From Candidatus Latescibacterota bacterium (GTDB taxonomy: Bacteria; Latescibacterota; UBA2968; GCA-2709665): DNA of 64,000 nucleotides. A model generated the notes under the pieces. That model had not been told where the DNA came from, searched no databases, and saw only the letters and a program-made list of their open reading frames with translations. Of the stretch, positions 1-64,000 are shown piece after piece. Location of the stretch: positions 1,474,016 to 1,538,015 of the forward strand of contig CBDDDZ010000005.1 of NCBI GenBank assembly GCA_965226795.1, read 5' to 3'. How positions within the stretch are numbered: position 1 is the stretch's first letter; each line of letters starts with the position of its first letter. Both the position numbers and the translations under genes were made by a program.

Positions 1-2424
1 GGCCTGAAAATCCAGGACCAGGTTCAACCGAAGGGTGCCGGGCGGGTAACGCCTGATTTCGAAGATTGCTGGAATCGTGACTTCGCCTTCGTAGACGGCC
101 AGAGGCTGATCGGCAAAAGGAAAACGGACGCTTTTCGCCGACGGGTACGAAATATCGATGGCTTCGAGCGGGTGTTCGGAAGATATGCTGAGCGTCGTTG
201 GAACCAGAAAATCCATTGAAGCGGGGTTGGCGTTGATGTGCCAACCCTTCTTTACTTTCAGTCTTACCAGGAGTTCCAGCCGCCCTCCGGCAACCGGGGG
301 TGTGGTGCGCACTATCGCCGTGGCTTTTACGGCCTCATGGCTTGCCGAAATGATCGAATCGGTGGATGCCCGTGCGCCCGACACCGCCGTATCGTGAACA
401 ATCGGCGTGAGCTTGGAGGAATTCATTTCCAGGTATCTCAACAAACCGTGATACATATTGTTGAAACCGCCCGGACTCTGTTGCAACAAGGCACCAAAGG
501 TATGCAGCGACCGCGACGCCAGGTCCATATATTCCGCTTTTTTCGTCAGCTTGTGAAGGCTGAGCAAGGCATGCACGGCAACCGAATTACCGGAAGGTAT
601 GGCGCCGTCGTAGGGTTTCTTGGTACGGGTGATGAGGTGTTCAACACCGCTGGTGAAGAAAAAACCGCCTCCATCCGCGTCCCAGTAAAGGCTGCGCATT
701 CGCTCGGACAGAGCTTCGGCTTCTCTGAGGTACCGGGGCTCTCCGGAAGCCTCGTGCAGCGACACCAGGCCCTGGATGAGAAACGCATAGTCCTCCTGAA
801 AACCCAGATTCTCTGCCGTTCCGTTCCGATAGATGCGAATGAGGTCGCCGTTCCCGTCTCGCATGCGACCCAGGACAAAGTTCGCAGCCCTGCGCGCGGC
901 GCGCAGATAGGAAGCGGATTTCAATAGGGCGTATGCATCGGCATAGGCCGCAATCATCAAACCATTCCATGCGGTGATAATTTTGTCGTCCAGCAGGGGC
1001 CGAACTCGCAGTTGTCTGGCGGATAGCAGTTTTTGCTTCAGCGGCCGGAGCCGGTCCCGGAGACCCGCGGGGGGCAGGGACAGTATGTCTGCCGCCGCGT
1101 CCAGGGTTGTTGGCAAATAGAGGACCATTCTGTCGCCTTCCGGCATTCGCGCAAGGTCGTAGACCTTGAGAAAGAGGTCTGCGTCCTCTTTGAGAATGCG
1201 CCGAATTTCGGCTCGGGTCCAGAGATAGTATTCACCTTCCTTGCCGCTGGTTTCCGAGTCTAGGGCGGAGTAGAAGGCGCCTTCCGGCGAGGTCATTTCC
1301 CGCGATACGTATTGGAGAATATCCTCTGCTGTGTAACGATAGTGCTGATTGCCGGTCATCTGATACGCGCGGAGGTAGATTCTGGCCAACTGGGCCTGGT
1401 TGTAGAGCATTTTCTCAAAATGCGGTACCTGCCAACCTGGATCGATGGCGTAGCGATGGAATCCGCCGCCGAGGTGATCAAAGATGCCGCCTGCGGCCAT
1501 ATTGTCCAGCGTGCCAGTCACGATGTCCAGGAGTTCGCTTTCGTTCCGGAGTTGGTATTGAGACATGAGCAGGTCGAGTGCCTGATCGGGAGGAAATTTC
1601 GGTGCGTCTCCAAATCCACCATGTACGGGGTCAAAGGATTGTTTGAGTTTTCCAATAGCCCGATCCAGGGTGCTATAACCCGGCGCGATATCGGATGTTT
1701 CGGGAGGAGCTACCAGATGGATTCTCCCCAGGGCGGACGAAATGTACCTGGATTGCGCGACGACATCCGACCTTCGGTTTGTCCACGCGTTTCGGATGAC
1801 CTCAATTACGCGGGGAAAGCCCGGGCGGTTGTATCGGGGATCGTCCTTCGGCGGGAAATAGGTACCCGCAAAAAAAGGATATTGTTCGGGAGTGAGGAAA
1901 ACGGAGTTCGGCCACCCGCCGTGTCCGGCGATGATCCTGGTTGCTGTCATGTAGATTTCGTCGATGTCGGGCCGCTCTTCCCTGTCGACCTTGATATTGA
2001 CGAAGTTGTCGTTCATTTGCTTGGCTATCGCGGGATCTGAAAAAACGAGGCGTTCCATCACGTGGCACCAGTAGCAGGTTGCGTACCCCACCGAAAGGAA
2101 AATTGGTTTGTCTTCCCGGCGTGCGCGTTCGATGGCCTCGGTTCCCCACGGATACCAATCCACCGGGTTGTGGGCGTGCAGCAACAGGTAGGGACTGGTT
2201 TCACGAATGAGCCGGTTGGTGTATTTCCAGGTCCCGTCGGCGTCTTTGAGGGGGTGCACAGCCCCGTCGGCGTTCGAATCGGATGCGGCTTCCTGAGAGC
2301 CGCCCTGAGGCGGCGATGGCTGCCCCGAAGCATTCGCACGACAGACGGTACCGATTGCCATAACGGCGACCATGGCGGCCAGGATCGCATAGCGACCGGG
2401 TGCGAATGTTGTTGGATAGTTCAT
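1..2424 (-). CDS. Thioredoxin-domain protein of the DUF255/YyaL type (N-terminal thioredoxin-like domain plus six-hairpin/N-acylglucosamine-epimerase-like domain); its C-terminus runs off the window start
   Basis: My own reverse-strand translation from the ATG at 2424: [25 protein letters not shown] (signal/TM) ... [74 protein letters not shown] ... [18 protein letters not shown]. The frame stays open to position 1 with no stop, so it is absent from the ORF track. The listed plus-strand ORFs 238..927 and 1312..2040 are antisense shadows of this gene. Confidence 0.85.
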
Positions 2425-2530
2425 GTTGGCGGGCTTAAGAAAAGTGGGGAATCCTGACGTTCATCGTCTCTGTGGCGATCTCGGGACTTGCACTTTCGAA
2501 AGGACGTAAGGGCATAAACGATCGAGGAGG

Positions 2531-3778
2531 TTAGCCGGTAAACGCGTGTCTGATTTTGTCCACCGCCTCCACGATGTCGTCCATGTCTTCTCGCGTGCCC
2601 AGGAGCATGGACTGGTAGAACCATACACTGTGCCTGCACGCATGTTCAACCCTCGGGCAAGGTAACCTGCGCACGAGATCGGGGTATTCTTCCGAAACGC
2701 TCTTCAGGGCGCCTTCGTCCGTCAGCGGCCGCTGGTAACCGGGTGTACAGTCGATGCCTTCGGCGATCAGGGCTCTGATGAATTCGTCTCTGCTTTGGCC
2801 GCCGAAATATTCCGGTTCGTAGAGCGTCATGTACAGATGGTATCCGTGCTGTGTGACCCAGGGACGCGCCGCGGGAGGGGTCACGCCGCCGACCTTTCGC
2901 AGTTCACGGGTAAGATAGACCGCGTTTCGACACCTAATCTCGGTCTGAAGCTGCAATCTCTTGAGTCTTCCCAGAAGGATGCACGCCAGATATTCGGAGG
3001 TGCGATAGTTCCATCCGTGGCGCGGGTATTCCCATCGTTCGCCACCGGGGCGCCGACCGACGTCACTGAATGCGCATGCCCGTTCGTGAATGTGCCCATG
3101 GTTGGTGACAAGGCAGCCGCCCTCGCCAACCGTAAGGTTCTTGCTGGACTGGAAGCTGTACGCGCCAACATCGCCAAGCGGGCCGACCTTCCGGCCGTAA
3201 TGTTCGGCGCCGTGGGCCTGAGCGGCATCTTCAACCACCACCAGGCCATGTTTGTCGGCGATGGCGTTCAGGGCGTCCATATCCGCGGCGTGCCCTCCCA
3301 CATGCACTGGAAGAATGCCTACAGTACTCGGGGTTATGGCCGCCTCTACTGCGGTCGGGTCGAGGGTAAAACTGACCGGATCGATATCTGCCAGCGCCAG
3401 CCTGCAACGCACGGACAGAGCGGCGCTGGCCGTGGCGATGAACGTATAGTTGGGGATAATGATTTCCCCTCCCGCCCGAAGCCCGTCGAGATCAAGCGCG
3501 CCGGCTATGGAGGCGGATATCGCGTCAGTACCATGTGGCATCATCAAGCCGTAGCCGGCGCCGCAATAGTCCGCGAACGCCTGTCCGAACCGGTCGCTCC
3601 TGCTTGCCGGAAGACCCTCTATCTTTCCCAGGTAAACTTCCCGGAGCGCCGGCTCGATTTCGCTTTCCCACTCGGTCTCGGTGTTGGCGGGCCAGGCTGG
3701 CCACGGATTCTCGCGCCGATTGCGTACGGGTGTGCCCCCATTCACCGCCAGCCGGTTGGCAGAAATCAGATTTGGCAT
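2531..3778 (-). CDS. DegT/DnrJ/EryC1/StrS-family PLP-dependent aminotransferase (sugar aminotransferase type)
   Basis: 415-aa ORF with family-typical blocks (GxxxDAISASI, VVVEDAAQAHGA, FQSSKNLTVGEGG with the PLP lysine). Same strand as the flanking genes. Confidence 0.85.
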   Translation of the reverse strand: MPNLISANRLAVNGGTPVRNRRENPWPAWPANTETEWESEIEPALREVYLGKIEGLPASRSDRFGQAFADYCGAGYGLMMPHGTDAISASIAGALDLDGLRAGGEIIIPNYTFIATASAALSVRCRLALADIDPVSFTLDPTAVEAAITPSTVGILPVHVGGHAADMDALNAIADKHGLVVVEDAAQAHGAEHYGRKVGPLGDVGAYSFQSSKNLTVGEGGCLVTNHGHIHERACAFSDVGRRPGGERWEYPRHGWNYRTSEYLACILLGRLKRLQLQTEIRCRNAVYLTRELRKVGGVTPPAARPWVTQHGYHLYMTLYEPEYFGGQSRDEFIRALIAEGIDCTPGYQRPLTDEGALKSVSEEYPDLVRRLPCPRVEHACRHSVWFYQSMLLGTREDMDDIVEAVDKIRHAFTG

Positions 3779-3934
3779 CAGAACTCCCGTGAACGTGTCT
3801 GGATAATTCGCGGTTTCTTTCGGTCCCGAGCGGGTTCCTCACACTGTTGAAGGAAGCCCGGCGCACGAGGCGTATCGACGGGCGAGGACCAAAGATGCCG
3901 GCGGGCAAGAGCCAGGCACTACTGCGTGAATCGA

Positions 3935-5170
3935 TCAATCCGCCACGAGTTCGCAGGCAGCCGCGCGCACCAGCTTCTCGCTTTCGACTGCGAGCCCGGC
4001 ATATCTGGGTTCCATACCGCCTTCGCGGTGGGCCTTGGGGGTACTCAGGTAACCGACGTCGGCTGTCGGGCCGGACAGGACGATGCTGAGTCCGCCCGGT
4101 GCCGCAGACTTGATCGCCGACGCGGTTTCAACGAAGATTTCACCGGGAAGGTGAATTATATTGACCCCACACGCTGAGACCCTTGTGATGGTGTAGTCCA
4201 GAAATAGCCTGCCGGTTTCGAAATGTCGGCTGCCGTAGGCCTGAAACCGCTGGAGGCCGTCGGAACGTCTCGGCGTTGTTTTCAGTTCGTCCTCGACGGC
4301 ATCGTGATCCTCATACGAAAACGTGTGCAACTGAACAGTTTTCTGGGTGACATGGAGGTCCCCGGAACCGTTCATGCCCGCCTGTTCCAATGCGTAGAGT
4401 GCCGCCCCTCCGACACTGTTGCCCACACGCCTGTAAGTACGACCGGCTCGGCTCACGGGTACCACGTTTCCGATGCTACCCGGAAGAAACAGCGCATTGA
4501 CACCCGCCGCTTCGACCACACTTCGGGCGACACCCGGATAGTCAGCGGAAATATGCCCGTATTTGTCGGTGTTGCACAGCGCGTGGCAGCCGAATACGAT
4601 TGCGCAATGGGTCGGATTACCTTTCGCACCGTCAATTCGGAGCACGTAGACGTTGTCGTCAACTTCGGCATAGGTGAGTTCGGGACGAGGGTAGGGGAAT
4701 TTGAAGTTGCTCATAACCAGGTTTCCGTCCTGATCGTATGAGCGCCGGTTATAGAGAATATTGGGAGCGGGACTGGCGCCTGCGCCCAGACGCGAGGGTT
4801 CCATCGCATTGGCGGCTTTACGGACGGCTGCTGCCATATTGTCCGCGAAAAAATCCTCCCTTCCATAGTACTTCAACGTCTCACAGGGAATGCTGACATA
4901 TGATTGGAATAAAATGGGCGTGGTGCCGACATGGGACGCACAGGGCAGGATGTGGTTTAGATTCAGCCAGGCGATGTCCCTGAGACGTTCCCTGACGCGA
5001 GCCATGAGATCTTCTTCGATGCTGAAGCAATCCCCGGCCAGGAAGGTGACGTTGGTGTCCCCTTTCCGAAGGATAAGGGCGCGGAAGGAGATCGGATCGT
5101 AAACTCTAAAGGAGCCATCTGGCGGTTCTTCAGGGGTAAAGTCCTGAATGCCGAATCCGGTTTCCAGCAC
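3935..5170 (-). CDS. Hypothetical hydrolase, weakly neutral/alkaline ceramidase-like
   Basis: 411-aa ORF with a protein-like composition. The N-terminal pattern RVYDPISFRALILRKGDTNVTFLAGDCFSI resembles the ceramidase N-domain signature. The assignment is weak. Confidence 0.45.
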   Translation of the reverse strand: MLETGFGIQDFTPEEPPDGSFRVYDPISFRALILRKGDTNVTFLAGDCFSIEEDLMARVRERLRDIAWLNLNHILPCASHVGTTPILFQSYVSIPCETLKYYGREDFFADNMAAAVRKAANAMEPSRLGAGASPAPNILYNRRSYDQDGNLVMSNFKFPYPRPELTYAEVDDNVYVLRIDGAKGNPTHCAIVFGCHALCNTDKYGHISADYPGVARSVVEAAGVNALFLPGSIGNVVPVSRAGRTYRRVGNSVGGAALYALEQAGMNGSGDLHVTQKTVQLHTFSYEDHDAVEDELKTTPRRSDGLQRFQAYGSRHFETGRLFLDYTITRVSACGVNIIHLPGEIFVETASAIKSAAPGGLSIVLSGPTADVGYLSTPKAHREGGMEPRYAGLAVESEKLVRAAACELVAD

Positions 5171-5280
5171 GTTAAGCCCCCTCTGTTGTAATTGAGTCGC
5201 GAAAGTGGTTCATTGATAGGGTAATTTCCACCGGGCGTCAAGTGTTTTCCTGCAGTGCGCCACCTTGCGGGCGGTGAGCC

Positions 5281-5309
5281 TTGACGTATCCGTCGGTATG
5301 GGTTACATT
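5281..5309 (+). promoter_or_regulatory. Candidate sigma-70 promoter (TTGACG, 17-nt spacer, TACATT) upstream of the FAD/Fe-S oxidoreductase gene
   Basis: Motif read directly in the divergent intergenic region. A GGGAG SD sits just before the ATG at 5440. Confidence 0.35.
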
Positions 5310-5439
5310 ATCGGTTTGTCGGTGCCGGTTTGGCCGGTCCGCGCCGTTTACGGTTTGGTTGTAAGGGCGCGAAGAGCCGCCGGGCGCGCGGTTGGACGAA
5401 TTCAGCAAATGCTGTTCGAGACGAAGCAAGGGAGATCTG

Positions 5440-8306
5440 ATGAAGGCCCTGTTGGCAGCGCTTGAACGGGAACTTTCCGGTGAGGTTCGGTTCGATAAGG
5501 CTTCACGGATTCTATACAGCACCGATGCGAGCATGTATCAGATCGAACCGTTGGGGGTGGTTCTGCCCAGACATCGACAGGACGTCCTGCGGGTCATTCG
5601 TCTGGCGCGGGAGTTCGGTGTACCCGTATTGCCGCGCGGCGGCGGCACGGCACTTGCAGGACAGTGCGTGGGCCCGGCTGTGATTATGGATTTGTCGAAA
5701 TTTATGAATGATATCCTCGAATTGAACGAGGAAGAGGGATGGGTGCGGGTTCAGCCGGGCGTAGTACTGGACGAATTGAATTCGCATCTGAAGCCTTATG
5801 GTCTGCAATTCGCCCCGGACGTGGCGACAAGCAGTCGAGCGACGATTGGTGGGATGATCGGGAACAATTCGGCGGGGGCCCATTCGGTAATCTACGGGAA
5901 GACAATCGACCACGTACTGGAACTGAAGGTGGCGCTTGCGGACGGCACAGAAACCCTTTTCAGGGATATGTCCGACGAGGAACTAGCCGACAAAACCAGG
6001 CAGACGGACCTGGAAGGCCGGGCATACAGGGAAGTCGTCCGGCTTGCCCGGAACCACCGTGCGGAAATCGATCGGCGGTACCCGAAGATTCTGCGGCGCG
6101 TGGGCGGTTACAATCTCGACGAATTCACCAAGCGACAACCGTTCAATATGTGCCGCATGATTCTGGGGTCGGAGGGAACCCTCGCCACCGTACTGGAAGC
6201 CAAGTTGCGCGTGATTCCGCTTCCGCGCGCCAGGGTGTTGGGGGTGGTACAGTTCGGTGATCTCATTGAATCAATGGCGGCGGTTTCACCCATACTGGAG
6301 ACCGGACCGGCGGCTGTGGAACTGGTGGATCGCATGATACTGGAGCAAACCCGAGGATCGATCGCACTGTCCGGGGAACGCGGCTGGGTTGAAGGAGATC
6401 CCAGGGCGGTGCTTGTGGTGGAGTATTTCGGAGATTCTCTTGACGTGTTGATTCCGCGGCTTGAGGCGCTCGAGGCCAAAATGTCGGAACATGGTCTCGG
6501 CTATGGATTTCGACGGGCGGTGACGGCCGAGGAGCAGGCGAATGTCTGGAACGTGCGCCAGTCGGGCCTGGGATTGCTGATGGGTGTCAAGGGGGATACG
6601 AAACCGGTGGCTTTTGTGGAGGATTCCGCCGTTTCGCCGGAGAAGCTGCCGGATTATATCCGCGACTTCGAGCGGATTGTGCGTGAGCACGATACGACGG
6701 CCGGCTACTACGCGCATGCCAGTGTGGGATTGCTTCACATCCGGCCGATGGTGAATTTGAAAACGGCGGCGGGAGTAGCCAAAATGAGGTCGATCGCGGA
6801 AGCCGTTCTGGATCTGGTGTTGAGATACAGTGGTGCGATGAGCGGTGAGCACGGTGATGGCCTTGCTCGAAGTTGCTGGAACGAACGGGTTTTCGGGTCC
6901 ACGCTGTACAATGCGTTCCGGGAAATAAAACGTGCGTTCGATCCGGAGGGGCTGATGAATCCGGGAAAGATCGTCGACGCGCCCATGATGACGGAAAACT
7001 TGCGGTTCGGTCCCGAATACCGCGCTCAGGAGCCACGCACCCACTTCGACTTTTCGGCCGACGGGGGATTCCACCGGGCGGTGGAGATGTGCAACGGCGT
7101 GGGTGCATGCCGAAAAAAACTCCAGGGTACGATGTGCCCTTCCTACATGGCCACTCTCGACGAGGCCCATTCCACACGCGGTAGGGCGAATGCGCTCCGC
7201 GCCGCCATATCGGGGGGGCTTCAGGGTGGGCTGGCCGACGAGCGGGTCTACGAGATCCTGGACCTGTGCCTGGAGTGCAAAGCGTGCAAGTCGGAATGCC
7301 CGTCCAATGTGGACATGGCCAAAATCAAGTATGAATTCCTTGCACACTATTACGATACGCATGGAAGACCGCTGCGGGAATGGTTGTTCGGCAATATCGA
7401 TACCCTGAATCGTGCCGGATGCGCGCTGGCGCCCCTATCCAATTGGGTTGCCAGCACCAGGCTCGCCAGGCTGGGTATGCAGTTTCTGGGCATCGCACCG
7501 GAAAGGGCATTGCCGCCGTTCGCACGCCGGACGTTCACCGATTGGTTTGCGAGGCGCAGCAAGCGACAGAGCGAACGGAAGGTGGTGCTCTTCAATGATA
7601 CCTACCTCACGTTCAATGAACCCGACATCGGTATTGCGGCCACGCGCTTTCTGGAGGCTGCGGGATATGAGGTAATCCTGCCGACAAAGCGCTGCTGCGG
7701 AAGGCCGCTCCTGTCCAGTGGCATGATTGAGCAGGTCAAAGACAATCTGGCGTTCAACATGCGGCACCTTCATACGTACGTCGCGCAGGGGTACGATATC
7801 GTGGGTTTTGAACCCAGTTGCGTATCAATGTTGACGGACGATTACCCTGAGCTGAACGCGGACCCCCGTGTCCGGGAGGTGTCCGAGCGGTGCTATACCG
7901 TGGAGTCCTATCTGAGCCTGCTGGCGGAACGGGGCGAACTGCAGGTGTCATTCTCGAATTTGAAGAAGGAGATACTTGTCCACGGGCACTGCCATCAGAA
8001 GGCTCTCTGGGGCATGGCACCGTCGCTCGAGGCATTGAATATGCCACCCGATACTCGGCATCAGCCATTGATTCAGCCTGCTGCGGTATGGCCGGCGCAT
8101 TTGGTTATCAGGTGGAGCACTACGACATTTCGCTGAAAATGGGCGAAGACCGGCTCCTGAACGTTGTCCGTGAAGCGGGGCCGGAAACGGAGATCGCTGC
8201 CGCCGGGCTGTCGTGCCGGCAGCAGATTCTCCATGCAACCGGACGGACCGCGCGTCATCCGATTCAGATTCTGTGGGAGGCGGTTGCATCCGCAAAAGAT
8301 GAATGA
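5440..8306 (+). CDS. FAD-binding (PCMH-type) plus Fe-S/CCG-domain oxidoreductase, a GlcD::GlcF-type fusion (YdiJ-like; D-2-hydroxyacid/lactate dehydrogenase family). Read as two ORFs because of an apparent 1-nt indel near 8045
   Basis: ORF 5392..8136 carries VLPRGGGTALAGQ (FAD binding), CLECKACKSECPSN (4Fe-4S) and a first CCG motif (KRCCGRPL, HGHCHQKAL). ORF 7890..8306 in another frame continues with the second CCG motif (IDSACCGMAGAFGY). Adding one C to the CCC run at about 8047..8049 restores ...SLEALNMPPRYSASAIDSACCGMAG... Confidence 0.8.
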
Positions 8307-8584
8307 GTGCCCTGCGGCGAATCCATGTCCGGGTAAACGGTGTTGTTCAGGGGGTGGGTTTTCGTTTTTTTTTGTGCCGCGTGGCGCGGAACCTTGGCCT
8401 CGTCGGGTACGTGCGCAATCGCGCCGACGGGAGCGTGGAACTCGAAGCGGAAGGGGAGCCCTCTGGCGTATCGGCTCTGATCGATGCCGTGGGCAAAGGG
8501 CCACCCGGCGCCCTTGTGCGGAACACAGCGGCACATCCACGTCCTGTTCAGTGTTCCGAAACCGAATTTGAGCTACGCTGGTAG
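8303..8584 (+). CDS. acyP: Acylphosphatase
   Basis: 93-aa ORF with the VNGVVQGVGFRFF signature. ATGA overlap with the upstream gene. Confidence 0.85.
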   Translation: MSALRRIHVRVNGVVQGVGFRFFLCRVARNLGLVGYVRNRADGSVELEAEGEPSGVSALIDAVGKGPPGALVRNTAAHPRPVQCSETEFELRW

Positions 8585-8599
8585 AAAGTGGGGTGCGTT

Positions 8600-9112
8600 A
8601 TGGATCTGTCGAGATATATTCGGGAAGTACCTGATTTTCCGAGACCGGGCATCCTTTTCAAGGATATTACGACCCTTTTGAAGGAGCCCGCGGTACTCGA
8701 TGCCGCAGTTCGACAGCTTGCAGAACCGTACCGGAATGCGGGTGTATCGCTTGTGGCAGGGATCGAGTCCAGGGGGTTCATTCTGGGCGCGGCCGTAGCC
8801 CGCGATCTGGGCGCGGGATTCGTGCCCATTCGAAAATCCGGCAGGTTGCCCGCGGAAACGGCTTCGGCGAGTTACGCGCTGGAATACGGTACGGATAGCA
8901 TTGAAATTCATACCGACGCGATCGTCCCGGGTCAACGTGTGCTGCTCATAGACGATTTGCTGGCAACTGGAGGTACCATGGAAGCCGCGGTCAGCCTCGT
9001 GAAGGGACTTGGGGGTCGGATCCCGGGTATTGCATTTCTGATCGAATTGACCGCACTCGACGGACGCTCGAAATTGCAGGGTGAAAATGTTATGGCGCTG
9101 GTCTCCTATTAG
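8600..9112 (+). CDS. apt: Adenine phosphoribosyltransferase
   Basis: MDLSRYIREVPDFPRPGILFKDIT ... VLLIDDLLATGGT (PRPP-binding motif). The start is taken at the internal Met of track ORF 8588..9112. Confidence 0.9.
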   Translation: MDLSRYIREVPDFPRPGILFKDITTLLKEPAVLDAAVRQLAEPYRNAGVSLVAGIESRGFILGAAVARDLGAGFVPIRKSGRLPAETASASYALEYGTDSIEIHTDAIVPGQRVLLIDDLLATGGTMEAAVSLVKGLGGRIPGIAFLIELTALDGRSKLQGENVMALVSY

Positions 9113-9348
9113 GCGCCCGCCACGCGGTCCGGGTAGACGTCCGTTGCCTGTTCGAGTGGATAGTGTGAAGTTGTTCGAGAAAACCGATCGTGCGAGGACG
9201 CTTCGGTGTAATCAGGCTCGCGTGGACGTGGTCTTCGCAGTTTGGTTGGCGGTTGTCGAGTCCTCGGCCGCCGGTGTCCCGCCAGTGTTGGAAATACATC
9301 GTTCGAAACGGGCGGGATATTTGAAAGCGTCCACATCTCGAATCGATG

Positions 9349-9421
9349 CCCCTGTAGCTCAGTGGATAGAGTAGCGGATTCCTAATCCGTTGGTCGCAGG
9401 TTCGAGTCCTGCCAGGGGCAT
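9349..9421 (+). tRNA. tRNA-Arg (anticodon CCU)
   Basis: GCCCCTG-TA-GCTCAGTGGATAGAGT-A-GCGGA-TTCCTAA-TCCGT-TGGTC-GCAGGTTCGAGTCCTGC-CAGGGGC-A. Cloverleaf with 7-bp acceptor stem, anticodon loop uuCCUaa, T-loop TTCGAGT. CCA is not encoded. Confidence 0.85.
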
Positions 9422-9619
9422 TTAGTTCTTCCGGAAACGGGCGCGGCATCTGGCCGCACAGAAAATATCCCATGCGGTCAAGCCTCAAGGGAAGTTGCGT
9501 TTCCAGGCTTTCCCGGTTGACATTGTACTGATCGAGATCGCATCCGGTGTCGGTATCTGCATCGCGTTTCACGTTGCGACACCGGTGTTTCGCGTCGATC
9601 CGCGGTTGGCGCAAGCGTC

Positions 9620-10083
9620 TTGAATTCTCCTGGGCAGGCAGTTGTGGGATTTCAAATCAACGAAACATTGCTGTTGCGTTTTCCCCGGGAACAAGCCTTC
9701 CATTTCTTTTCCGAGGCCGGAAATCTGGGTCGACCCACGCCACCGTGGCTCCGGTTCTCGATAAGAAGTTCCCAGCCAATTGAAATGGCACAAGGGACGG
9801 TCATCAACTACAGGATCAGGATCCACGGTGTGCCCGTGAATTGGGAAAGCGAAATTGCCCTCTGGCGGCCGCCGTTTGAGTTCTGCGATGTCCAGCGCCG
9901 GGGACCTTGCCGTTTCTGGATCCATCGGCAAATTTTCGAAGAAACACTGGAGGCACCCTGGTGACTGACAAGGTCGATTACGCCGTCCACGGCGATAGGC
10001 TGGTGAGTCGTCTGTTCGTTGCGCGAGATTTGAGAAAAATCTTCGCCTGTCGAAGAGCAAATCCAATCGAACAGTTTCCCTGA
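9620..10083 (+). CDS. SRPBCC (Bet v1-like/polyketide-cyclase fold) family protein, interrupted by an apparent 1-nt indel near 9950
   Basis: ORF 9620..9964 (…FFSEAGNLGRPTPPWLRFSI…EETLEAPW*). An unlisted short frame 9961..10083 continues VTDKVDYAVHGDRLVSRLFVARDLRKIFACRRANPIEQFP. Extending the CCC run (about 9955..9957) to CCCC gives a continuous ...EAPLVTDKVDYAV... Confidence 0.55.
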
Positions 10084-10158
10084 CACACACGGATGCGCTT
10101 ACCGGCGGTGCCACCAGCCCGTGGCGAACGCCGTTATAAATGGGGAAGTCGAGAACGG

Positions 10159-11196
10159 ATGGTGCGAATTACGTCGGTCAGAGCAATCCAGCCGGAATCC
10201 GCCGGAAGTCCGAACGACTGGCGGACATGGATGGGTCAGATCGCGGTCAGCGTTGAGACGGAAGACGGGCTGACGGGCTATGGCGTCGGTGGTGGTGGCG
10301 CGGCGGGCATTCACGTTATAGAGACCGAATTGCGCCGGCTTCTTATAGGCAGCGACGCAACCCCGGTCGAAGACCTTTGGGTCGAAATGTATCGGGCAAC
10401 GCTGCCTTACGGGCGGAAGGGTATCGCGGTGATGGCGATCAGCGGCGTGGATCTGGCGTTGTGGGATCTGAGGGGAAAACGTGAAGGAAAGCCAATAGCC
10501 GTGGTTTTGGCCGGAAAAAACGCATACCATCCGAAAGCTGTTCACTGCTACATGACGGGATTCTCGGCCGAAGAGGTTATTCGTTCCGGCGCAAACGGGT
10601 TCCACGCGCTCAAGTTTCATGCGGGGCTGAACCGGAACCAGGACATCGCAGAGGTGGTTGTTCCGATTCGACGCGTGAGGGACACCCTCGGGCCTGATGT
10701 TCGTCTGATGGCAGACGCGGCGATGAAGCTGGACGCCGATACGGCGCTGCGCCTCGTCGACGCTTTGCAGGGATGTAATCTGGAATGGCTCGAGGAACCG
10801 CTGCCGCCAGAGGATCTGGAAGGATATGGGAAACTGCGCGACCAGAGCCCGATACCCATCGCAGGCGGGGAACATGAATACACGGCAGCCGCTTTCGACG
10901 TTCTGATGAGGGAGCGTCTGCACGCAATCGTACAGCCGGACGCGACCTGGTGTGGTGGACTTACGGAACTGGTGAAGATATACGCCATGGGCGAGAAATA
11001 CGGTGTTCGGGTGTGTCCCCATCGTGGAAGCGAAATCTGGGCGCTGCACGCGATTGCGTCAATAGATCCCGATCCACTGGCCGAATCGGGCCGACCGTGG
11101 ATCGACTGGGTGAACGGGCAACCTGAAATCGTAAATGGAAGTGTCACAAACGGAAGCGCGTCCGGCTTCGGGGTCGGGCTGCCCATCTCGCCGTGA
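10159..11196 (+). CDS. Enolase-superfamily enzyme (mandelate racemase/muconate-lactonizing family; sugar-acid dehydratase-like)
   Basis: MVRITSVRAI...GIAVMAISGVDLALWDLRGK...KLDAD...LEWLEEP...AGGEHEY... Metal-ligand pattern of the family. The start is taken at an internal Met of track ORF 10093..11196. Confidence 0.8.
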   Translation: MVRITSVRAIQPESAGSPNDWRTWMGQIAVSVETEDGLTGYGVGGGGAAGIHVIETELRRLLIGSDATPVEDLWVEMYRATLPYGRKGIAVMAISGVDLALWDLRGKREGKPIAVVLAGKNAYHPKAVHCYMTGFSAEEVIRSGANGFHALKFHAGLNRNQDIAEVVVPIRRVRDTLGPDVRLMADAAMKLDADTALRLVDALQGCNLEWLEEPLPPEDLEGYGKLRDQSPIPIAGGEHEYTAAAFDVLMRERLHAIVQPDATWCGGLTELVKIYAMGEKYGVRVCPHRGSEIWALHAIASIDPDPLAESGRPWIDWVNGQPEIVNGSVTNGSASGFGVGLPISP

Positions 11197-11419
11197 TGAG
11201 ATCACTGGATTTCCGGGGGCGTTTTCATTCAGTGCCTCCAGCGAATTCTTGCAACGGCGCTTGGGCGGGAATCAGGGCGGGTCTTGTTTCGAGCCTGGAT
11301 TGGCGCGGCAGCCAAACGTACGGCGGTCCCGGTTCCGCGAGAATAGGGAGACCGTGAGGGGTTAATTGCGATACATACAGACCTGTCGCAGACGCATTCC
11401 GGTCGGGGTGGCATAGGGG

Positions 11420-11448
11420 TTGACATCAGATCTGGAATACCATACTAT
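11420..11448 (+). promoter_or_regulatory. Candidate sigma-70 promoter: TTGACA, 17-nt spacer, TACTAT
   Basis: Read directly from the sequence. It lies about 135 nt upstream of the small ORF at 11584, which has a GGGAGG SD. Confidence 0.4.
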
Positions 11449-11583
11449 TTGGTGGATTGTCGCCCTTCACTGCACCCGCGGCTCCTGCGTTCGGATCGGC
11501 ATCTGCGGACGGAGCTGGTTTGATTCGCAATCCGAACGCCCTGTGCGCGTCTCCCCCGGATGTTATGAGAAATCGGGAGGAGT

Positions 11584-11934
11584 ATGATGTCCCCTGAACA
11601 TGAAAAATATCTCGAAGACGATCGGATAATGGCGAATCTCGTAGATCCGGTTGATGCCGAAGCGTTTACAAACTTAATGGAATACGCCCACCAGAGGGCC
11701 ATGAGCGCCGCGGATTTTATACGTGAAGTGCCTGAACGCACCTCACGAAAGGCGATTCGGAGGCTGTGCCTGAAAGACAGGAAGCGAACGTTGCGTGCGA
11801 GAATGTCCTCCTTCGCCAAGAACTTATGGGCTCGCCCCGCTGTGGATCCGGAGACCACCCATATTCAGTCACTCTACCCACCCCGCGACCGGCCACAGAT
11901 TCCGGGCGGGAACGGACAGAAACCCAAACGATGA
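11584..11934 (+). CDS. Hypothetical small protein (116 aa)
   Basis: Strong SD (GGGAGG, 7 nt upstream), candidate promoter upstream, ATGA stop/start overlap with the next small ORF. The C-terminal half is low-complexity, so the true extent is uncertain. Confidence 0.35.
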   Translation: MMSPEHEKYLEDDRIMANLVDPVDAEAFTNLMEYAHQRAMSAADFIREVPERTSRKAIRRLCLKDRKRTLRARMSSFAKNLWARPAVDPETTHIQSLYPPRDRPQIPGGNGQKPKR

Positions 11935-12113
11935 TGCAGGAAAACCGACAGGCGTTACAGGTGCACATTCACGAACTGGAAGAACTGGTCGAGGCGATGC
12001 TTGTACATGCGCGATCCGGAAACCAGGAGGCCAGGGAGCGGCTGGTTCACGTGCATCGAGAGGTGATGAATAAACGGCATCGTCTCAAAGACCTGTACAG
12101 GCAGGATGGCTGA
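11931..12113 (+). CDS. Hypothetical small helical protein (60 aa, MMQENRQALQVHIHELEELVEAML...)
   Basis: In-frame tail of track ORF 11766..12113. Its start overlaps the stop of the preceding ORF (ATGATG), suggesting translational coupling. Confidence 0.3.
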   Translation: MMQENRQALQVHIHELEELVEAMLVHARSGNQEARERLVHVHREVMNKRHRLKDLYRQDG

Positions 12114-12199
12114 AGGGTCGGACCTAAAGAGCGAAATATGTCGGGCAAGTTCCGAGACGCTTACCGGAGTTGTGCCGCATATTTCGCCTTTTTTGATTC

Positions 12200-12634
12200 A
12201 TGCGGACTGAGATGCGAATTCTTGCGGTAGACTATGGCCGCCGCCGCGTGGGCCTGGCCGTTTCCGACGAACTGGGTTTGGCCGGACGGGGGTTACCGAC
12301 GATTCAGGCGGGCTCACAAAGCTCAGCGGTAGATTCCGTGGCACAGGTGGCCTCGGACGTTGGGGCAGCCGCACTACTCGTCGGCCTGCCGCTCAATATG
12401 GATGGTAGCCGTGGGCCGATGGCTGAAGCGGCCGAAGCATTCGCTACCGCATTGAATCGAACAACGGGGCTGCCTGTTCGTCTGTGGGATGAACGACTGA
12501 CCACCGTTGCCGCGCGACGTGCGATAAGGGAAATTGGGGCCAGGGATCGAAAAACAAAGGGCCTTGTGGATCGGATGGCGGCGGTTTTGCTTCTGAATAA
12601 CTATCTGCTGGCGCAGGATTCGGCGGAACCGTGA
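12200..12634 (+). CDS. ruvX: Holliday junction resolvase-like nuclease RuvX/YqgF
   Basis: ILAVDYGRRRVGLAVSD ... GLPLNMDGS ... ERLTTVAARR. YqgF/RuvX signature. Confidence 0.85.
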   Translation: MRTEMRILAVDYGRRRVGLAVSDELGLAGRGLPTIQAGSQSSAVDSVAQVASDVGAAALLVGLPLNMDGSRGPMAEAAEAFATALNRTTGLPVRLWDERLTTVAARRAIREIGARDRKTKGLVDRMAAVLLLNNYLLAQDSAEP

Positions 12635-13725
12635 TGGGAACCCAGGAAAAACACGGCCTGTCGCCGATCGGTTCGGATGGTCGCCGGTCCTGGAGATCTC
12701 ACGTTTTCGGGTCGGCGATCGTTCGTTTAATATTCACGCTCATCTGTGTGGGTGCTTTGGGCCTGGTGCTGGTTGTCCTTGCAATGAACCGTCCGACAGG
12801 ATCAGGGCCGAGAGAAATCGTCATTCAGAATGGGATGACAGTTGTACAGATCGGAAGGTTGTTGCGCCATGAGAAGGTGATTCGAAGTCCACAGCTTCTC
12901 ATCCTGTTTTCCATATTTAACGGTACCAGCAGGCAACTCAAGGCCGGGTTTCACCGGTTCCAGGAGGGCATGAGTACCTGGGAAGTCCTCAAAGAACTGT
13001 CCGTGTCCAGAGACAATTACCGCGTTGTGACCCTCCCGGAAGGCATGACCCTGGAGCAGACGCTCCGGCGCCTGGCGGCTGAATTGGATCTGGACGAGGG
13101 GAAAATGAGGGGTCTCGCGTCTGATCCCGGATATTGTCGCCGATCGGGTGTAACCGCGGATAACCTCGAGGGTTACCTCTTTCCCGAAACCTATCGGTTT
13201 TCGCTGACGATGGACGAAGAGCAAGTCATCCGGATGCCGGTACGGCATTTCTTCAGGATTTTCGATGGGAAAATGGCGGCGCGAGCGCGTCAGATGGACA
13301 TGTCGGTACATGACGTCGTCACGCTGGCCTCCATTATCGAAGGCGAAGCGCTGTTGGATGAAGAACGGGCGACGATCTCGGCGGTCTATCACAACCGGCT
13401 CAAGCGAGGGATGTATCTCCAGGCCGATCCGACGATCCAATATGCCATTGAGGGAGGTCCCCGCAGGTTGTTTAACAAAGATTACAAGATCGACTCCCCC
13501 TACAATACCTATCGCCATCGCGGGTTACCGCCCGGTCCCGTGATGAATCCGGGGGCCGCGTCGCTGAAGGCTGCACTTTACCCGGCGGAGGTGGACTACC
13601 TCTTTTTTGTGGCCAGGGGAGACGGATCGCACGTGTTCAGCAGAACTTCCCGCGAACATAACGACGCGGAGCGGAAGACAAGGTGGGTCAGAAGACGCGG
13701 CTGGAAAACGCCCGGGACCCCTTGA
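12631..13725 (+). CDS. mltG: Endolytic murein transglycosylase MltG (YceG family)
   Basis: N-terminal TM, then ...LEGYLFPETYRF... and ...YNTYRHRGLPPGPVMNPG... Family motifs. ATGA overlap with ruvX. Confidence 0.85.
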   Translation: MMGTQEKHGLSPIGSDGRRSWRSHVFGSAIVRLIFTLICVGALGLVLVVLAMNRPTGSGPREIVIQNGMTVVQIGRLLRHEKVIRSPQLLILFSIFNGTSRQLKAGFHRFQEGMSTWEVLKELSVSRDNYRVVTLPEGMTLEQTLRRLAAELDLDEGKMRGLASDPGYCRRSGVTADNLEGYLFPETYRFSLTMDEEQVIRMPVRHFFRIFDGKMAARARQMDMSVHDVVTLASIIEGEALLDEERATISAVYHNRLKRGMYLQADPTIQYAIEGGPRRLFNKDYKIDSPYNTYRHRGLPPGPVMNPGAASLKAALYPAEVDYLFFVARGDGSHVFSRTSREHNDAERKTRWVRRRGWKTPGTP

Positions 13726-13743
13726 ATAGAGGAAATCGAGGGA

Positions 13744-15897
13744 ATGCAGCCCATTCTGGAGGGGTTGAACGAACAGCAGAAAGAGGCGGTGTGCGTCGTG
13801 GATCGCCCGGTTCTCGTCCTGGCGGGGGCCGGATCCGGCAAGACACGAGTGCTGACCCGCCGTATAGCCTACCTGATTGACGTTTGCGGCGTCCATCCTG
13901 GCGCAATTGTGGCCATGACGTTTACCAACAAGGCAGCGGGTGAGATGAATGGCCGCGTAGAGAATCTGTTAAACCGAACCACCAGGGGCTTGTGGCTGGG
14001 GACGTTCCACTCCCTGTGCGCGCGAATCTTAAGGAGGGAGCCCGGCGCGGCCGGCCTGGACTCCAATTTCTCCATATACGATTCTGACGACCAGCTCGCG
14101 TTGATGCGGAAGGTTATTCGAGATCAGGAGATTTCAGAGCGGCAGTTTCCTCCCCGGCAGGTTCGGGCGCGAATCAGTTCCGAGAAAAGCCGCATGGTCG
14201 ATCCGGTCGCATTTGCGCAACGTGCCGGTACTTTTTATGAGCAGCAGGTCGCCCGGATTTACCGGCAGTACCAATCGGCTTTACAACAGAACAACGCCGT
14301 GGATTTTGACGATCTTCTCATGCTGACGGTGCAGGTTTTCAGAGAGGACGCGACGATCCTGGAGCGGTACCAGAACCGGTTCGCGCACTGTCTGATCGAC
14401 GAGTACCAGGATACCAATCGGCCACAGTATCTTTTTGCGCGTTCGCTGGCAGGAAAGCATGGCCGCATCTTCGTGGTCGGAGACGACGACCAGAGCATCT
14501 ATGGCTGGCGCGGCGCGGATTTGGGAAACATCCTGAATTTCGAGAGGGATTTTCCCAATGCCCACGTCATCCGTCTCGAACAGAACTACCGGTCGTCACA
14601 GGTAATTCTTGGCGCGGGAAACGCGGTGATTCGCAACAACCTCGGACGTAAGGGGAAAGAGCTCTGGACAAATCGGGATCGAGGGGAACGGATTCAGCTC
14701 ACGCGGTGCGCGGACGAAGTGGACGAAGCCAAATGGATCGCTCGGAAACTGAAACTTCTCAGGGGGATGTATACCTATGGACAGATCGCCCTACTGTACC
14801 GTACGAACGCTCAGTCACGCGCGCTGGAAGACGGATTGCGTTACCAGGCGATTCCATATGTGATTGTCGGGGGGGTGCGATTTTACGAACGCATGGAAGT
14901 CAAGGATGTGCTTGCGTATCTCAGGCTGATCGTGAATCCCAGCGATTCGATCAGCCTGTACCGTATTGTCAATACCCCGCGCCGCGGCATTGGCCAGACC
15001 TCTCTCGCAAAACTGGAAGCCTTTGCGGCGGGCGAGGATATCACACCTTTTGACGCAATGTCGCATGCCATCGACATAGACGGCCTCACCGCCCGCGCGA
15101 GAGCAGCGATGGGTAGATTTCACGGGATGCTTGAAGGATTCCGGAGCCGATTGGAGGATGAACCGGCACACCTGCTGGCGGATCGCATCATACAGGAAAC
15201 CGAATATTTGCAGACACTGGAAGAGTTGACGCCCGCCGAGACCATTTCCCGCTCCGAGAATGTGCAGGAACTGCTGGTGGCTATAGAGGATTTCGTGCGC
15301 CGGTCCGACACACCTTCTCTAGCGGCATTTTTGCGTGAAGTCGCATTGGTTACCGACGTGGACCAGTGGCGCGAGGAGACCGAAGCCGCGACGTTGATGA
15401 CCTTGCATAGCGCGAAAGGACTCGAGTTTCCCGTGGTATTTATTACGGGCCTGGAAGAAGGATTGTTCCCTATCTTGAGGGAACACGACGATCCTCTGGC
15501 TGAAGAGGCGGCCGTGGAGGAGGAGCGGCGGTTGTTTTACGTGGGCGTGACAAGGGCGCAGGACCGGCTTCTCCTGACACATGCCACGCAGCGTCGGCGT
15601 TACGGCGGCGCATCGGCCAATTCCGAATCCAGATTCCTGCGAGAGATTCCAGGCGATCTGATCGTTCGGGGGCATGACTTTCAGGAAGAGATTTCCTTAC
15701 CTGACCGGATGAAAACGTCGACAGGTGACGACCCCTTCCCGATGGAAACTGGTACGTCCATTCTCCATCCCACTTGGGGGCGCGGACGAATTGTCGATCG
15801 CTCCGGAAGCGGTCCGGATACCAAACTCACGGTTCGCTTTCAGAACGGATCAACTAAAAAGGTGGTCGTTCGGTTCGCCGATCTTAGGCCGGGATGA
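13744..15897 (+). CDS. uvrD: ATP-dependent DNA helicase UvrD/PcrA (SF1)
   Basis: LNEQQKEAV, GAGSGKTRVLTRRIAYL (Walker A), DEYQDTN, LEQNYRSS, VGVTRA. 717 aa. Confidence 0.9.
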   Translation: MQPILEGLNEQQKEAVCVVDRPVLVLAGAGSGKTRVLTRRIAYLIDVCGVHPGAIVAMTFTNKAAGEMNGRVENLLNRTTRGLWLGTFHSLCARILRREPGAAGLDSNFSIYDSDDQLALMRKVIRDQEISERQFPPRQVRARISSEKSRMVDPVAFAQRAGTFYEQQVARIYRQYQSALQQNNAVDFDDLLMLTVQVFREDATILERYQNRFAHCLIDEYQDTNRPQYLFARSLAGKHGRIFVVGDDDQSIYGWRGADLGNILNFERDFPNAHVIRLEQNYRSSQVILGAGNAVIRNNLGRKGKELWTNRDRGERIQLTRCADEVDEAKWIARKLKLLRGMYTYGQIALLYRTNAQSRALEDGLRYQAIPYVIVGGVRFYERMEVKDVLAYLRLIVNPSDSISLYRIVNTPRRGIGQTSLAKLEAFAAGEDITPFDAMSHAIDIDGLTARARAAMGRFHGMLEGFRSRLEDEPAHLLADRIIQETEYLQTLEELTPAETISRSENVQELLVAIEDFVRRSDTPSLAAFLREVALVTDVDQWREETEAATLMTLHSAKGLEFPVVFITGLEEGLFPILREHDDPLAEEAAVEEERRLFYVGVTRAQDRLLLTHATQRRRYGGASANSESRFLREIPGDLIVRGHDFQEEISLPDRMKTSTGDDPFPMETGTSILHPTWGRGRIVDRSGSGPDTKLTVRFQNGSTKKVVVRFADLRPG

Positions 15898-16029
15898 TCG
15901 TAAGCCGTCAGCCGCGCCGGCTATTGGTCCTCAACGCCAAAATCCTCTTGATTTCGAGTCTAATTTGACTCATATTACAATCACAATTAAGACCGCATAT
16001 AACCACAATCCATTTTCATGGGTTTGTTT

Positions 16030-16317
16030 ATGTCGGTTACGCTGGAAGATGTACGAAAGGTTGCACAGCTTGCCCGGCTCAGGTTTGACAGGGACGAGGA
16101 GGAACGGCTGGTTGTCGACCTGAATCAGATGCTGGAGTATGCGGCCGCGCTGGAGAAACTGAATACAACCGGCGTTGCGCCCACGTCGCACGTATTGCCT
16201 GTCTATAACGTGTTTCGCGAGGACACGCCCGTTTCGTCGCTTTCCCAGACCGAGGCGCTGTCGAATGCACCGAGTTCAGGCTACGGTCATTTCAGAGTAC
16301 CTAAAGTTATCGAATAG
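16030..16317 (+). CDS. gatC: Asp/Glu-tRNA amidotransferase subunit C
   Basis: MSVTLEDVRKVAQLARLRFDRDEEERL..LNQMLEYAAALEKLNT... Typical GatC. Confidence 0.85.
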   Translation: MSVTLEDVRKVAQLARLRFDRDEEERLVVDLNQMLEYAAALEKLNTTGVAPTSHVLPVYNVFREDTPVSSLSQTEALSNAPSSGYGHFRVPKVIE

Positions 16318-16374
16318 GTTTCGGCGGTGGTTTTGTCAACACCGCCGTTCTTTGTTGCGCCTGTGGAGGAGCGG

Positions 16375-18162
16375 ATGGTAAAGCGGAGTGATTACAACGG
16401 CCCTAAATACATCGTCGTCGCCGGCGGTGTAATAAGCGGTGTGGGCAAGGGTCTAGCTACGGCGTCGATCGGCAAGATTTTGCAGGAGCACGGTTACAAA
16501 GCCACCGCAATCAAGATTGATCCCTATCTCAATTACGATGCCGGCACCCTGCGTCCCACGGAGCACGGAGAAGTGTGGGTAACGGACGACGGCGGCGAAA
16601 TCGATCTGGACCTCGGGAACTACGAGAGATTCCTGGGAATCGACCTCCCAAGGAAGAACAACCTGACCACGGGCCAGATCTACCATACCGTGATCGAGCG
16701 GGAACGCCGCGGGGTATACCTGGGGAAGACCGTTCAGCCGATTCCCCATATAACCGATGAAATCAAGCAGCGAATAACGGACTCGGCAAAAGGGTTCGAC
16801 ATTGCGCTTGTAGAGATCGGCGGCACAATCGGAGACGACGAGAATCGGCCCTTTTTGTTCGCAATGAAGAGCCTGGAGCGGGAGGTAGGAGAGGACAACG
16901 TCGTTTACGTACTGGTCACCTATCTGCCGGTGCCCGGGCATGTCGGCGAGATGAAAACCAAGCCCACTCAGCATGCGATCCGCCTATTGAGCGAAAACGG
17001 AATATTCGCGGATTTCATCATCTGCCGCGCGGTGGAATCACTGGACGACATTCGGAAGAGAAAAATCGAGATTTCAGCGAATATCTCGGCGGACCGGATT
17101 ATTTCAGCACCTGACGTCGACAGTATCTATCAGGTACCGCTGGAATACGAAAAGGACCGATTGGGCGAGAAGATCCTGGATGAGTTCGGCCTCACTCCCA
17201 AAAGAACGCCCGACTGGGAGCGTTGGTGTGAACTGTTGGAGATGATTCGTGTACCTAGGGATCGGGTGCGCGTAGCTATGGTAGGCAAATACGTCGGAAT
17301 AGGGGATTATGAATTTCAGGATTCCTATATCTCCGTCAATCAATCACTGGAACACGCGGGCGCCCTGTTGGATACCAAGGTCGAGATCGAGTGGATCGAC
17401 TCCAGCCGTCTGGAGCATCACGAGGTTGACGAGGTACTCGGTGGCTATCACGGCATTATTGTACCCGGCGCGTTTGGCGAGGGCGGCTCTGAGGGTGCCA
17501 TCAATGCCGTCCGCTACGCCAGGGAAAACCAGGTGCCTTTCCTGGGCCTGTGTTACGGGCTGCAGATGGCTGTTGTGGAATACTCTCGCCACGTGGCCGG
17601 ATTGAGCGAAGCGAATTCCGTCGAGATGGACCCCGATACGCCCCATGCGGTAATCGACATTCAGTATACTCAACGGCAGAATATGGAAGAAAACCGATAT
17701 GGCGGCACCATGAGGTTGGGAGGGTACGCGGCCGTATTACGACGAGAATCCCGGGTGTTGGACCTCTACGAGCGAACAGGACGGCTTGAGGAGGATTCCT
17801 GGAGGATACAACAACTGCGGCAGCGCCCCGATCAGGCGTTCCGGTGCGGTGTGATCCTGCCAAGCGAGAATGCAGTGATTGAACGACATCGGCACCGGTA
17901 TGAAGTTGCGCCGAAATACGTGGATTTGCTCGAGGAATACGGCCTGTTCTTTTCAGGATTCCACCGCAGAGAGGATGGTGCAAAACTGATGGAATTCGTG
18001 GAACTGCCCAATCATCCGTTTTTTGTTGCAACCCAGGCACATCCCGAGTTCAAGTCCCGGCTCGAACGTCCCGCGCCGTTGTTTTATGGACTTATCAATG
18101 CGTCCATCCGTCACTCGGGAACGGGTCAGGAGAAATCCGTTCAGATCGAGATTGAAACATGA
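16375..18162 (+). CDS. pyrG: CTP synthase
   Basis: KYIVVAGGVISGVGKG...; glutamine amidotransferase domain GLCYGLQ. The start is set at the internal Met of track ORF 16327..18162. Confidence 0.95.
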   Translation: MVKRSDYNGPKYIVVAGGVISGVGKGLATASIGKILQEHGYKATAIKIDPYLNYDAGTLRPTEHGEVWVTDDGGEIDLDLGNYERFLGIDLPRKNNLTTGQIYHTVIERERRGVYLGKTVQPIPHITDEIKQRITDSAKGFDIALVEIGGTIGDDENRPFLFAMKSLEREVGEDNVVYVLVTYLPVPGHVGEMKTKPTQHAIRLLSENGIFADFIICRAVESLDDIRKRKIEISANISADRIISAPDVDSIYQVPLEYEKDRLGEKILDEFGLTPKRTPDWERWCELLEMIRVPRDRVRVAMVGKYVGIGDYEFQDSYISVNQSLEHAGALLDTKVEIEWIDSSRLEHHEVDEVLGGYHGIIVPGAFGEGGSEGAINAVRYARENQVPFLGLCYGLQMAVVEYSRHVAGLSEANSVEMDPDTPHAVIDIQYTQRQNMEENRYGGTMRLGGYAAVLRRESRVLDLYERTGRLEEDSWRIQQLRQRPDQAFRCGVILPSENAVIERHRHRYEVAPKYVDLLEEYGLFFSGFHRREDGAKLMEFVELPNHPFFVATQAHPEFKSRLERPAPLFYGLINASIRHSGTGQEKSVQIEIET

Positions 18163-18716
18163 CACCGGCCTGGGCGGCCCCGGTTTTGTACGGGGTCTGC
18201 CTGTTCTTCGCATTGTTGGCGGGCTGCACGCCGTCGTCCGAACCTTCATCTTCTCATACGGTCTTCGAACCTCCGGATCAGGAGGCGTGGGGATGGAACA
18301 CGGTGGTTACCCGGAACGGTCGAAAACGCGCGGAGGTTGCGGCCGGACATTTCCGGAAGTACGATCGAACGCTAACAGCTCTCCTCGATAGCGGCGTCGC
18401 GGTTTCTTTTTACGATGGGTCCGGGATGAAACGGGTATCGGAATTGACGGCTATACAGGCGGAGATTGACGAAGAATCCTGGGATATGGTGGCAATGGGC
18501 GAAGTTGCTCTGGTTGCGAATAACGGTACCCGTCTGGAAACCGATACGTTGCGCTGGAGCCGTGAGACAGACAGAATTACGGGAAACGGGCGGATGACCC
18601 TCCGTCGACCCGACGGAGAGGAGACCGGGGTTGGGTTCGAGGCTTCTTCCGATCTGAAATGGTGGAAAATGCGACAGGTTTCGACGCGTCTGGGCGTGGG
18701 GGATTCTCTCCGATAA
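18159..18716 (+). CDS. LptC-like periplasmic lipoprotein (LPS export, putative)
   Basis: Lipobox LLAGC at the N-terminus. Small beta-rich protein immediately upstream of the OstA-family and lptB genes. Assigned mainly by synteny. Confidence 0.5.
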   Translation: MTPAWAAPVLYGVCLFFALLAGCTPSSEPSSSHTVFEPPDQEAWGWNTVVTRNGRKRAEVAAGHFRKYDRTLTALLDSGVAVSFYDGSGMKRVSELTAIQAEIDEESWDMVAMGEVALVANNGTRLETDTLRWSRETDRITGNGRMTLRRPDGEETGVGFEASSDLKWWKMRQVSTRLGVGDSLR

Positions 18717-18757
18717 CGATCTGCTTTTCTGCAAGCCTCCCCTTTCCTTCCTCTTTT

Positions 18758-20083
18758 ATGCTCTTCTCTCTGTTTTTTTTGCCGTATTTCCTGACAACGG
18801 CCTCTCCTGTTGACGCAACCGAATTGATTCGTGCGGACCGCAGCGAAACCACGCTGCGGGATTCCGGCGTTTTACGGATTGCAGTGGGCACGGTCACCTA
18901 CCAACACCCTGAACGTCTACTCAGCGTAAATGCCGATTCCGCTCGCCTTTGGATTCCCGACGGGGGTATATCAATAGCGAGGTTTTTCGGTCGAGTTGCG
19001 TACCGGGATTCAGCAAGACAACTGGACGCCGCCGCCATGACGTACCTGCCACGCACGGACGTGGCTACTTTTGTGGGTGCGGTGCGGGTTATCGAAAATG
19101 ACCGCCTCTTGACTGCCCAGCGGGTGGAGTACCACAAAAAGGAGAACAGGCTGGACGCCGAGGGCGGGGTGACGCTGAGCTACGGCGGGCAGCGGATTTC
19201 ATTGCGTGCACCGGCGATGACGTATCATGTGTTGGCCGATTCGGGTTCAGGTACAGGCGGCGTACACGCCGTGCGTTTGCCGGATACACCGGGAGATTCG
19301 CTCGCCGTCCGCTCGGACTCGATGCATTTTGCCAACCTGGGAGATCGCCTGCGGTTCCTGGGCCGCGTCCGTATGGATCACGCCGGTATGCTGGCGGGTG
19401 CGCCTCGCGGCCGCTATTTCAGGCGGTTCGACCGCCTGGAACTGGGAGGCGGGACATATGCTGTCTGGATTCAGAACGACGAAACTCGGGCTGATTCGGT
19501 GACGTTGAGCGCCGAACGGATGCAGGTACAGGGTGCGGGTGGTAATGCGCTCAAAGAAATCGTACTGGTCGGCGCTGCCAGACTGCGGATGGAGGCAGTG
19601 CAGCCGGAGCGAGACGGTGCGCAGGCGGTTCACGCCGATTCGGTTGTGCTTGGCATGGCGGGAGGCCAGATCGTCACCGTAGATGCATCAGGAGAGGCTT
19701 CAACGATGTTGACCGCGCGTGATGGCGCCAGCGTGGACCTAAAGGGCCAGCGAATATGGATTGAGTTTCGGGATGGAGGCCTCGATAGCCTGACGGTTCA
19801 CGGGCACGGCATCGGCGCCTATTTCTCGTCCGATAGCGCAACCGTCAGTCGAATTTCCGGTGGCTCGATTGCGTTTGGTTTCGAAAGAGGAGCCGTACGA
19901 TTCGTCGGGATCAAGGAGACTGCCCGATGTACGCACCGTTCGACGGCCGGGAATACCGGTGACATCCAGCTATCGGGGGATCAAGTGAAACTGACGTTCG
20001 AGGGCGACAGGCTCGCCAATGTTCAGGCGGAAGGCGGAGTTCGAGGCCGATACAAACCGGCGGAATCCGGAGAGGCACCATGA
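18758..20083 (+). CDS. LptA/OstA-family periplasmic protein (unusually long, ~441 aa; start set at internal Met)
   Basis: Signal peptide, then repeated OstA-like beta-jellyroll segments. Its stop overlaps the lptB start (ATGA). Confidence 0.6.
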   Translation: MLFSLFFLPYFLTTASPVDATELIRADRSETTLRDSGVLRIAVGTVTYQHPERLLSVNADSARLWIPDGGISIARFFGRVAYRDSARQLDAAAMTYLPRTDVATFVGAVRVIENDRLLTAQRVEYHKKENRLDAEGGVTLSYGGQRISLRAPAMTYHVLADSGSGTGGVHAVRLPDTPGDSLAVRSDSMHFANLGDRLRFLGRVRMDHAGMLAGAPRGRYFRRFDRLELGGGTYAVWIQNDETRADSVTLSAERMQVQGAGGNALKEIVLVGAARLRMEAVQPERDGAQAVHADSVVLGMAGGQIVTVDASGEASTMLTARDGASVDLKGQRIWIEFRDGGLDSLTVHGHGIGAYFSSDSATVSRISGGSIAFGFERGAVRFVGIKETARCTHRSTAGNTGDIQLSGDQVKLTFEGDRLANVQAEGGVRGRYKPAESGEAP

Positions 20084-20802
20084 TTTTGAAGGCCCGGAAC
20101 CTGGTGAAAGCATACAACCGCCAGCGGGTTGTCGATGGTGTCTGCCTCGAGGTGAATCCCGGAGAGGTCGTAGGTCTTCTGGGCCCAAATGGAGCGGGAA
20201 AAACCACCACCTTTCACCTGATTGTGGGACTGGTTCCATGCAGACAGGGGGAGATTTTCCTCGGTGAAGAGGAAATAACCGGCATGCCGATGTATATTCG
20301 GGCACGGAAGGGCATCGGTTATCTGGCCCAGGAACCCTCGATTTTCCGTAAGCTATCCGTGAAGCAGAACATCCTTGCGGTGCTGGAAACACTTCATGTG
20401 TCACGTGTAGAACAGGAAGCCCGCCTTGAGGCGCTCTTGCAGGAATTGGGACTCTCGAGCCTGGCGAATCGCAGGGCCGACCGGCTGTCGGGCGGCGAAG
20501 CACGCAGACTGGAGATTACACGTGCTCTGGCCAGGCGTCCCAGATTTCTGTTACTGGATGAACCGTTTGCTGGTATTGACCCAAAGGCGGTAGAAGATAT
20601 CCAGGCCATTATCCGCACTTTGAAGGACCGGCGGATCGGACTGCTGATTACCGATCACAACGTACGCGAAACCCTGGCGATCACCGACAGGTCTTATATT
20701 CTCTCCTGCGGAAGGATTCTGACCTCCGGCAACCCCGTTGAACTGGCAGAGAATCCGGAGGTGCGGCGGGTATACCTCGGGGATAGGTTCCGACTGGACT
20801 GA
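20080..20802 (+). CDS. lptB: LPS export ABC transporter ATP-binding protein
   Basis: LKARNLVKAY..GLLGPNGAGKTTTF..LSGGEARRLEITRAL..LLLDEPFAGIDP.. Confidence 0.9.
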   Translation: MILKARNLVKAYNRQRVVDGVCLEVNPGEVVGLLGPNGAGKTTTFHLIVGLVPCRQGEIFLGEEEITGMPMYIRARKGIGYLAQEPSIFRKLSVKQNILAVLETLHVSRVEQEARLEALLQELGLSSLANRRADRLSGGEARRLEITRALARRPRFLLLDEPFAGIDPKAVEDIQAIIRTLKDRRIGLLITDHNVRETLAITDRSYILSCGRILTSGNPVELAENPEVRRVYLGDRFRLD

Positions 20803-21031
20803 CGGAAAAATGGGATTGTCACGCGGCCACGTTTTCCGTATTATTTATCAGGTGGCGATTGGGCAACAGATCGAACATCGATCAGGCAATCGGCTCCGGC
20901 CACGTGAAAGTTGAAAAGTTCAAAACTTTGATAATACGAATGTTAATTGACATTTTTCTACGTTAGACCATCCGTTGGGAAGTATCGTTTATTTCCATTT
21001 CGACCGTCTTACCTGGGAATTCCAAGGGCAA

Positions 21032-22498
21032 ATGATTCAACTGACCCAAACAGTTTCTTTACAACAGAAGTTGGCGCCCCAACTCATCCAGTCGTTGCGG
21101 CTCCTTCAGACGCCCTCGCTGGAATTGGAACAGTTGATTCAGCAGGAACTGCAGATCAATCCCCTCCTGGAAGTCTCTGAAGAGACCAGTCGCGAGGAGG
21201 AATGGGGTCTGGAGTCGGACCAAGCGGAAGCGGACGATACCGACACCGAGAGGAAGGAAGCGGACGACTCGGATCCGTCGGAACTGGAATTTGGCGACGC
21301 GACCGTGGCCGACGGACGTTTCGATGAGAACCAGTGGAACGAAATCCTTAACGATTCCGGATATACCGTGCCCCGGCAGGAGTTCGATCCCAATGCTGAG
21401 GACTGGGAGTACGACGGCGCCGAGCAGCAGTCTCTGGAAGCGGAGTTGCAGGCGCAACTGTCTCTAACCGGTTTGGACGTCGGAGAGCGGAAGATCGGCG
21501 AGTACATCATTGGCAATATCGACGAGGATGGCTTCTTGCAGGCGCCGGTCGACGATATTGCTGCGATGCTCGGAGAAGAGACCAGGACGGTGGAGCGAAT
21601 TCTGGACGTTATTCAGACATTCGATCCGCCGGGCGTGGGTGCACGGAACCTTCAAGAATGCCTGGCGATCCAGCTTCTTGAGCATGGGCTGAAGGATTCT
21701 CTCGCGATGCAGATCGTGCGCGAATACTGGGATGATCTGGTGAACCGCCGATACGTAAAGATCTGTCGATCACTGGGTGCGGACCGCGCAGCAATTGCCA
21801 ACGCCGAAGGAGTGATCTCGGGCCTGAATCCCAAGCCGATGATCTACAGGGAAGGCCGAATCAATCACAATTTGGTCGTGCCCGATCTGGAGGTCCAGAA
21901 GGTCGGCGACGAGTATGTGGTTACGCTAATCGACCGCAATCTTCCTTCCCTTCGGGTCAGCCCTGTCTACAGGACACTGCTGAGCAAGTCCGGTAAGCCA
22001 GGGAGCCAGGCCAGAAAGTTCGTCGTGGATCGTCTGAATTCAGCCCGCTGGTTTATCAGCGCGATCAACCAGCGTCGAACCACGATGCTCAAGGTCATGC
22101 GTTGTATTGTCGACAATCAACGCGCATTCTTCGACAAGGGAGTTGGATTCCTGAAGCCCATGGTGCTCCAGGACGTCGCGGACAGGGTAAACATGCATGT
22201 GTCAACGATCAGCCGGGTGAGTAACGGGAAATACGTACAAACGCCGCACGGTGTTTTGGAGTTGAAGTACTTTTTCGACGGGGGCTTGGCCCGAAACGAC
22301 GGCGAAGATATCGCCGCACGGAGTGTAAAACAAAAGATCGCCAGATTGATTGCTGAGGAGAACACCAGAAGGCCTTTGAGTGATCAGAAAATCACTGACA
22401 TCCTGAAGGATGAAGGCATCGCTATTGCGCGCCGTACGGTAGCCAAGTATAGAGATCAGTTGAAGATCAATCCGGCCAGGTACAGAAAGTCCATTTGA
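21032..22498 (+). CDS. rpoN: RNA polymerase sigma-54 factor
   Basis: N-terminal Q/L-rich region I, HTH, and RpoN box ARRTVAKYRDQLKI at the C-terminus. The start is set at the internal Met of track ORF 20975..22498. Confidence 0.9.
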   Translation: MIQLTQTVSLQQKLAPQLIQSLRLLQTPSLELEQLIQQELQINPLLEVSEETSREEEWGLESDQAEADDTDTERKEADDSDPSELEFGDATVADGRFDENQWNEILNDSGYTVPRQEFDPNAEDWEYDGAEQQSLEAELQAQLSLTGLDVGERKIGEYIIGNIDEDGFLQAPVDDIAAMLGEETRTVERILDVIQTFDPPGVGARNLQECLAIQLLEHGLKDSLAMQIVREYWDDLVNRRYVKICRSLGADRAAIANAEGVISGLNPKPMIYREGRINHNLVVPDLEVQKVGDEYVVTLIDRNLPSLRVSPVYRTLLSKSGKPGSQARKFVVDRLNSARWFISAINQRRTTMLKVMRCIVDNQRAFFDKGVGFLKPMVLQDVADRVNMHVSTISRVSNGKYVQTPHGVLELKYFFDGGLARNDGEDIAARSVKQKIARLIAEENTRRPLSDQKITDILKDEGIAIARRTVAKYRDQLKINPARYRKSI

Positions 22499-22635
22499 AC
22501 GCGAGAAGGACAAAAGTACAGTCAGAAGACAACCGGCGGAATCTCGAGCGTTGGCGTATTTTCGCTCGGATCCCGCCGGTTTTTCTTTCCGGACGCCGTT
22601 GTGTCCGCTGTTGACGGGGCCCGCTATCCGATTAT

Positions 22636-23457
22636 TTACACGCCGGATTGAACGGCGCTGATTTCGTCCTTTGAGATTTTGTGTACACTCTTGGGATTGA
22701 AGGTCTGCCGTGTGCCCGACCGGAGCGCAACTTCGATTCTTCCTCCTGTCAGGACGAAAAACTGGAGTAGGAACCCTCCGCCCTGCATCGACTCGACCTG
22801 ATATTCCTCTGGGTCCATCCCGTCAACCCATCCAGGAAAATGCGCCCTGAAACGGGCATCCGCGAACACGTTTTGCGGCAGCGCCATAACCAGCGTTCCA
22901 GGCAGTTCGTTCAGGGCCTCACCGATGGTCCTTCGTATCCCGGCCAGGTAGGGGATCACCTTCCCCGCATAATCGAAGTCGTCCTCAACGCCACGCTCAG
23001 GCGGAACAATACCCCACGTCATATGGTGTATAAACGGATTGCCGTGACCCTGGGCGAGCATGTGGTCCCGGGCCGCTTCATCCACGGGATGGACGACTGC
23101 GACGTAGTCGAACCAGCCCTTTTCTCGAGCGGGACTGTCCTCGGGCAGCCCGGAGGGGACATTAATGTAGTCGTACCCGTCCACCGGCGACGGATAGCAC
23201 CGGGTGTCCCACCCGGCGACGTACCCGATGCGTTTCAAACGGCCGGCCAGAAGATGCGGGGGGTCGACAAAAATGGCGGCATGGTCCGGATTCGGCAACA
23301 GCGGTACGGCGGCGTCAGAGATCTTACGTGCAACATCGAGCGCTTCCCACAGCCGTTCGGGTGCGTTGGAAATGTCGAGTTGCTCATTGAAATCGTCCGG
23401 CAGGATAACGTTCCCGGGCATCTTTCTCTCCTCCACGGAAAGGACGATTGAAATCAA
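22636..23457 (-). CDS. Hypothetical protein (273 aa, acidic, no recognisable motif)
   Basis: Long ORF with protein-like composition on the minus strand. Function unknown. Confidence 0.5.
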   Translation of the reverse strand: MISIVLSVEERKMPGNVILPDDFNEQLDISNAPERLWEALDVARKISDAAVPLLPNPDHAAIFVDPPHLLAGRLKRIGYVAGWDTRCYPSPVDGYDYINVPSGLPEDSPAREKGWFDYVAVVHPVDEAARDHMLAQGHGNPFIHHMTWGIVPPERGVEDDFDYAGKVIPYLAGIRRTIGEALNELPGTLVMALPQNVFADARFRAHFPGWVDGMDPEEYQVESMQGGGFLLQFFVLTGGRIEVALRSGTRQTFNPKSVHKISKDEISAVQSGV

Positions 23458-23706
23458 TCACAAGGTTTGAATTGACAAAAAGATCAAGCAGCCGGCCCCG
23501 CCCACTAAGGCGCCAACCTTTCACATGTAAAATTGCGAACCGCGTTCGCGGTGTCAAGCGGAATTCGGTTCGGGGAGATGGTTAGAGAACGATACATCGG
23601 AACGTCGGCGGGATTGAAGGCGCAGCTGGAGGAAAACGAAATCGATCGACGTTTCAATCGCAAGAAGACCGTAAATGCATCAGACAAGATTGGACATTCC
23701 CCAAAT

Positions 23707-23735
23707 CCCGACTGTGAATCGGTCGGGATTTTTTC
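23707..23735 (+). terminator. Rho-independent terminator-like hairpin (CCCGAC-tgtgaatcg-GTCGGG plus ATTTTTT)
   Basis: Perfect 6-bp GC-rich stem followed by a T-run on the plus strand. No convincing plus-strand CDS lies upstream. Confidence 0.4.
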
Positions 23736-23916
23736 GTGTCACATCGACCGCAAGCGGTTTTCAAATTCGAAAACCATTCTGAAAGCTGTATTCATTCCCT
23801 GGCAAATCAGGTCATTAGCGCCTAAAACACAAACCTTTAATAAAAATACACTTATGTTTAACATCTTCAATTGGCATACGGATTGCGTGGCCTGTTTGAC
23901 GCGATGGCGCTTGTAA

Positions 23917-26103
23917 ATGGAGAGATATGTGAAACAGACCCTCTTGATCTTTATAGTATTCCTGTTCCTGGATCAGAACGCGTTGTGGGCCCAGGCGATC
24001 GCCACGCCCGACACGCTCCACTTCGGTCCGGTGCGCACAGGGACTTCAGTTCTGGATAGTATCAGTGTCGTGAACAGAGGGGAGGCCAACGTAGTCCTGA
24101 GTTCCTGGGTTGTCGACGGAACCGCCTTCCAGCTACGGGGCGACCCCTTTTCCGACGCAGACGTCGTACTGCCGCCGGAGCAGGCCATGAACCTGCGGAT
24201 CCGTTTTGAACCCCAGGATCTGGTTGTCTATTCCATGGATCTTATCGTCGAGACCAACAGCGGGGATGTGAGCATACACCTCTCGGGCGAAGGCGTTCGC
24301 GAAGTTGTGGTCATTCAGGAGATCCTCGCCGACCCGCCCTCGGACTTGGAAGGCGACGCCAATGCAGACGGCGTGCGCCACCGCTATCAGGACGAGTTCG
24401 TGGAACTGCTCAATATCGGATTCAGGCCCGTCGAGTTGGACGGATGGCAGTTGAGCGATGCGGGCACCGCGCCTCAGGCGAGGTTCACGTTTCCGGAAAA
24501 CACCCTGTTGGAACCCGGCGAACGTGCGGTTCTGTTTGGCGGTGGTTCTCCCGCAGGTTTTTCAGGACCCGTGTTCGTGGACGACGGAACGATCGGAGGG
24601 GGTCTGAATAACCGGGGTGACGCGGTTTTCCTGATCGACCCGACGGTGCCGGATACCCTGGCGACCGCTGCCTACGGCACCGCGGCGGACAAGAACCAAT
24701 CGCTGGTGCGCCACCCGCAAGGCCGGGGACCATTCGAACTCCATAGTCTGTTTCCCGGTAACGGCGCGCTGTTTTCACCGGGCCGGGCGCGTACGGTCAT
24801 ACAGCGAATCGATGTCGTGCCCGCGGATACCACCGTGGAACTGGGCGCTGTGATCCGGTTCGAAGCACAGGCTGTATTCAACGATGGGAGCGAATCCACG
24901 ATAGACGGCGGGGTGGCCTGGCATTCGACTGATGATGCGATTGTCAGTCTTTTGGACGACACCGGGACGGCGGTGGGCGTAGGTACCGTAGAGATAACCG
25001 CTAAAGTGTTGGGCGAAACGTCCATACCCGGTACCGTTGTGGTCGTGCCCCCCTTCTTGTCGGACTTGAGGGTTGCGCCCTCGGACACACTGCTGGTGGT
25101 GGGTGATGCGCTCGAGTACCGGGTGAACGGTTTAAACGGTGAGGGCGTCGAGGAGCCGGTCAGGTCCGGGCTGGTATGGCAGAGCTCGGATTCCACGGTC
25201 GCACTCCCTAAGGGGGGTAATGTGATGTTGGCCACGGGATCGGGAAATGCCTCAGTGGTCGTTCATCTGGACTCCATGTCGGGTACGGCTACGTTCCGGG
25301 CTGGTGACCGTGGAGACCCGAATGCAGATGGCGAATTCGATTTGCTGGATGCGCTCCTTACCGTCTATCTCATCCTGGACATGCGGACCGACGCCGGACC
25401 GTATGAGCGTAGCGCTGCGGATTTGAATCAGGATGGGCTTGTGGATATTCTGGATCTGGCTCTGTTGATTCGCAAAATACTGGGGGTTCCGGCTGGTGGG
25501 GCGAAACCCGCATTGGCCGGTGCTGCCGCGTGGCAGTGGGACGGTGAATGCCTGAATATCCGGGCCACGTCCGGACTTTCGGTGATTCTGATTGCATTTG
25601 ACGGTCACGTCGCGAGCGTGAAACCGCCCGTCGGAACGAAAGCGGTCGTTTCACATGCGCACCCGGGTCAAACACGCGTACTAGTCTTTCCAGTTTCGGC
25701 GGACGGGCTGGATGGCGGTAACACGGGCCTCCGGCTGGTCACCCGGGGTGAGGCCGGAAGGGTGGCCGAAGTGAGGGCCGCGGATATGTGGGGCCGACCG
25801 GTCGTGTTCAACTCCGAAGGGACGCAAAGGTTTGGATTGGAACAGAATTACCCCAATCCGTTCAACGCCTCCACAATGCTGGTCTACAGTTTACAGCGCG
25901 GGGATTATGCACAGTTGCGAATTTTCTCGACGCTGGGACAGGAAATCGCACGGCCGATCGACGGTCCGGTCGCGGCGGGCACCCACCGAGTTGTCTGGGA
26001 CGGCCGCGATGCGGAGGGGCGGCCAGCTGGGAGTGGTGTCTACCTTGGACATCTGGTGGCCGGTAAACAGCGATCCGTGATAAAGATGGTGCTGTTGAGA
26101 TAA
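23917..26103 (+). CDS. Secreted T9SS cargo protein: signal peptide, choice-of-anchor-D/ASH-like beta domain, lamin-tail domain (LTD), 2x Big_2 Ig-like domains, dockerin (two Ca-binding repeats) and a T9SS C-terminal sorting domain
   Basis: LTD: EILADPPSDLEGDANADGVRHRYQDEFVELLN...WQLSD...PGERAVLFGGG...NRGDAVFL. Dockerin: GDPNADGEFDLLDALLTVYLIL...ADLNQDGLVDILDLALLIRKILG. T9SS CTD: NYPNPFNASTMLVYSL...VWDGRDAEGRPAGSGVYLGHL...KMVLLR. Confidence 0.8.
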   Translation: MERYVKQTLLIFIVFLFLDQNALWAQAIATPDTLHFGPVRTGTSVLDSISVVNRGEANVVLSSWVVDGTAFQLRGDPFSDADVVLPPEQAMNLRIRFEPQDLVVYSMDLIVETNSGDVSIHLSGEGVREVVVIQEILADPPSDLEGDANADGVRHRYQDEFVELLNIGFRPVELDGWQLSDAGTAPQARFTFPENTLLEPGERAVLFGGGSPAGFSGPVFVDDGTIGGGLNNRGDAVFLIDPTVPDTLATAAYGTAADKNQSLVRHPQGRGPFELHSLFPGNGALFSPGRARTVIQRIDVVPADTTVELGAVIRFEAQAVFNDGSESTIDGGVAWHSTDDAIVSLLDDTGTAVGVGTVEITAKVLGETSIPGTVVVVPPFLSDLRVAPSDTLLVVGDALEYRVNGLNGEGVEEPVRSGLVWQSSDSTVALPKGGNVMLATGSGNASVVVHLDSMSGTATFRAGDRGDPNADGEFDLLDALLTVYLILDMRTDAGPYERSAADLNQDGLVDILDLALLIRKILGVPAGGAKPALAGAAAWQWDGECLNIRATSGLSVILIAFDGHVASVKPPVGTKAVVSHAHPGQTRVLVFPVSADGLDGGNTGLRLVTRGEAGRVAEVRAADMWGRPVVFNSEGTQRFGLEQNYPNPFNASTMLVYSLQRGDYAQLRIFSTLGQEIARPIDGPVAAGTHRVVWDGRDAEGRPAGSGVYLGHLVAGKQRSVIKMVLLR

Positions 26104-26213
26104 ATCCGTTGGGTCGAAGACAACAGCCGCTGTTCACCCGTCATCGGCAAACATAGGCTCTCCACCCCGTGCGGGCTGGTGCGTCCATCATCGAATATTG
26201 AAGGTATCCCAGC

Positions 26214-29200
26214 ATGCGTCGCTATATACACACATTGGCAATCCTGCTGTCTCTGGACCCGCCGCCGGCGGGTCACTGCACGCCAGCCGACACACTCTGG
26301 GTAAAGGGAGCAACCGTTCTGGCCACAGATACCGTGGGTGTTGAGGTGGTCCTTAAGAATGCACGGCCGATAGCGGGCACCACCTGGACCCTGGGATATG
26401 ATTCTTCGTCCATGGCGGTGGTCGGAGTCGATAAGACGGAGCGGACCGCAGGCATGGAGATCTATATGCACGCTGCAGGCGATTCGGTAAAAGCTCTAAT
26501 CCTGAACCCGTCTACGGGACAGGCGATTCCGCCGGGCGAGGGAGCCGTAGCCCTCTTGCGGATGGCGATTCGCGAATCCATCCCCGACGGCATCTACCCG
26601 CTGACGTTCCGTATGGTGGATCTGGTGAATACCGCGCAGCCCCCAGAGCGACTTGCAGCAGTCGGGCTGGGCGGACAGGTTCGGGTTACGTCCCAGCTTT
26701 TTTCCGTCGGGGCAACCAGCGGGTCCCCCGGTGACACCGTTTCCGTACCCCTCAAATTGCGAAACAGGGCTGTAGTGGCGGGCATTCAGGTTGAACTGAA
26801 CTGGCCTCAAGACGCGCTGAGCTTCGTGGAGGTGTTGCCCGCCGATCGAATTGCCCAATGGGATCTGTGGGCGGTTGCCAGAAACGGGAATGGCGCCATG
26901 GTTCTCGCGGCCGACCTGGATGGTACGGAGCGGATACCGCCTGGTGACGGCACGTTAGCCCTGTTGAATCTGGCCATCCCCGTCTTCTCCAACAGTAGCG
27001 CAGTGCCCATCTCTATCGAAAGCGTGAGATTGGCGAATCCGGAGGGAACGGCCCTGCCCTCCGCCTCGGAAAGCGGGGAGATCGCCATCCTGTCGAACTT
27101 GAATAGATCCCCTCAACTGGCTCTTCCAGAATATATTACCACGCCCGAAGATTCTACATTTCTGTGGCGCGCACCGGCCTTTGACCCAGACGGAGACCAA
27201 CTTGAATTCGAAGCCGAAAACCTTCCGGAATGGCTATCGCTCGACGCCGCTTCCGGGAAATTCAGCGGCAGACCCGAAGACAGGGATGTTGGCGTTTATA
27301 TAGTCAGTCTCCTGGTTTCCGACGGTCGAATCAGTGTTCCGGACTCGATGCGACTTGAAGTCACCAATCTTCCGCCTCAGATTATCGGCACGCCCGAACG
27401 TACGGCCCGCGTGGGCGCCGAATACCGTTATGCGCCGGAGGTGCGAAACCTCGATGGCGGGTATGTTCGTATTGAGGCAGACGTTCTGGGCATTCTATGG
27501 GACGCTCAGACCGGCCTCGTTATCTGGCAGCCCGAAAAACCGGGCGAATTTCGCTTGCGATTGATCGCGGTGGATCCGAATGGCGGAGAAGCCGTACAGT
27601 CATTCGATGTAACCGTAGCAGCAGGCGCCAAGGTGGTGATCGATGAGGTGTTGGCGGATCCGGCTACAGGTCCAAACGGTGATGCCAACCGGGACGGGGT
27701 TAGAGACAGCAAGTCAGACGAGTTTGTTGAAATATGGAATGTTGATTCGAAGCCGGTGACGATAGGCGGATGGTGGCTAAGCGACGACGACGTCGGGTCA
27801 AGCGGGCGATTTCATTTTCCGGACGGCACGGTACTTGAACCGGGAACCCGCGCGGTGCTGTTTGGCGGTGGCGAGCCAAGAGATATTCCCGGGCGCGTAT
27901 TTGTGGACGACGGCAGTATCGGTAATGGATTGACCAATAAGGGGGATCTGGTCTTGCTTGTCGATCCGGTTTCTGAAGATACGATGGCAGTTGCCGACTT
28001 CCGGGTAAAGGGCGACCTGAACCGATCCGTGGTGAGGCTGGCCGAAGGCATTTACGTTCCACATCCCGATTTACCGGACGGTGGGGTCATATCCCCAGGC
28101 CGGCCGCATCCGAACCCCGCGGACCCGGAGGAAACGGCGAAACCACCACGGCCGGTATTTCTGGATGCCCCCCCATCGTGGTGCCGGGTTGGCGCGCTTT
28201 GTCGGTTCGTGCCCAGAATTCGCAATCTGGACGGTGGGTTCGTGCGTCTTGAAACCCGTGTACTTGGTGTCGTGTGGGACCGTTCCACGGGCGAGATTTT
28301 ATGGAGGCCCGATAAGGAAGGGCGTTTTCGTTTCTGGCAAACCGCGGTAAGTGGCGCGGGCGAGACGACCGTCAGGCAGTTTGATGTATGGGTTGAGCCC
28401 CGTCCGAAAATTGCAATTGTCGAAATTCTGGCAGACCCTCCGCCCGGCGTATACGGAGACGTAAATGGAGATGGAACGCGAGATAGTCAGGCGGACGAAT
28501 TTGTCGAGATCTTGAATGAAGGACCGGATGCAGTCTGGCTTACGGACTGGCGGCTGAGCGACGATGATGTATCGGACCGCCGGCAGTTTCGGTTTCCCAA
28601 TCTGACGCGCCTCCAGCCGGGAGAACGAGCCGTGTTGTTCGGAGGGGGACGTCCCGTGGGGGTCGAGGGCCAGGTGTTTGTGGATGACGGCAGCATCGGC
28701 AACGGGTTGACCAACAAGGCCGATGTGATTCTGTTGATCGACCCCGTCCTGAACGACACGCTTGGCCGCGCTTCTTATCATGTGGAGTCGGATATCGACC
28801 AGTCTCTGGTGTGGGACGGCACGGGCTGGATTCCGCATGAGACCCCACCGGGCCGAGGAGTTTTTTCGCCTGGACTACCGCGGGAGATGGGTACCGTCAT
28901 AACGGAAAACGCAGATGACAAACAAGACGGGGGAACGGACGGTGGGGTAGGACCGAATGAAGCGGAAAGAAACGCCCGATACCCGTCAGGGTCCGTTCCA
29001 TCAGGCGTAATTATCAATGAGATCCTGGCCAATCCCACCCATGGTGCAAACGGCGATGCCAACGGAGACGGCGAACGCCATGGATATCAGGACGAATTCC
29101 TCGAACTCAAGAACACAGGACCCGATACAGCTTACCTGGACGGATGCAGGCTAGGAGATGACGATGTGCCGCTGGACCGTCTGTTCGGATTTCCAACCGG

Positions 29201-31094
29201 CACGGTGCTTCCGCCAGGCCGTTTTGTGGTCCTGTTCGGTGGCGGCTCTACGACGGATTTCCCCGGAACAGCGTTTGTGGATGATGGCCGGATAGGCGAT
29301 GGGCTCTCGAATTCGGGCGACACTGTGGTTTTCCTGTCACCCGATGGCGCAGATACGCTCGATGTCGCCACCTTTGACAAGGCACCGGAAGGGGCCTCTC
29401 TGGTCCGCCGCGAGGATTCCACGCTGCAAAGGCATGATCGTCTGCCATTCATCGGGTGGTTCTCACCCGGACGCGCGGCACCGAAGCTGGTCGCGATCCG
29501 CATCGTTCCCGACACGTTGATCCTGGAAACTGGAACCAGCCGCGCCGTCGCCGCACAGGGTATTTTCAATTCGGATCTTGTATCCGATGTCACGGACAAC
29601 CTGAATTGGACCGTTGAAGACTCCTCGGTTGCGAAACTTGAAACGGGGATGCGGCTACGGGGCGTAGCGCCGGGCGAGACGGCGGTGCACGCGTGGTTCG
29701 GGCGTCTCACGTCAAACGCCGTCGTCAGGATACTTTCGAAGACGACGAACGAAAGTGCCGATTCGAGCAGTGGAATCGACGACAACACGGGCAGTGCGAA
29801 TCCCTCATCCAACCTTCCGCCGGTAATCCTCACGCGCCCCGACACGCTGGCCATCACGGGTCTCAGGTACTTGTACCGGCCGAAGGCCGAGGATCCCGAA
29901 GGTGATCCTGTGGTTTTTTTGGCGCCGCAGAGACCAGCCTGGCTTCAATGGACGGAAACCGATTTGGAGGGTTTACCGGAAAACACTGGTTTCTGGCCGG
30001 TTGTCATCGCGGCGACGGACGGCAGGGACACGACGGAACAGGCGTTCACCATCCGCGTCGTAAGACCCGGCGTTCTTCCCGCGAGCCGACCGGACAGCGT
30101 TGCCTACGTTGGTGTAACGTGGCGGATGTATCTGGATATCAGCGACGGAATTCAGACCCAGATAGACGGTGGACCTGTTCTCGAAGCCTCGGGCGAAACC
30201 CTGATGTGGCGCCCGCAGACGGGCGACGAAGGCCAACGGTTGATCACGGTTTCCATGAGTGGAAACGGTGTCGAAAGCCTGATCTTGACATTCAGGATCA
30301 CGGTCTGGCCTCGACCGCTGATCCGCGTCGATGAGATTCTGGTCGATCCGACCGCGGATGTAAACGGAGATGGAAATCTCGACCCATACGGAGACCAATT
30401 CATCGAATTGCTCAATGCCGCCGCTCACGGGGTGGATCTGGCCGGCTGGACGCTCGGTGACGACGACGGGGAACCGTTTACATTCCCTCGAGGTACGATT
30501 TTGAAAGGTGGAGATCGATTGACCCTGTTCGGTGGTGGGCCGCACACGCGTGGGAATGGCCGGTTTTCCGCCGCCGGCAGGATCGGGAACGGGCTGGCTG
30601 CCTCAGATCGGATCCTATTAATCGCACCGGGCGGACCGGACACGCTGGTCGATGTGCAATACGCCAACGGACAGGTTGGCGCGTCTTTGGTGCCCGACCC
30701 GGAAAAACCGGGGGATTGGCTGCCTCACAACCAGGTTTCGAATCTGCCGTTTTCGCCGGGAATGGCGACACCTGTAGCGGATACCGCATTACCTGACTCC
30801 TTGGAAAACTCTGCGAATGATCTTGAAGGCTATCCGGTTCACCCGTTTCCAAACCCATTCAATTTGCACACGACCATCGGGTTTCGAAGCACCGGCGATC
30901 CGGCGGAATTTACGGTTTACAACATTCTCGGACAACCCGTACGCCGGTTTTCGGTTACAACGGGTGCGGGTTTTCATCAATTGGTGTGGGACGGACGCGA
31001 CAATCTGGGGCGATCGGTGGGAACGGGCGTATATCTCATTCGTATTCGAATCGGATTTCGCGTCCGCACGATGCGAGTGGTTCTGGTAAGATGA
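26214..31094 (+). CDS. Giant (1626 aa) secreted T9SS cargo protein: two N-terminal cohesin-like modules, five repeats of [putative-Ig/cadherin-like + lamin-tail domain], a Big_2 domain and a T9SS C-terminal sorting domain
   Basis: Cohesin-like blocks (GATVLATDTVGVEVVLKNARPIAGTTWTLGYDSSSMAVVGVD.. and SPGDTVSVPLKLRNRAVVAGIQVELNWPQDALSFVEV..). Five LTD copies (E[VI]LADP..GD[AV]NGDG.RDS.[AS]DEFVE[IL].N..W.LSDDD..F.FP.GT.L.PG.RAVLFGGG..VFVDDG[SR]IGNGL[TS]N.[GA]D.V.L). T9SS CTD: PNPFNLHTTIGF...VWDGRDNLGRSVGTGVYLIRI...RVVLVR. Confidence 0.8.
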   Translation: MRRYIHTLAILLSLDPPPAGHCTPADTLWVKGATVLATDTVGVEVVLKNARPIAGTTWTLGYDSSSMAVVGVDKTERTAGMEIYMHAAGDSVKALILNPSTGQAIPPGEGAVALLRMAIRESIPDGIYPLTFRMVDLVNTAQPPERLAAVGLGGQVRVTSQLFSVGATSGSPGDTVSVPLKLRNRAVVAGIQVELNWPQDALSFVEVLPADRIAQWDLWAVARNGNGAMVLAADLDGTERIPPGDGTLALLNLAIPVFSNSSAVPISIESVRLANPEGTALPSASESGEIAILSNLNRSPQLALPEYITTPEDSTFLWRAPAFDPDGDQLEFEAENLPEWLSLDAASGKFSGRPEDRDVGVYIVSLLVSDGRISVPDSMRLEVTNLPPQIIGTPERTARVGAEYRYAPEVRNLDGGYVRIEADVLGILWDAQTGLVIWQPEKPGEFRLRLIAVDPNGGEAVQSFDVTVAAGAKVVIDEVLADPATGPNGDANRDGVRDSKSDEFVEIWNVDSKPVTIGGWWLSDDDVGSSGRFHFPDGTVLEPGTRAVLFGGGEPRDIPGRVFVDDGSIGNGLTNKGDLVLLVDPVSEDTMAVADFRVKGDLNRSVVRLAEGIYVPHPDLPDGGVISPGRPHPNPADPEETAKPPRPVFLDAPPSWCRVGALCRFVPRIRNLDGGFVRLETRVLGVVWDRSTGEILWRPDKEGRFRFWQTAVSGAGETTVRQFDVWVEPRPKIAIVEILADPPPGVYGDVNGDGTRDSQADEFVEILNEGPDAVWLTDWRLSDDDVSDRRQFRFPNLTRLQPGERAVLFGGGRPVGVEGQVFVDDGSIGNGLTNKADVILLIDPVLNDTLGRASYHVESDIDQSLVWDGTGWIPHETPPGRGVFSPGLPREMGTVITENADDKQDGGTDGGVGPNEAERNARYPSGSVPSGVIINEILANPTHGANGDANGDGERHGYQDEFLELKNTGPDTAYLDGCRLGDDDVPLDRLFGFPTGTVLPPGRFVVLFGGGSTTDFPGTAFVDDGRIGDGLSNSGDTVVFLSPDGADTLDVATFDKAPEGASLVRREDSTLQRHDRLPFIGWFSPGRAAPKLVAIRIVPDTLILETGTSRAVAAQGIFNSDLVSDVTDNLNWTVEDSSVAKLETGMRLRGVAPGETAVHAWFGRLTSNAVVRILSKTTNESADSSSGIDDNTGSANPSSNLPPVILTRPDTLAITGLRYLYRPKAEDPEGDPVVFLAPQRPAWLQWTETDLEGLPENTGFWPVVIAATDGRDTTEQAFTIRVVRPGVLPASRPDSVAYVGVTWRMYLDISDGIQTQIDGGPVLEASGETLMWRPQTGDEGQRLITVSMSGNGVESLILTFRITVWPRPLIRVDEILVDPTADVNGDGNLDPYGDQFIELLNAAAHGVDLAGWTLGDDDGEPFTFPRGTILKGGDRLTLFGGGPHTRGNGRFSAAGRIGNGLAASDRILLIAPGGPDTLVDVQYANGQVGASLVPDPEKPGDWLPHNQVSNLPFSPGMATPVADTALPDSLENSANDLEGYPVHPFPNPFNLHTTIGFRSTGDPAEFTVYNILGQPVRRFSVTTGAGFHQLVWDGRDNLGRSVGTGVYLIRIRIGFRVRTMRVVLVR

Positions 31095-31278
31095 CCTCGG
31101 GAAAGACCATCCGCAGCCGTCCAGGTCCAAAGATAATATGCCGCAGGTACCGGCGAGCTGAAAGCCCCGAATGAATGTGACAGGCTGCCTTCGTGCAGAT
31201 GTGGAGAGATAATGCCGTTCATCGTCCGCAACATCATTGCGGCCGGAATGAAAAAAACGAGGAAAGGGGGTGGAATTC

Positions 31279-31539
31279 ATGGCACAGCCCGAGATTACGT
31301 TCAGACACGGTTCCTGCAGCGCTTCCGTATTCGAGAACGAATATAACCGCGGCAAGGATAGTTTCAACGTCCGTACCGTTTCGTTTCAGAGAAGCTACCG
31401 GGACAAGCAAGGCGAGTGGCAGCGATCCAGCAGCCTGCGGGTGAACGATATCCCGAAGGCGATTCTGGTACTCAACAAGGCCTACGAGTACTTGACCTCC
31501 AACGGTCACGCCGAAGCCGAAGAAGAAACCGAAAGCTGA
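31279..31539 (+). CDS. Hypothetical small protein (86 aa)
   Basis: AAAGGGGG SD about 8 nt before the ATG at 31279, and its own terminator hairpin downstream. Beta-strand-rich sequence with an acidic tail. Confidence 0.5.
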   Translation: MAQPEITFRHGSCSASVFENEYNRGKDSFNVRTVSFQRSYRDKQGEWQRSSSLRVNDIPKAILVLNKAYEYLTSNGHAEAEEETES

Positions 31540-31562
31540 GTCAAATTTCACAGCAGATTGCG

Positions 31563-31602
31563 AAGAGGGATAGCCGGCATTTTTTCCGGGTGTCCCTCTT
31601 TT
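31563..31602 (+). terminator. Rho-independent terminator (AAGAGGGAtagCCGG...CCGGgtgTCCCTCTT plus TTTT)
   Basis: Imperfect 12-bp stem followed by a T-run, directly after the small gene. It lies inside the N-terminal extension of track ORF 31558..32619, which argues that the true start of that gene is downstream. Confidence 0.5.
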
Positions 31603-31683
31603 GTATTACAACTGTTCTATTGTTGTTTCAAAAACGATTTATTTGTATCTTCCGGTGAGGTTAAATTGAACGGGTTATCGGGA

Positions 31684-32619
31684 ATGCGGAGCGTTCTTAT
31701 GGAAGATGCGCCAATCGATGTTGAACAATCTCTGCGCCGGCTCACAGGCGAATTGAAGAATTTTCAGGAGATCGCCAGGCATATCAAACCGCCGTCGGGC
31801 GAAATTCCCGAGTTGGAAGGAATCGACATCTACGGAGAAACCATTCCATTGGACGGAATGATCGGCGGCGATCATATAATATACGTCGATTTCAAAAAGC
31901 GGTACGATCTGGAGGCGCGTATACTGAAGGCGGAGAAAGAAGGCCGCCGCAGAGTAGCCGAAAACCTCAGGAGATGCCAGCGGATGGCCGGAATCGCCCT
32001 CGTGGATGTGTCTGGTCACCAGATTACGGACGCGATGCTGGCCGGTATGCTGCACGAGGCATTCTTGCTCGGCGCCATCTATGAACTGGATCAGTTCGGC
32101 ACGATTACCGAGAAACTTTTCGAGAATTTGAATACCCGGATTTACAATTCTTCCAGCGTCAGCAAATTCCTGACGATGATATATGGTGAAATCAGCGAAG
32201 ACGACACATTCAAGTTCCTCTCTGCCGCCCACCCCATGCCGATCGTGTTTTCCAATACGCAGGACCGGATAATGGACATAAGCGAGGATCTGTTTGTAAA
32301 TTTCCCACCCATCGGTACCTTACCCTCACAGGAGGATATCGACCGACAGGCGATCCAGAGCGTGCTGGGCTTCAAGGAAAAATACGAGATCAATGAGTGG
32401 TCGCTGATGGGGCCGGGCGACATTCTGTTGCTGTATACGGACGGGCTGACGGACCACCGCCGGGACGACGACGATTATTTCCCCGATCGGCTCGAGAGTG
32501 CGCTGCGCCGGGCCAAAGGGCAGCCGGCCCAGGGGATTTTCGAGGCCGTAAAGGTGGATCTGCTCGACTTCGCCCAACCCATGGACGATATCAGTCTTGT
32601 CGTTATAAAGAGGACTTAA
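31684..32619 (+). CDS. PP2C-type serine phosphatase of the SpoIIE/RsbU family
   Basis: VDVSGHQITDAMLAGM (DVSGHG motif), LLLYTDGLTD, DDISLVVIKR. The start is uncertain (31684 or 31696; a GGAG lies before 31696). Confidence 0.8.
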   Translation: MRSVLMEDAPIDVEQSLRRLTGELKNFQEIARHIKPPSGEIPELEGIDIYGETIPLDGMIGGDHIIYVDFKKRYDLEARILKAEKEGRRRVAENLRRCQRMAGIALVDVSGHQITDAMLAGMLHEAFLLGAIYELDQFGTITEKLFENLNTRIYNSSSVSKFLTMIYGEISEDDTFKFLSAAHPMPIVFSNTQDRIMDISEDLFVNFPPIGTLPSQEDIDRQAIQSVLGFKEKYEINEWSLMGPGDILLLYTDGLTDHRRDDDDYFPDRLESALRRAKGQPAQGIFEAVKVDLLDFAQPMDDISLVVIKRT

Positions 32620-32697
32620 AGGTATACGCACTGGACGCTGGCGGTTGAAAAGCTGGCCTCTATCCGAACTAGACGTCATTTCGCAGGAGGCAAGACC

Positions 32698-34107
32698 ATG
32701 AAGATGTTTGTCAATTCCCGCTGGATGGACAAAGACGAGAAAATCGAGGTACTGAACCCGTACGATGGCTCGGTAGTCGATACTGTACCCCGTGCCGACG
32801 GAAGGGACGTGCAGGCCGCCCTGGCGACAGCGGCCAGGGGCGCTGAGGTGATGGCGGCGATGCCGGCCCACGAACGATACCGCATTCTGCATCGAGCCGC
32901 GGAGTTGATGGCGGAGCGCCAGGAGGATTTCGGGCAGACCATTTCAGCCGAAGAGGGGAAGGTCATTTCCGAGGGACGCGGGGAGGCTGCTCGAGCCGTT
33001 GATACGATGACGCTTTCGGCCGAAGAGGCGAAACGGCTTTATGGAGAAACTATCCCGCTGGACGGCGCAACCGGTGCCGAGGGCAAGTTCGGATTTACCG
33101 TTCGGGTGCCCTGTGGCGTTGTAGTTGCGATTACGCCCTTTAATTTTCCACTGAATCTGGTCTGTCACAAGGTAGGACCTGCTCTGGCGGCTGGAAATTC
33201 GGTTATCGTAAAGCCGGCCACAGACACGCCACTTTCCGCTATGAAATTGGTGGAGGTGCTTCTCGATGCGGGTGCACCGGCCGAAGCCGTGCAGTGCATC
33301 ACGGGGCCGGGGCGCGAAATCGGAAACATGCTGTCGTCTGATTCAAGGGTGCGCAAGATCTCCTTCACGGGCAGCAGGGATGTGGGTGAACAAATTTGCA
33401 GAACAGCGGGGCTGAAAAAGGTAACAATGGAACTGGGGTCCAATTCTCCGTTAATTGTGATGCCCGATGCCGATCTGGAAAAAGTGGCTGCAGCTACGAC
33501 CGCGACAGGGTTTGCAAATGCCGGGCAGGTTTGCATTTCGGCGCAACGTGTCATGGTGAACAAGGACGTGTATGAGGACTTCATTGACGTGCTCAAGCCT
33601 CAGGTGGAGGCCCTGAAAACCGGCAACCAACTGGATGAATCGGTGTCCATGGGCCCGATGATTCGCGAATCAGATGCGGAGCGGGTAAGCGCCTGGATAC
33701 AGGAGGCGAGAGAGGGCGGCGCAAGGGTAATCGTGGGGGGTGAGCGGAAGGGAACATTACACGCACCGACGGTGGTGGCTGATGTCGATCCCAAGATGCG
33801 GATTTCGTGTGACGAACTCTTTGGTCCGGCAGTTGGATTGACCCGATTCGAAACAATCGATGAGGCCATTGCTTCGGCCAACGACACCAATTACGGTTTG
33901 TCAGCCGCGTTGTTCACCGAGAATCTGGACCACGCGATGCAATTCGTAAACAGGGTGCAGTCGGGCAATATTATGATTAATTGGGGTCCTCAATGGCGGG
34001 CAGACCTGATGCCTTACGGTGGACTGAAAGAAAGTGGGATGGGCAAGGAAGGGCCCAAATACGCGGTGGAGGAGATGACAGAGTTGAAGATGGTGGTTTT
34101 TCATTAG
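32698..34107 (+). CDS. NAD(P)-dependent aldehyde dehydrogenase family protein
   Basis: FTGSRDVGEQI..ELGSNSPLIVMPDADL..GQVCISAQR (catalytic Cys region)..EELFGPAVG. Confidence 0.9.
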   Translation: MKMFVNSRWMDKDEKIEVLNPYDGSVVDTVPRADGRDVQAALATAARGAEVMAAMPAHERYRILHRAAELMAERQEDFGQTISAEEGKVISEGRGEAARAVDTMTLSAEEAKRLYGETIPLDGATGAEGKFGFTVRVPCGVVVAITPFNFPLNLVCHKVGPALAAGNSVIVKPATDTPLSAMKLVEVLLDAGAPAEAVQCITGPGREIGNMLSSDSRVRKISFTGSRDVGEQICRTAGLKKVTMELGSNSPLIVMPDADLEKVAAATTATGFANAGQVCISAQRVMVNKDVYEDFIDVLKPQVEALKTGNQLDESVSMGPMIRESDAERVSAWIQEAREGGARVIVGGERKGTLHAPTVVADVDPKMRISCDELFGPAVGLTRFETIDEAIASANDTNYGLSAALFTENLDHAMQFVNRVQSGNIMINWGPQWRADLMPYGGLKESGMGKEGPKYAVEEMTELKMVVFH

Positions 34108-34283
34108 GCACGAAGGGCGGGAACCCGCCGCACGAGGCGGATGGCGATGTCGCGGCCCCGTAAAGCACGCACCGCGAGTGACTCGCGATTGGTGCCCGCA
34201 TTAAACGCGAAGGGCCGGTGTCCAGGGCCGACCCGGGCATGAAATTCGCGATTTCCTGATTCCTATCGTGGTATTGCGCATAA

Positions 34284-34321
34284 GCAAAAGCGGAGTGTCG
34301 TCGTTGGCACTCCGCTTTTGC
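34284..34321. terminator. Bidirectional rho-independent terminator between convergent genes (GCAAAAGCGGAGTG-loop-CACTCCGCTTTTGC)
   Basis: 14-bp perfect inverted repeat with A/T runs on both sides, between the aldehyde dehydrogenase (+) and the HU gene (-). Confidence 0.6.
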
Positions 34322-34421
34322 TGTAAACCGTAGGATTTTTGAGGTTGGGATTCTACCACCTTTCTCGTCGAGTGGACCCCGTGGGCGACCGTACGCATTC
34401 CCGTTCCAGGCGCAGGTTTCT

Positions 34422-34751
34422 TTACTCATTTAGCAGTTCGGAATCGTTCTGATCGGTTGGATCGAGTGGCTGGTGAAGTGCTTTCTTTATGAGCACACCG
34501 GCTTTAAAGTAGCTTTTCTTCCGTGCGGGCACATAGACGATTTCTCCTGTCCGGGGGTTCCGTGCGGCAGGCTTGGGCTTGGTGTTTTTTACGCCCAATA
34601 CGCCAAAGCCACGAATCTCAATTCGGTCGCCGGAAATCAGGCTCTCACGCATAGCCTCGAAAAGCGTGTCGACAACCTCGTAGGCGAGTTGCTTTTTGAC
34701 GCCCAGGCGTTCAGAGATTTCGAGCGCCAGGTCCTTCTTGGTTGTTGTCAT
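34422..34751 (-). CDS. HU/IHF-family nucleoid-associated DNA-binding protein
   Basis: MTTTKKDLALEISERLGVKKQLAYEVVDTLFEAM..GDRIEIRGFGVLGVKNTKPKPAARNPRTGEIVYVPARK. Classical HU/IHF arm. AT-rich upstream region. Confidence 0.85.
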   Translation of the reverse strand: MTTTKKDLALEISERLGVKKQLAYEVVDTLFEAMRESLISGDRIEIRGFGVLGVKNTKPKPAARNPRTGEIVYVPARKKSYFKAGVLIKKALHQPLDPTDQNDSELLNE

Positions 34752-35368
34752 TTTCTCCTCCCGTTTGGCTTGCTCGCTTGAGCCGAAACATAATATAGAT
34801 CCAAAGTGTCGATTGCCGCAAGAAAAAATTTTACTAGAAGTTACACGAATTTTATCCAATCGGGATCTGGGATTCAAAGTCTGGATCTTCTTGTAAATAA
34901 TTGTTTTTAATATACTTGAAAGTCATTTTTCGTATTTTGTTGAATTTTAGACACTTACACGGATTGTCCCTTTGTGGATTCTCTGCCGGGGGCGCCACGC
35001 GGACACGGATTCCGGCCTAGGCCGCTACACGATGCGACCATCCGCAGACGGATTTTCCTGCGAATCTGGAGGCCGATGACCGCCCGGGGATTGCCTGGGC
35101 AACACCGTTTCGGCGAGTCCGATTTCAAATGGAAGGATTTATGGGAATGTGCATGTACACTAACGGAGTGGATCGACGACATATGGCGAACCGGGAAGCA
35201 GTCACTGCTGGAGCCGCGACTGCTCCGCCGGACCCGCCACGGGTGGGGAGGTGAATATCAGGCGATGGAACGGGATACGTTGGAGGATTTCAATGCCGTG
35301 ACTTGAACCCATTCGTACCGAAGCGGGTTGTCGAGAGTGCGTCTGCAGGTTACGGTACGTACCGAAAC

Positions 35369-36583
35369 TCAATGGTGTCGTTGTTCGTGCAGGGCCTGTA
35401 TGAGCCGGTCGACATGGTCAAATCCATTGCAAATGTGGGTAGATACCCGTATCCAGTGGGCGTCGCCGATTCTTTCCGTTGGCACGGTGATCTGATAGCG
35501 CTCATACAGGTCGAGGTTTTCGAATCCCGTGAGGTGGAAAGCCGAGATTGAACCGGACATATCGGCCCTGGAGGGCGTGAGCAACTCTGCCCCGCCTGCT
35601 GCCGCCATACCTTCCCGAAGATAGGCCGCCAGTGCCCGGCCTCTCTGCAGAATCCGATCTTTGCCAACCTGTTCCTGGAAATCGACGGCTTCGCCTACGG
35701 CGGCAAAAGCGGCCTGATCACGGGTGCCCCAATTTTCGATACCCCACATAAACGGACGGTCGTTGATCCGCAGCATTCCTTCCCCACCCCGTTTTGCGCC
35801 ATCGCGGCTGTATCCCCAACTTACAATGACATGATCCAGCTGCTCTTGCACGTTTGGCGACGCGTAAAGGAAACCCGTACCCTTGGGCGCGCAGAGCCAC
35901 TTGTGGCAATTGCCGCCGTAAAAGTCGCAGCTAAGGGCGTCCAGGTCCAGAGGGATCATGCCAGGGGCGTGTGCGCCGTCGACTGCAATCATCGCACCAT
36001 GGTTGTGAGCGAGCCGGGCGAGCGCTCCGACTGGCGCAATCAAACCGGTGCGGGTGATGATATGACTGCAAAGGACCAGCCGAGTGCGACCCGTAAACTC
36101 GCTTTCAAACGCGGCCAGAATGGCTTCAGGATCGTCCGTCGCCAGGGGAAAGCGGGCGCGCTTCACCACAACCCCGTGCCGTCGTTCCGCCAGATGAAGG
36201 CAATGATCGATTGCGCCGTATTCATGGTCCGAGGCCAGGATTTCATCACCGGGACTCCAGGCCAGACCGTGCACCACCATATTGATGGCTACGGTGACGT
36301 TGCAGGTGAATGCGATGTCCTCAGGTGGCGCGTTGATAAAAATGCCCAACCGGCGGCGGCCCTCGTCCACGGCGCCTGAATACCTCGCTCGATTCCGGAT
36401 CGCGCTGCGTTCAACATCCTTCATTATTGCAGTCATTTTCTCGAATACCTGTGTGGGCTGCGCGCCTACGGATCCGGTGTTGAGGTAGACCTCATCGTCG
36501 GCGATCATGTATGCTTTTCGAATCGTCTGCCAATAGGCTTCCTCCTCTGCGGAAGTCGGCCAGGACACGTCAAGAAAGGTCAC
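35369..36583 (-). CDS. Class V aminotransferase / cysteine-desulfurase-isopenicillin-N-epimerase-like PLP enzyme
   Basis: IAVDGAHAPG..FYGGNCHKWLCAPKGTGFLY (PLP lysine). 404 aa. Confidence 0.8.
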   Translation of the reverse strand: MTFLDVSWPTSAEEEAYWQTIRKAYMIADDEVYLNTGSVGAQPTQVFEKMTAIMKDVERSAIRNRARYSGAVDEGRRRLGIFINAPPEDIAFTCNVTVAINMVVHGLAWSPGDEILASDHEYGAIDHCLHLAERRHGVVVKRARFPLATDDPEAILAAFESEFTGRTRLVLCSHIITRTGLIAPVGALARLAHNHGAMIAVDGAHAPGMIPLDLDALSCDFYGGNCHKWLCAPKGTGFLYASPNVQEQLDHVIVSWGYSRDGAKRGGEGMLRINDRPFMWGIENWGTRDQAAFAAVGEAVDFQEQVGKDRILQRGRALAAYLREGMAAAGGAELLTPSRADMSGSISAFHLTGFENLDLYERYQITVPTERIGDAHWIRVSTHICNGFDHVDRLIQALHEQRHH

Positions 36584-36734
36584 GGATACCTCCTGGAACG
36601 ATGGCGAATGAGAATGAGCGGCTATGGCCAGTTAATGTTCTGTCCTGGAAATAGATCGCCGAAATTCGGCCGTCGAGTCGCCCGGGTCGCAAAGCGCCTG
36701 GCTGAGACTGCCTGCGGAAGGTCGGCGAGCGGGT

Positions 36735-36789
36735 TTCGACAAGCTCGACGCAGGCAACGAACCCACTTCGACAAGTTTGCTTCGACAGG
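36735..36789. repeat. Three direct copies of TTCGACA(A/G)G (36735, 36767, 36781) in the divergent intergenic region
   Basis: Read directly from the sequence. Lies between the divergently oriented aminotransferase and ankyrin genes. Confidence 0.3.
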
Positions 36790-37013
36790 CTCAGCACAGG
36801 CAGTGCAAGCAACGCAGCGACGCGGAATGAACCGGCGGATGAATGGCGACATATTTCCGGGACGGGATACTGGGGCCGCGATGAAGGGTGGCGTACTGGC
36901 TGACGCATAATTGTAAATTCCGGATCACCCGTTTACAAGCCTTTTGTGAGTGAAACAGGGACTTTCCAACGGAATGCGGGGAGCAGCGCCGGATCCAGTC
37001 GAGTCTTCCGAGC

Positions 37014-38255
37014 TTGCATCCGTGCCTTGACCGTCAACTATCCCTTGGACACATTGCAGCCGGCGCCACGAAAGTTGGCGTCAGATCACGGTGTGGGATG
37101 GACATGCCCTGGCCGGGTTCCGTCCATAAATCGTTCGTTAAACTGGTTCGCACGGAATTTCAGCGCCATCCGGAGGAGGTTGCGGTGTCGAAGCGTCTGT
37201 CGAAGAACACTACTATGGGTCAACTGCACACGCAAGCCCGACAGCTTCTGGACGATATCAGAAGTGGAGATCCGTCCACGTGTAAGCGGATCGTTCGTCA
37301 TCCGCACTATCTCTACAGGAATCTGAGCCCGAATGAGGTCAAAGGACTCGTGTTTACGCTGAGCGACGTCCGGCTCATCGTTGCCCGGGAATACAGGCAC
37401 AAGACCTGGACAAATCTCGAGGAAACCGTCCGAAAGGTTCGACAACTGGAAACATCGTCCGTTCAGGAGGCGATTCTGCAGGATCGAATGGATGACCTCA
37501 GGACTACGCTTGTCGGCCATCGAAACCTGGTTCACGAACCCCTCTATTGGCTCACGCGCTGGAACCGGATTCCGACCGGTTCCCTACTTTCGTTTGCACG
37601 TGAGAACGGATCGATCGCGTCGATGCAGGCGGTGGTTGAAGCTGGCGCGGATCCGACCGAGTTTCAGGATCAATTCTTCGGACTCTGTGAGAATCTGAAT
37701 CTGGACGGAATGCGGCGTATGGTCGCTATTGGTCTGGATCCGAATCGGGCTGTCAATGATGGATGGAACTGTGATGTGCTCCATGGGTGCCTTCAGACGT
37801 ACACCCGAAAGTCCGCCGATCATCTGCACGCCTGTATCAATCTGTTGATCGACGCAGGCGAGCGATTCGAAGATGGACCGGTGTGGGATCTGTTTCGGGC
37901 AAGAGGGACCGACTGGAACTGAGCACTGGCGAACGACAGGCATCTCGTGTATGAGAAATACGATTTCGACTATGGTAACCATCTGTCTCTCAGAGGGTCC
38001 ACGCTCTTGCACCTGGCGGCGGAATACAACCTGTTCTGGGCGGTGGATCTCCTTCTCTATTATGGCGCTGACCTCGATGCCCGTGTCGATATTTGTGCTG
38101 ACGGCGTGGGCGGGCATACTCCCATATATCATACGATTGCATCCAACGGGGAAGCATGTTTCGCCCTGTTCGAGTATCTCTTGAGCAAGGAACCCTACCT
38201 GAACGTGAAGGCATTCATTCAGGTGGACACGCAGCGGGGTGACTCACTCGCTTAG
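37014..38255 (+). pseudogene. Ankyrin-repeat protein interrupted by a single in-frame TGA (37920..37922); the two ORFs 37014..37922 and 37947..38255 are in the same frame
   Basis: ...FRARGTDWN*ALANDRHLVYEKYDFDYGNHLSLRGSTLLHLAAEYNLFWAVDLLLYYGADLDAR..GHTPIYHTIASNG. Ankyrin repeats lie on both sides of the stop. Confidence 0.55.
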
Positions 38256-38636
38256 AAGCGGCGTGGTCCCTGTGTACGTAGGCATCAGAGAGGTAACACC
38301 AATGGGGTACGCGCTTTGGTACGAGAAGGAACCGACCTACCGGAACGCACCTCGGGAAGTCAAACTGCTCAGGGACATCGGTGCGCCCGAGTGAGAGCTT
38401 TTCATCGCCGACCTTCGTGTTTGTCCCATTCCGTGCCCCCCTCGGCATTGCAGGTGACGTGCATCGAGAGAGGTGCTTCCGGACACGGTCTCCTCGCGCC
38501 GGTGAGTTTCTTGCGGCGAATTCCGTCCTGGCATCCGGCGGTGCTGGTTGAAATGCGACCTGCCGGACCGCACCGCGTTGAAGTCATGGCGCGATATTTC
38601 GCGTGAGGTCGCCGGTTTTGGCCCTCGGTACCCGTC

Positions 38637-38665
38637 TTGACAGGGTGATTTATCTTGTCTATATT
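38637..38665 (+). promoter_or_regulatory. Near-consensus sigma-70 promoter TTGACA, 17-nt spacer, TATATT, for the formate dehydrogenase operon
   Basis: Read directly from the sequence, about 85 nt upstream of the ATG at 38749. Confidence 0.5.
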
Positions 38666-38748
38666 AAAATGCTTAGTACAACAACGACGTGTTCCACCTG
38701 GAGGGGGGCAGGTTAGTTTCTGATCCACACGCATGGCGGGAGTGTGCA

Positions 38749-40410
38749 ATGGCGGGCCCTTCGGACGATGAACTGGTTCGACGCTGGAAAGACGAACCCG
38801 CACCGGTGCTGCCGTTGTTGCACGCGTTCCACGAACGGGATGGATATATCACTGATGAAGCCCTCCGGTCCATCTCGGTGGGCTTGAAAACACCGCTTGC
38901 AGATCTGTTTGGCACCGTAACGTTCTACCATCACCTTTCTCGCGAGCCCGGAGGCCTGAATAAATTCCGGGTGTGTACCGGCCCGATATGCGCGCTTCGG
39001 GGCGCACAGGAATTGTGCGATGCCCTGAACGGCGTCCCAATGGCATGCGCGGGCAGGTGTGACGAACCGGTACCGGTAATTCAGAGCCATCGCGTACTCG
39101 TAGGCACGAATGCACAGTGCCTACAGGAAGTACCAACGCCACCGCCCGCGCTAAATCCAGACAACCTGGAGGAGTGTGTCTTCCGTCACATTCGCGCGCC
39201 GAACCGCGCGACCCTCGAAGGATATCGCGCGACCCACGGGTACGAAGGGTTGGAAAGAGCCACAATTAAAATGCGGCCCGTGGAGGTTATGGAACGGGTT
39301 ACAGAGAGCGGGTTGACCGGCCGAGGCGGTGCCGGCTTCCCCACAGGTGCAAAATGGAAGGCGGTTGCAGAGGCCACCGGCGATCCGAAAACGGTTGTCT
39401 GCAACGCCGATGAGGGAGAACCGGGCTGCTTCAAGGATCGAGCCTTGATGGACTACGATCCGCACGCGGTGCTGGAGGGTATGGCCATCGCCGCGTTCGC
39501 AACGGGCGCCACACGAGGGTTCATTTATCTACGGTACGAATACCCGCAGACGCTGAGCATTCTGGAAAACGCCATTGAAGAAGCGGAGGCGGCCGGATTG
39601 CTTGGCGAAGGCATTATGGGGACGGACTTCGACTTTCGAATACATATTCGGCGCGGCGGAGGGGCGTATGTGTGCGGAGAAGAGGGGTCATTGCTGAACA
39701 GCCTGGAGGGCAGGCATCCGTTTCCCAGAAACCGACCGCCGTATCCCGTTACCCACGGATTTGAGGATCTGCCCACGGCGGTAAACAATGTTGAAACGCT
39801 GGTTGCCGTACCCCAGATCCTCCGAAAGGGTGCGGACTGGTACCGGGATCTTGGGCTGAACGGTCAACCCGGCACCAAAGTAATCAGTGTGTCCGGCGAT
39901 ATCGCAAGGCCGGGGAATTACGAGGTCCCGTTCGGCTTGCGACTGAAAACACTGCTTTACGATTGGGGCGGCGGCCCCCTCGAGGGCCGGAACATCCAGG
40001 CGGTGACGATGGCGGGGTTGTCCGGCGGCTTTGTAGCGGGCGACGCATTCGAAGCCACTCTCGACGAACCCAGCCTCCGCAGCTACGGCTCTTTTCTGGG
40101 CGCCGGGGGCATCATCGTATTTGACGATACCCGGGATATGGTTGAAGTTGCCCACGGCGCAATGGCCTTTTTTGCGGACGAGTCATGCGGCAAGTGTTTT
40201 CCGTGCCGAATCGGCACGCGCCGGTTGGCCGAGAGGCTTAACGGCGCTGTCGGACCCGGTCAGGTCGGACCATGGCGGGCGGAGGTTCATGATATCGGCC
40301 AGACAATGATGGCGACCAGCGCGTGCGGCCTGGGCACGGCGGCGCCTCTGGTGACCGAGAGCCTGATGAAGTATTTTCCGAATCAGGTCGAAAGGCACGT
40401 CGAACGGTAA
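38749..40410 (+). CDS. NAD-dependent formate dehydrogenase beta subunit: fused NuoE-like [2Fe-2S] and NuoF-like (FMN/NAD, 4Fe-4S) flavoprotein
   Basis: N-terminal NuoE-like Cys pattern (CTGPICALRG...CAGRCDEP). NuoF motifs GRGGAGFPTGAKWK and ESCGKCFPCRIGT. The start is set at the internal ATG of track ORF 38689..40410. Confidence 0.85.
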   Translation: MAGPSDDELVRRWKDEPAPVLPLLHAFHERDGYITDEALRSISVGLKTPLADLFGTVTFYHHLSREPGGLNKFRVCTGPICALRGAQELCDALNGVPMACAGRCDEPVPVIQSHRVLVGTNAQCLQEVPTPPPALNPDNLEECVFRHIRAPNRATLEGYRATHGYEGLERATIKMRPVEVMERVTESGLTGRGGAGFPTGAKWKAVAEATGDPKTVVCNADEGEPGCFKDRALMDYDPHAVLEGMAIAAFATGATRGFIYLRYEYPQTLSILENAIEEAEAAGLLGEGIMGTDFDFRIHIRRGGGAYVCGEEGSLLNSLEGRHPFPRNRPPYPVTHGFEDLPTAVNNVETLVAVPQILRKGADWYRDLGLNGQPGTKVISVSGDIARPGNYEVPFGLRLKTLLYDWGGGPLEGRNIQAVTMAGLSGGFVAGDAFEATLDEPSLRSYGSFLGAGGIIVFDDTRDMVEVAHGAMAFFADESCGKCFPCRIGTRRLAERLNGAVGPGQVGPWRAEVHDIGQTMMATSACGLGTAAPLVTESLMKYFPNQVERHVER

Positions 40411-40462
40411 AGATCCGCGCCGGTGTGCGTGAGTCCCACTGACCCTATCTGGAAGGCGGGAA

Positions 40463-43204
40463 GTGATGGTCACAGTTGAAAATGGAGCCAATACTGCCAC
40501 GATGACTCTGGACAAGGAAACGGTAACGTTTTCCGAAGGCGAAACCGTTTTTGACGTGGCGCAAAAGCACTCCAAAGATGTGCCGACGCTGTGTTACGAC
40601 TCCCGGCTGAAACCCTTTGGAAGTTGCCGCCTCTGCGTGGTGGATGTGGAGGGTGCGCGAACCCCCCTGGCTTCATGCACCACGCCCGCGACACCGGGGA
40701 TGGTCGTGCGTACGGAGACGGATGCGATACTGAGGTATCGAAAGGTGTTGCTGGAGATGGTGGCCTCCGAAAACCCCGTGATCGACGTAGACCCCCTTAG
40801 TGGTTACGCCTCCCAGGAACTGGCAACTCTTGTAGATCGATACGGTGCGCGGACCGGCCGGTTCAAGGGAGCGCAGTCCGGACGCAGCAAGGTGGAGGAC
40901 GACAATCCATTTCTTCTGCGTGATTATGACAAATGCATCTCTTGCTACCGTTGCGTCAGGGTATGTGCCGAGCAGGAGGGAGATGATGCAATCAGCGTGA
41001 TGAACCGCGGCTTCGAGACACAGATTGTAACCGAATTCGATGGTCTGCTGAAAGAGTCGTCATGTACGTTTTGCGGGCAGTGTATTCAGACGTGCCCCAC
41101 GGGTGCGCTTGCGGACAAGAAAGCGTTGCGGGCGTCCAGCGATCCGGGCGAAATTAAAAAAACGCGTACTATCTGCCCGTATTGCGGGGTGGGGTGTTCG
41201 GTGGACGTAATGATCAAAGGGGAGAAGATTGTGGGCATCCAGCCCGCGATGGACGGTCCCGCAAACCTGGGTGCGCTTTGTGTCAAGGGACAGTTTGCTT
41301 TCGACTTCGTACACCACCGTGATCGGCTGAAGATGCCGCTGGTGCGCGGAGGAGACGGCAGACTGCACGAAACGAGCTGGGAGGAGGCACTGGATCGCGC
41401 CGCGCAGGGTTTCAAGGATGCGCGGGCGGCGCATGGGAAGTACAGCGCGTACGGGGTGGCCTCCGGCCGTGCGCCTACCGAGGCTGCCTACCTGATGGGT
41501 AAATTCATCCGCGCCGGCTTCGGCACCAACTATATAGACAACTGCAGCCGTGCGTGACACGCCCCAACGGTTGCCGGTCTGGCAGCCACGGTCGGACGGG
41601 GCGCGATGTCGAATCCACTGGTCGATATGGAAAAGCCCGATGTGTTCTTCTGCATCGGGACGAATATGACCGAGTGCCATCCAGTGGCGGCCACGCGGCT
41701 AAAGAAAGCGATACGCAGGGGGGCAAAACTGATTGTCGCGGATCCCCGGCGCATCCCTCTGGCCGAGATGGCGGATCTGTATCTTCCGTTACGGGTGGGA
41801 TCCGACGTTGCGCTCTTGCTTGCGATGGCCCACGTCATCGCAAGGGAAGGGTTGATCGACCGGGACTTTATCGAAAACCGGACGGTGAAGGCTGAGGACT
41901 TCCTGGAGCATGTGAAGGAGTATCCCCCGGAATGGGCCGAGAGAATCACGGGCGTGCCAGCGAAGGACATTGAACTGGCCGCCATCTGGTACGGCATGGC
42001 CGATAGGGGTGCAATTTACTATACGCTGGGAATTACCGAGCATATCTGTGGCGTTGACAATGTTCAGAGCCTCTGTAATCTGGCCCTGATGACGGGAAAC
42101 CTGGGGCGCGACGGTACGGGCATCAATCCGATGCGCGGCCAGAACAATATCCAGGGCGCAGGGGATTCGGGAGCTGTTCCGGATAAATTCCCAGGGTTCC
42201 AGCCGTGCGACGACCAGGAAAACGCGATAAAATTCTCACGCCTTTATGGCCGGCGTATCGACGCGGAAAAGGGTGTTACCAAGGTGGCGGCATTGAACCT
42301 GTGCGGCGACCGGATCCGCGCAATGATGATAGACGGCGAGAACACTGTTGTATCCGATCCGGACCGGGCGCATTGCACGCGGGCATTGCAGAGCCTGGAC
42401 CACCTGGTGGTGATCGATATTTTCTTGACCGAAACGGCTGAACTTGCCGACGTCGTGCTGCCGGCCACGGCTTGGGGGGAGACGGACGGGACGTGCACGA
42501 ATACCGAGCGGCGTGTCCAGCGCCTGCGCGCGGCGGTCCCGCCCCCTGGCGAGGCCCGTCCCGATTGGTGGATTGTAAGTGAGCTTGCGAAACGCATGGG
42601 AACGCCGGGATTCGGGTATGGTTCTGCGAAAGACGTGTTCAACGAGTTGTGCAGCGTGTCGCCCATATACGCAGGGCTGAATTGGGATCGAATCGAACAC
42701 GGGCAGTATCATTGGCCGGTCCCGTACGGAGGCCATCCCGGCACGCCGATGTTGCACGAAGGCGAATTTTCAAACGGCCGGGGTATTTTCACGAAGATTC
42801 GCTATCGCGATCCGGCGGAGACGGTCAGCGACGCCTTTCCGGTTTGGTTGACTACGGGTCGCAGATTGCAGGCCTACCATACTCGAACTCAGACAGGGCG
42901 GGCGACGGGGATGGACTGGCTTCTTTCCGAAGAGACGCTGGAAGTACATCCGGCGGACGTGTCGGCCTGGGGTCTGACCGACGGCGGCTTGTGCCGGATG
43001 TCGAGCGAACGAGGTTCCATTCGGATCAAGGTGAAGGCGACCCGGCAATCACCCCGTGGTACCGTGTTTGCCAGTTTTGGTTTCAATGACGTTCCGGTGA
43101 ATATCCTGACCGGTTCGGGCTACGATCCCATTACGGAGACAGCCGAATTAAAGGTTTGTCCGGTTCGTATTGAACCACTTGTACCAGAACGATATATACC
43201 CTAA
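40463..43204 (+). CDS. fdhA: Formate dehydrogenase alpha subunit (molybdopterin, NuoG-like N-terminal Fe-S domains) with in-frame UGA selenocysteine at 41555..41557
   Basis: Track ORFs 40463..41557 and 41606..43204 are in the same frame. Read-through gives ...NYIDNCSRA-U-HAPTVAGLAATVGRG..., matching the conserved C-x-R-[VA]-U-H-[GA]-P-[ST]-V-x-G-L selenocysteine site of FdhF/FdhA. A bSECIS-like hairpin follows. Confidence 0.9.
41569..41587 (+). promoter_or_regulatory. Bacterial SECIS-like hairpin (GGUUGCC-GGUCU-GGCAGCC) 12 nt downstream of the UGA
   Basis: 7-bp stem (one G-U pair) with the apical loop GGUCU. Sequence and spacing resemble the E. coli fdhF SECIS (UGCA-GGUC-UGCA). Confidence 0.6.
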
Positions 43205-43213
43205 GGATTAAAG

Positions 43214-44044
43214 TTGAATTCAGGCATTACACAGCGAGTCGTGTCGAGGGTGAATAACGGCTGTCCGGCGCGTTCGATTCAGGACGATATCGCGATAGAA
43301 GAGCCCCTGGAAATCCGCGTGGCGGGGGATCCGGTGGCCGTCACCATGCGCTCTCCCGGAAATGACTCCCGGCTCGCCGTGGGTTTTCTGTTTTCGGAAG
43401 GGATTATCGCGTCTATCGAGGACATTGGGCGGGTATATCACTGCGGAAGGCCCGGGACAGAGGCATACGGTAATGCGATTGACGTGCTGCCCGCGCCCGG
43501 CCACAGTCTGGATATCGAGCGGGTTAGCGCCAGCCGGCGCGGCACGCTGACGACGTCTGCGTGTGGGGTATGTGGTCGACTGGGCATAGCTGACCTGGTG
43601 GAGCGTTGTTCTGTTTTGCCGCCTGGACCGAAGATATCGGCGAAATTGCTATCTGATACGATTGAAAATATGACACGGATTCAGCCCACATTCACCCACA
43701 CCGGCGGTGTGCACGCCGCCGCCGCGTTCGGCCTGGACGGCTGCGCGCTTGTATGCAGCGAAGATGTGGGCCGACACAATGCCGTGGACAAAACCGTCGG
43801 CGCACTGCTTTTCGACAGATTGGTGGGAGCGTCTCGGGGAGCCGTCGTACTGGCCGTCAGCGGCAGATCGAGCTTTGAAATCGTCCAGAAAGCGGCAGTC
43901 GCACGAATTCCTATTGTTGCAAGCGTCTCGGCCGCCAGTTCGCTGGCGGTCGATCTTGCAACCGATGTGGGTATTACTCTTGCGGGATTTGTTCGCCGGA
44001 AGGGCTTCAATCTGTACGCGCACCCTGAACGGATTGTGCCATAA
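43214..44044 (+). CDS. fdhD: Formate dehydrogenase accessory sulfurtransferase FdhD
   Basis: DDIAIEEPLEIRV..TTSACGVCG (catalytic Cys loop)..EDVGRHNAVDK. Confidence 0.9.
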   Translation: MNSGITQRVVSRVNNGCPARSIQDDIAIEEPLEIRVAGDPVAVTMRSPGNDSRLAVGFLFSEGIIASIEDIGRVYHCGRPGTEAYGNAIDVLPAPGHSLDIERVSASRRGTLTTSACGVCGRLGIADLVERCSVLPPGPKISAKLLSDTIENMTRIQPTFTHTGGVHAAAAFGLDGCALVCSEDVGRHNAVDKTVGALLFDRLVGASRGAVVLAVSGRSSFEIVQKAAVARIPIVASVSAASSLAVDLATDVGITLAGFVRRKGFNLYAHPERIVP

Positions 44045-44054
44045 GGAGTGGACG

Positions 44055-44282
44055 ATGCCTATTTTTGAGTTTATCTGCGGCAGTTGCCGTCATCCCTTCG
44101 AGATGTTCATTCAGGGCTCCCAGGAACCGCGCTGCCCATCCTGTGGCAGCAGCGAACTTGAAAAACAACTTTCGGTTTTTGCCGTAAGTGGAGGTAGCGG
44201 CCAAACGGTGGATCCCGAACCCCTGGGGCCCTGCGGAACCTGCGGAGAACCCAGAGGTCCTGGCGCCTGTTCACTGAATTAG
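44055..44282 (+). CDS. FmdB-family zinc-ribbon protein (putative regulatory protein)
   Basis: MPIFEFICGSCRHPFE...RCPSCGS...CGTCGE. CxxC pairs. AAGGAG SD 8 nt upstream of the ATG. Confidence 0.7.
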   Translation: MPIFEFICGSCRHPFEMFIQGSQEPRCPSCGSSELEKQLSVFAVSGGSGQTVDPEPLGPCGTCGEPRGPGACSLN

Positions 44283-44288
44283 GCATTG

Positions 44289-44321
44289 GATCCCGGTTGA
44301 AAACGCCGGGATCTTTTTTTT
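44289..44321 (+). terminator. Strong rho-independent terminator (GATCCCGG-ttgaaaacg-CCGGGATC plus T8)
   Basis: Perfect 8-bp GC-rich stem followed by TTTTTTTT, directly after fmdB. Confidence 0.7.
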
Positions 44322-44401
44322 GTACATGAATTGGGAATCCGAGCGAATTTTCCATTAATCCTGTCGGTTCCGCAGGTTGTTTCCTACGTGAAGAATGTGA
44401 G

Positions 44402-44419
44402 ATTTGCATTTGTGCAAAT
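44402..44419. promoter_or_regulatory. Perfect palindrome ATTTGCA-N4-TGCAAAT (candidate operator) upstream of the Hcy-MTase fusion gene
   Basis: Read directly from the sequence, about 150 nt upstream of the ATG at 44571. Confidence 0.3.
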
Positions 44420-44570
44420 TTCCATTCCGACCTATCTTTGGCGGAGTTGGCTCCATAGCGCGTCGACCCCCGCGCCGGGCCACATGCGCGGATTCAATTC
44501 GACGTTTTTGCCGAACCGGAACGGCCTTCGTCCGGCCTGCTGGCTGCCGGCCCGTTGGGGAGTATTCGAC

Positions 44571-46334
44571 ATGGGCGCCGTGTTCACAAAAGCCTACCGC
44601 CGTATTCAACAATCGATTGCCGAGGATCGTTGTGTGATTCTGGATGGCGGCGTTGCCACGGAACTGGACCGGATGGGACTTCGGGATCACGCCATCAGCG
44701 ATCACACCCTCTGGGGCACCTGGGCATTGTACCATGAACCCTATTCGGTGCTGGATGTACACCGACGGTTTGTGGAGGTCGGCTGCGACGTAATTTCAAC
44801 CAATACCTGGGGGATCCTGGAAGGTTCGGAGATAGGCGGGCGAGGGCTGGCGGCAGGTGCCGGAATATCGCATTGGATGGATGTGGCGCAACGCGGTATC
44901 ACGTTGGCGCGCCGGGCAAATCAACAGGTGGGCAGGGAGGACGAATGCGCGGTGGCCTTCAGCGTAAATGGAGACATCGATACCTCTCAGCGGTTGGAAC
45001 GATTACAGCTGCTTTCAAGGGTATTTGTAGACGATCCTCCCGATCTCATCTTGATGGAAACGATGTCAATTGTCCGCGAGGATCTCACGCTTCCTGCGGT
45101 CGAACTGATGATTCAGACAGGTATTCCGGTGTGGCTGAGCTTCCGGCGCTGCAGGCAGGGTCTGTGCGGGGTGCACGGGCAGCACTGGGGGGGTCCCGAA
45201 GGAGATTATTTTGGCAGATTGGCTGCCCGTTTCGAACGAATGGAAATTGGGGCCCTTTTGATCAACTGTCTGCCGGTGGAGCACGTGTCCGGGATGATAT
45301 CGTGGCTGAGGGATTTTACCGATCTTCCACTGGGCGTGTACCCGAACCTGGGGCGTTACCTGGACCCGGGTTGGAAATTCGACGAAACCGTGGGGCCGCG
45401 ATGCTTTGCCGCGTTGGCCGAGGCCTGGCGCGAAGAGGGGGCGCAGATCGTCGGCGGGTGCTGTGGTGTCACGCCCGATCACATTGCTCAAGCCAGAGAG
45501 GCGCTGGCGTGTACCCGGGCGGGCCGTAAGCGAGTCCAGCCTCGTATATTAGCGGGGGGCGGAACCAATTGTGAAGATGGGGTCGTTCCGTGTCCATGGG
45601 TAGACGAGAACATGCGGTCGCTCTTTCCGCTGCCATTTCCTGAAATTGTGTGCGATCCGGGGGTGTTCGCTCCAACGCAGGGGAGCTTTTTGATCTGGAA
45701 GCATCTCTTTCGAACGGGCGCCGGCCAAGGCAAACGCTGCCTGGATGTCGGTTGCGGCACCGGAATCCTGTCCGTGCAACTCGCGTTGAACGGCGCTGCG
45801 CATGTCGTGGCAATCGATATCCAGAAAGAAGCCGTCGGCAATACGATGACGAACGCTTTTCGAAACGGCGTGGCAGATCGCATTTACGGACGGGTTGCGG
45901 ATCTCTATACCTTTGTACCGGAAGACAGGTATGACCTGGTCATCGGCAGTCTTTATCAGATGCCGGTGGATCCGATCCGGCAGACAACCGGACACCGTAC
46001 CGCCGATTTCTGGGGGAGGAATCTTCTCGATCACCTGATTGGGCTGCTGCCGCAGATGCTGGCCGACCACGGTGTCGCCTATCTGATGCAGATTTCGGCT
46101 TTGAGTCAGATTCAAACGTCCGATCTGATTTCGGACTCGGGACTGGACGCGACGGTAATAGACTTCAGCTTTTTTCATTTCAGCCCGGTATTTGACGAAA
46201 ATATCGATCAGATCCGGCGGGTCTCCGAGTTGTCCGATGCCTTTCACCTGAGTTTTGGTCAGGACAACGTGATGGTGATGTACCTGCTGGAACTAAAGTT
46301 CGGCGCAGGCAATCCTTTAGATAGTCCGGTTTGA
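44571..46334 (+). CDS. Fusion protein: homocysteine S-methyltransferase (Pfam S-methyl_trans) domain plus class I SAM-dependent methyltransferase domain
   Basis: N-domain: RCVILDGGVATELDRMGL ... VGGCCGVTPDHI (zinc/Hcy-binding GGCCG). C-domain: KRCLDVGCGTGILSV (motif I), VVAIDI (motif II), LVIGSLYQMP. The start is at an internal ATG with a GGGGAG SD; the 80-aa upstream extension in the track ORF is non-protein-like. Confidence 0.7.
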   Translation: MGAVFTKAYRRIQQSIAEDRCVILDGGVATELDRMGLRDHAISDHTLWGTWALYHEPYSVLDVHRRFVEVGCDVISTNTWGILEGSEIGGRGLAAGAGISHWMDVAQRGITLARRANQQVGREDECAVAFSVNGDIDTSQRLERLQLLSRVFVDDPPDLILMETMSIVREDLTLPAVELMIQTGIPVWLSFRRCRQGLCGVHGQHWGGPEGDYFGRLAARFERMEIGALLINCLPVEHVSGMISWLRDFTDLPLGVYPNLGRYLDPGWKFDETVGPRCFAALAEAWREEGAQIVGGCCGVTPDHIAQAREALACTRAGRKRVQPRILAGGGTNCEDGVVPCPWVDENMRSLFPLPFPEIVCDPGVFAPTQGSFLIWKHLFRTGAGQGKRCLDVGCGTGILSVQLALNGAAHVVAIDIQKEAVGNTMTNAFRNGVADRIYGRVADLYTFVPEDRYDLVIGSLYQMPVDPIRQTTGHRTADFWGRNLLDHLIGLLPQMLADHGVAYLMQISALSQIQTSDLISDSGLDATVIDFSFFHFSPVFDENIDQIRRVSELSDAFHLSFGQDNVMVMYLLELKFGAGNPLDSPV

Positions 46335-46468
46335 GCACATCGCGCCGTCCGATCCTCGACGTGAGTATAACCGGCTTCAGTGTCGACGATCCGGGAAACG
46401 GTAGAGGCCCGCGCGTTTGAACGGTGGTCTCAGGCGGCATGGACACGGTATTCGCCCCGGAATGTCAA

Positions 46469-47288
46469 ATGGTCGATCAATTTCTGAAGGGACGGGCCGC
46501 GATCGTTACAGGAGGCGCCAGTGGACTCGGCAGTGCCATTGCATTGCGCGGGTGCGGACATCTGCATCATGTCCCTGAGCAGCCGCCGCGTGAAACGCGT
46601 GGACAGCGAGGTAAAATACTTCGAGGACGTCGACGAGATCGAGACAACACGGCAGGAAATCCAGGAATTGGGCGTGCGGTGCATCGGTCTGGACGGGGAC
46701 GTCAGTTCGGAGGCGGACGTGGAGGACATGATCGGCCAGACCGTCAGGACCTTCGGCAGGTTGGATATTCTGGTAAACAACGCCGCGACAAACGTGATAC
46801 ATCCAATCCTCAACCACGACAACCACGCCTGGAGACGCGTGGTGGACGTCAATCTGTTCGGACCCTACCTGTGTACCCGGAACGCACTGCCCCATATGAT
46901 CGAAAACGGTTGGGGACGAATCGTCTCTATCGGTTCTACCAATTCCCACGTCGGGTCGTCCAGTTACAGTGCTTACGCGGCGTCCAAGCACGGGTTGTTG
47001 GGGTTCAACAGATCAATCGCACTGGAGGTGGCGGCCCACCACATTACGGCCAATACCGTCAGCCCGGCAACGATCGAGACACCGTCCGGTCAACTGCATT
47101 TGCTGCGGTGGGTGGAAGACCGGGGTCTTTCATGCGAAGCCATGAGAGAGGAGTTCATAAAATCCTATCCGCAGGGCAGATTCCTGCGCCCCGAGGAAAT
47201 CGCCGATCTGGTAGTCTATCTGTGCCGGGAACAAGCGCAGGGAATCAACGGGGAAGATATCCGTGTTACAACGGGTGCGATGTACTAG
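46469..47288 (+). CDS. SDR-family oxidoreductase, interrupted by an apparent 1-nt indel near 46548
   Basis: The Rossmann motif KGRAAIVTGGASGLGSAIALR is in the frame of track ORF 46424. The remainder (LVNNAATN...; S...YSAYAASKHGL catalytic Tyr/Lys) is in track ORF 46521..47288. Removing one G from the GGG at about 46550 gives ...SAIALRGADICIMSL... Confidence 0.7.
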
Positions 47289-47378
47289 ACCTTATGTATC
47301 GACGGACAAGCGTTCGGGGCCGCGGCGAATGTCCCCGAAACCACGCGATCGTGATCGTCGTGGCTGATGGAGGCATCA

Positions 47379-48161
47379 ATGGATCTGGGATTGAAAGGCC
47401 GTCGGGCGCTGGTGACAGGCGCGAGCAAGGGCATTGGCAGGGCAATTGCATTTGAACTGGCAACGGAAGGCGCCGATCTTGCAATCTGCTCCCGCGGGTC
47501 GCGCGCTCTTGAGGATACGGCGGAAGCGCTTGAGGCGGCAACGGGCGTAAACGTCTTCGCAGCCACCGCAGATGTAACGGTCGACAGGGAGGTCCGGGCG
47601 TTCATGGAGCAGGCCGCCGCCGCGCTGGGCGGGCTGGATATTCTCGTGAACAACGCCGGCAGTGCGCTTCCCGGAACCTTCGAAGAGGTGGACGAGGTTC
47701 GCTGGCGTGCGGATCTGGACGTGAAGCTGTTTGCCGCGATGCGATGCGCGCGTACCGCCCTGCCTTTTCTGAAACAGAGCCCGCAGGCGAGAATTATCAA
47801 TATCAACTCGATCGTCGGACGTCAGATTGCGCCGGAATACATCGCCAACAGCACCGATCGGGCCGCCTGTCTGGCGTTCAGCAAAGGCCTTTCGGACAAC
47901 CTGGCACAATACGGAATTCTCGTAAACAGTGTGAATCCCGGCAACGTGAAGAGCCAGGCCTGGGGCAGCACATTGGACTATTTCGCACCGGACGCGGAAC
48001 TCGAGGACTATTATGCACAGGCAAGCCGGGAAACACCGCTGGGCAGGGTGGCGGAAGCAGATGAGATTGCGGCCGTGGTGACGTTTCTCGCAAGCAAACG
48101 GGCGAGCTATATAACCGGAGCCTCCATCGACGTGGACGGCGGATTGGTCAGGTACATTTAA
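47379..48161 (+). CDS. SDR-family oxidoreductase (3-oxoacyl-ACP reductase-like)
   Basis: LKGRRALVTGASKGIGRAIA ... NNAG ... YITGASIDVDGG. Confidence 0.85.
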   Translation: MDLGLKGRRALVTGASKGIGRAIAFELATEGADLAICSRGSRALEDTAEALEAATGVNVFAATADVTVDREVRAFMEQAAAALGGLDILVNNAGSALPGTFEEVDEVRWRADLDVKLFAAMRCARTALPFLKQSPQARIININSIVGRQIAPEYIANSTDRAACLAFSKGLSDNLAQYGILVNSVNPGNVKSQAWGSTLDYFAPDAELEDYYAQASRETPLGRVAEADEIAAVVTFLASKRASYITGASIDVDGGLVRYI

Positions 48162-48374
48162 GCGGTGGACAGGCCGGGCTGGATCGAATCTGTGGGTCCA
48201 GGTTCGACGGCAAAAGATCCTCTGTTGCAGATATTGCGACAAATCGGACTTGACGTCGCGCTGTGTCGCCAGGCGCGCGAATGTAACCTGTCACACGGGT
48301 TCATTCGGCAATGACGCACGCGTTCAGTCGTTCCGCTAAGTCGGCAAGATTTCCCGCACCGAAGGTAAATTGCA

Positions 48375-50632
48375 TTGTCCAATCCTCGTTTCGAAAAATT
48401 GTCGCCCGTACCCGGCCTGGGGCTGGAGGGCTATACCGACGAAGTAACCCTGCCGGCCGGAGCAGAGATCGGTTTCAAATTGGGTGGTCCTCCCGGCACG
48501 GCTGATGTGAACCTCGCGCGGCTGATTCACGGAGACCCAAATCCCGACGGACCGGGTTACAAGGAAGAACCTGTCTCATGGGGGCAGCCGGATCGGATTG
48601 ACGTGCAAGATCAGGTTACGGATTATGGTTCATTCATTGAGATTCCGCACTCCGATACCCTGAATCCGGCGGGTGCGTTTACCGTGGCGCTCTGGTTTCT
48701 GCCAACTCTAGGTGGCGGCGGATGGCGCGCCCTGACGGTGAAGTGGGCGTGTCAAAACTTGAGCTACGGGATTTTTTTCGCCGGCGAGCGGTTTCTGACG
48801 GCTGCGGTGTCTCACGACGGCAAGACGGCACACTGGGCAACCGCCAGAGAGGCCATCCATGTCGGCAACTGGCAGTTCGTGGCGTTCTCGTACCAACCTG
48901 AATCAGGTAACATCTGTCTTTATCAGCAAATTGGGGATACCGCCGGGGTGGTCGAAACCCGATCGTCCTCCGACGCGCTGAGTTTTGCATCGAAAAACAT
49001 CGAGAAGGGTCCGGTGTTCCCGGGCACCGCGCCGCTGCTGTTCGGCGCCTGCCCGGAACCCGACCGCGAAGGCATCCATTGGGCCCATTTTACGGGAAAA
49101 ATCGCGCACCCCGTGCTTTTTGAAACTGCACTCGATCGCGAAGATATCCAGGCACTCGCGGGCGGACGGAATCCTTCAACACTGGGCCCACTGCTGGGAT
49201 GCTGGCATCTTGGCCGCGAGGTGACGGGCGCCCGTGTCGTTGATCTGTCCGACAACGGGAATCACGGGCTTGCCTTAAACGCGCCGGGGCGTGCGGTTAC
49301 TGGACCGTTCTGGACGGGGGAATGCCGTCCCGGCTCTATACGGATCAACCTGACGATTACAATGCGGTCTACCTGCACGAAGACGATCTGGAAGATGCAG
49401 AATGGGCAACGTCTTTCGCGGTGGAAGTACCTCCCGACACCAGGCCCGGCATCTATACACTACGCGCCGAGACAGATGCTGAAACACTCTTCGTGCCGTT
49501 TATCGTGACATCCAGGACGCCGCGGTCGGAATTGGCATGCCAGATCCCCACGCTCACGTGGCAGGCGTACCGAAGCAACCGTGCCGCGTACAGCAATACC
49601 GAAGACGGTGTGCTGGATCGTACGATATGCACTTACGACGTGCATAGCGACGGGTCGACGGTTTACTATTACTCGCGCCTTCAGCCAACGCGCGGATGGA
49701 ATCCCACTGCGGGATTTCAGAACTGGGGCGCGCACAATATTACCGCGAATCTCTACCTGATCGACTGGCTGGACGCGCTGGAGTTCAAATACGATGTCTT
49801 TGCGGACGAGGATCTGCATTGCGGGGGCACCGAGCTTCTTTCTAAATATCGATGTGTGATTCTGGGAAGCCACCCCGAATACCACACCGAAAACATGGTC
49901 GACAGCCTGGCGGCGTACGTGCGAAACGGGGGCCGTCTCGTCTATTTGAGCGGTAATGGCCTGTACTGGGTGATGTCCATCGACCCCCGGCGGCCCCATC
50001 TGCTTGAACTGCGCCGGGGAGGAGAGGGCGACTACGGACCCACGTACGAGCCGGTGCCCGGGGAATCGCAACACAGCACGACACTGGAACTCGGGGGATT
50101 ATGGGCGAGGCGGGGACGCCCGCCCCGACGGACGGTCGGCGTTGAACATGCGTCCAACGCCTGGATGGAAGCGGAAGATAAAAGGGGCTTTCGGCGACTT
50201 CCGTCAAGCAGGGACGCCAGGTACGCGTGGGTTTTCGACGGTGTCGGAAATGACGAAGTTATCGGAGACTTCGGCCTGAACCTGGGCAGCGCTGCAGGCT
50301 TTGAAATGGACGCCGTGCAGGATTGGGCGTGGGACCGGCTCACGCCCGAACCCGTCGTACTCGCCCGGGCGGCCTGTCCCGGATTTATCCCCGCCCGACG
50401 TACGCACGTACCGCCTACGGCGGATCTGGCGATTATGGATTATCCCGGAGGCGGCGCGGTTTTTTCGGCAGGCTCCGTAACCTGGACGGGCAGCCTCTCA
50501 CACAACGGCTATACCAATAACGTCTCCTCCATCACCCGCAACGTAATTCGCCGATTTCTGGATACGCCGGCTGGCGGGACGGTACTTGGAGACGCCGGCC
50601 TACCAACGCTGGTGAATACTTCTTCCAAATAA
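48375..50632 (+). CDS. N,N-dimethylformamidase beta (large) subunit-family protein: N-terminal ConA-like/LamG domain plus C-terminal DMFase-beta-like domain. Split by a 1-nt indel in a G-run at 49316..49320
   Basis: Track ORFs 48375..49508 and 49322..50632 overlap in different frames. G5 to G6 yields a continuous ...GPFWTGGMPSRLYTDQPDDYNAVYLHED... The C-domain motif ...VILGSHPEYHTENMVDSLAAYVRNGGRLVYLSGNGLYWV... is as I recall it for this family. The family assignment is from memory, not a search. Confidence 0.6.
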
Positions 50633-50636
50633 ACAA

Positions 50637-51731
50637 TTGCGGCACACCGGAGATCCCATTCAGATGGACGCCGGAAAGTCGGTATATCCCCGAAGTCTGT
50701 TGCAGCGCCTCGACGAAGACGGCGTGATATGCGCTGAGGGGTATTTGTTCGAACTCGAACGCCGAGGGTATCTGCAGGCGGGCCCTTTCGTGCCGGAAGT
50801 CGTGCTTGAGCACCCGGAAGTCGTGGCCGGGTTGCATCGGGAATTCTGGCGCGCGGGTTCGGACGTGATTGAGGCGTTTACGTACTACGCCCATCGAGAA
50901 AAGCTACGCATCATCGGCAAGGAACATCTTCTGGAACCCCTGCAGAAGAGTGCGCTGGGGATAGCGAAATCGGTCGCCGAATCGGTCGAAGGAGAACGCC
51001 CTCTGGTTGCAGGCAACATTTGCAATACCAACATCTGGGATCCGGAGGATCGGGCAACGGACGCGCAGGTTACGGCGATGTTCGACGAACAGGTGGCGTG
51101 GGCGGCTGAGGCGGGAGTCGATTTCATGATCGCGGAGACGTTCTCCTTTTCCGGGGAGGCCGCACTGGCACTGGCATCTATCAAACGGGCTGGAATAACG
51201 GCTGTGGTGACCTTTGCGCACCATCGGGAGGAAGGATTGAGGGACGGAGTCCTGCTGGATGAGGCCGCAAAACGTCTGGAGCAGGCCGGCGCGGATGTAG
51301 TCGGGGTAAATTGCACCAGAGGACCACAAACGATGCTGCCCGATGTGGAACGTATCCGGCGTGCCATATCCTGTCACGTGGCGGCATTGCCGGTACCGTA
51401 TCGCACGACGGAGGATCAACCGACGTTTCAATCACTTCGGGAGGCGGGCAATGAACCGTCGCCTGAGGGACGTTCGTTTCCGACAGCGTTGGATCCCTTT
51501 ACCTGCCACAGGTATGAAATGGCCGCGTTTGCACGTCGGGCGTTCGATATGGGTGTCCGGTACCTCGGCGTCTGCTGCGGGTCCGGGCCTCATCACGTCA
51601 GATCAATTGCGGAAGCGTTGGGACGAATCCCGCCCGCCCGCCGTTACTCTCCGGACATGTCCAGGCACTACGCGCTGGGCAGCGATTCCAGCCTCAAGGG
51701 CCACAATCGGGAATTTGTCGAAAAGCTGTGA
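50637..51731 (+). CDS. Betaine-homocysteine S-methyltransferase-like (homocysteine S-methyltransferase family) protein
   Basis: GYLFELERRGYLQAGPFVPEVVLEHPEVVAGLHREFWRAGSDVIEAFTYYA ... GVNCT ... YLGVCCGSGPHHVRSIAEALGR. Closely parallels the BHMT N-terminal and zinc-site blocks. Confidence 0.8.
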   Translation: MRHTGDPIQMDAGKSVYPRSLLQRLDEDGVICAEGYLFELERRGYLQAGPFVPEVVLEHPEVVAGLHREFWRAGSDVIEAFTYYAHREKLRIIGKEHLLEPLQKSALGIAKSVAESVEGERPLVAGNICNTNIWDPEDRATDAQVTAMFDEQVAWAAEAGVDFMIAETFSFSGEAALALASIKRAGITAVVTFAHHREEGLRDGVLLDEAAKRLEQAGADVVGVNCTRGPQTMLPDVERIRRAISCHVAALPVPYRTTEDQPTFQSLREAGNEPSPEGRSFPTALDPFTCHRYEMAAFARRAFDMGVRYLGVCCGSGPHHVRSIAEALGRIPPARRYSPDMSRHYALGSDSSLKGHNREFVEKL

Positions 51732-51885
51732 GATATCCCGTGGCCACTCCGTATCGGCAATAGTGTTTTTCCGCAGTCGGCCAGTGTCCCGGAGGGTGAA
51801 GGCGACCGGGTCGAAACTGGCGGCGAACCCACCGGCGGGACAAGAATCAACTTGATTTTGGAATCGACCCGGAGCGTTCACGTCG

Positions 51886-53487
51886 ATGCGATCCTGCGCG
51901 CTGGCTATCGCGGAAACTATACAGGAAGAAGGGGTCCGGTACGTATTCGGTCATCCGGGCGGCGAGGTCGTGGATCTGATCGATGCGCTGGAGAACACGG
52001 GAATCCGATTCGTGCTGACCGGCCACGAGGCCGCCGCCGCCTTTATGGCCAGCGCGATCGGGCGCCTGACGGGGATTCCCGGCGTCTGCCTGGAGACGCT
52101 GGGGCCGGGCGCCTGCAATCTGGTTCTGGGGGTCGGCGCCGCTTACCTCGACAGGGATCCGATGCTGGCTATATCAGCGCGAAGCCCGGCGTCGCGGACG
52201 AGAGTGAGCCAGAAACAGAATCTGTCTCTCAACGAATTGTTCCACCCGATCTGTAAATGGTCCGTCGCGCTGGAAAAGACCGGCGTCGAAGCGACGGTGC
52301 GGTCCGCCTTGATGCGTGCGTCGGCGCCTCCGGCTGGTCCGGTATACCTCACGATACCGAATGATGTCGCTGTGGCCGATGCGGCGCCCGGCCCGGCCGA
52401 GTCTCCGTCCACCCCGTTTCTCGCGTGCAACGGGGACCTTGAAGCGATAACAAGGGCACTGAACCGGGCCGAACGGCCTGTTGGCATTGTGGGCGTCGCG
52501 TTGAATGCCCGGCTGGATTTCGCCGCAGTGCGTCGATTTTTTGCACAATCGCAAATTCCCTACGTTGTTCTTCCACAGGCAAAGGGCATTCCGGATGAGT
52601 TTGGCCCGGGGTATCTGGGCACGGTGGCGTCGGCCGCGGGAGACGCAGTTCTTGTGAATATGATCGAGCGAAGCGATTGTCTGTTAGGCGTGGGTTTCGA
52701 ACCCGTGGAGTCGGCCCAGGACTGGCATCTTCGCCAACCAGTCTACTCCCTGGCCAATTCCTCTATTGCCTTTGGCGACTTTGAACCGGTTTCGGAGTGT
52801 GTGGGCGACGTCACATCCCTGCTCGATCGGCTGCTGGAAGGATATAGCGGGGGCGCACGCTGGACCACGGCCGAAATCCGCGGCGCACAGGATGCCGTCG
52901 CGGTTACGATCTGTCCTGAAGCGGACGCCAGCGCCAATGGTCTATCTCCTTACCATTTAATGTGTGAATTGTACGATACCCTGCCAGGGGAGACCATACT
53001 TTCAGTCGACGTCGGCGCCCACAAGATGCTGATTTCGCAGGTCTGGCTGGCCCGTTCGCCGGGAACGTTTCTGACGTCAAACGGCCTTTCCGCGATGGGC
53101 TACGGCCTGCCGTCTGCGATGGCGGCGGCGCTGGTCCGGCCCGGCCGGCCGGTGGTGGGCGTATTTGGGGACGCCGGTTTTTCCATGATGGTTCAGGAAC
53201 TGGAAACGGCACGCAGGTTGGGCCTGCATCCATTGCTCGTGGTGCTCTGCGACCGGTCTCTGACAATTGTAAAAGTCGCACAAGCCATGCGTAATATCCC
53301 GCAACGGGGCGTAGCGTTGCAAACGGTGGATTGGGCAAAGGTCGCCGATGGGTTCGGTGCAAGGGGAGTGACTGTGACCACCCTGCGTGGAGTGCGGAGG
53401 GTGGTGGAGGAGTGGCTGGCAAATCCCCAGTTGACGGTAGTGGCTGCGCGGGTGGACGAGAAATTATACACAGCGCTGGAATATTGA
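51886..53487 (+). CDS. Thiamine-pyrophosphate-dependent enzyme (acetolactate synthase large-subunit-like)
   Basis: N-terminal Pyr domain (VRYVFGHPGGEVVDLIDAL), central domain, C-terminal PP domain (GDAGFSMMVQELETA). Confidence 0.8.
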   Translation: MRSCALAIAETIQEEGVRYVFGHPGGEVVDLIDALENTGIRFVLTGHEAAAAFMASAIGRLTGIPGVCLETLGPGACNLVLGVGAAYLDRDPMLAISARSPASRTRVSQKQNLSLNELFHPICKWSVALEKTGVEATVRSALMRASAPPAGPVYLTIPNDVAVADAAPGPAESPSTPFLACNGDLEAITRALNRAERPVGIVGVALNARLDFAAVRRFFAQSQIPYVVLPQAKGIPDEFGPGYLGTVASAAGDAVLVNMIERSDCLLGVGFEPVESAQDWHLRQPVYSLANSSIAFGDFEPVSECVGDVTSLLDRLLEGYSGGARWTTAEIRGAQDAVAVTICPEADASANGLSPYHLMCELYDTLPGETILSVDVGAHKMLISQVWLARSPGTFLTSNGLSAMGYGLPSAMAAALVRPGRPVVGVFGDAGFSMMVQELETARRLGLHPLLVVLCDRSLTIVKVAQAMRNIPQRGVALQTVDWAKVADGFGARGVTVTTLRGVRRVVEEWLANPQLTVVAARVDEKLYTALEY

Positions 53488-53523
53488 GATTCCGAAGCGT
53501 TCCGCCGCCGTAACGACCGGGAT

Positions 53524-54879
53524 GTGAATGTCAGGAAACACATGAGTTTACCGGAACACGTGGAATATCTGATCATCGGCGCAGGTGTGCACGGTCTGAG
53601 CACGGGTTACCACCTGGCGCGTGAGTTGAAAAGGCGGCGTCGGGGAGGCGGGTCTGACGTGCTGGTTGTGGACAAGACGGGGGTGGCAGCGGGCGCTTCC
53701 GGCATTGCCTGCGGCGTGATCCGTAACAACTATTACCAACCGGCCATGCGCGAACTGATGGCACACAGCGTCGATATATGGGAGACCGACCCGGAGGCAT
53801 TCAGCTATCACCCCGTCGGCTATATGCAGATCAGCCCCGAGTCCATGCACGACGACGTTGCAAGCATCGCTCAAGAGCAGGGTGAGATCGGTTACGAATC
53901 CGAATTTATCGAAGGAGAAGCAGACTGCATGAAATATATGCGGGGTCTGTTTCACGACTGGCAGGCGAAGGGAATCACATCCGTTCTTCACGAAAAAAGA
54001 GGGGGATATGCCAACAACCGTACGTCCATGATGGGCCTGGCGGCCAAGGCCAGGAGCGAAGGCGTCGGGATTCTGGAAGGCGTTTCGGTGACCGGATTTC
54101 GGTACGATGACGGGGCAATATCGGCGGTGGAAACGGGTCGCGGCGTGATCCGGGTAGACGAGGTTGTTATTGCCGTGGGGCCGTGGGCGAAGTTGCTCTG
54201 GGATATGTTGAACCTGCCCGCGTCGATGAGCATCAAGGGTTCGGATGGCGCCATGCATCACGACATTCCCATGTGGAGCTACTGGTGTTTGCAGGAAGGG
54301 ACGCTGGGCGTGGATCCCAACTATCTCAAAACCAACGACGGCAGGATGCCCCCCGTAATTCATCTGGACACGGACGCGCCACTGTATTCGGACGTCGACG
54401 GTTCGCTGATTACGGATCGCCTGTGGGGTATATACTACAAACCCGATTTCCACTTTGGGGGCGTGCAGGGAGGGGCAATGCCCTACCGGGTGGAAAGACC
54501 GCCGGACGAAGTTGCGGTGGACCCCTATGGTCCGGAATCTCTCGATTTCATCGTTGGTGACCAATTCGCGCACCAGTGGTGTTCCGCGCTGGCATTCTGT
54601 CATAAGCGGTTTGAAGGAAAGTCTCCACTCTTCAAGAAAGAGCCATCCGGTGGCATCGGCGCGTTTACACCCGATCGTTTCCCGGTGTTCGACCGGTTTC
54701 ACAAGAATTGTTACCTCATTGCAGATTCCAACCACGGGTACAAGATGATTGGCGTGGGGAAGCTGGTGGCGGAGGAACTCCTGGGCGAACGCTCCCGTGT
54801 CCTGGAGCCGTTCCGTTTTTCACGTTTTGTTGAGGGCATGCTGCACCCGGTATCCAGCAGCCCGTTTCCATGGAGCTGA
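53524..54879 (+). CDS. FAD-dependent oxidoreductase (DAO family; sarcosine/N-methyl-amino-acid oxidase beta-like)
   Basis: YLIIGAGVHGLSTGYHLARE (GxGxxG dinucleotide fold). 451 aa. Confidence 0.75.
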   Translation: MNVRKHMSLPEHVEYLIIGAGVHGLSTGYHLARELKRRRRGGGSDVLVVDKTGVAAGASGIACGVIRNNYYQPAMRELMAHSVDIWETDPEAFSYHPVGYMQISPESMHDDVASIAQEQGEIGYESEFIEGEADCMKYMRGLFHDWQAKGITSVLHEKRGGYANNRTSMMGLAAKARSEGVGILEGVSVTGFRYDDGAISAVETGRGVIRVDEVVIAVGPWAKLLWDMLNLPASMSIKGSDGAMHHDIPMWSYWCLQEGTLGVDPNYLKTNDGRMPPVIHLDTDAPLYSDVDGSLITDRLWGIYYKPDFHFGGVQGGAMPYRVERPPDEVAVDPYGPESLDFIVGDQFAHQWCSALAFCHKRFEGKSPLFKKEPSGGIGAFTPDRFPVFDRFHKNCYLIADSNHGYKMIGVGKLVAEELLGERSRVLEPFRFSRFVEGMLHPVSSSPFPWS

Positions 54880-55060
54880 GGCTCGAACGCAAGCGTCTGG
54901 GCACCATGATGCCAGGACCGTCCATAGAGCGCTGACGAGTTTATCCGGCCCAGTGATGTCGGAGTACCAGCCGCTTTGTCGAGACCCGGTTCCTGCATTT
55001 CGCGGCTGCGAAATGGAAATCAATAGGGCAGCTCCCTACACACAGTGAGAGAGTGCATCG

Positions 55061-56308
55061 ATGCAATATCCCGACGTCCGGCGACGCATGCGGATTCGGC
55101 ACACGGATTGGGGAGACGCTGTACGTATCGACCTCAATCAACTCGGCGCACGGTTGCCGTCGCGTGGAATGCAGGGCGCGACATGGTCGGAAACAAACAG
55201 TGAGGCATTGCGGGACGAATGGTCGGAATCCCAGAACGAGGCGCTTTGCGACACGTTGACGGAGGTCGCCGCCGGATTGGGCGGAAGCTTCGATTCGTTT
55301 GCCGAGTGGACGGTTTTGCACAACAAGCGGTACGACGGCACCCACATGCGCGATGTGCGGCGAGCGCGGTTCAGCAGGGGGTACCGCGCGGCGATCACGA
55401 CGCTCGGCTGGGCGCATCCGAAGACGGGACTTTCCACGTGTATTCAGGCTGTGGGTTATGTGCCGAAACCCCGCGCGATGTTCGAGCAGGCCTCGTGGAG
55501 GCCGGAATCACTGTACGATACCGAGTTTATGGCGCTTGCGCCTGCCGTGGTGACAAGATTCGGAGGTGGTCGGCAGATCCACTTGTCGGGCGTCGTCGCG
55601 TGGGACGACGCGATAAATCCGCTATTCGAAGGACAGCCGGAACGTCAGATTTCGCACGTGTTCGACCTCATCCAGAACGTATTCCACGAGGCCGGCGGAT
55701 CGCTGACGGACGTTGTGCGTCTCCGTCCGTTCGCTCACTCCACGAGGATTGCGCAACTCATCCGGACGGAGGTCAGCCGCCGCTGGGCGGACCATCCGCG
55801 GCCCGTGGTGATGATGTCGGACAGCCGGCGCTTCGGCGACCCGCCCAGCCTGTATGCGGAAATACAGGTCATGGGGGTCATGCCGGACAGCCATTGTGAA
55901 GTGCGCCACTCGGAAATGGAACTTCCTGCAGGAATTACGGATGAGGGCCTCACCCGTATTCGCTGCAGCCGGGCTCGAGATTGGGAACTGATCCACGTGG
56001 GCGAACTGCGCGCGCGCCCGGGCGCGGGTCCGAACCAGGAAGCCGAGCAGGTCACCGAACAGATGGCAGCGGTCCTTGACCGGGCGTCGCTCACGCGGAG
56101 CGATATCTGTTTGACATTTGCCTATGTCAGTTCACCGGAAACTGCCGCAGCGTTCTCGGAAGCCGTGTCCCAGGCGGTGCCGGTGGACACTGTGCACGTG
56201 TTGCCCTGTCCGACAATGCCTGAACTGGAGGGTCGCCGAATCAAGGTGGAGATGACGGCCAGAAAATGCCTGGTGCCGGTCTCGAAGACGGTTTCCGGGG
56301 GTCCATGA
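55061..56308 (+). CDS. Tandem RidA/YjgF-like (reactive intermediate/imine deaminase fold) protein
   Basis: Two segments with a RidA-like pattern: IHLSGVVAWDD...QISHVFDLIQNVFHEAGGSLTDVVRLRPF, and a second ...EQVTEQMAAVLDRASLTRSDICLTFAYV... Moderate similarity only. Confidence 0.5.
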   Translation: MQYPDVRRRMRIRHTDWGDAVRIDLNQLGARLPSRGMQGATWSETNSEALRDEWSESQNEALCDTLTEVAAGLGGSFDSFAEWTVLHNKRYDGTHMRDVRRARFSRGYRAAITTLGWAHPKTGLSTCIQAVGYVPKPRAMFEQASWRPESLYDTEFMALAPAVVTRFGGGRQIHLSGVVAWDDAINPLFEGQPERQISHVFDLIQNVFHEAGGSLTDVVRLRPFAHSTRIAQLIRTEVSRRWADHPRPVVMMSDSRRFGDPPSLYAEIQVMGVMPDSHCEVRHSEMELPAGITDEGLTRIRCSRARDWELIHVGELRARPGAGPNQEAEQVTEQMAAVLDRASLTRSDICLTFAYVSSPETAAAFSEAVSQAVPVDTVHVLPCPTMPELEGRRIKVEMTARKCLVPVSKTVSGGP

Positions 56309-56425
56309 CGGTATCGGTTGCAAAGGGGCGTTTTTGTCGAGAACCATCCTGGAACGATCTACGCCACTGACCGGTCTAATGCATAGAGTGCTGCATATCT
56401 CCTGTACCCATATTAGGGGCTGGAA

Positions 56426-57316
56426 ATGCGTATTACCGCGACGGGTTTAACGAAAATCTATCAAAAGGGGACCGCGCCTGCGCTGGACAACGTGGATCTG
56501 GAAATCGGACAGGTTACATTCGGGCTCCTGGGACCGAACGGTGCCGGAAAAACCACGCTCATCAAAATTCTTTCAACCCAAATGGCGCCAACAGCCGGCC
56601 AGGTAAGAATCGGTGCATGGGATCTGCAGCGCAACCGTTCCGAAGTGCGCCGGAGGTTGGGTTATCTTCCTCAGCACTTCGGGGCGTATCCGCAACTGAC
56701 GGCGTGGGAGTTTCTGGATTATATGGACCGGCTCGCTGCCGGGCGCCGTCGGAGCGGGAGAAGGGCGCGGGTGCGGGATGCTTTGGATAACGTGGGGCTC
56801 TACGATGCGCGGAACCGTCGGACCGGCACGTTTTCCGGGGGAATGATGCGGCGGCTCGGCATTGCGCAGGCCATTGTGGGTGATCCTGCAATCCTGATTG
56901 TGGACGAGCCCACCGTGGGCCTCGATCCGGAAGAACGCATCCGTTTTCGGGGGATCCTCGCCCGGATGAGCCGGGATCGGGCTATCTTGATTTCCACCCA
57001 TATTGTTGGCGATATTTCGAGTACCTGCGATGATCTGGCCGTGCTGAATGCCGGACGGATCGTTTACAGGGGCTCGCCCGCGACGTTGGTTGCTCGCGCG
57101 AATGGCAAGACCTGGCGCGTACAGGCGGACGACGCCGGTTTCGAAAAGATCTCCAGAAGTTTTCTGGTTGTGACGGTCGCCGTGGACGGTGGCCGGATGG
57201 ATCTTCGGATCGTGGGCGATGGCCAACCACCCGGCAACGCGGAACCGGTTTCACCGAATCTCGAAGATGCGTATGTCTATTTTATGGGTATGGAAAATCT
57301 GGAAAGGGCGGCGTGA
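56426..57316 (+). CDS. ABC transporter ATP-binding protein
   Basis: GLLGPNGAGKTTLIKIL; signature FSGGMMRRLGIAQAI; Walker B ILIVDEPTVGLD. Confidence 0.9.
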   Translation: MRITATGLTKIYQKGTAPALDNVDLEIGQVTFGLLGPNGAGKTTLIKILSTQMAPTAGQVRIGAWDLQRNRSEVRRRLGYLPQHFGAYPQLTAWEFLDYMDRLAAGRRRSGRRARVRDALDNVGLYDARNRRTGTFSGGMMRRLGIAQAIVGDPAILIVDEPTVGLDPEERIRFRGILARMSRDRAILISTHIVGDISSTCDDLAVLNAGRIVYRGSPATLVARANGKTWRVQADDAGFEKISRSFLVVTVAVDGGRMDLRIVGDGQPPGNAEPVSPNLEDAYVYFMGMENLERAA

Positions 57317-60300
57317 GTGGCATTGAACATGGATACGGCTTTCACCATATTTTCGGTCGCCAGATACGAACGCAAATTGCTGATGCGGACGATCAGATTT
57401 CGCATTCTGGGTGGTATTGGCGTGCTTATCCCCGTCGTTCTGGGGGTGGGACTGGCGATCGCGGAAGCCAGAGGCGTTGAATTCGAGTCTGTCAGCGGAA
57501 TCGGCGCCTATATGCCCTTTTATGTCTACAGTTTCCTGCAGACCGTCGTGATCGCGTTTATTGTGGGGGATTTCCGCGCCGCGGATGAGCGCGCCGGGAT
57601 CTATGAGGTGGTTGCAGCCCGGCCGCTGTCAACGGCCGAATTGGTCATGGGCAAATACCTGGGTGTTCTGGGCGCACTGACCACACTCAGCCTGGTTGTG
57701 CTCGTGCTCAGCCTGGGCGTACACGCAGCCAAAATCAGCATTACCGGCGCGCCGTTTACCATTCGGCCCTACCTTGCGTACTGGCTGCTGCTGAACCTGC
57801 CCGGGCTTGTTTACATGTCCGCGCTTACGTTTTTCCTTGGGGCGGTGTTGCGCCGACAGGCTGCAGTGACCGTGCTCGTTGTCGCGTATGTCGTGATTGT
57901 GCTCTTGTTCCTGGGGCGCAGATATGGCGGCATTTTCGATTTCGGCGCATTCTTCGCACCCGTGTTCTATTCGGATATGCTCGGTCTTGGCGATATCCGA
58001 CGGGTGGTGGAGATCCGGTTCTTCTACATGATGCTTGCCCTGTTTTTCTTCGGTCTGTCAATCGACCGGTATCCGCGTCTGCCACAATCACGCCCCTGGC
58101 GCAGGTTTGGCCGATGTCTGACCGCCGCCGGTCTCGTCGCCGCGCTGGCCCTGTACGTGTATATGGAAAGTCGGGACTCTGCCGACCTCGAATACAGGAT
58201 GGCGCAGTTGGAAATCCAGGAAAGATATGCCGATTGGCCTGCCGTGGAAGTTACGCATTACACGCTCGACCTGGATCTGGCAGCAGACCGGACACCCCTA
58301 CGGGGCAGGGCGGTTCTGAACGTCTTGAACCCTCATCCCGTGCGGCTGGATACCCTCGTTTTCAGTCTCAACCCGGGATTGAAATTGCGGTCTGTAAGCG
58401 CAAAGCAGGCAACGGACGTTGCTGTCAACTGGCGTCGCGAATACGCTACCGTGCAGGTCGCGCGACCACTTCAACCCGATAGTCTGGCGACACTCGTGTT
58501 TGTGTACGACGGATCGATTGACCTCAGCGGATTCGATCTCAGGCGACATCCTGATACAAGACGCTTGCAGAAGAGGCGCGCCGGGCCGGGGAGAAAGGGT
58601 GATCTTACCGCCTGGATTCGCCGCAATTCCGTTTTCCTGCCGCCACGCAGCAGGTGGTATCCCTCACCGGGCGTGGACTACGGGCATCGGGATGGCAGAC
58701 CCGTTTCCTTCGCCACTGCAGATCTCAATATTTCTCTTCCCGCCGGGCTGGAAGTTGTGACCCAGGGTGTACCGGTTAACCGGGAGCCAACGGGAAGACG
58801 TGAGATTCATACATGGAAAGTGGAGCGCCCTGTACCTGTTTTTTCACTCAACGCTGGCGTCTATCGTGTCTATCAGGCCGAAATCCACGACATCGAATGT
58901 GCTATCTACGTGCATCCGTCCCATGCAAAACAGGTCACCTTCTTCGAAGACGCCAGGGACGACGCCCTCAATACACTTGGCGAAATTCTGGATAGTGTTG
59001 AACAGGAAACCAGCCTGGCCTACCCTTACGAGCGTCTATCTGTGGTGGAGGTGCCATTCCAGGTGCAATGGTATTACGACGGATGGGAGGAAGCAGGAGG
59101 ATTGGTGCAGCCAGGTGTGCTGATGCTGGAAGAGGATGTCCTGATGCGGTTGAGGCTGGGACAGCGGCTGAAGTGGATGCAGCGACGGCAACGGCAAAAC
59201 GACGATCCTGCGAGAATCAAGCGCGATTTGCTGGTCAGCACGATCCTTAACACGTTTCTCGCGAGCGAATCGTCTCAGAGTGGGATATACCGGAGTCCTG
59301 TTGCGCAACTCTGGTCGTTCAACAAAGGATTCGAAGGCGAACACTATTCGCTGTTAAAGCGCGGTATGCCAATCTATATGCAGAAACATCTCGGTACCAA
59401 TCTGCAACAGACGTTCTACTCGCGACGTGGGCGGTTTCGGGGGCGGTTCAGGCGCGACAGGGGCGGGAGTGGCGTCTCCTGGGATACGTTAACGGCCATG
59501 ATGCGGCAGCGTTCCTTCGCGGAACTGGACCCGAATGCAGATGCGGAACTCTACCGGGCAGTCGTCGATGCCAAGGGCGCGTCCCTGTTCGGCATGATGC
59601 AGGCTGTGGTGGGAGACGATGCATTCAGAGATGTAATAAGCGGATTCGAGGAGGCGAATCGACACATCGGAGTCGACTTCGCTTCGTTTGAGAGGGCGGC
59701 TGTCGGCGATTCCTCGGGTGGGGTGAACGGACCCGACCTGAATCGCCTGGTCCGAGACTGGCTGCACAATACCCATGTGCCGGGGTACACACTGACACGG
59801 GCAAAAGCATATAAAGTCGACGACGGGTGGGGGATGATGACGTATCAGATCATCGTGCGGATCCGGAACGGGGAGCCCGGGCGCGGGTTCGTTCAGATTC
59901 GAGCGTTGGGCACCGAGGACGAGGCGGTAAAAGGAGTCGAGATAGAGGGCGGGCAGGAAGTCGAGGTGGGGTTGATCCTTTGGGAGCGGCCCTCTAGGAT
60001 AAGTATCGAGCCTTTTTTTGCACGCAACCGCCGCATCCTGATGGCGCCGCTGCGCATACCCGAGCAGCCGATGGACGGATCCGCCACGACTTACGTGAGG
60101 GAGGTTTCCCCGGATGAGACCGGATTGACCGAAATAATCGTGGACAACGATGACGAAGGCTTCGAGATGCCGGTCCGCAGGGTGCGCCGTTATCTTCGAC
60201 CGCAGTTGAAGGGCGACAACTGGCAGGAACGCCAGTTGCCGTTTTCTTTCGGACGGTATGAGAACAATTTCCGTTGGAAGAAACCTGGCGACGGCGCGCA

Positions 60301-60703
60301 ACCGGCCGTTTGGACCGCCCGTTTGCCCCACAGCGGGGATTACGACGTCTACTATTATTTCCTTTCTCCCAGGTTCTCGAAGCGTCTGCGTATGGCATCG
60401 GAATTCAATCTGGCCGTCTGCCACGGTGGCCAGGTGGATACGCTGACGGTGGAAGCACACGAACTGAAGGCGGGCTGGAACGTCCTGGGACGTTACCGGT
60501 TCGAGGGTGGGGAATTGGCCCGTGTCGAATTGTCCGACCGTGCCAACGGCCGGCTGTACGCCGACGCGGTGCGCTGGAGGTACGTAGACCCTGACCATCC
60601 GGAGGACGTATACGAAGAGGAACTTCCCACCTGGAACTTCGGCGGCGGCGGCCGCAGGGGTGACCGGGGAGGGCGTGGACAAAGCCGCGGAGGACGATGG
60701 TAA
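57317..60703 (+). CDS. ABC-2-type permease (6 TM) fused to a ~860-aa extracytoplasmic domain (M1-aminopeptidase-like / GldG-like architecture possible; no HEXXH seen); RG-rich C-terminus
   Basis: Six hydrophobic helices in the first ~270 aa. Long soluble domain; no HEXXH gluzincin motif found by eye. The ATGA junction with the upstream ATPase suggests coupling. Confidence 0.6.
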   Translation: MALNMDTAFTIFSVARYERKLLMRTIRFRILGGIGVLIPVVLGVGLAIAEARGVEFESVSGIGAYMPFYVYSFLQTVVIAFIVGDFRAADERAGIYEVVAARPLSTAELVMGKYLGVLGALTTLSLVVLVLSLGVHAAKISITGAPFTIRPYLAYWLLLNLPGLVYMSALTFFLGAVLRRQAAVTVLVVAYVVIVLLFLGRRYGGIFDFGAFFAPVFYSDMLGLGDIRRVVEIRFFYMMLALFFFGLSIDRYPRLPQSRPWRRFGRCLTAAGLVAALALYVYMESRDSADLEYRMAQLEIQERYADWPAVEVTHYTLDLDLAADRTPLRGRAVLNVLNPHPVRLDTLVFSLNPGLKLRSVSAKQATDVAVNWRREYATVQVARPLQPDSLATLVFVYDGSIDLSGFDLRRHPDTRRLQKRRAGPGRKGDLTAWIRRNSVFLPPRSRWYPSPGVDYGHRDGRPVSFATADLNISLPAGLEVVTQGVPVNREPTGRREIHTWKVERPVPVFSLNAGVYRVYQAEIHDIECAIYVHPSHAKQVTFFEDARDDALNTLGEILDSVEQETSLAYPYERLSVVEVPFQVQWYYDGWEEAGGLVQPGVLMLEEDVLMRLRLGQRLKWMQRRQRQNDDPARIKRDLLVSTILNTFLASESSQSGIYRSPVAQLWSFNKGFEGEHYSLLKRGMPIYMQKHLGTNLQQTFYSRRGRFRGRFRRDRGGSGVSWDTLTAMMRQRSFAELDPNADAELYRAVVDAKGASLFGMMQAVVGDDAFRDVISGFEEANRHIGVDFASFERAAVGDSSGGVNGPDLNRLVRDWLHNTHVPGYTLTRAKAYKVDDGWGMMTYQIIVRIRNGEPGRGFVQIRALGTEDEAVKGVEIEGGQEVEVGLILWERPSRISIEPFFARNRRILMAPLRIPEQPMDGSATTYVREVSPDETGLTEIIVDNDDEGFEMPVRRVRRYLRPQLKGDNWQERQLPFSFGRYENNFRWKKPGDGAQPAVWTARLPHSGDYDVYYYFLSPRFSKRLRMASEFNLAVCHGGQVDTLTVEAHELKAGWNVLGRYRFEGGELARVELSDRANGRLYADAVRWRYVDPDHPEDVYEEELPTWNFGGGGRRGDRGGRGQSRGGRW

Positions 60704-60774
60704 TTAATTGTGTAACAACGATATATATCCTTTTAGTGAGGTATATTTTGAATCGACGACGCTCTGAATTCTAT

Positions 60775-61827
60775 ATGCTATTCATCGGTATTTCTACGCT
60801 ATCAGGCTGCGGCGGGCAAACCGAACAGCGGACCGTCGATCTGACCGTCCCCGTTACGGTTCAGGCGGTGCGGCTGGACACCATGGAAGCGACGGTGGGG
60901 GCCACGGGGACGCTCCGGTCCTCTAAAGAGGCTCGAATTCAAACCGAGGTCGAAGGTATTCTTCGATTTGTCGCACGGGACGGCGGGGAAAGGCCGGCGG
61001 AGGGTATGCGGGTTACCCGAAACCAGGAAATCGCCCGTCTGGTGAACAGGGAACTTGAAGTGAATGCCCGCGTTGAATCCCGGGCGCTTGCTAAGTCCGC
61101 TGCGAAGCGAACGCTTCGTGAACAAGAGGTACTGGTTGAACGCAAGCTGGGTACGGAGAGAGATCTTGACGAAGCACGCCGCGCACTTGCCGAGGCCGAA
61201 TCAAATTATGAAGACGCCCTCGTTCAGATCGCCAAGACGACGATTCGTACACCAATCGCCGGCTTTCTAACAGGATTGGCCGACATTACCGACGGTACAC
61301 TCGTGGAAGCCCGTACGACCATTGCGACAGTGATGGATTACAGCCGCGTGCTCGTCGAACTCAAGATACCAAATGCCTATATTTCGTCGGTTTCGCCGGG
61401 GCAGATTGTGCGTATGGAGAACTATGCGTTGCCCAACCGACTGTTTAGGGGGACCATCAAGGTGGTGGATCCGGCCATTGATCCGACGACACGTACGTTC
61501 CGGGTGGTGGGGGCCGTGAAGAATCCGGACCTGATGTTGCGGCCGGGAATGTTCGTGAAAGCGGAGATTGTCACGGAGTCACACGAAAACGTGGTGGTGA
61601 TCCCGCGCCGCTTTGTGCTGACCCGTCAGAATCGCAAGGTGGTGTTCGTCGAAGAGGAGGGGAGGGCACAGATGCGCAACGTGGAATTTGGGCTGGAGGG
61701 GTCGGAGCAGGTCGAGATTCTGGAAGGGCTTGAACCGGGCGAGCGCCTCATTACAAGCAACTATGAAACCCTGCGGCCGCGTACGCGCGTGCGGGTAACC
61801 GGCGAGGGAGTGCCGGGGCAGCGATGA
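60775..61827 (+). CDS. Efflux RND transporter periplasmic adaptor (membrane-fusion protein, HlyD/AcrA family) lipoprotein
   Basis: Lipobox LSGCGG, then coiled-coil (LREQEVLVERKLGTERDLDEARRALAEAESNYEDA) and beta-barrel/MP domains. The start is set at an internal Met of track ORF 60697..61827. Confidence 0.85.
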   Translation: MLFIGISTLSGCGGQTEQRTVDLTVPVTVQAVRLDTMEATVGATGTLRSSKEARIQTEVEGILRFVARDGGERPAEGMRVTRNQEIARLVNRELEVNARVESRALAKSAAKRTLREQEVLVERKLGTERDLDEARRALAEAESNYEDALVQIAKTTIRTPIAGFLTGLADITDGTLVEARTTIATVMDYSRVLVELKIPNAYISSVSPGQIVRMENYALPNRLFRGTIKVVDPAIDPTTRTFRVVGAVKNPDLMLRPGMFVKAEIVTESHENVVVIPRRFVLTRQNRKVVFVEEEGRAQMRNVEFGLEGSEQVEILEGLEPGERLITSNYETLRPRTRVRVTGEGVPGQR

Positions 61828-62231
61828 ACACATGGGGCGAGTGTCCGTTGTTCTAAGGACCCGTACCGACACGAAAGATCCCATCCGCGCGGAAGATCCG
61901 GATTCCATCGCCACAAATGCCCCTACTGCGCGTACCGCGATGGATTCAGCGACGGTTACAGGAAGGCGCAAGCGCAGCTGAGGGGCGCGTCACTCACATA
62001 ATCACCCGAGCAAGTAGGCTATGGCAACAGTTCAATACGATGTGCTGAAGTGCCTGCAAAAAGCAGCAAATGTCGAATCTCTGGCGATCCAAGAGGGCCC
62101 TTCGGTCAAAGAGATGGCCGACCTCCTCCATCTGGATACGGATCAGATCCGCGGCGCGATCGGGGGCTCCGGGCAAAAGGATATGACATCCGAAACCATC
62201 CCCGGCGCAGCGGCCATTTTGTATTATTTGG

Positions 62232-62627
62232 CTATCCGTGATCTCCGGATCCCAACTCAACGTGGATGCTGAACCAGGTGAAAGACTGACCGCGAGCGTT
62301 GAGTTCTAAAGATTTCATTTCGCCCGCTGCCAGGTCGACACGAGGGGTGGGCCCGAGTTCGACGCCGTTCGACAGATGGATCTCAACCCGGACCTGGGAG
62401 ACTTTGGCGTTTGTGGTATTCCTGACCGTGCCGGCGAACACCTTACGGTCACTGTCATATCTGGCGACCAGTTCGACGCCGCTGCGAACCTCTTTGGCGG
62501 TCTCTGAGATATTATACCTCTTGCCTGATTCGCCCGCCTCGGCGGGTTCCGTAGGACCTGCCGAACATGCACCAACTGCAACGACGAACACTGCCACAGC
62601 ATAACAGCAAAAAGCCTGAATCGACAT
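62232..62627 (-). CDS. Hypothetical periplasmic lipoprotein (131 aa)
   Basis: Signal peptide with lipobox (AVGAC), then beta-rich sequence. Located between the RND adaptor and pump genes on the opposite strand. Confidence 0.45.
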   Translation of the reverse strand: MSIQAFCCYAVAVFVVAVGACSAGPTEPAEAGESGKRYNISETAKEVRSGVELVARYDSDRKVFAGTVRNTTNAKVSQVRVEIHLSNGVELGPTPRVDLAAGEMKSLELNARGQSFTWFSIHVELGSGDHG

Positions 62628-62752
62628 CTGAAACTCCTTCCTCCTTACGTTTGAGATAACTGCGCAGATTCACACATTCTCAACGTCCCTGACGGTCAAA
62701 GGTTGCCGCCTTTTAGCTTAATTGATAGTTCCCCTTTCAAAGGGCTGATACG

Positions 62753-64000
62753 ATGTCTTTGCCCGAATTCTCAACAAAATACCCGGTGACGGTTGCCATG
62801 GCCACACTGGCGGTAGCGCTCCTGGGTTGGATCTCACTGGAACGGCTGGACGTAGACCTGTTGCCCGACCTGCATTCTCCCGTGATTACGGTCGACCTGC
62901 GTTTTCCGGGCAAGACTCCAAGGGAGATGGAAGAGCGTTATGCGCAGCGTCTCGAAGGGGATATCGGTACCGTTCGCCACGTCAAACGGGTACATTCAGT
63001 GTCCCGCTCCGGTCAAGCCGTGGTGATCGCGGAATTTGAATGGGATGCGGATATGGATTTCGCCTTGCTCGACGTGCAAAAGAAAGTGGGGCGGTACGCA
63101 GCGGATCCCGATATCACGAGTCTGGACGTTACGCAGGAAGACCCTCAGGCGCTGCCGGTGATGCGCCTGGCCGTGTCCGGAGCGGATTGGCAGGATCCGG
63201 ACGAACTGCTGGGCAGTGTGGAAACGATAATCAGGCCGAAACTTGAAGGGTTCTCCGGGGTGGCTTCAGTAGAAATCGAAGGAGGGGCGGAAAAGGAGAT
63301 CCATGTTACGCTGGATTCCTATCTTCTGCAAGCCTTTGGCGTCAATTCCGAGACGGTCGTCTCGCGAATTCGGGAGGCGAATTCGGATGTCTCCGGAGGG
63401 ACGTTGAAGGACGGGCAACGATCCTATCTGGTCAAGGGTATGGGACGTCTGAACGATTTGAAGGACGTGAACAACCTGGTTGTCGGTGAGAGCAGAGGCG
63501 GAACCGCGAACGGCCAGGAAGATGCACCGGCCGAGCGGGTGCCCGTCATGGTTGGCGATGTGGGTACCGTGGCACTCCGATATAAGGAGAGGGAGACAAT
63601 CGTGCGCCTAGACGGTGTGGAGTGCGTCGGTCTTTCAATCTATAAAGAAGCGGGCGCGAATACTTCGTCGGTGGTCAACGGGGTTCTTCAAGAACTGGGA
63701 AGTCTGGAGGCCGACCTGGCGGGCATTCGCTTTACAGTGGTGGAGAACCAGGCGCGCTTTGTGGAAAGCGCGGTAAACGAAGTGGAAGAGGCGGCCATTC
63801 TCGGCGCGTTGCTGGCCGTGGGCGTGCTGTTGGCTGTGCTCCGGCAGTGGACAGCCACACTGGTGATCGGTCTTGCCATTCCGATTTCCGTGCTGGCCAC
63901 CTTCACGCTGATGTATTTCCAGGGGTTGACGTTGAATGTGATGACCCTGGGCGGGTTGGCGCTGGGCGCCGGCATGTTGGTTGACAACGCGATTGTCGTG
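62753..64000 (+). CDS. RND efflux permease (AcrB/CzcA family), N-terminal 416 aa; continues past the window end
   Basis: My own translation from the ATG at 62753: MSLPEFSTKYPVTVAMATLAVALLGWISLERLDVDLLPDLHSPVITVDLRFPG... ...LAVGVLLAVLRQWTATLVIGLAIPISVLATFTLMYFQGLTLNVMTLGGLALGAGMLVDNAIVV (TM2-4 region). No stop before 64000, so it is absent from the ORF track. Confidence 0.9.
   Translation, partial: MSLPEFSTKYPVTVAMATLAVALLGWISLERLDVDLLPDLHSPVITVDLRFPGKTPREMEERYAQRLEGDIGTVRHVKRVHSVSRSGQAVVIAEFEWDADMDFALLDVQKKVGRYAADPDITSLDVTQEDPQALPVMRLAVSGADWQDPDELLGSVETIIRPKLEGFSGVASVEIEGGAEKEIHVTLDSYLLQAFGVNSETVVSRIREANSDVSGGTLKDGQRSYLVKGMGRLNDLKDVNNLVVGESRGGTANGQEDAPAERVPVMVGDVGTVALRYKERETIVRLDGVECVGLSIYKEAGANTSSVVNGVLQELGSLEADLAGIRFTVVENQARFVESAVNEVEEAAILGALLAVGVLLAVLRQWTATLVIGLAIPISVLATFTLMYFQGLTLNVMTLGGLALGAGMLVDNAIVV

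What the first reader, a model, noticed from the sequence alone, without database searches (positions are those of the whole stretch)
23917..31094. Adjacent cohesin-bearing and dockerin-bearing T9SS cargo proteins: a possible cell-surface cohesin-dockerin assembly outside the classical cellulosome
Protein 1 (23917..26103) carries a canonical dockerin with two Ca-binding repeats (DPNADGEFDLLDALL / DLNQDGLVDILDLALL) just upstream of its T9SS sorting domain. The immediately downstream 1626-aa protein begins with two cohesin-like modules. Both have type-A T9SS C-terminal sorting domains, so both would be exported and most likely anchored on the outer membrane. A cohesin/dockerin pair encoded side by side, on scaffolds made of lamin-tail domains rather than glycoside hydrolases or CBMs, suggests a non-cellulolytic surface complex (adhesin, eDNA or matrix binding). 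Non-cellulosomal cohesin/dockerin modules are known, but this pairing with the LTD and T9SS architecture is, to my knowledge, not characterised.
Basis: partly seen in the sequence, partly recalled or inferred. Interest (0 to 1): 0.75.

Follow-up and report, generated by a model that had tools for sequence, protein, structure and literature searches.

The report
Split surface protein joined by cohesin–dockerin
Two neighbouring genes of an uncultured Latescibacterota bacterium encode the halves of one large secreted surface protein, probably held together outside the cell by a cohesin–dockerin plug-and-socket, because close relatives carry the same two halves fused into one gene that lacks both plug and socket.

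Summary
P1 (23917/23929..26103) is signal peptide, Ig, LTD, 2 Big_2-like domains, type-I-like dockerin, β-sandwich and T9SS type-A CTD. P2 (26214..31094) is signal peptide, 2 cohesins, Ig domains, 4 LTDs and a CTD. Pfam and NCBIfam scores exceed curated cut-offs. AlphaFold2 models show a three-helix dockerin and two cohesin folds (TM 0.82–0.85 to solved cohesins). No catalytic or carbohydrate-binding module is present.

New evidence supports the pairing:
- The source is Candidatus Latescibacterota.
- In all 14 distinct genomes that have a dockerin-bearing P1 ortholog, a tandem-cohesin multi-LTD CTD gene lies immediately downstream.
- At the identical syntenic slot, at least six related genomes carry one fused gene, P1[1–~300] + P2[~460–end]. 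In the closest (L085, 84–86% nucleotide identity) a single frame-restoring indel removes window 24806–27586.
- Trees nest the fused forms within split forms at least twice.
- A σ54 −24/−12 promoter precedes the gene in 29 of 30 loci.

Most likely this is a σ54-regulated, T9SS-exported two-subunit LTD surface fibre or adhesin assembled by cohesin–dockerin. Binding and ligand are untested. It is a new variant of non-cellulosomal cohesin–dockerin use. In-silico analogues exist (Cloacimonadota, "planctosome").

The parts
23872..23887 (+). sigma-54 type -24/-12 promoter element TGGCATACGGATTGCG upstream of P1
   Evidence: The motif YGGYAY-N5-TYGCD lies upstream of the orthologous, fused or single-gene version in 29 of 30 loci. 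Background is 44 hits in 1.30 Mb counting both strands, of which 30 lie in these upstream regions (29 loci; L030 has two).
23917..26103 (+). P1: 728-aa ORF (probable true start GTG 23929, 724 aa). Dockerin-bearing distal subunit.
23917..23991 (+). P1 signal peptide (aa 1-25, ...ALWAQA)
   Evidence: Read from the sequence. N-terminal helix 2-23 in the AF2 model. No SignalP run.
23998..24297 (+). P1 Ig-like domain (HYDIN/ASH/choice-of-anchor-D-like), aa 28-127
   Evidence: Pfam PF22544 scores 28.4 bits when scanned alone. NF012200 is a weak hit.
24298..24792 (+). P1 lamin-tail domain (LTD), aa 128-292
   Evidence: Pfam LTD 66 bits. The best-conserved P1 module.
24796..25302 (+). P1 two Big_2-like Ig domains, aa 294-462
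   Evidence: Weak Pfam Big_2 / NUP210 Ig hits. All-β in the AF2 model.
25303..25491 (+). P1 dockerin (type-I-like, two Ca-binding F-hand repeats), aa 463-525
   Evidence: Pfam PF00404 32.6/38.8 bits. Conserved in 22 orthologs. Three helices with pLDDT about 87-91. PDB sequence hits to dockerins.
25513..25824 (+). P1 β-sandwich of unknown family between dockerin and CTD, aa 533-636
   Evidence: AF2 strands 535-633. No Pfam or NCBIfam hit.
25849..26100 (+). P1 T9SS type-A C-terminal sorting domain, aa 645-728
   Evidence: TIGR04183 24.3 bits against cut-off 23. The PNPFN motif is invariant in orthologs.
24806..27586 (+). Segment absent from the closest fused ortholog (L085/P0124): P1 aa ~297-728, the intergenic spacer and P2 aa 1-~458. 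It holds Big_2 x2, dockerin, β-sandwich, CTD, signal peptide, cohesin x2 and He_PIG x2.
   Evidence: blastn of L085 against the window gives two colinear blocks at 84-86% identity. They flank one indel whose net length, 2777 nt, is ≡ 2 mod 3 and exactly restores the reading frame.
26214..31094 (+). P2: 1626-aa cohesin-bearing multi-LTD stalk subunit
26214..26285 (+). P2 signal peptide (aa 1-24). Weak in the window but clearly a signal peptide in orthologs.
   Evidence: N-termini of 14 orthologs compared by eye. No SignalP run.
26286..26693 (+). P2 cohesin 1, aa 25-160
   Evidence: Pfam Cohesin 26.1 bits when scanned alone. AF2 β-sandwich 27-157 and Foldseek cohesin matches.
26694..27101 (+). 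P2 cohesin 2, aa 161-296
   Evidence: Pfam Cohesin 31.6 bits when scanned alone. phmmer hit to 6kg8 CaCohA2 at 2.5e-4. Foldseek match to 6kgc_A with TM 0.85.
27111..27611 (+). P2 two He_PIG-type Ig domains, aa 300-466
   Evidence: Pfam He_PIG 35.8 and 18.7 bits.
27612..28106 (+). P2 LTD 1, aa 467-631
   Evidence: Pfam LTD 55.5 bits.
28398..28883 (+). P2 LTD 2, aa 729-890
   Evidence: Pfam LTD 46.4 bits.
28986..29477 (+). P2 LTD 3, aa 925-1088
   Evidence: Pfam LTD 46.1 bits.
30309..30764 (+). P2 LTD 4, aa 1366-1517
   Evidence: Pfam LTD 44.6 bits.
30843..31091 (+). P2 T9SS type-A C-terminal sorting domain, aa 1544-1626
   Evidence: TIGR04183 31.1 bits against cut-off 23.
31279..31539 (+). Conserved 86-aa ORF of unknown function immediately downstream. 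A possible third operon member, with no signal peptide.
   Evidence: Present after the LTD gene in split, fused and single-gene loci. No Pfam, NCBIfam or PDB match.

Best explanation
P1 and P2 are the two subunits of one conserved, non-enzymatic cell-surface protein of Candidatus Latescibacterota.

Proposed mechanism, in order:
1. Both genes are transcribed from a σ54-dependent promoter upstream of P1.
2. Each product crosses the inner membrane by its own signal peptide and the outer membrane by the type IX secretion system, using its own C-terminal sorting domain.
3. P2 stays attached to the outer membrane through its C-terminus. It projects a stalk about 1,500 aa long, made of Ig and lamin-tail domains, with two cohesins at the distal N-terminal tip.
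4. P1 docks onto a P2 cohesin through its Ca-dependent type-I-like dockerin, which sits near its C-terminus after CTD removal. This places P1's N-terminal Ig+LTD head at the far end of the fibre.

The cohesin-dockerin contact therefore stands in for a peptide bond. Relatives in which a deletion fused the genes make the same colinear chain (P1 head + P2 stalk + one CTD) without dockerin or cohesins.

The assembled LTD array most likely acts as an adhesin or polymer-binding fibre. It is not a degradative enzyme complex.

Shown here: the domains, the folds, the conserved gene pairing, the fusions and the promoter motif.
Inferred: physical binding, T9SS export and anchoring, release of P1 from the membrane, and the ligand.
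For: Domains and folds:
- Profile hits for the domains exceed curated cut-offs.
- The models show a cohesin fold and a dockerin three-helix module. PDB sequence hits are to cohesins and dockerins.
- Dockerin Ca-ligand positions are conserved in 22 orthologs down to 35% identity.
- The dockerin is one of the best-conserved P1 modules, 40-62% identical where the spacer domains are 11-44%.

Pairing:
- All 14 distinct genomes with a dockerin-bearing P1 ortholog have a tandem-cohesin + multi-LTD + CTD gene directly downstream. Pfam confirms the cohesins in distant orthologs.

Fusions:
- L013, L015-L018 and L085 carry a single gene at the same slot, lptB-rpoN-up273-[X]-small86-SpoIIE-Aldedh-HU. It equals P1[2-~300/323] plus P2[~434/468-1626] at 62-83% identity and has no Pfam Cohesin or Dockerin.
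- At DNA level L085 is colinear with the window at 84-86% identity apart from one frame-restoring indel that removes 24806-27586.
- RpoN, up273 and small86 trees nest the fused clade within split genomes.
- In the P2-body tree the fused P0124 is sister to the window's P2 with 100% bootstrap, apart from the other fused clade. Junctions also differ (P1 aa 296, 300, 313, 323, 416-419). Together these imply at least 2 independent fusions.

Export and regulation:
- Each split half keeps its own signal peptide and CTD, whereas the fused form has one of each.
- The σ54 element occurs in 29 of 30 loci against a background of about 0.005-0.016 per 470 nt.
- No terminator-like hairpin lies between P1 and P2.
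- No catalytic domain is present in either protein.
Against: - No binding assay or co-fold was possible.
- P2 has two anciently diverged cohesins while P1 has one dockerin. A second partner, or 2:1 stoichiometry, is therefore unexplained.
- If P1 stays membrane-anchored through its own CTD, its dockerin sits near the membrane while P2's cohesins are about 1,500 aa from P2's anchor. That geometry suits in-trans or bent-back binding better than tip capping.
- No T9SS machinery gene lies in the 64-kb window. I found no paper reporting T9SS in Latescibacterota.
- The fusions also removed Big_2 and He_PIG spacers, so they show that the lost segment is dispensable once the halves are linked. They do not strictly show that dockerin binds cohesin.
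- The function of bacterial LTDs is unknown (PMC6085458).
Confidence: 0.68

Rival explanations
1. P2 is a true scaffoldin or anchor of a cellulosome-like degradative complex. Its two cohesins recruit several dockerin-bearing enzymes encoded elsewhere in the genome, and P1 is only one of many clients, or not a client at all.
For: - P2 has two divergent, separately conserved cohesins but P1 has only one dockerin.
- From memory, Farag et al. 2017 (AEM) reported dockerin-bearing glycoside hydrolases and cohesin scaffoldins in some Latescibacteria. PMC7081726 cites 'cellulosome-affiliated enzymes' in this phylum.
- Among the 44 nearest relatives of the cohesin pair, 7 carry dockerins and many carry T9SS-type tails. 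That pattern is compatible with larger networks.
- An in-silico precedent exists in Cloacimonadota.
Against: - There is no CBM or enzyme domain in P1 or P2, and no other dockerin or cohesin ORF in the window or in any 20-kb locus.
- P1-P2 adjacency is strict, 14 of 14 genomes.
- At least 2 lineages discarded both cohesins while keeping the P1 head and P2 stalk as one chain. That is hard to reconcile with a general enzyme scaffold.
Confidence: 0.14
2. The pair mediates cell-to-cell adhesion in trans. Distal cohesins of P2 on one cell bind the membrane-proximal dockerin of surface-anchored P1 on a neighbouring cell, giving Ca-dependent aggregation.
For: - Both proteins have T9SS type-A CTDs, which in Bacteroidota usually lead to covalent surface attachment (general knowledge, and the review text in PMC11285876).
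- The dockerin lies only about 120 aa from P1's CTD, whereas the cohesins lie at the far end of P2.
Against: Fused orthologs put the P1 head covalently at the tip of the P2 stalk and lose the coh-doc pair altogether. The essential feature therefore seems to be a single colinear fibre and not a trans-bridge.
Confidence: 0.1
3. The cohesin and dockerin modules no longer bind each other. They are structural spacers or bind unrelated ligands, and adjacency reflects only shared ancestry of two paralogous LTD surface proteins.
For: - Cohesins evolve about as fast as the spacer Ig domains.
- Pfam scores for the cohesins are modest.
- No interaction data exist.
Against: - Ca-ligand residues and helix positions of both dockerin repeats are invariant or nearly so over 22 orthologs.
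- Dockerin identity exceeds that of neighbouring domains.
- The dockerin always lies on the upstream protein and the cohesins on the downstream one, in 14 of 14 genomes.
- The fusion topology matches what docking would produce.
Confidence: 0.08

Closest known systems
Type I cohesin-dockerin pairs of clostridial cellulosomes (e.g. C. acetobutylicum CaCohA2-Doc0917, PDB 6kgc; C. cellulolyticum CipC, 1g1k/2vn5; C. thermocellum CipA, 1aoh/1ohz)
   Same: - Same Pfam families, above cut-off.
- Same cohesin β-sandwich fold (TM 0.82-0.85, rmsd about 2 Å).
- Dockerin with two Ca-binding F-hand repeats and three helices.
- Presumably Ca-dependent extracellular assembly.
   Different: - No cellulases, other enzymes or CBMs.
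- Only one dockerin protein and one two-cohesin protein, encoded side by side.
- Diderm host, with T9SS CTDs in place of SLH or sortase anchoring.
- Positions 10/11 of the dockerin repeats are hydrophobic (LL / IL), not the Ser-Thr pair of the C. thermocellum type I dockerin (the latter from memory).
- The pair links two halves of one structural protein. It does not load enzymes onto a scaffold.
Non-cellulosomal cohesin/dockerin modules (survey by Peer et al. 2009, cited in PMC8542988; Archaeoglobus fulgidus cohesin 2xdh; C. perfringens GH84C cohesin 2w1n; Ruminococcus bromii amylosome)
   Same: Cohesin and dockerin are used outside cellulose degradation. The P2 cohesin model matches 2xdh with TM 0.83.
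   Different: Those examples sit on enzymes, toxins or amylases, or are orphan modules. Here both partners are LTD/Ig scaffolds with T9SS tails, and natural fused orthologs show that the pair replaces a peptide bond.
Cellulosome-like complex proposed in silico for Cloacimonadota 'Ca. Stygibacter' (Williams et al. 2021, PMC8542988)
   Same: FCB-group bacterium. A cohesin-bearing scaffold with a T9SS-type CTD for surface attachment, with dockerin-bearing partners. Prediction only.
   Different: There the scaffoldin has many cohesins plus CBM2/CBM3, and the dockerins are on chitinase, amylase and peptidases. Here there are no enzymes or CBMs, a 1+2 module count, a strict gene pair, and LTD arrays.
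'Planctosome' hypothesis in freshwater Planctomycetes (Andrei et al. 2019, PMC6461901)
   Same: An LTD-containing large protein carrying a cohesin, partnered with dockerin proteins, proposed as a non-cellulosomal surface complex.
   Different: Different phylum with no T9SS CTDs. The LTD is proposed as the membrane tether, and the partners are peptidases attached through an adaptor. There is no evidence from gene fusion.
Large T9SS-exported surface adhesins of Bacteroidota (e.g. Flavobacterium johnsoniae SprB/RemA; from general knowledge)
   Same: Very long, repeat-rich, non-enzymatic surface proteins with a signal peptide and a C-terminal T9SS sorting domain.
   Different: Those are single chains without cohesin or dockerin, and their repeats are not LTDs. 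Their role in gliding motility is not implied here.

Membership tests
Cohesin domain (Pfam PF00963) | Profile-HMM score above the curated gathering cut-off | tested here: met
   48.0 bits for the whole protein in two stretches. The modules scanned alone give 26.1 and 31.6 bits against cut-off 24.1. Orthologs score 53.8-58.3 bits.
Cohesin domain (Pfam PF00963) | Flattened β-sandwich (jelly-roll) cohesin fold | tested here: met
   The AF2 model has pLDDT 78.9 from a shallow 5-sequence alignment. Foldseek top hits are cohesins: 6kgc_A TM 0.85 at 1.8 Å, 1g1k 0.82, 2xdh 0.83, 1aoh 0.81-0.83, and the 3l8q dyad at E 8.5e-12.
Cohesin domain (Pfam PF00963) | Binds a dockerin | not testable with these tools
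   There is no multimer prediction or assay. Only comparative-genomic support exists.
Dockerin type I (Pfam PF00404) | Profile-HMM score above the curated gathering cut-off | tested here: met
   32.6 bits in the whole protein and 38.8 bits alone, against cut-off 22.9, covering profile positions 2-57 of 57.
Dockerin type I (Pfam PF00404) | Two duplicated segments, each a 12-residue Ca-binding loop (D-x-[ND]-x-D-G-x5-D) followed by a helix | tested here: met
   D467-N469-D471-D478 and D502-N504-D506-D513 can be read in the sequence. D467, D478 and D513 are invariant and D502 and D506 are at least 90% conserved in 22 orthologs. Helices 476-486 and 511-522 flank a linker helix 495-501.
Dockerin type I (Pfam PF00404) | Ca-dependent binding to a cognate cohesin | not testable with these tools
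   Needs ITC or pull-down with and without EDTA, or a co-fold.
T9SS type-A cargo (TIGR04183 / Por_Secre_tail) | C-terminal sorting domain above the curated cut-off, plus an N-terminal signal peptide | tested here: met
   TIGR04183 scores 24.3 (P1) and 31.1 (P2) against cut-off 23. The PNPFN motif and C-terminal residues are conserved. Signal peptides were read by eye in P1 and in 14 P2 orthologs.
T9SS type-A cargo (TIGR04183 / Por_Secre_tail) | The genome encodes the T9SS machinery (SprA/Sov, PorV, PorU, GldK/L/M/N) | not tested
   None of these genes is in the 64-kb window, and the rest of the genome could not be fetched. The literature lists T9SS in several FCB phyla but does not name Latescibacterota (PMC11285876).
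Cellulosome / cellulosome-like degradative complex | Dockerins borne by glycoside hydrolases or other enzymes, and a scaffoldin with a CBM | tested here: not met
   No GH, peptidase or CBM family hit was found in P1, P2 or their segments at E ≤ 1. No other dockerin or cohesin ORF is present in the window or in the 20-kb loci.
Lamin-tail-domain proteins (Pfam PF00932) | LTD profile above the cut-off | tested here: met
   P1 scores 66.3 bits with 1 LTD. P2 scores 176.3 bits with 4 LTDs, each 44.6-55.5 bits alone against cut-off 34.3.
sigma-54-dependent operon | Conserved -24 GG / -12 GC element at the correct spacing upstream of the first gene | tested here: met
   TGGCAT-N5-TTGCG at 23872-23887. 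The motif is present in 29 of 30 orthologous upstream regions against a background of about 0.005-0.016 per 470 nt.
sigma-54-dependent operon | A cognate enhancer-binding protein (AAA+ Sigma54_activat) | not tested
   No such domain was found among the window proteins scanned. Not every ORF was scanned, and the rest of the genome is unavailable.

The most novel reading that the evidence does not exclude
Cohesin-dockerin here is an evolved 'post-secretion ligation' device for a T9SS surface fibre. The bacterium exports a very long LTD adhesin in two pieces and snaps them together outside the cell, and lineages switch repeatedly between the split and single-chain forms. The second, separately conserved cohesin would recruit a further, still unknown dockerin partner or a second P1. 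That would make the fibre tip exchangeable or allow Ca-dependent cell-cell bridging, a modular surface-display system native to an uncultured phylum.
Probability: 0.2. Interest if true: 0.8.

Novelty: new variant of a known kind. Interest (0 to 1): 0.6.

Why it matters
Cohesin-dockerin is best known as the glue of cellulosomes and is widely reused in synthetic biology. Here it appears as a natural connector between two halves of a conserved, non-enzymatic T9SS surface protein in an uncultured FCB phylum.

Nature has also provided the control. Sister lineages have replaced the connector with a peptide bond. That gives a clean, testable cohesin-dockerin specificity pair from a Gram-negative lineage. 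It also shows that cohesin modules are common on T9SS-type cargo (20 of 44 nearest relatives carry such tails). The locus is a phylum-wide, σ54-regulated LTD surface protein whose ligand could illuminate how Latescibacterota attach to particles or polymers, and what bacterial lamin-tail domains do.

Tried and rejected
- **Exact look-up of P1.** It failed because the public gene call starts 4 codons later. P0001 solved this.
- **The search for homologous proteins with P2 aa 1-310.** It returned nothing, probably a limitation of the word pre-filter. The cohesin orthologs were recovered from fetched loci with local phmmer/HMMs and from the exhaustive search.
- **Foldseek with the whole P1 model.** It gave only generic Ig-chain matches and says nothing about the dockerin.
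- **Covariation between dockerin and cohesin.** Not attempted, because 14 pairs are too few.
- **Literature searches.** Latescibacteria + cohesin/dockerin and Latescibacter* + T9SS found nothing. Youssef et al. 2015 contains no mention of either module. Farag et al. 2017 is not held.
- **Classical cellulosome.** Considered and rejected, because no enzyme or CBM is present.
- **Fused form as ancestral.** Considered and rejected, because fused genes nest inside split clades in four trees.
- **Single 5xLTD genes of L026-L036.** I considered whether these are also fusions. Their first LTD is 78% identical to the P1 LTD of the split sister L019, which is suggestive but unresolved.
- **small86 and up273.** No family or structure match was found.
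- **T9SS components and σ54 activator.** None was found among the window proteins scanned.


Full report
**1. Observation**

P1 is 728 aa, or 724 aa from the more likely GTG start at 23929. That start has a GGAGAG Shine-Dalgarno, and orthologs begin at the same place.
- Dockerin_1 covers aa 466-522 and scores 32.6 bits, or 38.8 bits scanned alone, against cut-off 22.9.
- One LTD scores 66 bits.
- An N-terminal HYDIN/ASH-type Ig domain is present, followed after the LTD by two weak Big_2-like domains.
- A T9SS type-A sorting domain scores 24.3 against cut-off 23 (TIGR04183).

P2 is 1626 aa.
- Two Cohesin stretches score 26.1 and 31.6 bits alone and 48 bits together, against cut-off 24.1.
- There are He_PIG Ig domains and four LTDs, each 44.6-55.5 bits.
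- The type-A sorting domain scores 31.1 against cut-off 23.

No enzyme or CBM family appears in either protein.

An AlphaFold2 model of P1 built on 22 orthologs has mean pLDDT 83.6. It shows the dockerin as three helices with pLDDT about 87-91. An unassigned β-sandwich (aa 535-633) and the CTD follow it.

A model of P2 aa 1-305 has pLDDT 78.9 from only 5 sequences. It gives two β-sandwiches whose best matches in the PDB are cohesins:
- CaCohA2, 6kgc_A, TM 0.85 at 1.8 Å
- CipC, 1g1k, TM 0.82
- the non-cellulosomal A. fulgidus cohesin, 2xdh, TM 0.83
- the ScaA cohesin dyad, 3l8q

Sequence searches of the PDB return cohesins and dockerins only.

**2. Source and family**

P1's nearly identical public copy lies on a 5.54-Mb ENA chromosome. 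The species-representative genome scan names the lineage as Candidatus Latescibacterota; a few MAGs are labelled Gemmatimonadota.

P1 belongs to a family of about 705-760 aa with the same architecture down to 35% identity. The Ca-ligand positions of both dockerin repeats are invariant or nearly invariant. The dockerin is among the best-conserved P1 modules.

**3. The pair is conserved**

I built local HMMs for the dockerin, cohesin, LTD and CTD and scanned stop-to-stop ORFs of all fetched loci. All 14 distinct genomes with a dockerin-bearing P1 ortholog have, directly downstream, a gene with two N-terminal cohesins, 3-7 LTDs and a CTD. Pfam confirms the cohesins in a distant ortholog.

The two cohesins are separately orthologous across genomes, so they diverged long ago.

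A variant occurs in L023/L024. There the P1-like protein carries a dockerin (local HMM only; Pfam Dockerin_1 not detected at E ≤ 0.01) and a Pfam-confirmed cohesin, and the next gene carries one cohesin.

P2 orthologs have ordinary signal peptides.

**4. Natural fusions**

The slot in question is lptB-rpoN-up273(−)-[X]-small86-SpoIIE-Aldedh-HU. At exactly this slot, L013, L015-L018 and L085 have a single gene of 1,461-1,532 aa. It equals P1[2-~300/323] (62-79% identity) joined to P2[~434/468-1626] (68-83% identity). It has five LTDs and one CTD, and no Pfam Cohesin or Dockerin. Three further fused proteins (P0125-P0127) have other junctions, with P1 ending at aa 296 or at aa 416-419.

At nucleotide level L085 is colinear with the window at 84-86% identity, apart from one indel. 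That indel removes window 24806-27586. Its net length of 2,777 nt is ≡ 2 mod 3, exactly the shift needed to bring P2's frame into P1's.

The lost segment holds Big_2 x2, dockerin, β-sandwich, CTD, the spacer, the signal peptide, cohesin x2 and He_PIG x2.

Neighbour-joining trees of three flanking proteins nest the fused genomes inside a clade of split genomes, with split outgroups. In a tree of the P2 body, the fused P0124 is sister to the window's own P2 (100% bootstrap) and lies apart from the other fused group.

Fusion is therefore derived and happened at least twice.

The fused chain has the same order (P1 head, then P2 stalk, then CTD) that docking P1's C-terminal dockerin onto P2's N-terminal cohesins would give. 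This is Rosetta-stone evidence that the two proteins work as one unit and that cohesin-dockerin stands in for a peptide bond.

It is also consistent that each split half has its own signal peptide and CTD, whereas the fused form has one of each.

**5. Regulation and context**

A σ54 −24/−12 element (TGGCAT-N5-TTGCG, 23872-23887) lies just upstream of P1. A loose search (≤2 mismatches to the consensus) gives no more window-wide matches than chance. However, the same motif with N5 spacing occurs upstream of the split, fused or single-gene version in 29 of 30 loci. The background is 44 hits in 1.3 Mb counting both strands, including those 30.

No terminator-like hairpin separates P1 and P2.

A conserved 86-aa ORF of unknown function always follows the LTD gene.

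The rest of the window is housekeeping and metabolism. It holds no T9SS machinery, no σ54 activator, and no other cohesin or dockerin.

**6. Mechanism**

The best-supported reading is a σ54-regulated, T9SS-exported, two-subunit LTD surface fibre. The P1 head is attached to the tip of the P2 stalk by a Ca-dependent cohesin-dockerin contact. The most probable role is adhesion or polymer binding, not catalysis.

The inferred steps are physical binding, T9SS export and anchoring, release of P1 after CTD cleavage, and the ligand. Bacterial LTD function is itself unknown (PMC6085458).

Rival readings:
- A general enzyme scaffoldin. The two cohesins make a second partner possible, but there are no enzymes or CBMs here, and both cohesins were discarded in the fused lineages.
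- Trans cell-cell adhesion. This fits the geometry if P1 stays anchored, but the fused forms argue for one fibre.
- Non-interacting relic modules. The conservation pattern argues against this.

**7. Comparison and novelty**

The modules are bona fide cohesin and dockerin, and the system is not a cellulosome.

Non-cellulosomal cohesin-dockerin is a known category. Two in-silico proposals come close:
- A T9SS-CTD cohesin scaffoldin with dockerin-bearing enzymes in Cloacimonadota (PMC8542988).
- An LTD+cohesin anchor in the planctomycete 'planctosome' (PMC6461901).

Dockerin and cohesin genes in Latescibacteria were reported in a cellulosome context. This rests on my memory of Farag et al. 2017, alluded to in PMC7081726. 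I found no paper on this LTD pair.

The exhaustive search shows that this cohesin type is rare: 299 representatives at E ≤ 1e-3 out of 1.84 billion, and 4 at E ≤ 1e-30. Among the 44 nearest relatives:
- 38 are Pfam Cohesin
- 20 carry FlgD_ig-type tails
- 10 carry Por_Secre_tail tails
- 9 carry LTDs
- 7 carry dockerins
- 3 carry SLH

Cohesins on T9SS-type cargo are therefore a wider, uncharacterised theme.

I classify the finding as a new variant of a known kind. Interest is moderate to high, because the split/fused series gives an unusually clean, testable case.

Noticed in passing
window 23872-23887 (+) and the upstream regions of 29 other loci: A conserved σ54 -24/-12 promoter element lies upstream of the LTD surface-protein gene across Latescibacterota. 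It is present whether the gene is split, fused or single. rpoN itself lies about 1.4 kb upstream.
   Followed up: yes
window 31279-31539 (+): An 86-aa ORF (MAQPEITFRHGSCSASVFENEY...) with a strong Shine-Dalgarno and no signal peptide. It has no Pfam, NCBIfam or PDB match. It is conserved directly downstream of the LTD gene in every locus type, so it may be a third operon member.
   Followed up: partly
window 22636-23457 (-): A 273-aa protein with no family match. It is conserved and divergently oriented between rpoN and P1 in nearly all related loci.
   Followed up: partly
window 23917 vs 23929: The longest-ORF ATG start of P1 is probably not used. GTG 23929, with GGAGAG at 23920-23925, matches the ortholog N-termini and the public 724-aa gene call. 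The 127-aa ORF 23533-23916 is not called in the public record and overlaps the promoter region, so it is likely spurious.
   Followed up: partly
L023 6595-9270 and 9419-12304; L024 1091-6892 and 8296-11379: A variant architecture in other Latescibacterota. One protein carries LTD, dockerin (detected by the local HMM only; Pfam Dockerin_1 found nothing at E ≤ 0.01), cohesin and CTD. The next gene carries one cohesin, two LTDs and a CTD. This arrangement could allow chain-like assemblies.
   Followed up: partly
L026-L036 (about 8850-12300 in each): At the same syntenic slot these genomes hold a single 5xLTD+CTD protein without cohesin or dockerin. Its first LTD is 78% identical to the P1 LTD of the split sister lineage L019. 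This may be a further, older fusion.
   Followed up: partly
L005/L025 (12090-18524) and L008 (11126-17611): The P2 ortholog is interrupted by an IS (DDE_Tnp_1) in L005 and spread over three frames in L008. The cause is either pseudogenisation or long-read indel errors.
   Followed up: no
L040, L044, L047-L083 (e.g. L053 3733-20247): Acidobacteriota (Pyrinomonadaceae/Blastocatellia) MAGs encode giant LTD-repeat proteins up to at least 5,505 aa with 10 or more LTDs. None has a T9SS CTD, cohesin or dockerin.
   Followed up: no
window 56426-61827 (+): An ABC ATPase gene is followed by a 1,128-aa protein that combines an ABC-2 permease-like region, an M1-peptidase-like stretch and a Golvesin_C domain. 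An HlyD-family gene comes next. This is an unusual exporter cluster.
   Followed up: no
P1 aa 139-166 (window about 24331-24414) and each P2 LTD: The LTDs share an invariant DP...GD-x-N-x-DG...DEF-x-E..N segment that is unstructured in the model. It looks like a Ca-binding loop, so the LTD array may also be Ca-dependent. This is inference from the alignment only.
   Followed up: no

What the first reader, a model, noticed from the sequence alone, without database searches (positions are those of the whole stretch)
26214..31094. Giant T9SS protein with five lamin-tail-domain repeats alternating with Ig/cadherin-like modules
The 1626-aa protein has five well-conserved copies of a ~150-aa LTD-type module (E[VI]LADP..GDxNGDG.RDSxxDEFVEx.N...WxLSDDD...FxFPxGTxLxPGxRAVLFGGG...VFVDDGxIGNGLxNxxDxVxL). 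Each is preceded by a putative-Ig (He_PIG/cadherin-like) module. A sixth LTD sits in the neighbouring protein. Internal DNA repeats this large are also prone to misassembly. Bacterial LTD proteins are poorly understood (proposed roles in DNA or membrane association and nuclease tethering). A surface-exposed five-LTD array is unusual.
Basis: seen in the sequence. Interest (0 to 1): 0.55.

Follow-up and report, generated by a model that had tools for sequence, protein, structure and literature searches.

The report
Cohesin–dockerin-linked lamin-tail surface protein pair
A large secreted surface protein of an uncultured Latescibacterota bacterium carries four (not five) lamin-tail modules, a common protein type, but its two cohesin modules probably clip onto the dockerin-bearing sister protein encoded next door, and relatives encode that assembly as one fused chain.

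Summary
The 1626-aa ORF (26214..31094, +) is real and correctly assembled. It holds four lamin-tail domains (LTDs), not five. The neighbour (23917..26103) holds the fifth, not a sixth. The LTD assignment holds by profile (Pfam 176 bits) and by fold (best PDB matches are lamin Ig tails). The LTD copies are only 53-61% identical as DNA, and the longest exact repeat is 14 nt. Relatives in independent assemblies, several of megabase scale, have the same layout, so misassembly is excluded.

A multi-LTD array is not unusual. The profile finds 16,644 protein clusters, many with 3-9 LTDs, mostly with He_PIG, Big_2 and T9SS tail domains and no enzyme domain.

In all 9 distinct related loci examined, a cohesin-LTD gene sits directly downstream of a dockerin-LTD gene. 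In 11 further fetched loci one ORF joins the neighbour's Ig-LTD head to LTD1, with cohesins and dockerin deleted. This happened at least twice.

Best reading: a non-enzymatic, acidic, probably Ca2+-binding surface fibre built from two T9SS cargo proteins through a cohesin-dockerin clip. Its ligand is unknown. It is a new variant of known kinds and of moderate interest.

The parts
23917..26103 (+). Partner gene, 728 aa: signal peptide, ASH/HYDIN-type Ig, LTD, two Big_2-like modules, dockerin, 115-aa module of unknown family, T9SS C-terminal domain
   Evidence: ORF. Pfam LTD 66.3 bits, Dockerin_1 32.6 bits (cut-off 22.9), HYDIN_VesB_CFA65-like_Ig 25.3 bits against a 25.5 cut-off, i.e. marginally below. 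TIGR04183 24.3 bits, cut-off 23. Conserved directly upstream of the cohesin-LTD gene in all 9 distinct loci examined.
24298..24792 (+). LTD of the partner (LTDn, aa 128-292)
   Evidence: Pfam. Local profile score 221 bits. 43-53% identical to the four LTDs of the giant.
25297..25488 (+). Dockerin (aa 461-524): two DxNxDG loops, each followed by a helix-forming segment (DPNADGEFDLLD..., DLNQDGLVDILD...)
   Evidence: Pfam PF00404 E=9e-8. Sequence read. 84-100% identical in close relatives.
26214..31094 (+). The giant gene, 1626 aa, acidic (pI 4.56, net charge -86)
   Evidence: A 100% identical protein, P0001, is on record on a 5.54-Mb contig.
26289..27098 (+). Two cohesin domains (aa 26-160 and 161-295), 30% identical to each other
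   Evidence: Pfam PF00963, 2 stretches, 54.8 bits against a 24.1 cut-off. Sequence match to clostridial scaffoldin cohesins 6kg8/6kgc (E=3e-4) and 2vn5/1g1k. Identity between the two.
27102..27623 (+). He_PIG module (aa 297-386) and first Ig-like spacer IgA1 (aa 387-470)
   Evidence: He_PIG 58.9 bits. IgA1 gives only a weak He_PIG hit, E=9e-4.
27624..28109 (+). LTD1 (aa 471-632)
28140..28400 (+). Ig-like spacer IgA2 (aa 643-729), basic (pI 10.6)
   Evidence: 47% identical to IgA1. No Pfam hit on its own. Charge.
28401..28889 (+). LTD2 (aa 730-892)
28998..29483 (+). LTD3 (aa 929-1090), preceded by a 36-aa Gly/Asp-rich linker and not by an Ig module
29484..29729 (+). Big_2-like module (aa 1091-1172)
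   Evidence: Pfam Big_2 21.7 bits, just below the 22.8 cut-off.
29802..30311 (+). Second He_PIG-like module (aa 1197-1283) and spacer IgA3 (aa 1284-1366)
   Evidence: 34% identical to He_PIG1, and 36-39% identical to IgA1/IgA2. No Pfam hit on their own.
30312..30779 (+). LTD4 (aa 1367-1522), the most diverged copy; it lacks 4 residues before the Ca-loop
30834..31091 (+). T9SS type A C-terminal sorting domain (aa 1541-1626)
   Evidence: TIGR04183 31.1 bits, cut-off 23. FlgD_ig 25.1 bits, below its cut-off of 27. 40% identical to the partner's C-terminal domain.

Best explanation
The two adjacent genes encode the two halves of one non-enzymatic cell-surface fibre of a Latescibacterota bacterium.

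Step 1: both proteins are exported. Sec signal peptides are read from the sequence; the giant's is weak. Type A C-terminal domains are shown by profile, and passage through a type IX secretion system is inferred from them.

Step 2 (inferred from the Porphyromonas/Bacteroidota paradigm): the giant stays anchored to the outer membrane by its C-terminal end, so its two N-terminal cohesins point outwards.

Step 3 (inferred from comparative genomics): the dockerin of the 728-aa partner binds one or both cohesins in a Ca2+-dependent way. This adds the partner's Ig-LTD head to the tip of the giant. The result is a chain, or a fork, displaying five or six LTDs separated by Ig-like spacers.

Step 4 (inferred): each LTD carries an invariant DxNxDG...D loop of the calcium-binding DxDxDG type and is strongly acidic, so the fibre is Ca2+-loaded and stiffened.

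Step 5 (inferred, the weakest step): the LTDs are the working modules and bind a repetitive extracellular ligand multivalently. That makes the fibre an adhesin for a particle, matrix or host surface rather than an enzyme scaffold or a direct DNA binder.

In many relatives the same chain is made as one polypeptide, because a deletion has replaced the cohesin-dockerin clip with a peptide bond.
For: Domains. Four LTDs, two cohesins, He_PIG and a T9SS C-terminal domain lie in the giant. An Ig module, one LTD, a dockerin and a T9SS C-terminal domain lie in the partner. The LTD, cohesin, dockerin, first He_PIG and TIGR04183 matches are all above the curated cut-offs. The cohesins match solved scaffoldin cohesins. 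The LTD fold is confirmed.

Operon. The two genes are 110 nt apart on the same strand with no terminator-like site between them. A 12-bp terminator-like hairpin lies upstream at 23703-23731. The two genes overlap by 4 nt in L026 and L027.

Pairing. In 9 of 9 distinct loci with a cohesin-LTD gene, a dockerin-LTD gene lies directly upstream. These are the window, L001=L007, L002, L006, L003, L004, L026, L027 and L033. They go down to 36% identity and sit in different genomic contexts. At least 13 further 50%-identity clusters have two N-terminal cohesins plus an LTD array, and 9 clusters have the partner layout.

Fusion. In 11 further fetched loci (L005, L008-L017) one continuous ORF of 1463-1569 aa (stop to stop) reads signal peptide, Ig, LTDn, a short junction, then LTD1 through LTD4 and the C-terminal domain, with no cohesin and no dockerin. 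That is the same N-to-C order as the proposed docked complex. Five junction lengths occur, from 23 to 113 residues. L005 is nested among split-type genomes. The fusion therefore arose at least twice.

Functional modules. LTDs are the best conserved modules (79-91% identity to the three closest relatives compared, against 68-81% for the cohesins and 66-95% for the Ig-type modules, most of them lower). D20, N22 and D24 are invariant, and G25, D32 and E33 nearly invariant, in 88 LTDs from several phyla. The LTD profile's loop region weakly matches both dockerin Ca-loops.

No enzyme. No catalytic domain lies in either protein. Only 1 of 33 of the best multi-LTD relatives has a nuclease domain.
Against: No binding was tested.

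The joint loss of cohesins and dockerin is partly a geometric necessity. Any in-frame deletion fusing these two genes must remove the 3' part of the first gene (dockerin) and the 5' part of the second (cohesins). So co-loss is not independent proof of binding. It shows only that the fusion is tolerated and that the cohesins are dispensable once the head is attached covalently.

Both proteins have their own T9SS C-terminal domain, so each could be anchored separately.

Other dockerin proteins may exist in the 5.5-Mb genome. I could not scan it.

The two cohesins are only 30% identical and may have different partners.

The giant's signal peptide is atypical (MRRYIHTLAILLSLDPPPAGHC). T9SS genes were not looked for.

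Ca2+ binding and the adhesin role rest on motif and architecture alone. The ligand is unknown.

The locus is dispensable. One 4.08-Mb relative has no LTD gene between rpoN and the small ORF.
Confidence: 0.5

Rival explanations
1. Cellulosome-like enzyme scaffold. The giant is a scaffoldin whose cohesins recruit dockerin-bearing hydrolases encoded elsewhere in the genome. The neighbour is only one of several clients, and the LTDs serve as spacers or anchors.
For: Cohesin and dockerin are the signature modules of such complexes. A scaffoldin with tandem cohesins and a T9SS C-terminal domain has been inferred in Cloacimonadota (PMC8542988). An LTD-plus-cohesin anchoring protein is proposed in the planctomycete 'planctosome' (PMC6461901). 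Cellulosome-affiliated enzymes are reported for Latescibacteria (Farag et al. 2017 as cited in PMC7081726). The two cohesins differ (30% identity) and could have different clients.
Against: There are only two cohesins and no carbohydrate-binding module. The conserved adjacent client has no catalytic domain. The cohesins were deleted at least twice together with the neighbour's dockerin and the deletion was kept, which would orphan any other client. The 34 annotated ORFs of this 64-kb window contain no other dockerin or cohesin.
Confidence: 0.15
2. Extracellular-DNA trap. The LTD array binds extracellular DNA at the cell surface for nutrient scavenging, biofilm matrix attachment or uptake.
For: LTDs are fused to extracellular nucleases and ComEC/ComA-type proteins (ExeM, PMC6085458; Izemoplasmatales locus, PMC8289736; haloarchaeal ComA-like proteins, PMC5118699). 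They have been proposed as DNA-binding modules of secreted DNases (PMC4486849). Deleting the LTD slows ExeM in vitro.
Against: Every LTD here is strongly acidic (net -10 to -14, pI 4.3-4.5). No nuclease domain lies in the pair or among the flanking ORFs scanned. Only 1 of 33 multi-LTD relatives has a nuclease domain. The ExeM LTD is dispensable for DNA degradation in vivo, and its role is stated to be unresolved. Binding bridged by divalent cations is not excluded.
Confidence: 0.12
3. Cell-to-cell fastener. Both proteins stay anchored by their own C-terminal domains, and cohesins on one cell bind dockerins on a neighbouring cell, giving Ca2+-dependent aggregation.
For: Both proteins carry a T9SS C-terminal domain. 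The dockerin lies in the C-terminal third of the partner, close to that domain. Cohesin-dockerin binding works in trans by nature.
Against: The fused single-chain forms lack both modules and still keep the LTD array. Aggregation through this clip therefore cannot be the conserved function. The fusion reproduces the order expected for docking in cis.
Confidence: 0.1
4. Variable protective coat or decoy. The LTD fibre is a dispensable outer coat shaped by pressure from phage, grazers or a host, with no specific ligand.
For: The locus is structurally very variable between related genomes. It occurs as a split pair, as fused genes with five junction lengths, as a compact 1083-1095-aa form with five LTDs, and is absent in one genome. 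The spacer, cohesin and head Ig modules mostly evolve faster than the flanking housekeeping genes.
Against: The LTD modules themselves are as conserved as RpoN (79-91% against 83-87%), which points to a specific constrained function. A total of five or six LTDs recurs in most forms of the locus, although one distant single-gene form has four.
Confidence: 0.1
5. Assembly artefact. The repeat number was inflated or collapsed by misassembly of internal repeats.
Against: The longest exact DNA repeat is 14 nt and LTD copies are 53-61% identical at DNA level. There is no tandem repeat. An identical protein lies on a 5.54-Mb contig, and orthologues of 1619 and 1623 aa with the same module order lie on megabase-scale contigs of other assemblies.
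Confidence: 0.01

Closest known systems
Multi-LTD T9SS surface proteins ('lamin tail domain-containing proteins', Pfam PF00932), here found in metagenome-derived proteins
   Same: The same LTD subtype with the GDxNGDG..DEF loop. The same partner modules (He_PIG, Big_2, Big_9) and the same FlgD_ig/Por_Secre_tail C-terminal domain. Arrays of 3-9 LTDs and no catalytic domain.
   Different: Most lack cohesins. The window's protein belongs to a subgroup (at least 13 further clusters at 50% identity) with two N-terminal cohesins and a dockerin-bearing partner gene.
Non-cellulosomal cohesin-dockerin assemblies proposed in silico: the 'planctosome' of Nemodlikiaceae (PMC6461901) and the cellulosome-like complex of Ca. 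Stygibacter, Cloacimonadota (PMC8542988)
   Same: A secreted scaffold protein with cohesin(s) in a Gram-negative bacterium, dockerin-bearing clients, and Ca2+-dependent docking assumed. The planctosome anchoring protein also carries an LTD, and the Stygibacter scaffoldin also carries a T9SS C-terminal domain.
   Different: In those models the clients are peptidases and glycoside hydrolases, and the LTD is a single presumed membrane anchor. Here the only identified client is a non-catalytic paralogous LTD protein encoded next door. The LTDs are the repeated payload. The clip is repeatedly replaced by a gene fusion.
Clostridial cellulosome scaffoldins (for example the C. acetobutylicum scaffoldin cohesins of 6kg8/6kgc and the cohesins of 2vn5/1g1k)
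   Same: The cohesin fold family is detectable by sequence (E=3e-4). The dockerin is of the duplicated loop-helix type. A dockerin-bearing cellulosomal component with two LTDs exists in C. thermocellum (Cthe_0239: LTD, LTD, Fn3, CotH; PMC6083626).
   Different: No carbohydrate-binding module and no enzymes. The organism is diderm and uses T9SS-type sorting domains instead of SLH or sortase anchoring. There are only two cohesins.
LTD-bearing extracellular nucleases (ExeM of Shewanella; ExeM/NucH family)
   Same: An N-terminal LTD in a secreted, envelope-associated protein. The function of the LTD is unresolved (PMC6085458).
   Different: ExeM has one LTD plus OB-fold and EEP nuclease domains. 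The window's proteins have no nuclease domain and carry four and one LTDs.
Eukaryotic nuclear lamin Ig-fold tail, and BT_1938 (DUF4876 lipoprotein, PDB 4q1z)
   Different: 13-18% sequence identity. The bacterial module is ~45 residues longer (162 against ~115 aa), with the DxNxDG loop and a C-terminal extension. The cellular context differs.

Membership tests
Lamin tail domain (Pfam PF00932) | Profile match above the curated gathering score | tested here: met
   176.3 bits against 34.3, 4 stretches, in the giant; 66.3 bits in the neighbour. A local profile of 88 sequences finds exactly 4 and 1 domains.
Lamin tail domain (Pfam PF00932) | Ig-like beta-sandwich fold of the lamin tail type | tested here: met
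T9SS type A cargo | C-terminal sorting domain (TIGR04183 / Por_Secre_tail) | tested here: met
   31.1 bits (giant) and 24.3 bits (neighbour) against a cut-off of 23, at the extreme C-terminus.
T9SS type A cargo | N-terminal Sec signal peptide | tested here: inconclusive
   The neighbour has a classical one (MERYVKQTLLIFIVFLFLDQNALWA/QA). The giant has MRR plus a short hydrophobic core (YIHTLAILLSL) and an odd c-region. This is conserved in close relatives and classical in L004. No signal-peptide predictor was available.
T9SS type A cargo | T9SS machinery (PorK/L/M/N, Sov, PorU/V) encoded in the genome | not testable with these tools
   Only 64 kb of the ~5.5-Mb genome is held, and none of these genes is in the window.
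Cohesin (PF00963) | Profile match above cut-off and similarity to solved cohesins | tested here: met
   54.8 bits against 24.1, two stretches. Matches to 6kg8/6kgc at E=3e-4, and to 2vn5/1g1k at E=1.3e-3.
Dockerin type I (PF00404) | Profile match above cut-off; duplicated Ca-binding loop (DxNxDGxxDxxD) plus helix | tested here: met
   32.6 bits against 22.9 over profile positions 2-57 of 57. The two loops DPNADGEFDLLD and DLNQDGLVDILD are read in the sequence.
Cohesin-dockerin complex | Physical, Ca2+-dependent binding of this dockerin to these cohesins | not testable with these tools
Support is comparative only: 9 of 9 loci paired, and fused forms are collinear with the proposed complex.
Cellulosome / enzyme scaffoldin | Dockerin-bearing catalytic subunits and a substrate-binding module on the scaffoldin | tested here: not met
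   No catalytic domain or carbohydrate-binding module lies in either protein, and none with a dockerin lies in the window. The rest of the genome was not examined.
ExeM/NucH-type LTD nuclease | EEP or other nuclease domain joined to the LTD | tested here: not met
   No nuclease family matched in either protein at E<=0.01.
He_PIG (PF05345) / cadherin-like Ig modules | Profile match above cut-off for each spacer | tested here: inconclusive
   Only aa 306-383 passes (58.9 bits). IgA1 scores 20 bits against 24. IgA2, IgA3 and the second He_PIG-like module give no hit alone, but are 34-47% identical to the modules that do.

The most novel reading that the evidence does not exclude
The pair is a dedicated, self-assembling surface fibre. 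Its cohesin-dockerin clip has a single client, a paralogous structural LTD protein encoded next door, and in evolution the clip is interchangeable with a peptide bond (split, fused, compact and absent states at one locus). With two cohesins the split form could carry two heads and so be forked and hexavalent, giving it a different avidity or geometry from the linear fused form. That would make this locus a natural experiment on why bacteria choose non-covalent or covalent assembly of surface structures. It would also give a tractable entry point to the still unknown ligand of prokaryotic LTDs.
Probability: 0.3. Interest if true: 0.6.

Novelty: new variant of a known kind. Interest (0 to 1): 0.42.

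Why it matters
Prokaryotic lamin-tail domains are abundant, with 16,644 protein clusters for this subtype alone. They were noticed about twenty years ago and still have no demonstrated function. Non-cellulosomal cohesin-dockerin pairs are also widespread but have rarely been tied to a defined partner.

This locus offers a simple, testable case: one dockerin, two cohesins, no enzymes, and natural single-chain versions in close relatives. It gives direct predictions for binding assays. It also shows which modules are under the strongest constraint (the LTDs and their invariant DxNxDG loop), so it points to where a ligand search should start.

For annotation, it corrects the picture of an oddity. 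Multi-LTD T9SS proteins are a common class of surface protein, and the repeat array is not an assembly problem.

Tried and rejected
1. Tandem Repeats Finder and a direct-repeat search on 23900-31100 found no long or near-identical DNA repeats. The misassembly idea was rejected.

2. An exact look-up of the window protein in the contig index returned 'not on record', although the homologue search then returned a 100% identical protein, P0001. The source contig itself could not be fetched.

3. phmmer of LTD1 against PDB sequences found nothing meaningful. The fold comparison was needed to confirm the LTD.

There is therefore no structural test of the interface.

5. I suspected the conserved 86-aa ORF downstream (31279..31539) was a PC4/Whirly-like ssDNA-binding protein functionally tied to the LTD genes. 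Its model is four strands plus a helix and an acidic tail (pLDDT 81), but no PDB fold matches significantly (best E=0.11). No Pfam, NCBIfam or PDB sequence match exists. It persists in a genome that lacks the LTD genes. A functional link was rejected as unsupported; it looks like backbone synteny.

6. Literature searches for Latescibacteria with cohesin and dockerin, or with T9SS, found nothing. A broad search for an LTD-adhesin link found nothing specific.

7. I considered counting dockerin proteins in the source genome through a database search. I dropped this because short, diverged dockerins would not be ranked reliably and no genome-level access exists.

8. Antisense ORFs inside the gene (for example 29132..29857, -) were not examined individually. 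No annotation evidence for them came up, and no gene was called on the opposite strand inside the orthologous genes in the related loci.


Full report
**The object**

The window contains one uninterrupted ORF at 26214..31094 (+), 1626 aa, and just upstream a 728-aa ORF at 23917..26103 (+).

Pfam and NCBIfam give the following for the giant:
- LTD (PF00932): E=2.5e-52, 176 bits, 4 stretches.
- Cohesin (PF00963): 2 stretches, 48-55 bits.
- He_PIG: 58.9 bits.
- A T9SS type A C-terminal domain (TIGR04183): 31.1 bits against a cut-off of 23.

For the neighbour they give an ASH/HYDIN-type Ig module (marginally below cut-off), one LTD (66 bits), Dockerin_1 (32.6 bits against 22.9) and the same kind of C-terminal domain (24.3 against 23).

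From motifs, pairwise alignments and profile hits the module order of the giant is:
- signal peptide
- cohesin 1 (aa 26-160) and cohesin 2 (161-295)
- He_PIG (297-386) and IgA1 (387-470)
- LTD1 (471-632)
- IgA2 (643-729)
- LTD2 (730-892)
- a Gly/Asp-rich linker
- LTD3 (929-1090)
- a Big_2-like module (1091-1172)
- a He_PIG-like module (1197-1283) and IgA3 (1284-1366)
- LTD4 (1367-1522)
- the C-terminal sorting domain (1541-1626)

The neighbour reads: signal peptide, Ig, LTD (128-292), two Big_2-like modules, dockerin (461-524), a 115-aa module of no known family, and the C-terminal sorting domain.

**Check of the observation**

The repeats exist and are LTDs, but there are four in the giant, not five. 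An unfiltered hmmsearch with a profile of 88 LTD sequences at E<=10 finds no cryptic fifth copy. The neighbour holds the fifth LTD, not a sixth.

The copies are 43-54% identical as protein and 53-61% as DNA. The longest exact DNA repeat in the two genes is 14 nt. Tandem Repeats Finder finds nothing. The direct-repeat families are at most 56 nt at 61-81% identity.

An Ig-like module precedes LTD1, LTD2 and LTD4, but not LTD3. Only one He_PIG module passes Pfam's threshold.

**Organism and assembly**

Related loci come from MAGs titled Candidatus Latescibacterota. A few are labelled Gemmatimonadota, and some of those bins carry 'RHO' names. I believe the RHO names denote sponge samples, but that is my reading and not a tool result.

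A 100% identical protein is on record on a 5.54-Mb contig. Orthologues of 1619 and 1623 aa (81% and 76% identical) lie on 7.1-Mb and 5.6-Mb contigs of other assemblies. Their contig names suggest long-read assemblies, one of them circular, which is again my reading of the names. They have the same module order and the same flanking genes: lptC/A, lptB and rpoN upstream, and a small ORF, a SpoIIE-type phosphatase and an aldehyde dehydrogenase downstream. The repeat number is not an artefact.

**Is a multi-LTD array unusual?**

No. The profile of the five window LTDs, scored against 1.84 billion representative proteins, finds 16,644 clusters at E<=1e-3 and 5,892 at E<=1e-10. Among the best 150, most have 2-9 LTD copies and several have 7-9.

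In 33 of the best non-cohesin multi-LTD relatives, the co-occurring families are He_PIG (15), FlgD_ig (13) and Por_Secre_tail (3) C-terminal domains, Big_2 (9), Big_9 (6) and Calx-beta (3). Only one has a nuclease domain. Small single-LTD proteins with a PEP-CTERM or T9SS tail are also common in several phyla.

Tandem LTD repeats in one protein are already noted in the literature, in a statement citing Mans et al. 2004 and Dittmer and Misteli 2011 that is quoted in PMC6085458.

The giant begins with two cohesins, and the neighbour carries a dockerin. The cohesins match solved scaffoldin cohesins by sequence (6kg8/6kgc at E=3e-4; 2vn5/1g1k). The dockerin has the classical duplicated loop-helix pattern (DPNADGEFDLLD..., DLNQDGLVDILD...).

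The two genes are 110 nt apart with no terminator-like site between them. A strong terminator-like hairpin lies upstream at 23703-23731.

**Comparative evidence**

I fetched 33 related loci.

(a) In every locus with a cohesin-LTD gene, a dockerin-LTD gene lies directly upstream. There are 9 distinct cases: the window, L001=L007, L002, L006, L003, L004, L026, L027 and L033. This holds down to 36% identity of the giant, in different genomic contexts, and with 4-nt gene overlaps in L026 and L027. In L033 the dockerin was not in the precomputed Pfam list, but my local dockerin profile finds it at E=1e-22. Local profiles also find 13 further 50%-identity clusters with two N-terminal cohesins plus an LTD array, and 9 clusters with the neighbour's layout.

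(b) In 11 further fetched loci (L005, L008-L017) a single continuous ORF of 1463-1569 aa (stop to stop) reads signal peptide, Ig, LTDn, a short junction, then LTD1, IgA2, LTD2, LTD3 and so on to LTD4 and the C-terminal domain. Deleted are the neighbour's Big_2 modules, dockerin, unknown module and C-terminal domain, the intergenic spacer, and the giant's signal peptide, cohesins, He_PIG and IgA1. This single chain has five LTDs. Its order is exactly that expected if the dockerin of the neighbour docks on the N-terminal cohesins of the giant.

(c) The junctions differ. A whole Big_2 module (113 residues) is kept in L012 and L016. About 30 residues of it are kept in L009, L011 and L013-L015. L010 and L017 have a 45-residue junction, L008 has 23 residues and L005 has 31. 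In trees of the C-terminal 450 aa and of the neighbouring aldehyde dehydrogenase, L005 groups with the window among split-type genomes, while the other fused loci form one or two other clades. The most distant relatives (L003, L004) are split. If regaining about 3.3 kb is taken as unlikely, the split state is ancestral and the fusion arose at least twice, probably three or more times.

(d) Two further states exist at the same place. One is a compact 1083-1095-aa gene with five LTDs and one Big_2-like module (L030-L032). The other is no LTD gene at all between rpoN and the small ORF, in a 4.08-Mb genome (L028/L029).

**Caveat on the co-loss**

An in-frame deletion that fuses these two genes must remove the 3' part of the first and the 5' part of the second, which is where the dockerin and the cohesins lie. 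Their joint absence is therefore not independent evidence of binding.

What the fusions do show is this. The two proteins act as one unit (the Rosetta-stone argument). The covalent product is collinear with the proposed complex. The cohesins become dispensable once the head is attached covalently, which argues against other essential clients.

**Properties of the LTDs**

All five are strongly acidic (net -10 to -14, pI 4.3-4.5).

In the 88-sequence alignment from several phyla, D20, N22, D24, E36, D54, F80 and L103 are invariant. G19, G25, D32, E33, F34 and the FGGG motif are nearly so. The segment G-D-x-N-x-D-G-x-x-D...D-E-F has the pattern of a DxDxDG-type calcium loop. That is my reading from established knowledge of such loops in dockerins, EF-hands and thrombospondin repeats. 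In line with it, the LTD profile weakly matches both dockerin loops of the neighbour.

Between the window and its three closest relatives compared, the LTDs are the most conserved modules of the two proteins (79-91%), similar to RpoN (83-87%). The cohesins are at 68-81%, the head Ig at 66-75% and the Big_2-like modules at 68-85%.

**Mechanism proposed**

Shown: domain content, gene order, conservation pattern, fused variants.

Inferred:
- Sec export and T9SS passage of both proteins.
- Anchoring of the giant by its C-terminal end.
- Ca2+-dependent docking of the neighbour's dockerin on the distal cohesins, giving a fibre with five LTDs (one head) or six (two heads).
- Ca2+ loading of each LTD.
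- Multivalent binding of an unknown repetitive ligand, that is, an adhesin.

The acidity and the absence of any nuclease domain argue against direct DNA binding, though cation-bridged binding is not excluded. The absence of enzymes and of a carbohydrate-binding module argues against a cellulosome-like enzyme scaffold, though I could not scan the rest of the genome for other dockerins.

**Relation to what is known**

The function of prokaryotic LTDs is unresolved. In ExeM the LTD is dispensable in vivo, and its deletion slows the enzyme in vitro (PMC6085458). Other papers only speculate on membrane or DNA association.

Cohesin-dockerin systems outside cellulosomes have been proposed in silico. 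One is a scaffoldin with a T9SS C-terminal domain in Cloacimonadota (PMC8542988). Another is an LTD-plus-cohesin anchoring protein in the planctomycete 'planctosome' (PMC6461901). A dockerin-bearing cellulosomal component with two LTDs exists in C. thermocellum (PMC6083626).

I found no paper describing a cohesin-dockerin pair joining two LTD proteins, or its replacement by fusion. The library searched is incomplete, so this is not proof of novelty.

**Verdict**

The finding is real but miscounted, and its headline, an unusual five-LTD array, is ordinary. The interesting part lies at the two ends of the intergenic gap: a probably dedicated cohesin-dockerin clip between two paralogous, non-catalytic LTD surface proteins. 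It is conserved over a broad clade and repeatedly replaced by a peptide bond. I rate it a new variant of known kinds, interest 0.42.

**Seen in passing**

- A formate-dehydrogenase alpha gene is interrupted by an in-frame TGA at 41555-41557 in the classical selenocysteine context, with a hairpin just downstream.
- A lineage-specific, highly conserved 86-aa ORF lies downstream of the giant.
- A conserved 273-aa ORF of no known family lies on the minus strand upstream.

Noticed in passing
window 40463..43204 (+), TGA at 41555-41557: A formate-dehydrogenase-alpha-type molybdopterin oxidoreductase is split into two same-frame ORFs by an in-frame TGA, in the context N-C-S-R-A-[TGA]-H-A-P-T-V-A-G-L. 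This is the classical selenocysteine position. A hairpin (GGUUGCC-GGUCU-GGCAGCC) starts 14 nt after the TGA, which from memory closely resembles the E. coli fdhF SECIS, although the fold is not better than shuffles overall (z=-1.4). FdhD follows at 43214..44044. This is probably a selenoprotein and not a pseudogene.
   Followed up: partly
window 31279..31539 (+): An 86-aa ORF (MAQPEITFRHG...; the listed GTG start at 31270 is probably too early) lies directly downstream of the giant in nearly every related locus that carries LTD genes (not in the distant L025), and overlaps it by 4 nt in L026. The search returned 276 clusters; the 120 listed are 67-93% identical, mostly unnamed or 'hypothetical protein', with no Pfam, NCBIfam or PDB sequence match. 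The model is four strands plus a helix and an acidic tail (pLDDT 81), with no significant PDB fold match. It is also present in a genome that lacks the LTD genes, so the link is probably synteny only.
   Followed up: yes
L028/L029 7758-9001; L030-L032 5657-8948: The site between rpoN and the small ORF is a hotspot of structural variation. In one 4.08-Mb genome it holds no LTD gene and no detectable remnant. In others it holds a compact 1083-1095-aa protein with five LTDs, apparently made by duplication of an LTD pair.
   Followed up: partly
window 22636..23457 (-): A 273-aa ORF on the minus strand between rpoN and the LTD genes is conserved at 86-92% identity in the close relatives and has no Pfam or NCBIfam match. 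A 12-bp GC-rich terminator-like hairpin with a T-run lies at 23703-23731 (+), between it and the LTD operon.
   Followed up: no
window 25489..25836 (+), neighbour aa 525-640: A basic 115-aa module (pI 9.2) between the dockerin and the T9SS C-terminal domain has no family match. It is detectable only in the closest relatives (66-87% identical). Its position next to the dockerin recalls the X-module-dockerin dyads of clostridial type II systems, but in the opposite order. That resemblance is from memory only.
   Followed up: no
window 57317..60703 (+): A 1128-aa protein with an ABC-2-type membrane region and a Golvesin_C domain. In the window an FdhD gene lies about 13 kb upstream (43214..44044). 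In L027 and L030-L032, FdhD, an ABC ATPase gene and a Golvesin_C gene directly follow one another.
   Followed up: no
window 9347..9421 (+): tRNA-Arg (CCU). It is the only RNA family found in the window at gathering threshold.
   Followed up: yes

What the first reader, a model, noticed from the sequence alone, without database searches (positions are those of the whole stretch)
38637..44321. Selenocysteine-containing NAD-type formate dehydrogenase operon with an fdhF-like bSECIS, consensus promoter and strong terminator
fdhA appears as two ORFs in the track only because of the in-frame UGA at 41555..41557. The flanking sequence CSRA-U-HAPTVAGL is the conserved selenocysteine active site. A hairpin GGUUGCC-GGUCU-GGCAGCC 12 nt downstream mirrors the E. 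coli fdhF SECIS (apical GGUC loop). The operon is: promoter TTGACA-17-TATATT; fused NuoE/NuoF-like beta subunit; Sec-FdhA; FdhD; FmdB zinc ribbon; terminator. This implies selA/selB/selC/selD elsewhere in the genome, and shows that UGA is context-dependently recoded in this organism.
Basis: partly seen in the sequence, partly recalled or inferred. Interest (0 to 1): 0.55.

Follow-up and report, generated by a model that had tools for sequence, protein, structure and literature searches.

The report
Selenocysteine formate dehydrogenase operon, confirmed
This is an ordinary but real selenocysteine-containing, probably NAD-linked formate dehydrogenase operon whose catalytic-subunit gene only looks split because of a UGA codon that a conserved RNA hairpin just downstream recodes as selenocysteine.

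Summary
One in-frame TGA (41555-41557) joins two ORFs into a 912-913 aa FdhA. The joined protein passes the curated Fdh-alpha model. The TGA aligns with Sec140 of E. coli FdhH.

In relatives from about seven phyla, 32 of 33 orthologues have TGA at this codon and one has TGC. Both halves of the gene are under purifying selection, and TGA is otherwise the commonest stop in the window.

The hairpin at 41569-41587 starts 11 nt after the UGA, in the same register as the E. coli fdhF SECIS. One stem pair covaries (UA/CG/GC) and is never broken. Of 185 degenerate codon columns with an invariant amino acid, only three use a single codon in all 28 sequences, and they are the three around its GGUCU loop. 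Rfam SECIS_3 matches full length (E 6e-10) but below its gathering score.

The flanking genes are a fused NuoE/NuoF-like beta subunit, FdhD and an FmdB-type zinc ribbon. The promoter-like and terminator-like sites are present and conserved in the closest relatives. The nearest solved enzyme is the Methylobacterium extorquens tungsten FDH1 alpha-beta enzyme, which has Cys at this position.

selA, selB, selC and selD could not be looked for in this genome. This is a new member of a known kind and of low interest.

The parts
38637..38665 (+). Sigma-70-type promoter-like site, TTGACA-17 nt-TATATT
   Evidence: It is the only promoter-like match in 38000-44700, at 11 of 12 positions. The block CTTGACA...ATTTATCTTGTCTATATTA, spacer included, is kept in 8 of 12 closest relatives while the flanking sequence diverges. 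Function is inferred, not shown.
38666..38748 (+). Predicted 5' leader, with a weak hairpin (38696-38713) followed by a U-rich run and a GGGAG ribosome-binding site
   Evidence: The terminator-like scan hit is. The equivalent hairpin is much stronger in L007 and L010 (9-10 GC-rich pairs followed by UUAUUUUCU). None is significant against shuffles. Its role is unknown.
38749..40410 (+). fdhB: beta subunit (553 aa), a short NuoE-like [2Fe-2S] domain fused to a NuoF-like FMN/NAD(H) module with its 4Fe-4S domain
   Evidence: Pfam finds PF01257, PF01512, PF10531 and PF10589. The nuoF_fam match has E 2e-126. It aligns with the M. extorquens tungsten-FDH beta subunit 7e5z_B over residues 21-545. The sequence carries GRGGAGFPTGAKW and ESCGKCFPCRIG. 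It ends right after the 4Fe-4S domain, with no C-terminal ferredoxin domains. The ORF is open from GTG 38689. Gene callers on the same chromosome start at ATG 38749.
40466..43204 (+). fdhA: alpha subunit (912 aa from ATG 40466, or 913 from GTG 40463), with a NuoG-like Fe-S N-terminus and a Mo/W-bisPGD catalytic domain, read through the UGA
   Evidence: TIGR01591 scores 733.5 bits against a cut-off of 666.25, spanning residues 236-903 across the UGA. The nearest solved structure is 7e5z_A at 673 bits. It is 37% identical to E. coli FdhH, with U140, H141 and R333 aligned.
41555..41557 (+). UGA selenocysteine codon (catalytic Sec, CSRA-U-HAPTVAGL)
   Evidence: TGA is at the same codon in 32 of 33 orthologous loci and TGC in one. 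It aligns with Sec140 of FdhH. The 16 codons between it and the next ATG are conserved as coding sequence.
41569..41587 (+). SECIS upper hairpin, GGUUGCC-GGUCU-GGCAGCC (the Rfam SECIS_3 match covers 41552-41610)
   Evidence: The spacer is 11 nt and the loop starts 18 nt after the UGA. Pair 18-30 covaries as UA 21, CG 6, GC 1 with none broken. Codons +6 to +8 (GCC GGU CUG) are the only 3 of 185 degenerate invariant-residue columns with a single codon in all 28 sequences. pS in the 16 codons after the UGA is 0.06, against about 0.5 in the rest of the gene. The register matches E. coli fdhF. SECIS_3 scores 51.3 bits, E 6e-10.
43214..44044 (+). fdhD: sulfurtransferase for maturation of the FDH cofactor (276 aa)
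   Evidence: PF02634 has E 2.7e-63. TIGR00129 scores 162.9 bits against a cut-off of 140.9. The CGVCG motif is present in the sequence. It lies directly downstream of fdhA in 11 close relatives, and near fdhA or fdhB in many distant ones.
44055..44282 (+). FmdB-family CxxC...CxxC zinc-ribbon protein (75 aa)
   Evidence: TIGR02605 scores 50.3 bits against a cut-off of 31.3, and PF09723 also matches. It is kept directly after fdhD in 11 close relatives only. Function is unknown.
44288..44321 (+). Intrinsic-terminator-like hairpin (10 pairs) followed by T8
   Evidence: The hairpin with its T-run is kept, with compensating changes, in 5 of 12 of the window and its closest relatives.

Best explanation
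The region 38637-44321 is one transcription unit, fdhB-fdhA-fdhD-fmdB. It encodes a soluble alpha-beta formate dehydrogenase built like Methylobacterium extorquens FDH1.

How the enzyme most likely works:
- The beta subunit is a fused NuoE/NuoF-like protein that binds FMN and exchanges electrons with NAD+/NADH.
- The alpha subunit carries a chain of Fe-S clusters and a Mo- or W-bis-pyranopterin site. The metal ligand at that site is selenocysteine.
- FdhD matures (sulfurates) the cofactor.
- The role of the zinc-ribbon protein is unknown.

How the recoding most likely works:
- The selenocysteine is encoded by UGA 41555-41557.
- A hairpin starts 11 nt downstream, inside the coding sequence, and presents a GGUCU loop.
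- As in E. coli fdhF, this hairpin would recruit SelB carrying Sec-tRNA(Sec) to the ribosome, so the UGA is read as Sec and not as stop.

Shown here: gene identities, conservation of the UGA, selection on the RNA hairpin, and translation of the downstream half.

Inferred: SelB dependence, NAD+ as partner, the choice of metal, and the single transcript.
For: - Domain and family matches above curated cut-offs for FdhA, FdhD and FmdB. For the beta subunit the Pfam cut-offs are met; the curated NCBIfam NuoF cut-off is not (421.7 vs 558.65).
- The UGA aligns with Sec140, and the neighbouring His and the NPMRGQNN Arg align with H141 and R333 of E. coli FdhH.
- 32 of 33 orthologues have TGA at this codon. 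They come from Latescibacterota, Gemmatimonadota, Verrucomicrobiota, Planctomycetota, Acidobacteriota, Caldilineaceae and Handelsmanbacteria.
- All 120 best database homologues are fragments of about 525-546 aa that cover only the part after the UGA. The same split call is therefore made on relatives everywhere.
- pN/pS is about 0.1-0.2 on both sides of the UGA.
- TGA is the commonest ordinary stop in the window, ending 32 of 50 long ORFs.
- Hairpin:
  - 98% of cells are paired, against 14-66% for slid controls.
  - One pair shows three covarying forms and is never broken.
  - The only three single-codon columns of 185 lie at the loop.
  - Synonymous divergence drops 5- to 8-fold in the 16 codons after the UGA.
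  - The register matches E. coli fdhF.
  - Rfam SECIS_3 matches full length with E 6e-10.
  - The loop lies 18 nt from the UGA, inside the 16-37 nt range given for bacterial SECIS elements (PMC10778597).
- The single Cys (TGC) orthologue, L018, has a changed loop, GGUUU.
- The beta subunit aligns end to end with the fused beta subunit of M. extorquens FDH1.
- Promoter and terminator are conserved in the closest relatives.
- A relative, L022, carries a Sec-containing selD 5 kb from its fdhA.
Against: - No selA, selB, selD or tRNA-Sec is in the 64-kb window. The rest of the genome could not be searched.
- The hairpin is not more stable than shuffled sequence.
- Only one stem pair can covary freely.
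- The outermost pair is broken (A.A) in 4 sequences, and the lower helix is poorly kept, at 83% paired with no compensatory change.
- The Rfam score is below the gathering threshold in the window, and 6 relatives give no match at gathering threshold.
- NAD+ dependence, the metal and co-transcription are not measured.
Confidence: 0.9

Rival explanations
1. The UGA is a true stop. The locus would make two proteins, a 363-aa Fe-S module and a 532-aa molybdopterin module starting at ATG 41606, as all automatic gene callers predict.
For: Gene calls on the source chromosome and on all 120 best homologues are split in this way. An ATG lies 16 codons after the TGA.
Against: - The split would remove the catalytic Sec/Cys-His dyad and cut the Molybdopterin domain (PF00384 spans residues 288-711).
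- The 16 intervening codons are conserved at the protein level with synonymous variation.
- The ATG is the conserved internal Met of G-A-M-S-N, which is also present in E. coli FdhH.
- The TGA sits exactly at the Sec140 position and is followed by a constrained hairpin.
Confidence: 0.03
2. The UGA is a sequencing error or a recent inactivating mutation of a Cys codon (TGC to TGA), so fdhA is a pseudogene.
For: One orthologue (L018) has TGC. A neighbouring ankyrin-repeat gene in the window does carry a compensated frameshift, so local defects do occur.
Against: - The same TGA is in four independent assemblies of the same sequence (L001-L003 and the window) and in 32 of 33 species.
- The downstream half is under purifying selection as strong as the upstream half.
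Confidence: 0.01
3. The UGA is read through, but not by the SelB/Sec pathway. Examples are near-cognate Cys or Trp insertion, or a different recoding factor, because the genome lacks sel genes.
For: The sel genes were not found in the window and could not be looked for elsewhere.
Against: - The hairpin has the position, the loop letters and the 11-nt spacing of the E. coli fdhF SECIS.
- It has a significant SECIS_3 match.
- The loop codons are uniquely frozen.
- A relative has a Sec-type selD next to the same operon.
Confidence: 0.04
4. The enzyme is Sec-dependent but not a simple NAD+-linked FDH. The NuoF-like beta subunit could belong to a larger electron-bifurcating or hydrogenase-coupled complex.
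For: The best PDB matches of the NuoF-like part are subunits of bifurcating or NAD-reducing hydrogenases, such as 7t2r_B, 8a6t_B and 8oh5_B.
Against: - The beta subunit ends directly after the NADH_4Fe-4S domain at residue 550 of 553. It therefore lacks extra C-terminal ferredoxin domains.
- It aligns over its whole length, including the NuoE-like part, with the two-subunit M. extorquens FDH1 beta subunit.
- No hydrogenase or ferredoxin genes are adjacent.
- The beta-alpha pair is the conserved core in all relatives.
Confidence: 0.08

Closest known systems
Methylobacterium (Methylorubrum) extorquens tungsten-containing NAD-dependent FDH1 (Fdh1AB; PDB 7e5z, 7vw6)
   Same: - The alpha subunit has a NuoG-like Fe-S N-terminus plus a bisPGD domain (673 bits, aligned over residues 13-906).
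- The beta subunit is a single protein fusing NuoE-like and NuoF-like parts (aligned over residues 21-545).
- There is no separate gamma subunit.
   Different: - FDH1 has Cys where this protein has Sec (CTRLCHASSVAAL against CSRA-U-HAPTVAGL).
- The metal here is unknown.
- The operon here also carries fdhD and a zinc-ribbon gene.
- The next sequence clusters outside this gene's own clade are 46% identical or less.
E. coli formate dehydrogenase H (FdhF) and its SECIS (Rfam SECIS_2, RF01988)
   Same: - Sec, His and Arg align with U140, H141 and R333.
- The SECIS occupies the same codons (V-A-G-L).
- The 5' arm GGUUGC, the loop GGUC(U) and the 11-nt spacer are all the same.
   Different: - FdhH is a 715-aa monomer without the NuoG-like N-terminus and without a NuoF partner. 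It works in formate hydrogenlyase.
- U17 is bulged in E. coli. Here it can pair with G31, and the loop has 5 nt instead of 4.
- The SECIS_2 model scores only 26.8 bits here, against 87.1 on E. coli.
Rfam SECIS_3 (RF01989)
   Same: The match covers the whole model, positions 1-59, at 41552-41610 with 51.3 bits and E 6e-10.
   Different: - The score is below the gathering score of 63.
- Eight model pair positions, mostly in the lower stems, are non-canonical here.
- The consensus loop is AGUCU against GGUCU here.
FdsABG-type NAD-dependent FDHs (Rhodobacter capsulatus 6tg9, Cupriavidus necator 6vw7)
   Same: The alpha subunit is related (6tg9_A, 624 bits) and the beta subunit is NuoF-like (6vw7_B, 364 bits; 6tg9_B, 303 bits).
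   Different: By established knowledge those enzymes have a separate NuoE-like gamma subunit and Cys at the active site. Here the NuoE-like part is fused to beta and the ligand is Sec.

Membership tests
Formate dehydrogenase alpha subunit (NCBIfam TIGR01591, Mo/W-bisPGD) | Whole-protein score above the curated cut-off | tested here: met
   733.5 bits against a cut-off of 666.25, for the read-through protein with C in place of U.
Formate dehydrogenase alpha subunit (NCBIfam TIGR01591, Mo/W-bisPGD) | Sec or Cys metal ligand followed by His, plus the conserved active-site Arg | tested here: met
   The UGA, His and Arg align with U140, H141 and R333 of E. coli FdhH.
Formate dehydrogenase alpha subunit (NCBIfam TIGR01591, Mo/W-bisPGD) | Formate oxidation or CO2 reduction activity, and the identity of the metal (Mo or W) | not testable with these tools
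   Needs purified enzyme and metal analysis.
Bacterial SECIS element | Stem-loop inside the ORF directly after an in-frame UGA, with the apical loop 16-37 nt from the UGA | tested here: met
   The stem starts 11 nt after the UGA and the loop 18 nt after it. The range is taken from PMC10778597.
Bacterial SECIS element | Structure maintained by selection (covariation, constraint on synonymous sites) | tested here: met
   - Pair 18-30 occurs as UA, CG and GC and is never broken.
- Only 3 of 185 degenerate columns are frozen, and all three are at the loop.
- pS is 0.06 against about 0.5 in the rest of the gene.
- Only one pair covaries, and the lower helix is not supported.
Bacterial SECIS element | Loop G and U and a U in the 5' arm at the positions that matter for E. 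coli SelB (G23, U24, U17; positions from my own knowledge of the fdhF literature) | tested here: met
   Columns 23 (G), 24 (U) and 17 (U) are invariant in 29 sequences and identical to E. coli fdhF. U17 may pair with G31 here instead of bulging.
Bacterial SECIS element | Reaches the gathering score of an Rfam SECIS family | tested here: not met
   SECIS_3 scores 51.3 against 63, and SECIS_2 scores 26.8 against 70. Six relatives give nothing at gathering threshold. The E-value of 6e-10 is still significant.
Bacterial SECIS element | Binds SelB and directs Sec insertion | not testable with these tools
   Needs a binding assay or a reporter assay.
Sec-decoding trait (selA, selB, selC, selD in the genome) | Presence of the four genes | not testable with these tools
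   - They are absent from the 64-kb window: ARAGORN, family scans and tblastn with E. coli SelA, SelB and SelD.
- A Sec-type selD lies next to the orthologous operon in L022.
Fdh1AB-type (M. extorquens FDH1) two-subunit NAD-linked FDH | Beta subunit is a fusion of NuoE-like and NuoF-like parts, and alpha has a NuoG-like N-terminus | tested here: met
   The alignments are with 7e5z_B over residues 21-545 and 7e5z_A over residues 13-906.
Fdh1AB-type (M. extorquens FDH1) two-subunit NAD-linked FDH | NAD+ as electron acceptor and tungsten cofactor | not testable with these tools
   Only the FMN/NADH-site motifs can be read from the sequence.

The most novel reading that the evidence does not exclude
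This gene belongs to a tight Sec-containing clade of Fdh1AB-type formate dehydrogenases.

- Members from about seven phyla are at least 71% identical to it, while the next sequence clusters are 46% identical or less.
- This suggests the clade has spread horizontally among mostly uncultured soil and water bacteria.
- The clade carries its own SECIS variant, which no Rfam SECIS family captures at its gathering threshold.
- Public gene calls almost always split it in two.
- The conserved neighbours are a SufS-like desulfurase or selenocysteine-lyase-like gene, an FmdB zinc ribbon and a thiol/selenol-methyltransferase-like fusion. They might be functional partners in sulfur or selenium handling.
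Probability: 0.3. Interest if true: 0.3.

Novelty: new member of a known kind. Interest (0 to 1): 0.15.

Why it matters
- The main value is for annotation. The catalytic subunit should be called as one selenoprotein of about 912 aa. All 120 nearest database entries are truncated at the same UGA.
- It marks the organism, probably a Latescibacterota bacterium, and many uncultured relatives as selenium users.
- It adds a Sec-containing counterpart to the Cys-containing M. extorquens FDH1. That enzyme type attracts interest for CO2 reduction, where Sec variants are usually the faster catalysts.
- It does not challenge current understanding.

Tried and rejected
- Folding energy of the hairpin against shuffled sequence was not significant (z = -0.5), so I did not use it as evidence.
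- The lower SECIS helix (columns 6-11 with 44-49) is 83% paired with no compensatory change and many mismatches. I do not claim it.
- My regex search for SelA, SelB and SelD motifs found nothing. It was too strict and missed the selD in L022 that tblastn later found.
- ARAGORN found no tRNA-Sec in the window or in 33 related loci.
- A second in-frame TGA, at 37920 between two ankyrin-repeat ORFs, was checked as a possible second selenoprotein. It is a compensated -1/+1 frameshift relative to the L037 homologue, not a Sec codon.
- The 5' leader hairpin was tested as a possible attenuator. Its folds are not better than shuffles and no Rfam family matches.
- The literature search for Latescibacteria and selenocysteine gave nothing relevant.
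- I considered finding this genome's SelD through the protein database but did not run it.
- The weak Rfam 'anti-hemB' hit at 44249-44321 is just the terminator hairpin.
Full report
**1. The observation**

- ORF 40463..41557 ends with TGA at 41555-41557. ORF 41606..43204 lies in the same frame.
- Reading through gives one protein of 912-913 aa with ...NCSRA-*-HAPTVAGLAATVG... at the junction.
- The hairpin GGTTGCC-GGTCT-GGCAGCC occupies 41569-41587. Eleven bases separate it from the UGA, and it is in the predicted minimum-energy fold.
- TTGACA-17-TATATT at 38637-38665 is the only sigma-70-like site in 6.7 kb.
- A 10-pair hairpin plus T8 at 44288-44321 follows the last gene.

**2. Gene identities**

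- Beta subunit, 38749-40410: it combines a short thioredoxin-like [2Fe-2S] NuoE-type domain with the NuoF FMN-binding, SLBB and 4Fe-4S domains. It stops right after them.
- Read-through alpha subunit: it has the NuoG-like 2Fe-2S and 4Fe-4S N-terminus, the Molybdop_Fe4S4, Molybdopterin and Molydop_binding domains. It scores 733.5 bits on TIGR01591 Fdh-alpha (cut-off 666.25), and the match runs across the UGA.
- FdhD, 43214-44044, passes its curated cut-off.
- The 75-aa FmdB-type zinc ribbon, 44055-44282, also passes its curated cut-off.

**3. Is the UGA a selenocysteine codon?**

- TGA is the commonest ordinary stop in the window, ending 32 of 50 long ORFs. The genetic code is therefore not reassigned.
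- Against E. coli FdhH, the UGA aligns with Sec140, the next residue with His141, and the Arg of NPMRGQNN with Arg333.
- A scan of one genome per species returned 34 loci. Of the 33 that contain the orthologue, 32 have TGA at exactly this codon and one (L018) has TGC.
- These loci are labelled Latescibacterota (83-91% identical, probably the window's own phylum), Gemmatimonadota, Verrucomicrobiota, Planctomycetota, Acidobacteriota, Caldilineaceae and Handelsmanbacteria.
- The same TGA is in three other assemblies of this very sequence.
- All 120 best hits in the protein database are fragments of about 525-546 aa covering only the part after the UGA. This is the signature of gene callers stopping at a Sec codon.
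- Both halves of the gene show equally strong purifying selection, with pN/pS about 0.1-0.2. The 16 codons between the UGA and the next ATG are conserved as protein. That ATG is the internal Met of the G-A-M-S-N motif also found in FdhH.
- Sequencing error, pseudogene and a genuine split gene are thereby excluded for practical purposes.

**4. Is the hairpin a SECIS?**

Thermodynamics alone says nothing in this GC-rich context (z = -0.5). The comparative evidence is clear.

- In 29 Sec-type sequences the seven stem pairs are 98% paired, against 14-66% when the 3' arm is slid by 1-3 columns.
- Only two stem pairs (15-33 and 18-30) have both partners at third codon positions. Pair 18-30 occurs as U-A (21), C-G (6) and G-C (1) among 28 distinct sequences and is never broken. 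The non-U-A forms are found in Gemmatimonadota, Verrucomicrobiota and Acidobacteriota loci.
- In a codon alignment of 28 genes there are 185 columns with an invariant amino acid from a codon family of at least four. Only three use one and the same codon in every sequence. They are the consecutive codons +6, +7 and +8 after the Sec codon (GCC GGU CUG), that is the closing pair and the apical loop.
- Synonymous divergence in the 16 codons after the UGA is 0.06, against 0.46-0.53 in the rest of the gene for close relatives. For distant relatives it is 0.23-0.45 against 0.70-0.80.
- The single Cys orthologue has a different loop, GGUUU.
- E. coli fdhF reads UGA CAC GGC CCA UCG GUU GCA GGU CUG CAC C.... 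The window element reads UGA CAC GCC CCA ACG GUU GCC GGU CUG GCA GCC. The two share the 11-nt spacer, the 5' arm GGUUGC and the loop GGUC, codon for codon.
- Rfam has no match at gathering threshold. At E-value threshold, SECIS_3 matches over its whole length at 41552-41610 (51.3 bits, E 6e-10, gathering score 63). The E. coli-type SECIS_2 matches weakly, at 26.8 bits here against 87.1 on E. coli fdhF.
- The loop lies 18 nt from the UGA, within the 16-37 nt range reported for bacterial SECIS elements (PMC10778597).

Weak points:
- Only one pair covaries.
- The outermost pair is A.A in four Longimicrobiales-type sequences.
- A lower helix is not supported.
- Six relatives also stay below Rfam's thresholds.

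**5. The selenocysteine machinery**

- The window has only one tRNA gene, tRNA-Arg.
- It has no SelA, SelB or SelD homologue by family scans or by tblastn with the E. coli proteins.
- The source is a 5.54-Mb chromosome (ENA ERZ28763644).
- There is one indirect point. In the Verrucomicrobiales locus L022 a selD homologue (E 8e-56 to E. coli SelD) lies 5 kb downstream of the orthologous fdhA. It has an in-frame TGA at the catalytic position itself (...LSKTCG*AAKIDP...).

**6. What kind of enzyme**

- The nearest solved structures are the alpha (673 bits, aligned over 13-906) and beta (aligned over 21-545) subunits of the tungsten-containing FDH1 of Methylobacterium extorquens. That is a two-subunit enzyme whose beta subunit is the same NuoE-NuoF fusion. 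It has Cys where this protein has Sec.
- FdsABG-type enzymes (6tg9, 6vw7) are next.
- The beta subunit lacks the extra C-terminal ferredoxin domains expected of bifurcating HydB-type subunits. The only conserved core across all relatives is the beta-alpha pair. A simple formate:NAD+ oxidoreductase is therefore the most likely function. This is an inference.
- At 50% clustering the whole Sec clade collapses into one representative (72% identical), and the next clusters are 46% identical or less.

**7. Operon signals**

- The promoter block, including its spacer, is identical in 8 of 12 closest relatives although the flanks diverge.
- The terminator hairpin is kept, with compensating changes, in 5 of 12.
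- fdhD and the zinc-ribbon gene follow fdhA in all 11 close relatives.

**8. Verdict**

This is a regular Sec-dependent, FDH1/Fds-like formate dehydrogenase operon with an fdhF-type SECIS. It is a new member of a well-known kind in an uncultured lineage. It matters mainly as an annotation correction and as a marker of selenium use.

Noticed in passing
window 37104-38255 (TGA at 37920-37922): Two ankyrin-repeat ORFs lie in one frame, separated by a single TGA. Compared with the uninterrupted homologue in L037, the window has a 1-nt deletion and, about 30 nt later, a 1-nt insertion. About ten codons are therefore read out of frame and create the TGA. This is a damaged gene or an assembly error, not a second selenoprotein.
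   Followed up: yes
L022 14469-15557: This Verrucomicrobiales relative has a selD homologue 5 kb downstream of its Sec-type fdhA. The selD itself has an in-frame TGA at the catalytic Cys/Sec position (TCG-*-AAKI).
   Followed up: partly
L018 11063 and the following 30 nt: This is the only orthologue with Cys (TGC) in place of Sec. It keeps the stem, but its loop is GGUUU (Leu codon TTG) and not the otherwise invariant GGUCU.
   Followed up: partly
window 38666-38748; L007 about 8225-8260; L010 about 8229-8262: The predicted 5' leader holds a hairpin followed by a U-rich run. It is weak in the window (38696-38713) and strong in several relatives (9-10 GC pairs then UUAUUUUCU). It could be an attenuator. 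It is not significant against shuffles, and no Rfam family matches.
   Followed up: partly
window 38643-38659: The 17-nt promoter spacer (…ATTTATCTTGTC) is as conserved as the two hexamers in 8 of 12 relatives. That would fit an overlapping regulator-binding site.
   Followed up: no
window 44571-46334 (ORF open from 44331): A fusion of a homocysteine S-methyltransferase-family (thiol/selenol methyltransferase) domain with a class I SAM methyltransferase domain lies directly downstream of the operon. It is in the same place in all 11 close relatives (81-88% identical). A second gene of the same family is at 50637-51731.
   Followed up: partly
window 35369-36583 (- strand): A class V aminotransferase lies upstream on the opposite strand and is syntenic in the 11 close relatives. 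It is distantly related to SufS cysteine desulfurases and selenocysteine lyases (131 bits, far below cut-offs). It could be a sulfur donor for FdhD, but that is speculation.
   Followed up: partly
window 49322-54879: Downstream lies a cluster of a dimethylformamidase-like gene (DMFA2_C), a second homocysteine methyltransferase-like gene, an acetolactate-synthase-like TPP enzyme and a SoxB-like FAD oxidase. Together with short-chain dehydrogenases, it may be a methylated-compound or C1 catabolic island that yields formate.
   Followed up: no
database hits P0001-P0120: All 120 nearest homologues in the protein collection are C-terminal fragments, variously named 'YjgC' or 'molybdopterin-dependent oxidoreductase'. 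The selenoprotein is systematically mis-called as two genes in public metagenome annotation.
   Followed up: yes
loci L015-L038; FdhA is 71-75% identical between phyla as distant as Chloroflexota, Acidobacteriota and Verrucomicrobiota. The next sequence clusters are 46% identical or less. This suggests horizontal spread of the Sec-type cassette.
   Followed up: no
window 23917-31094: Two very large proteins (728 and 1626 aa) carry lamin-tail, cohesin, dockerin and He_PIG domains. This suggests a cell-surface, cellulosome-like assembly.
   Followed up: no
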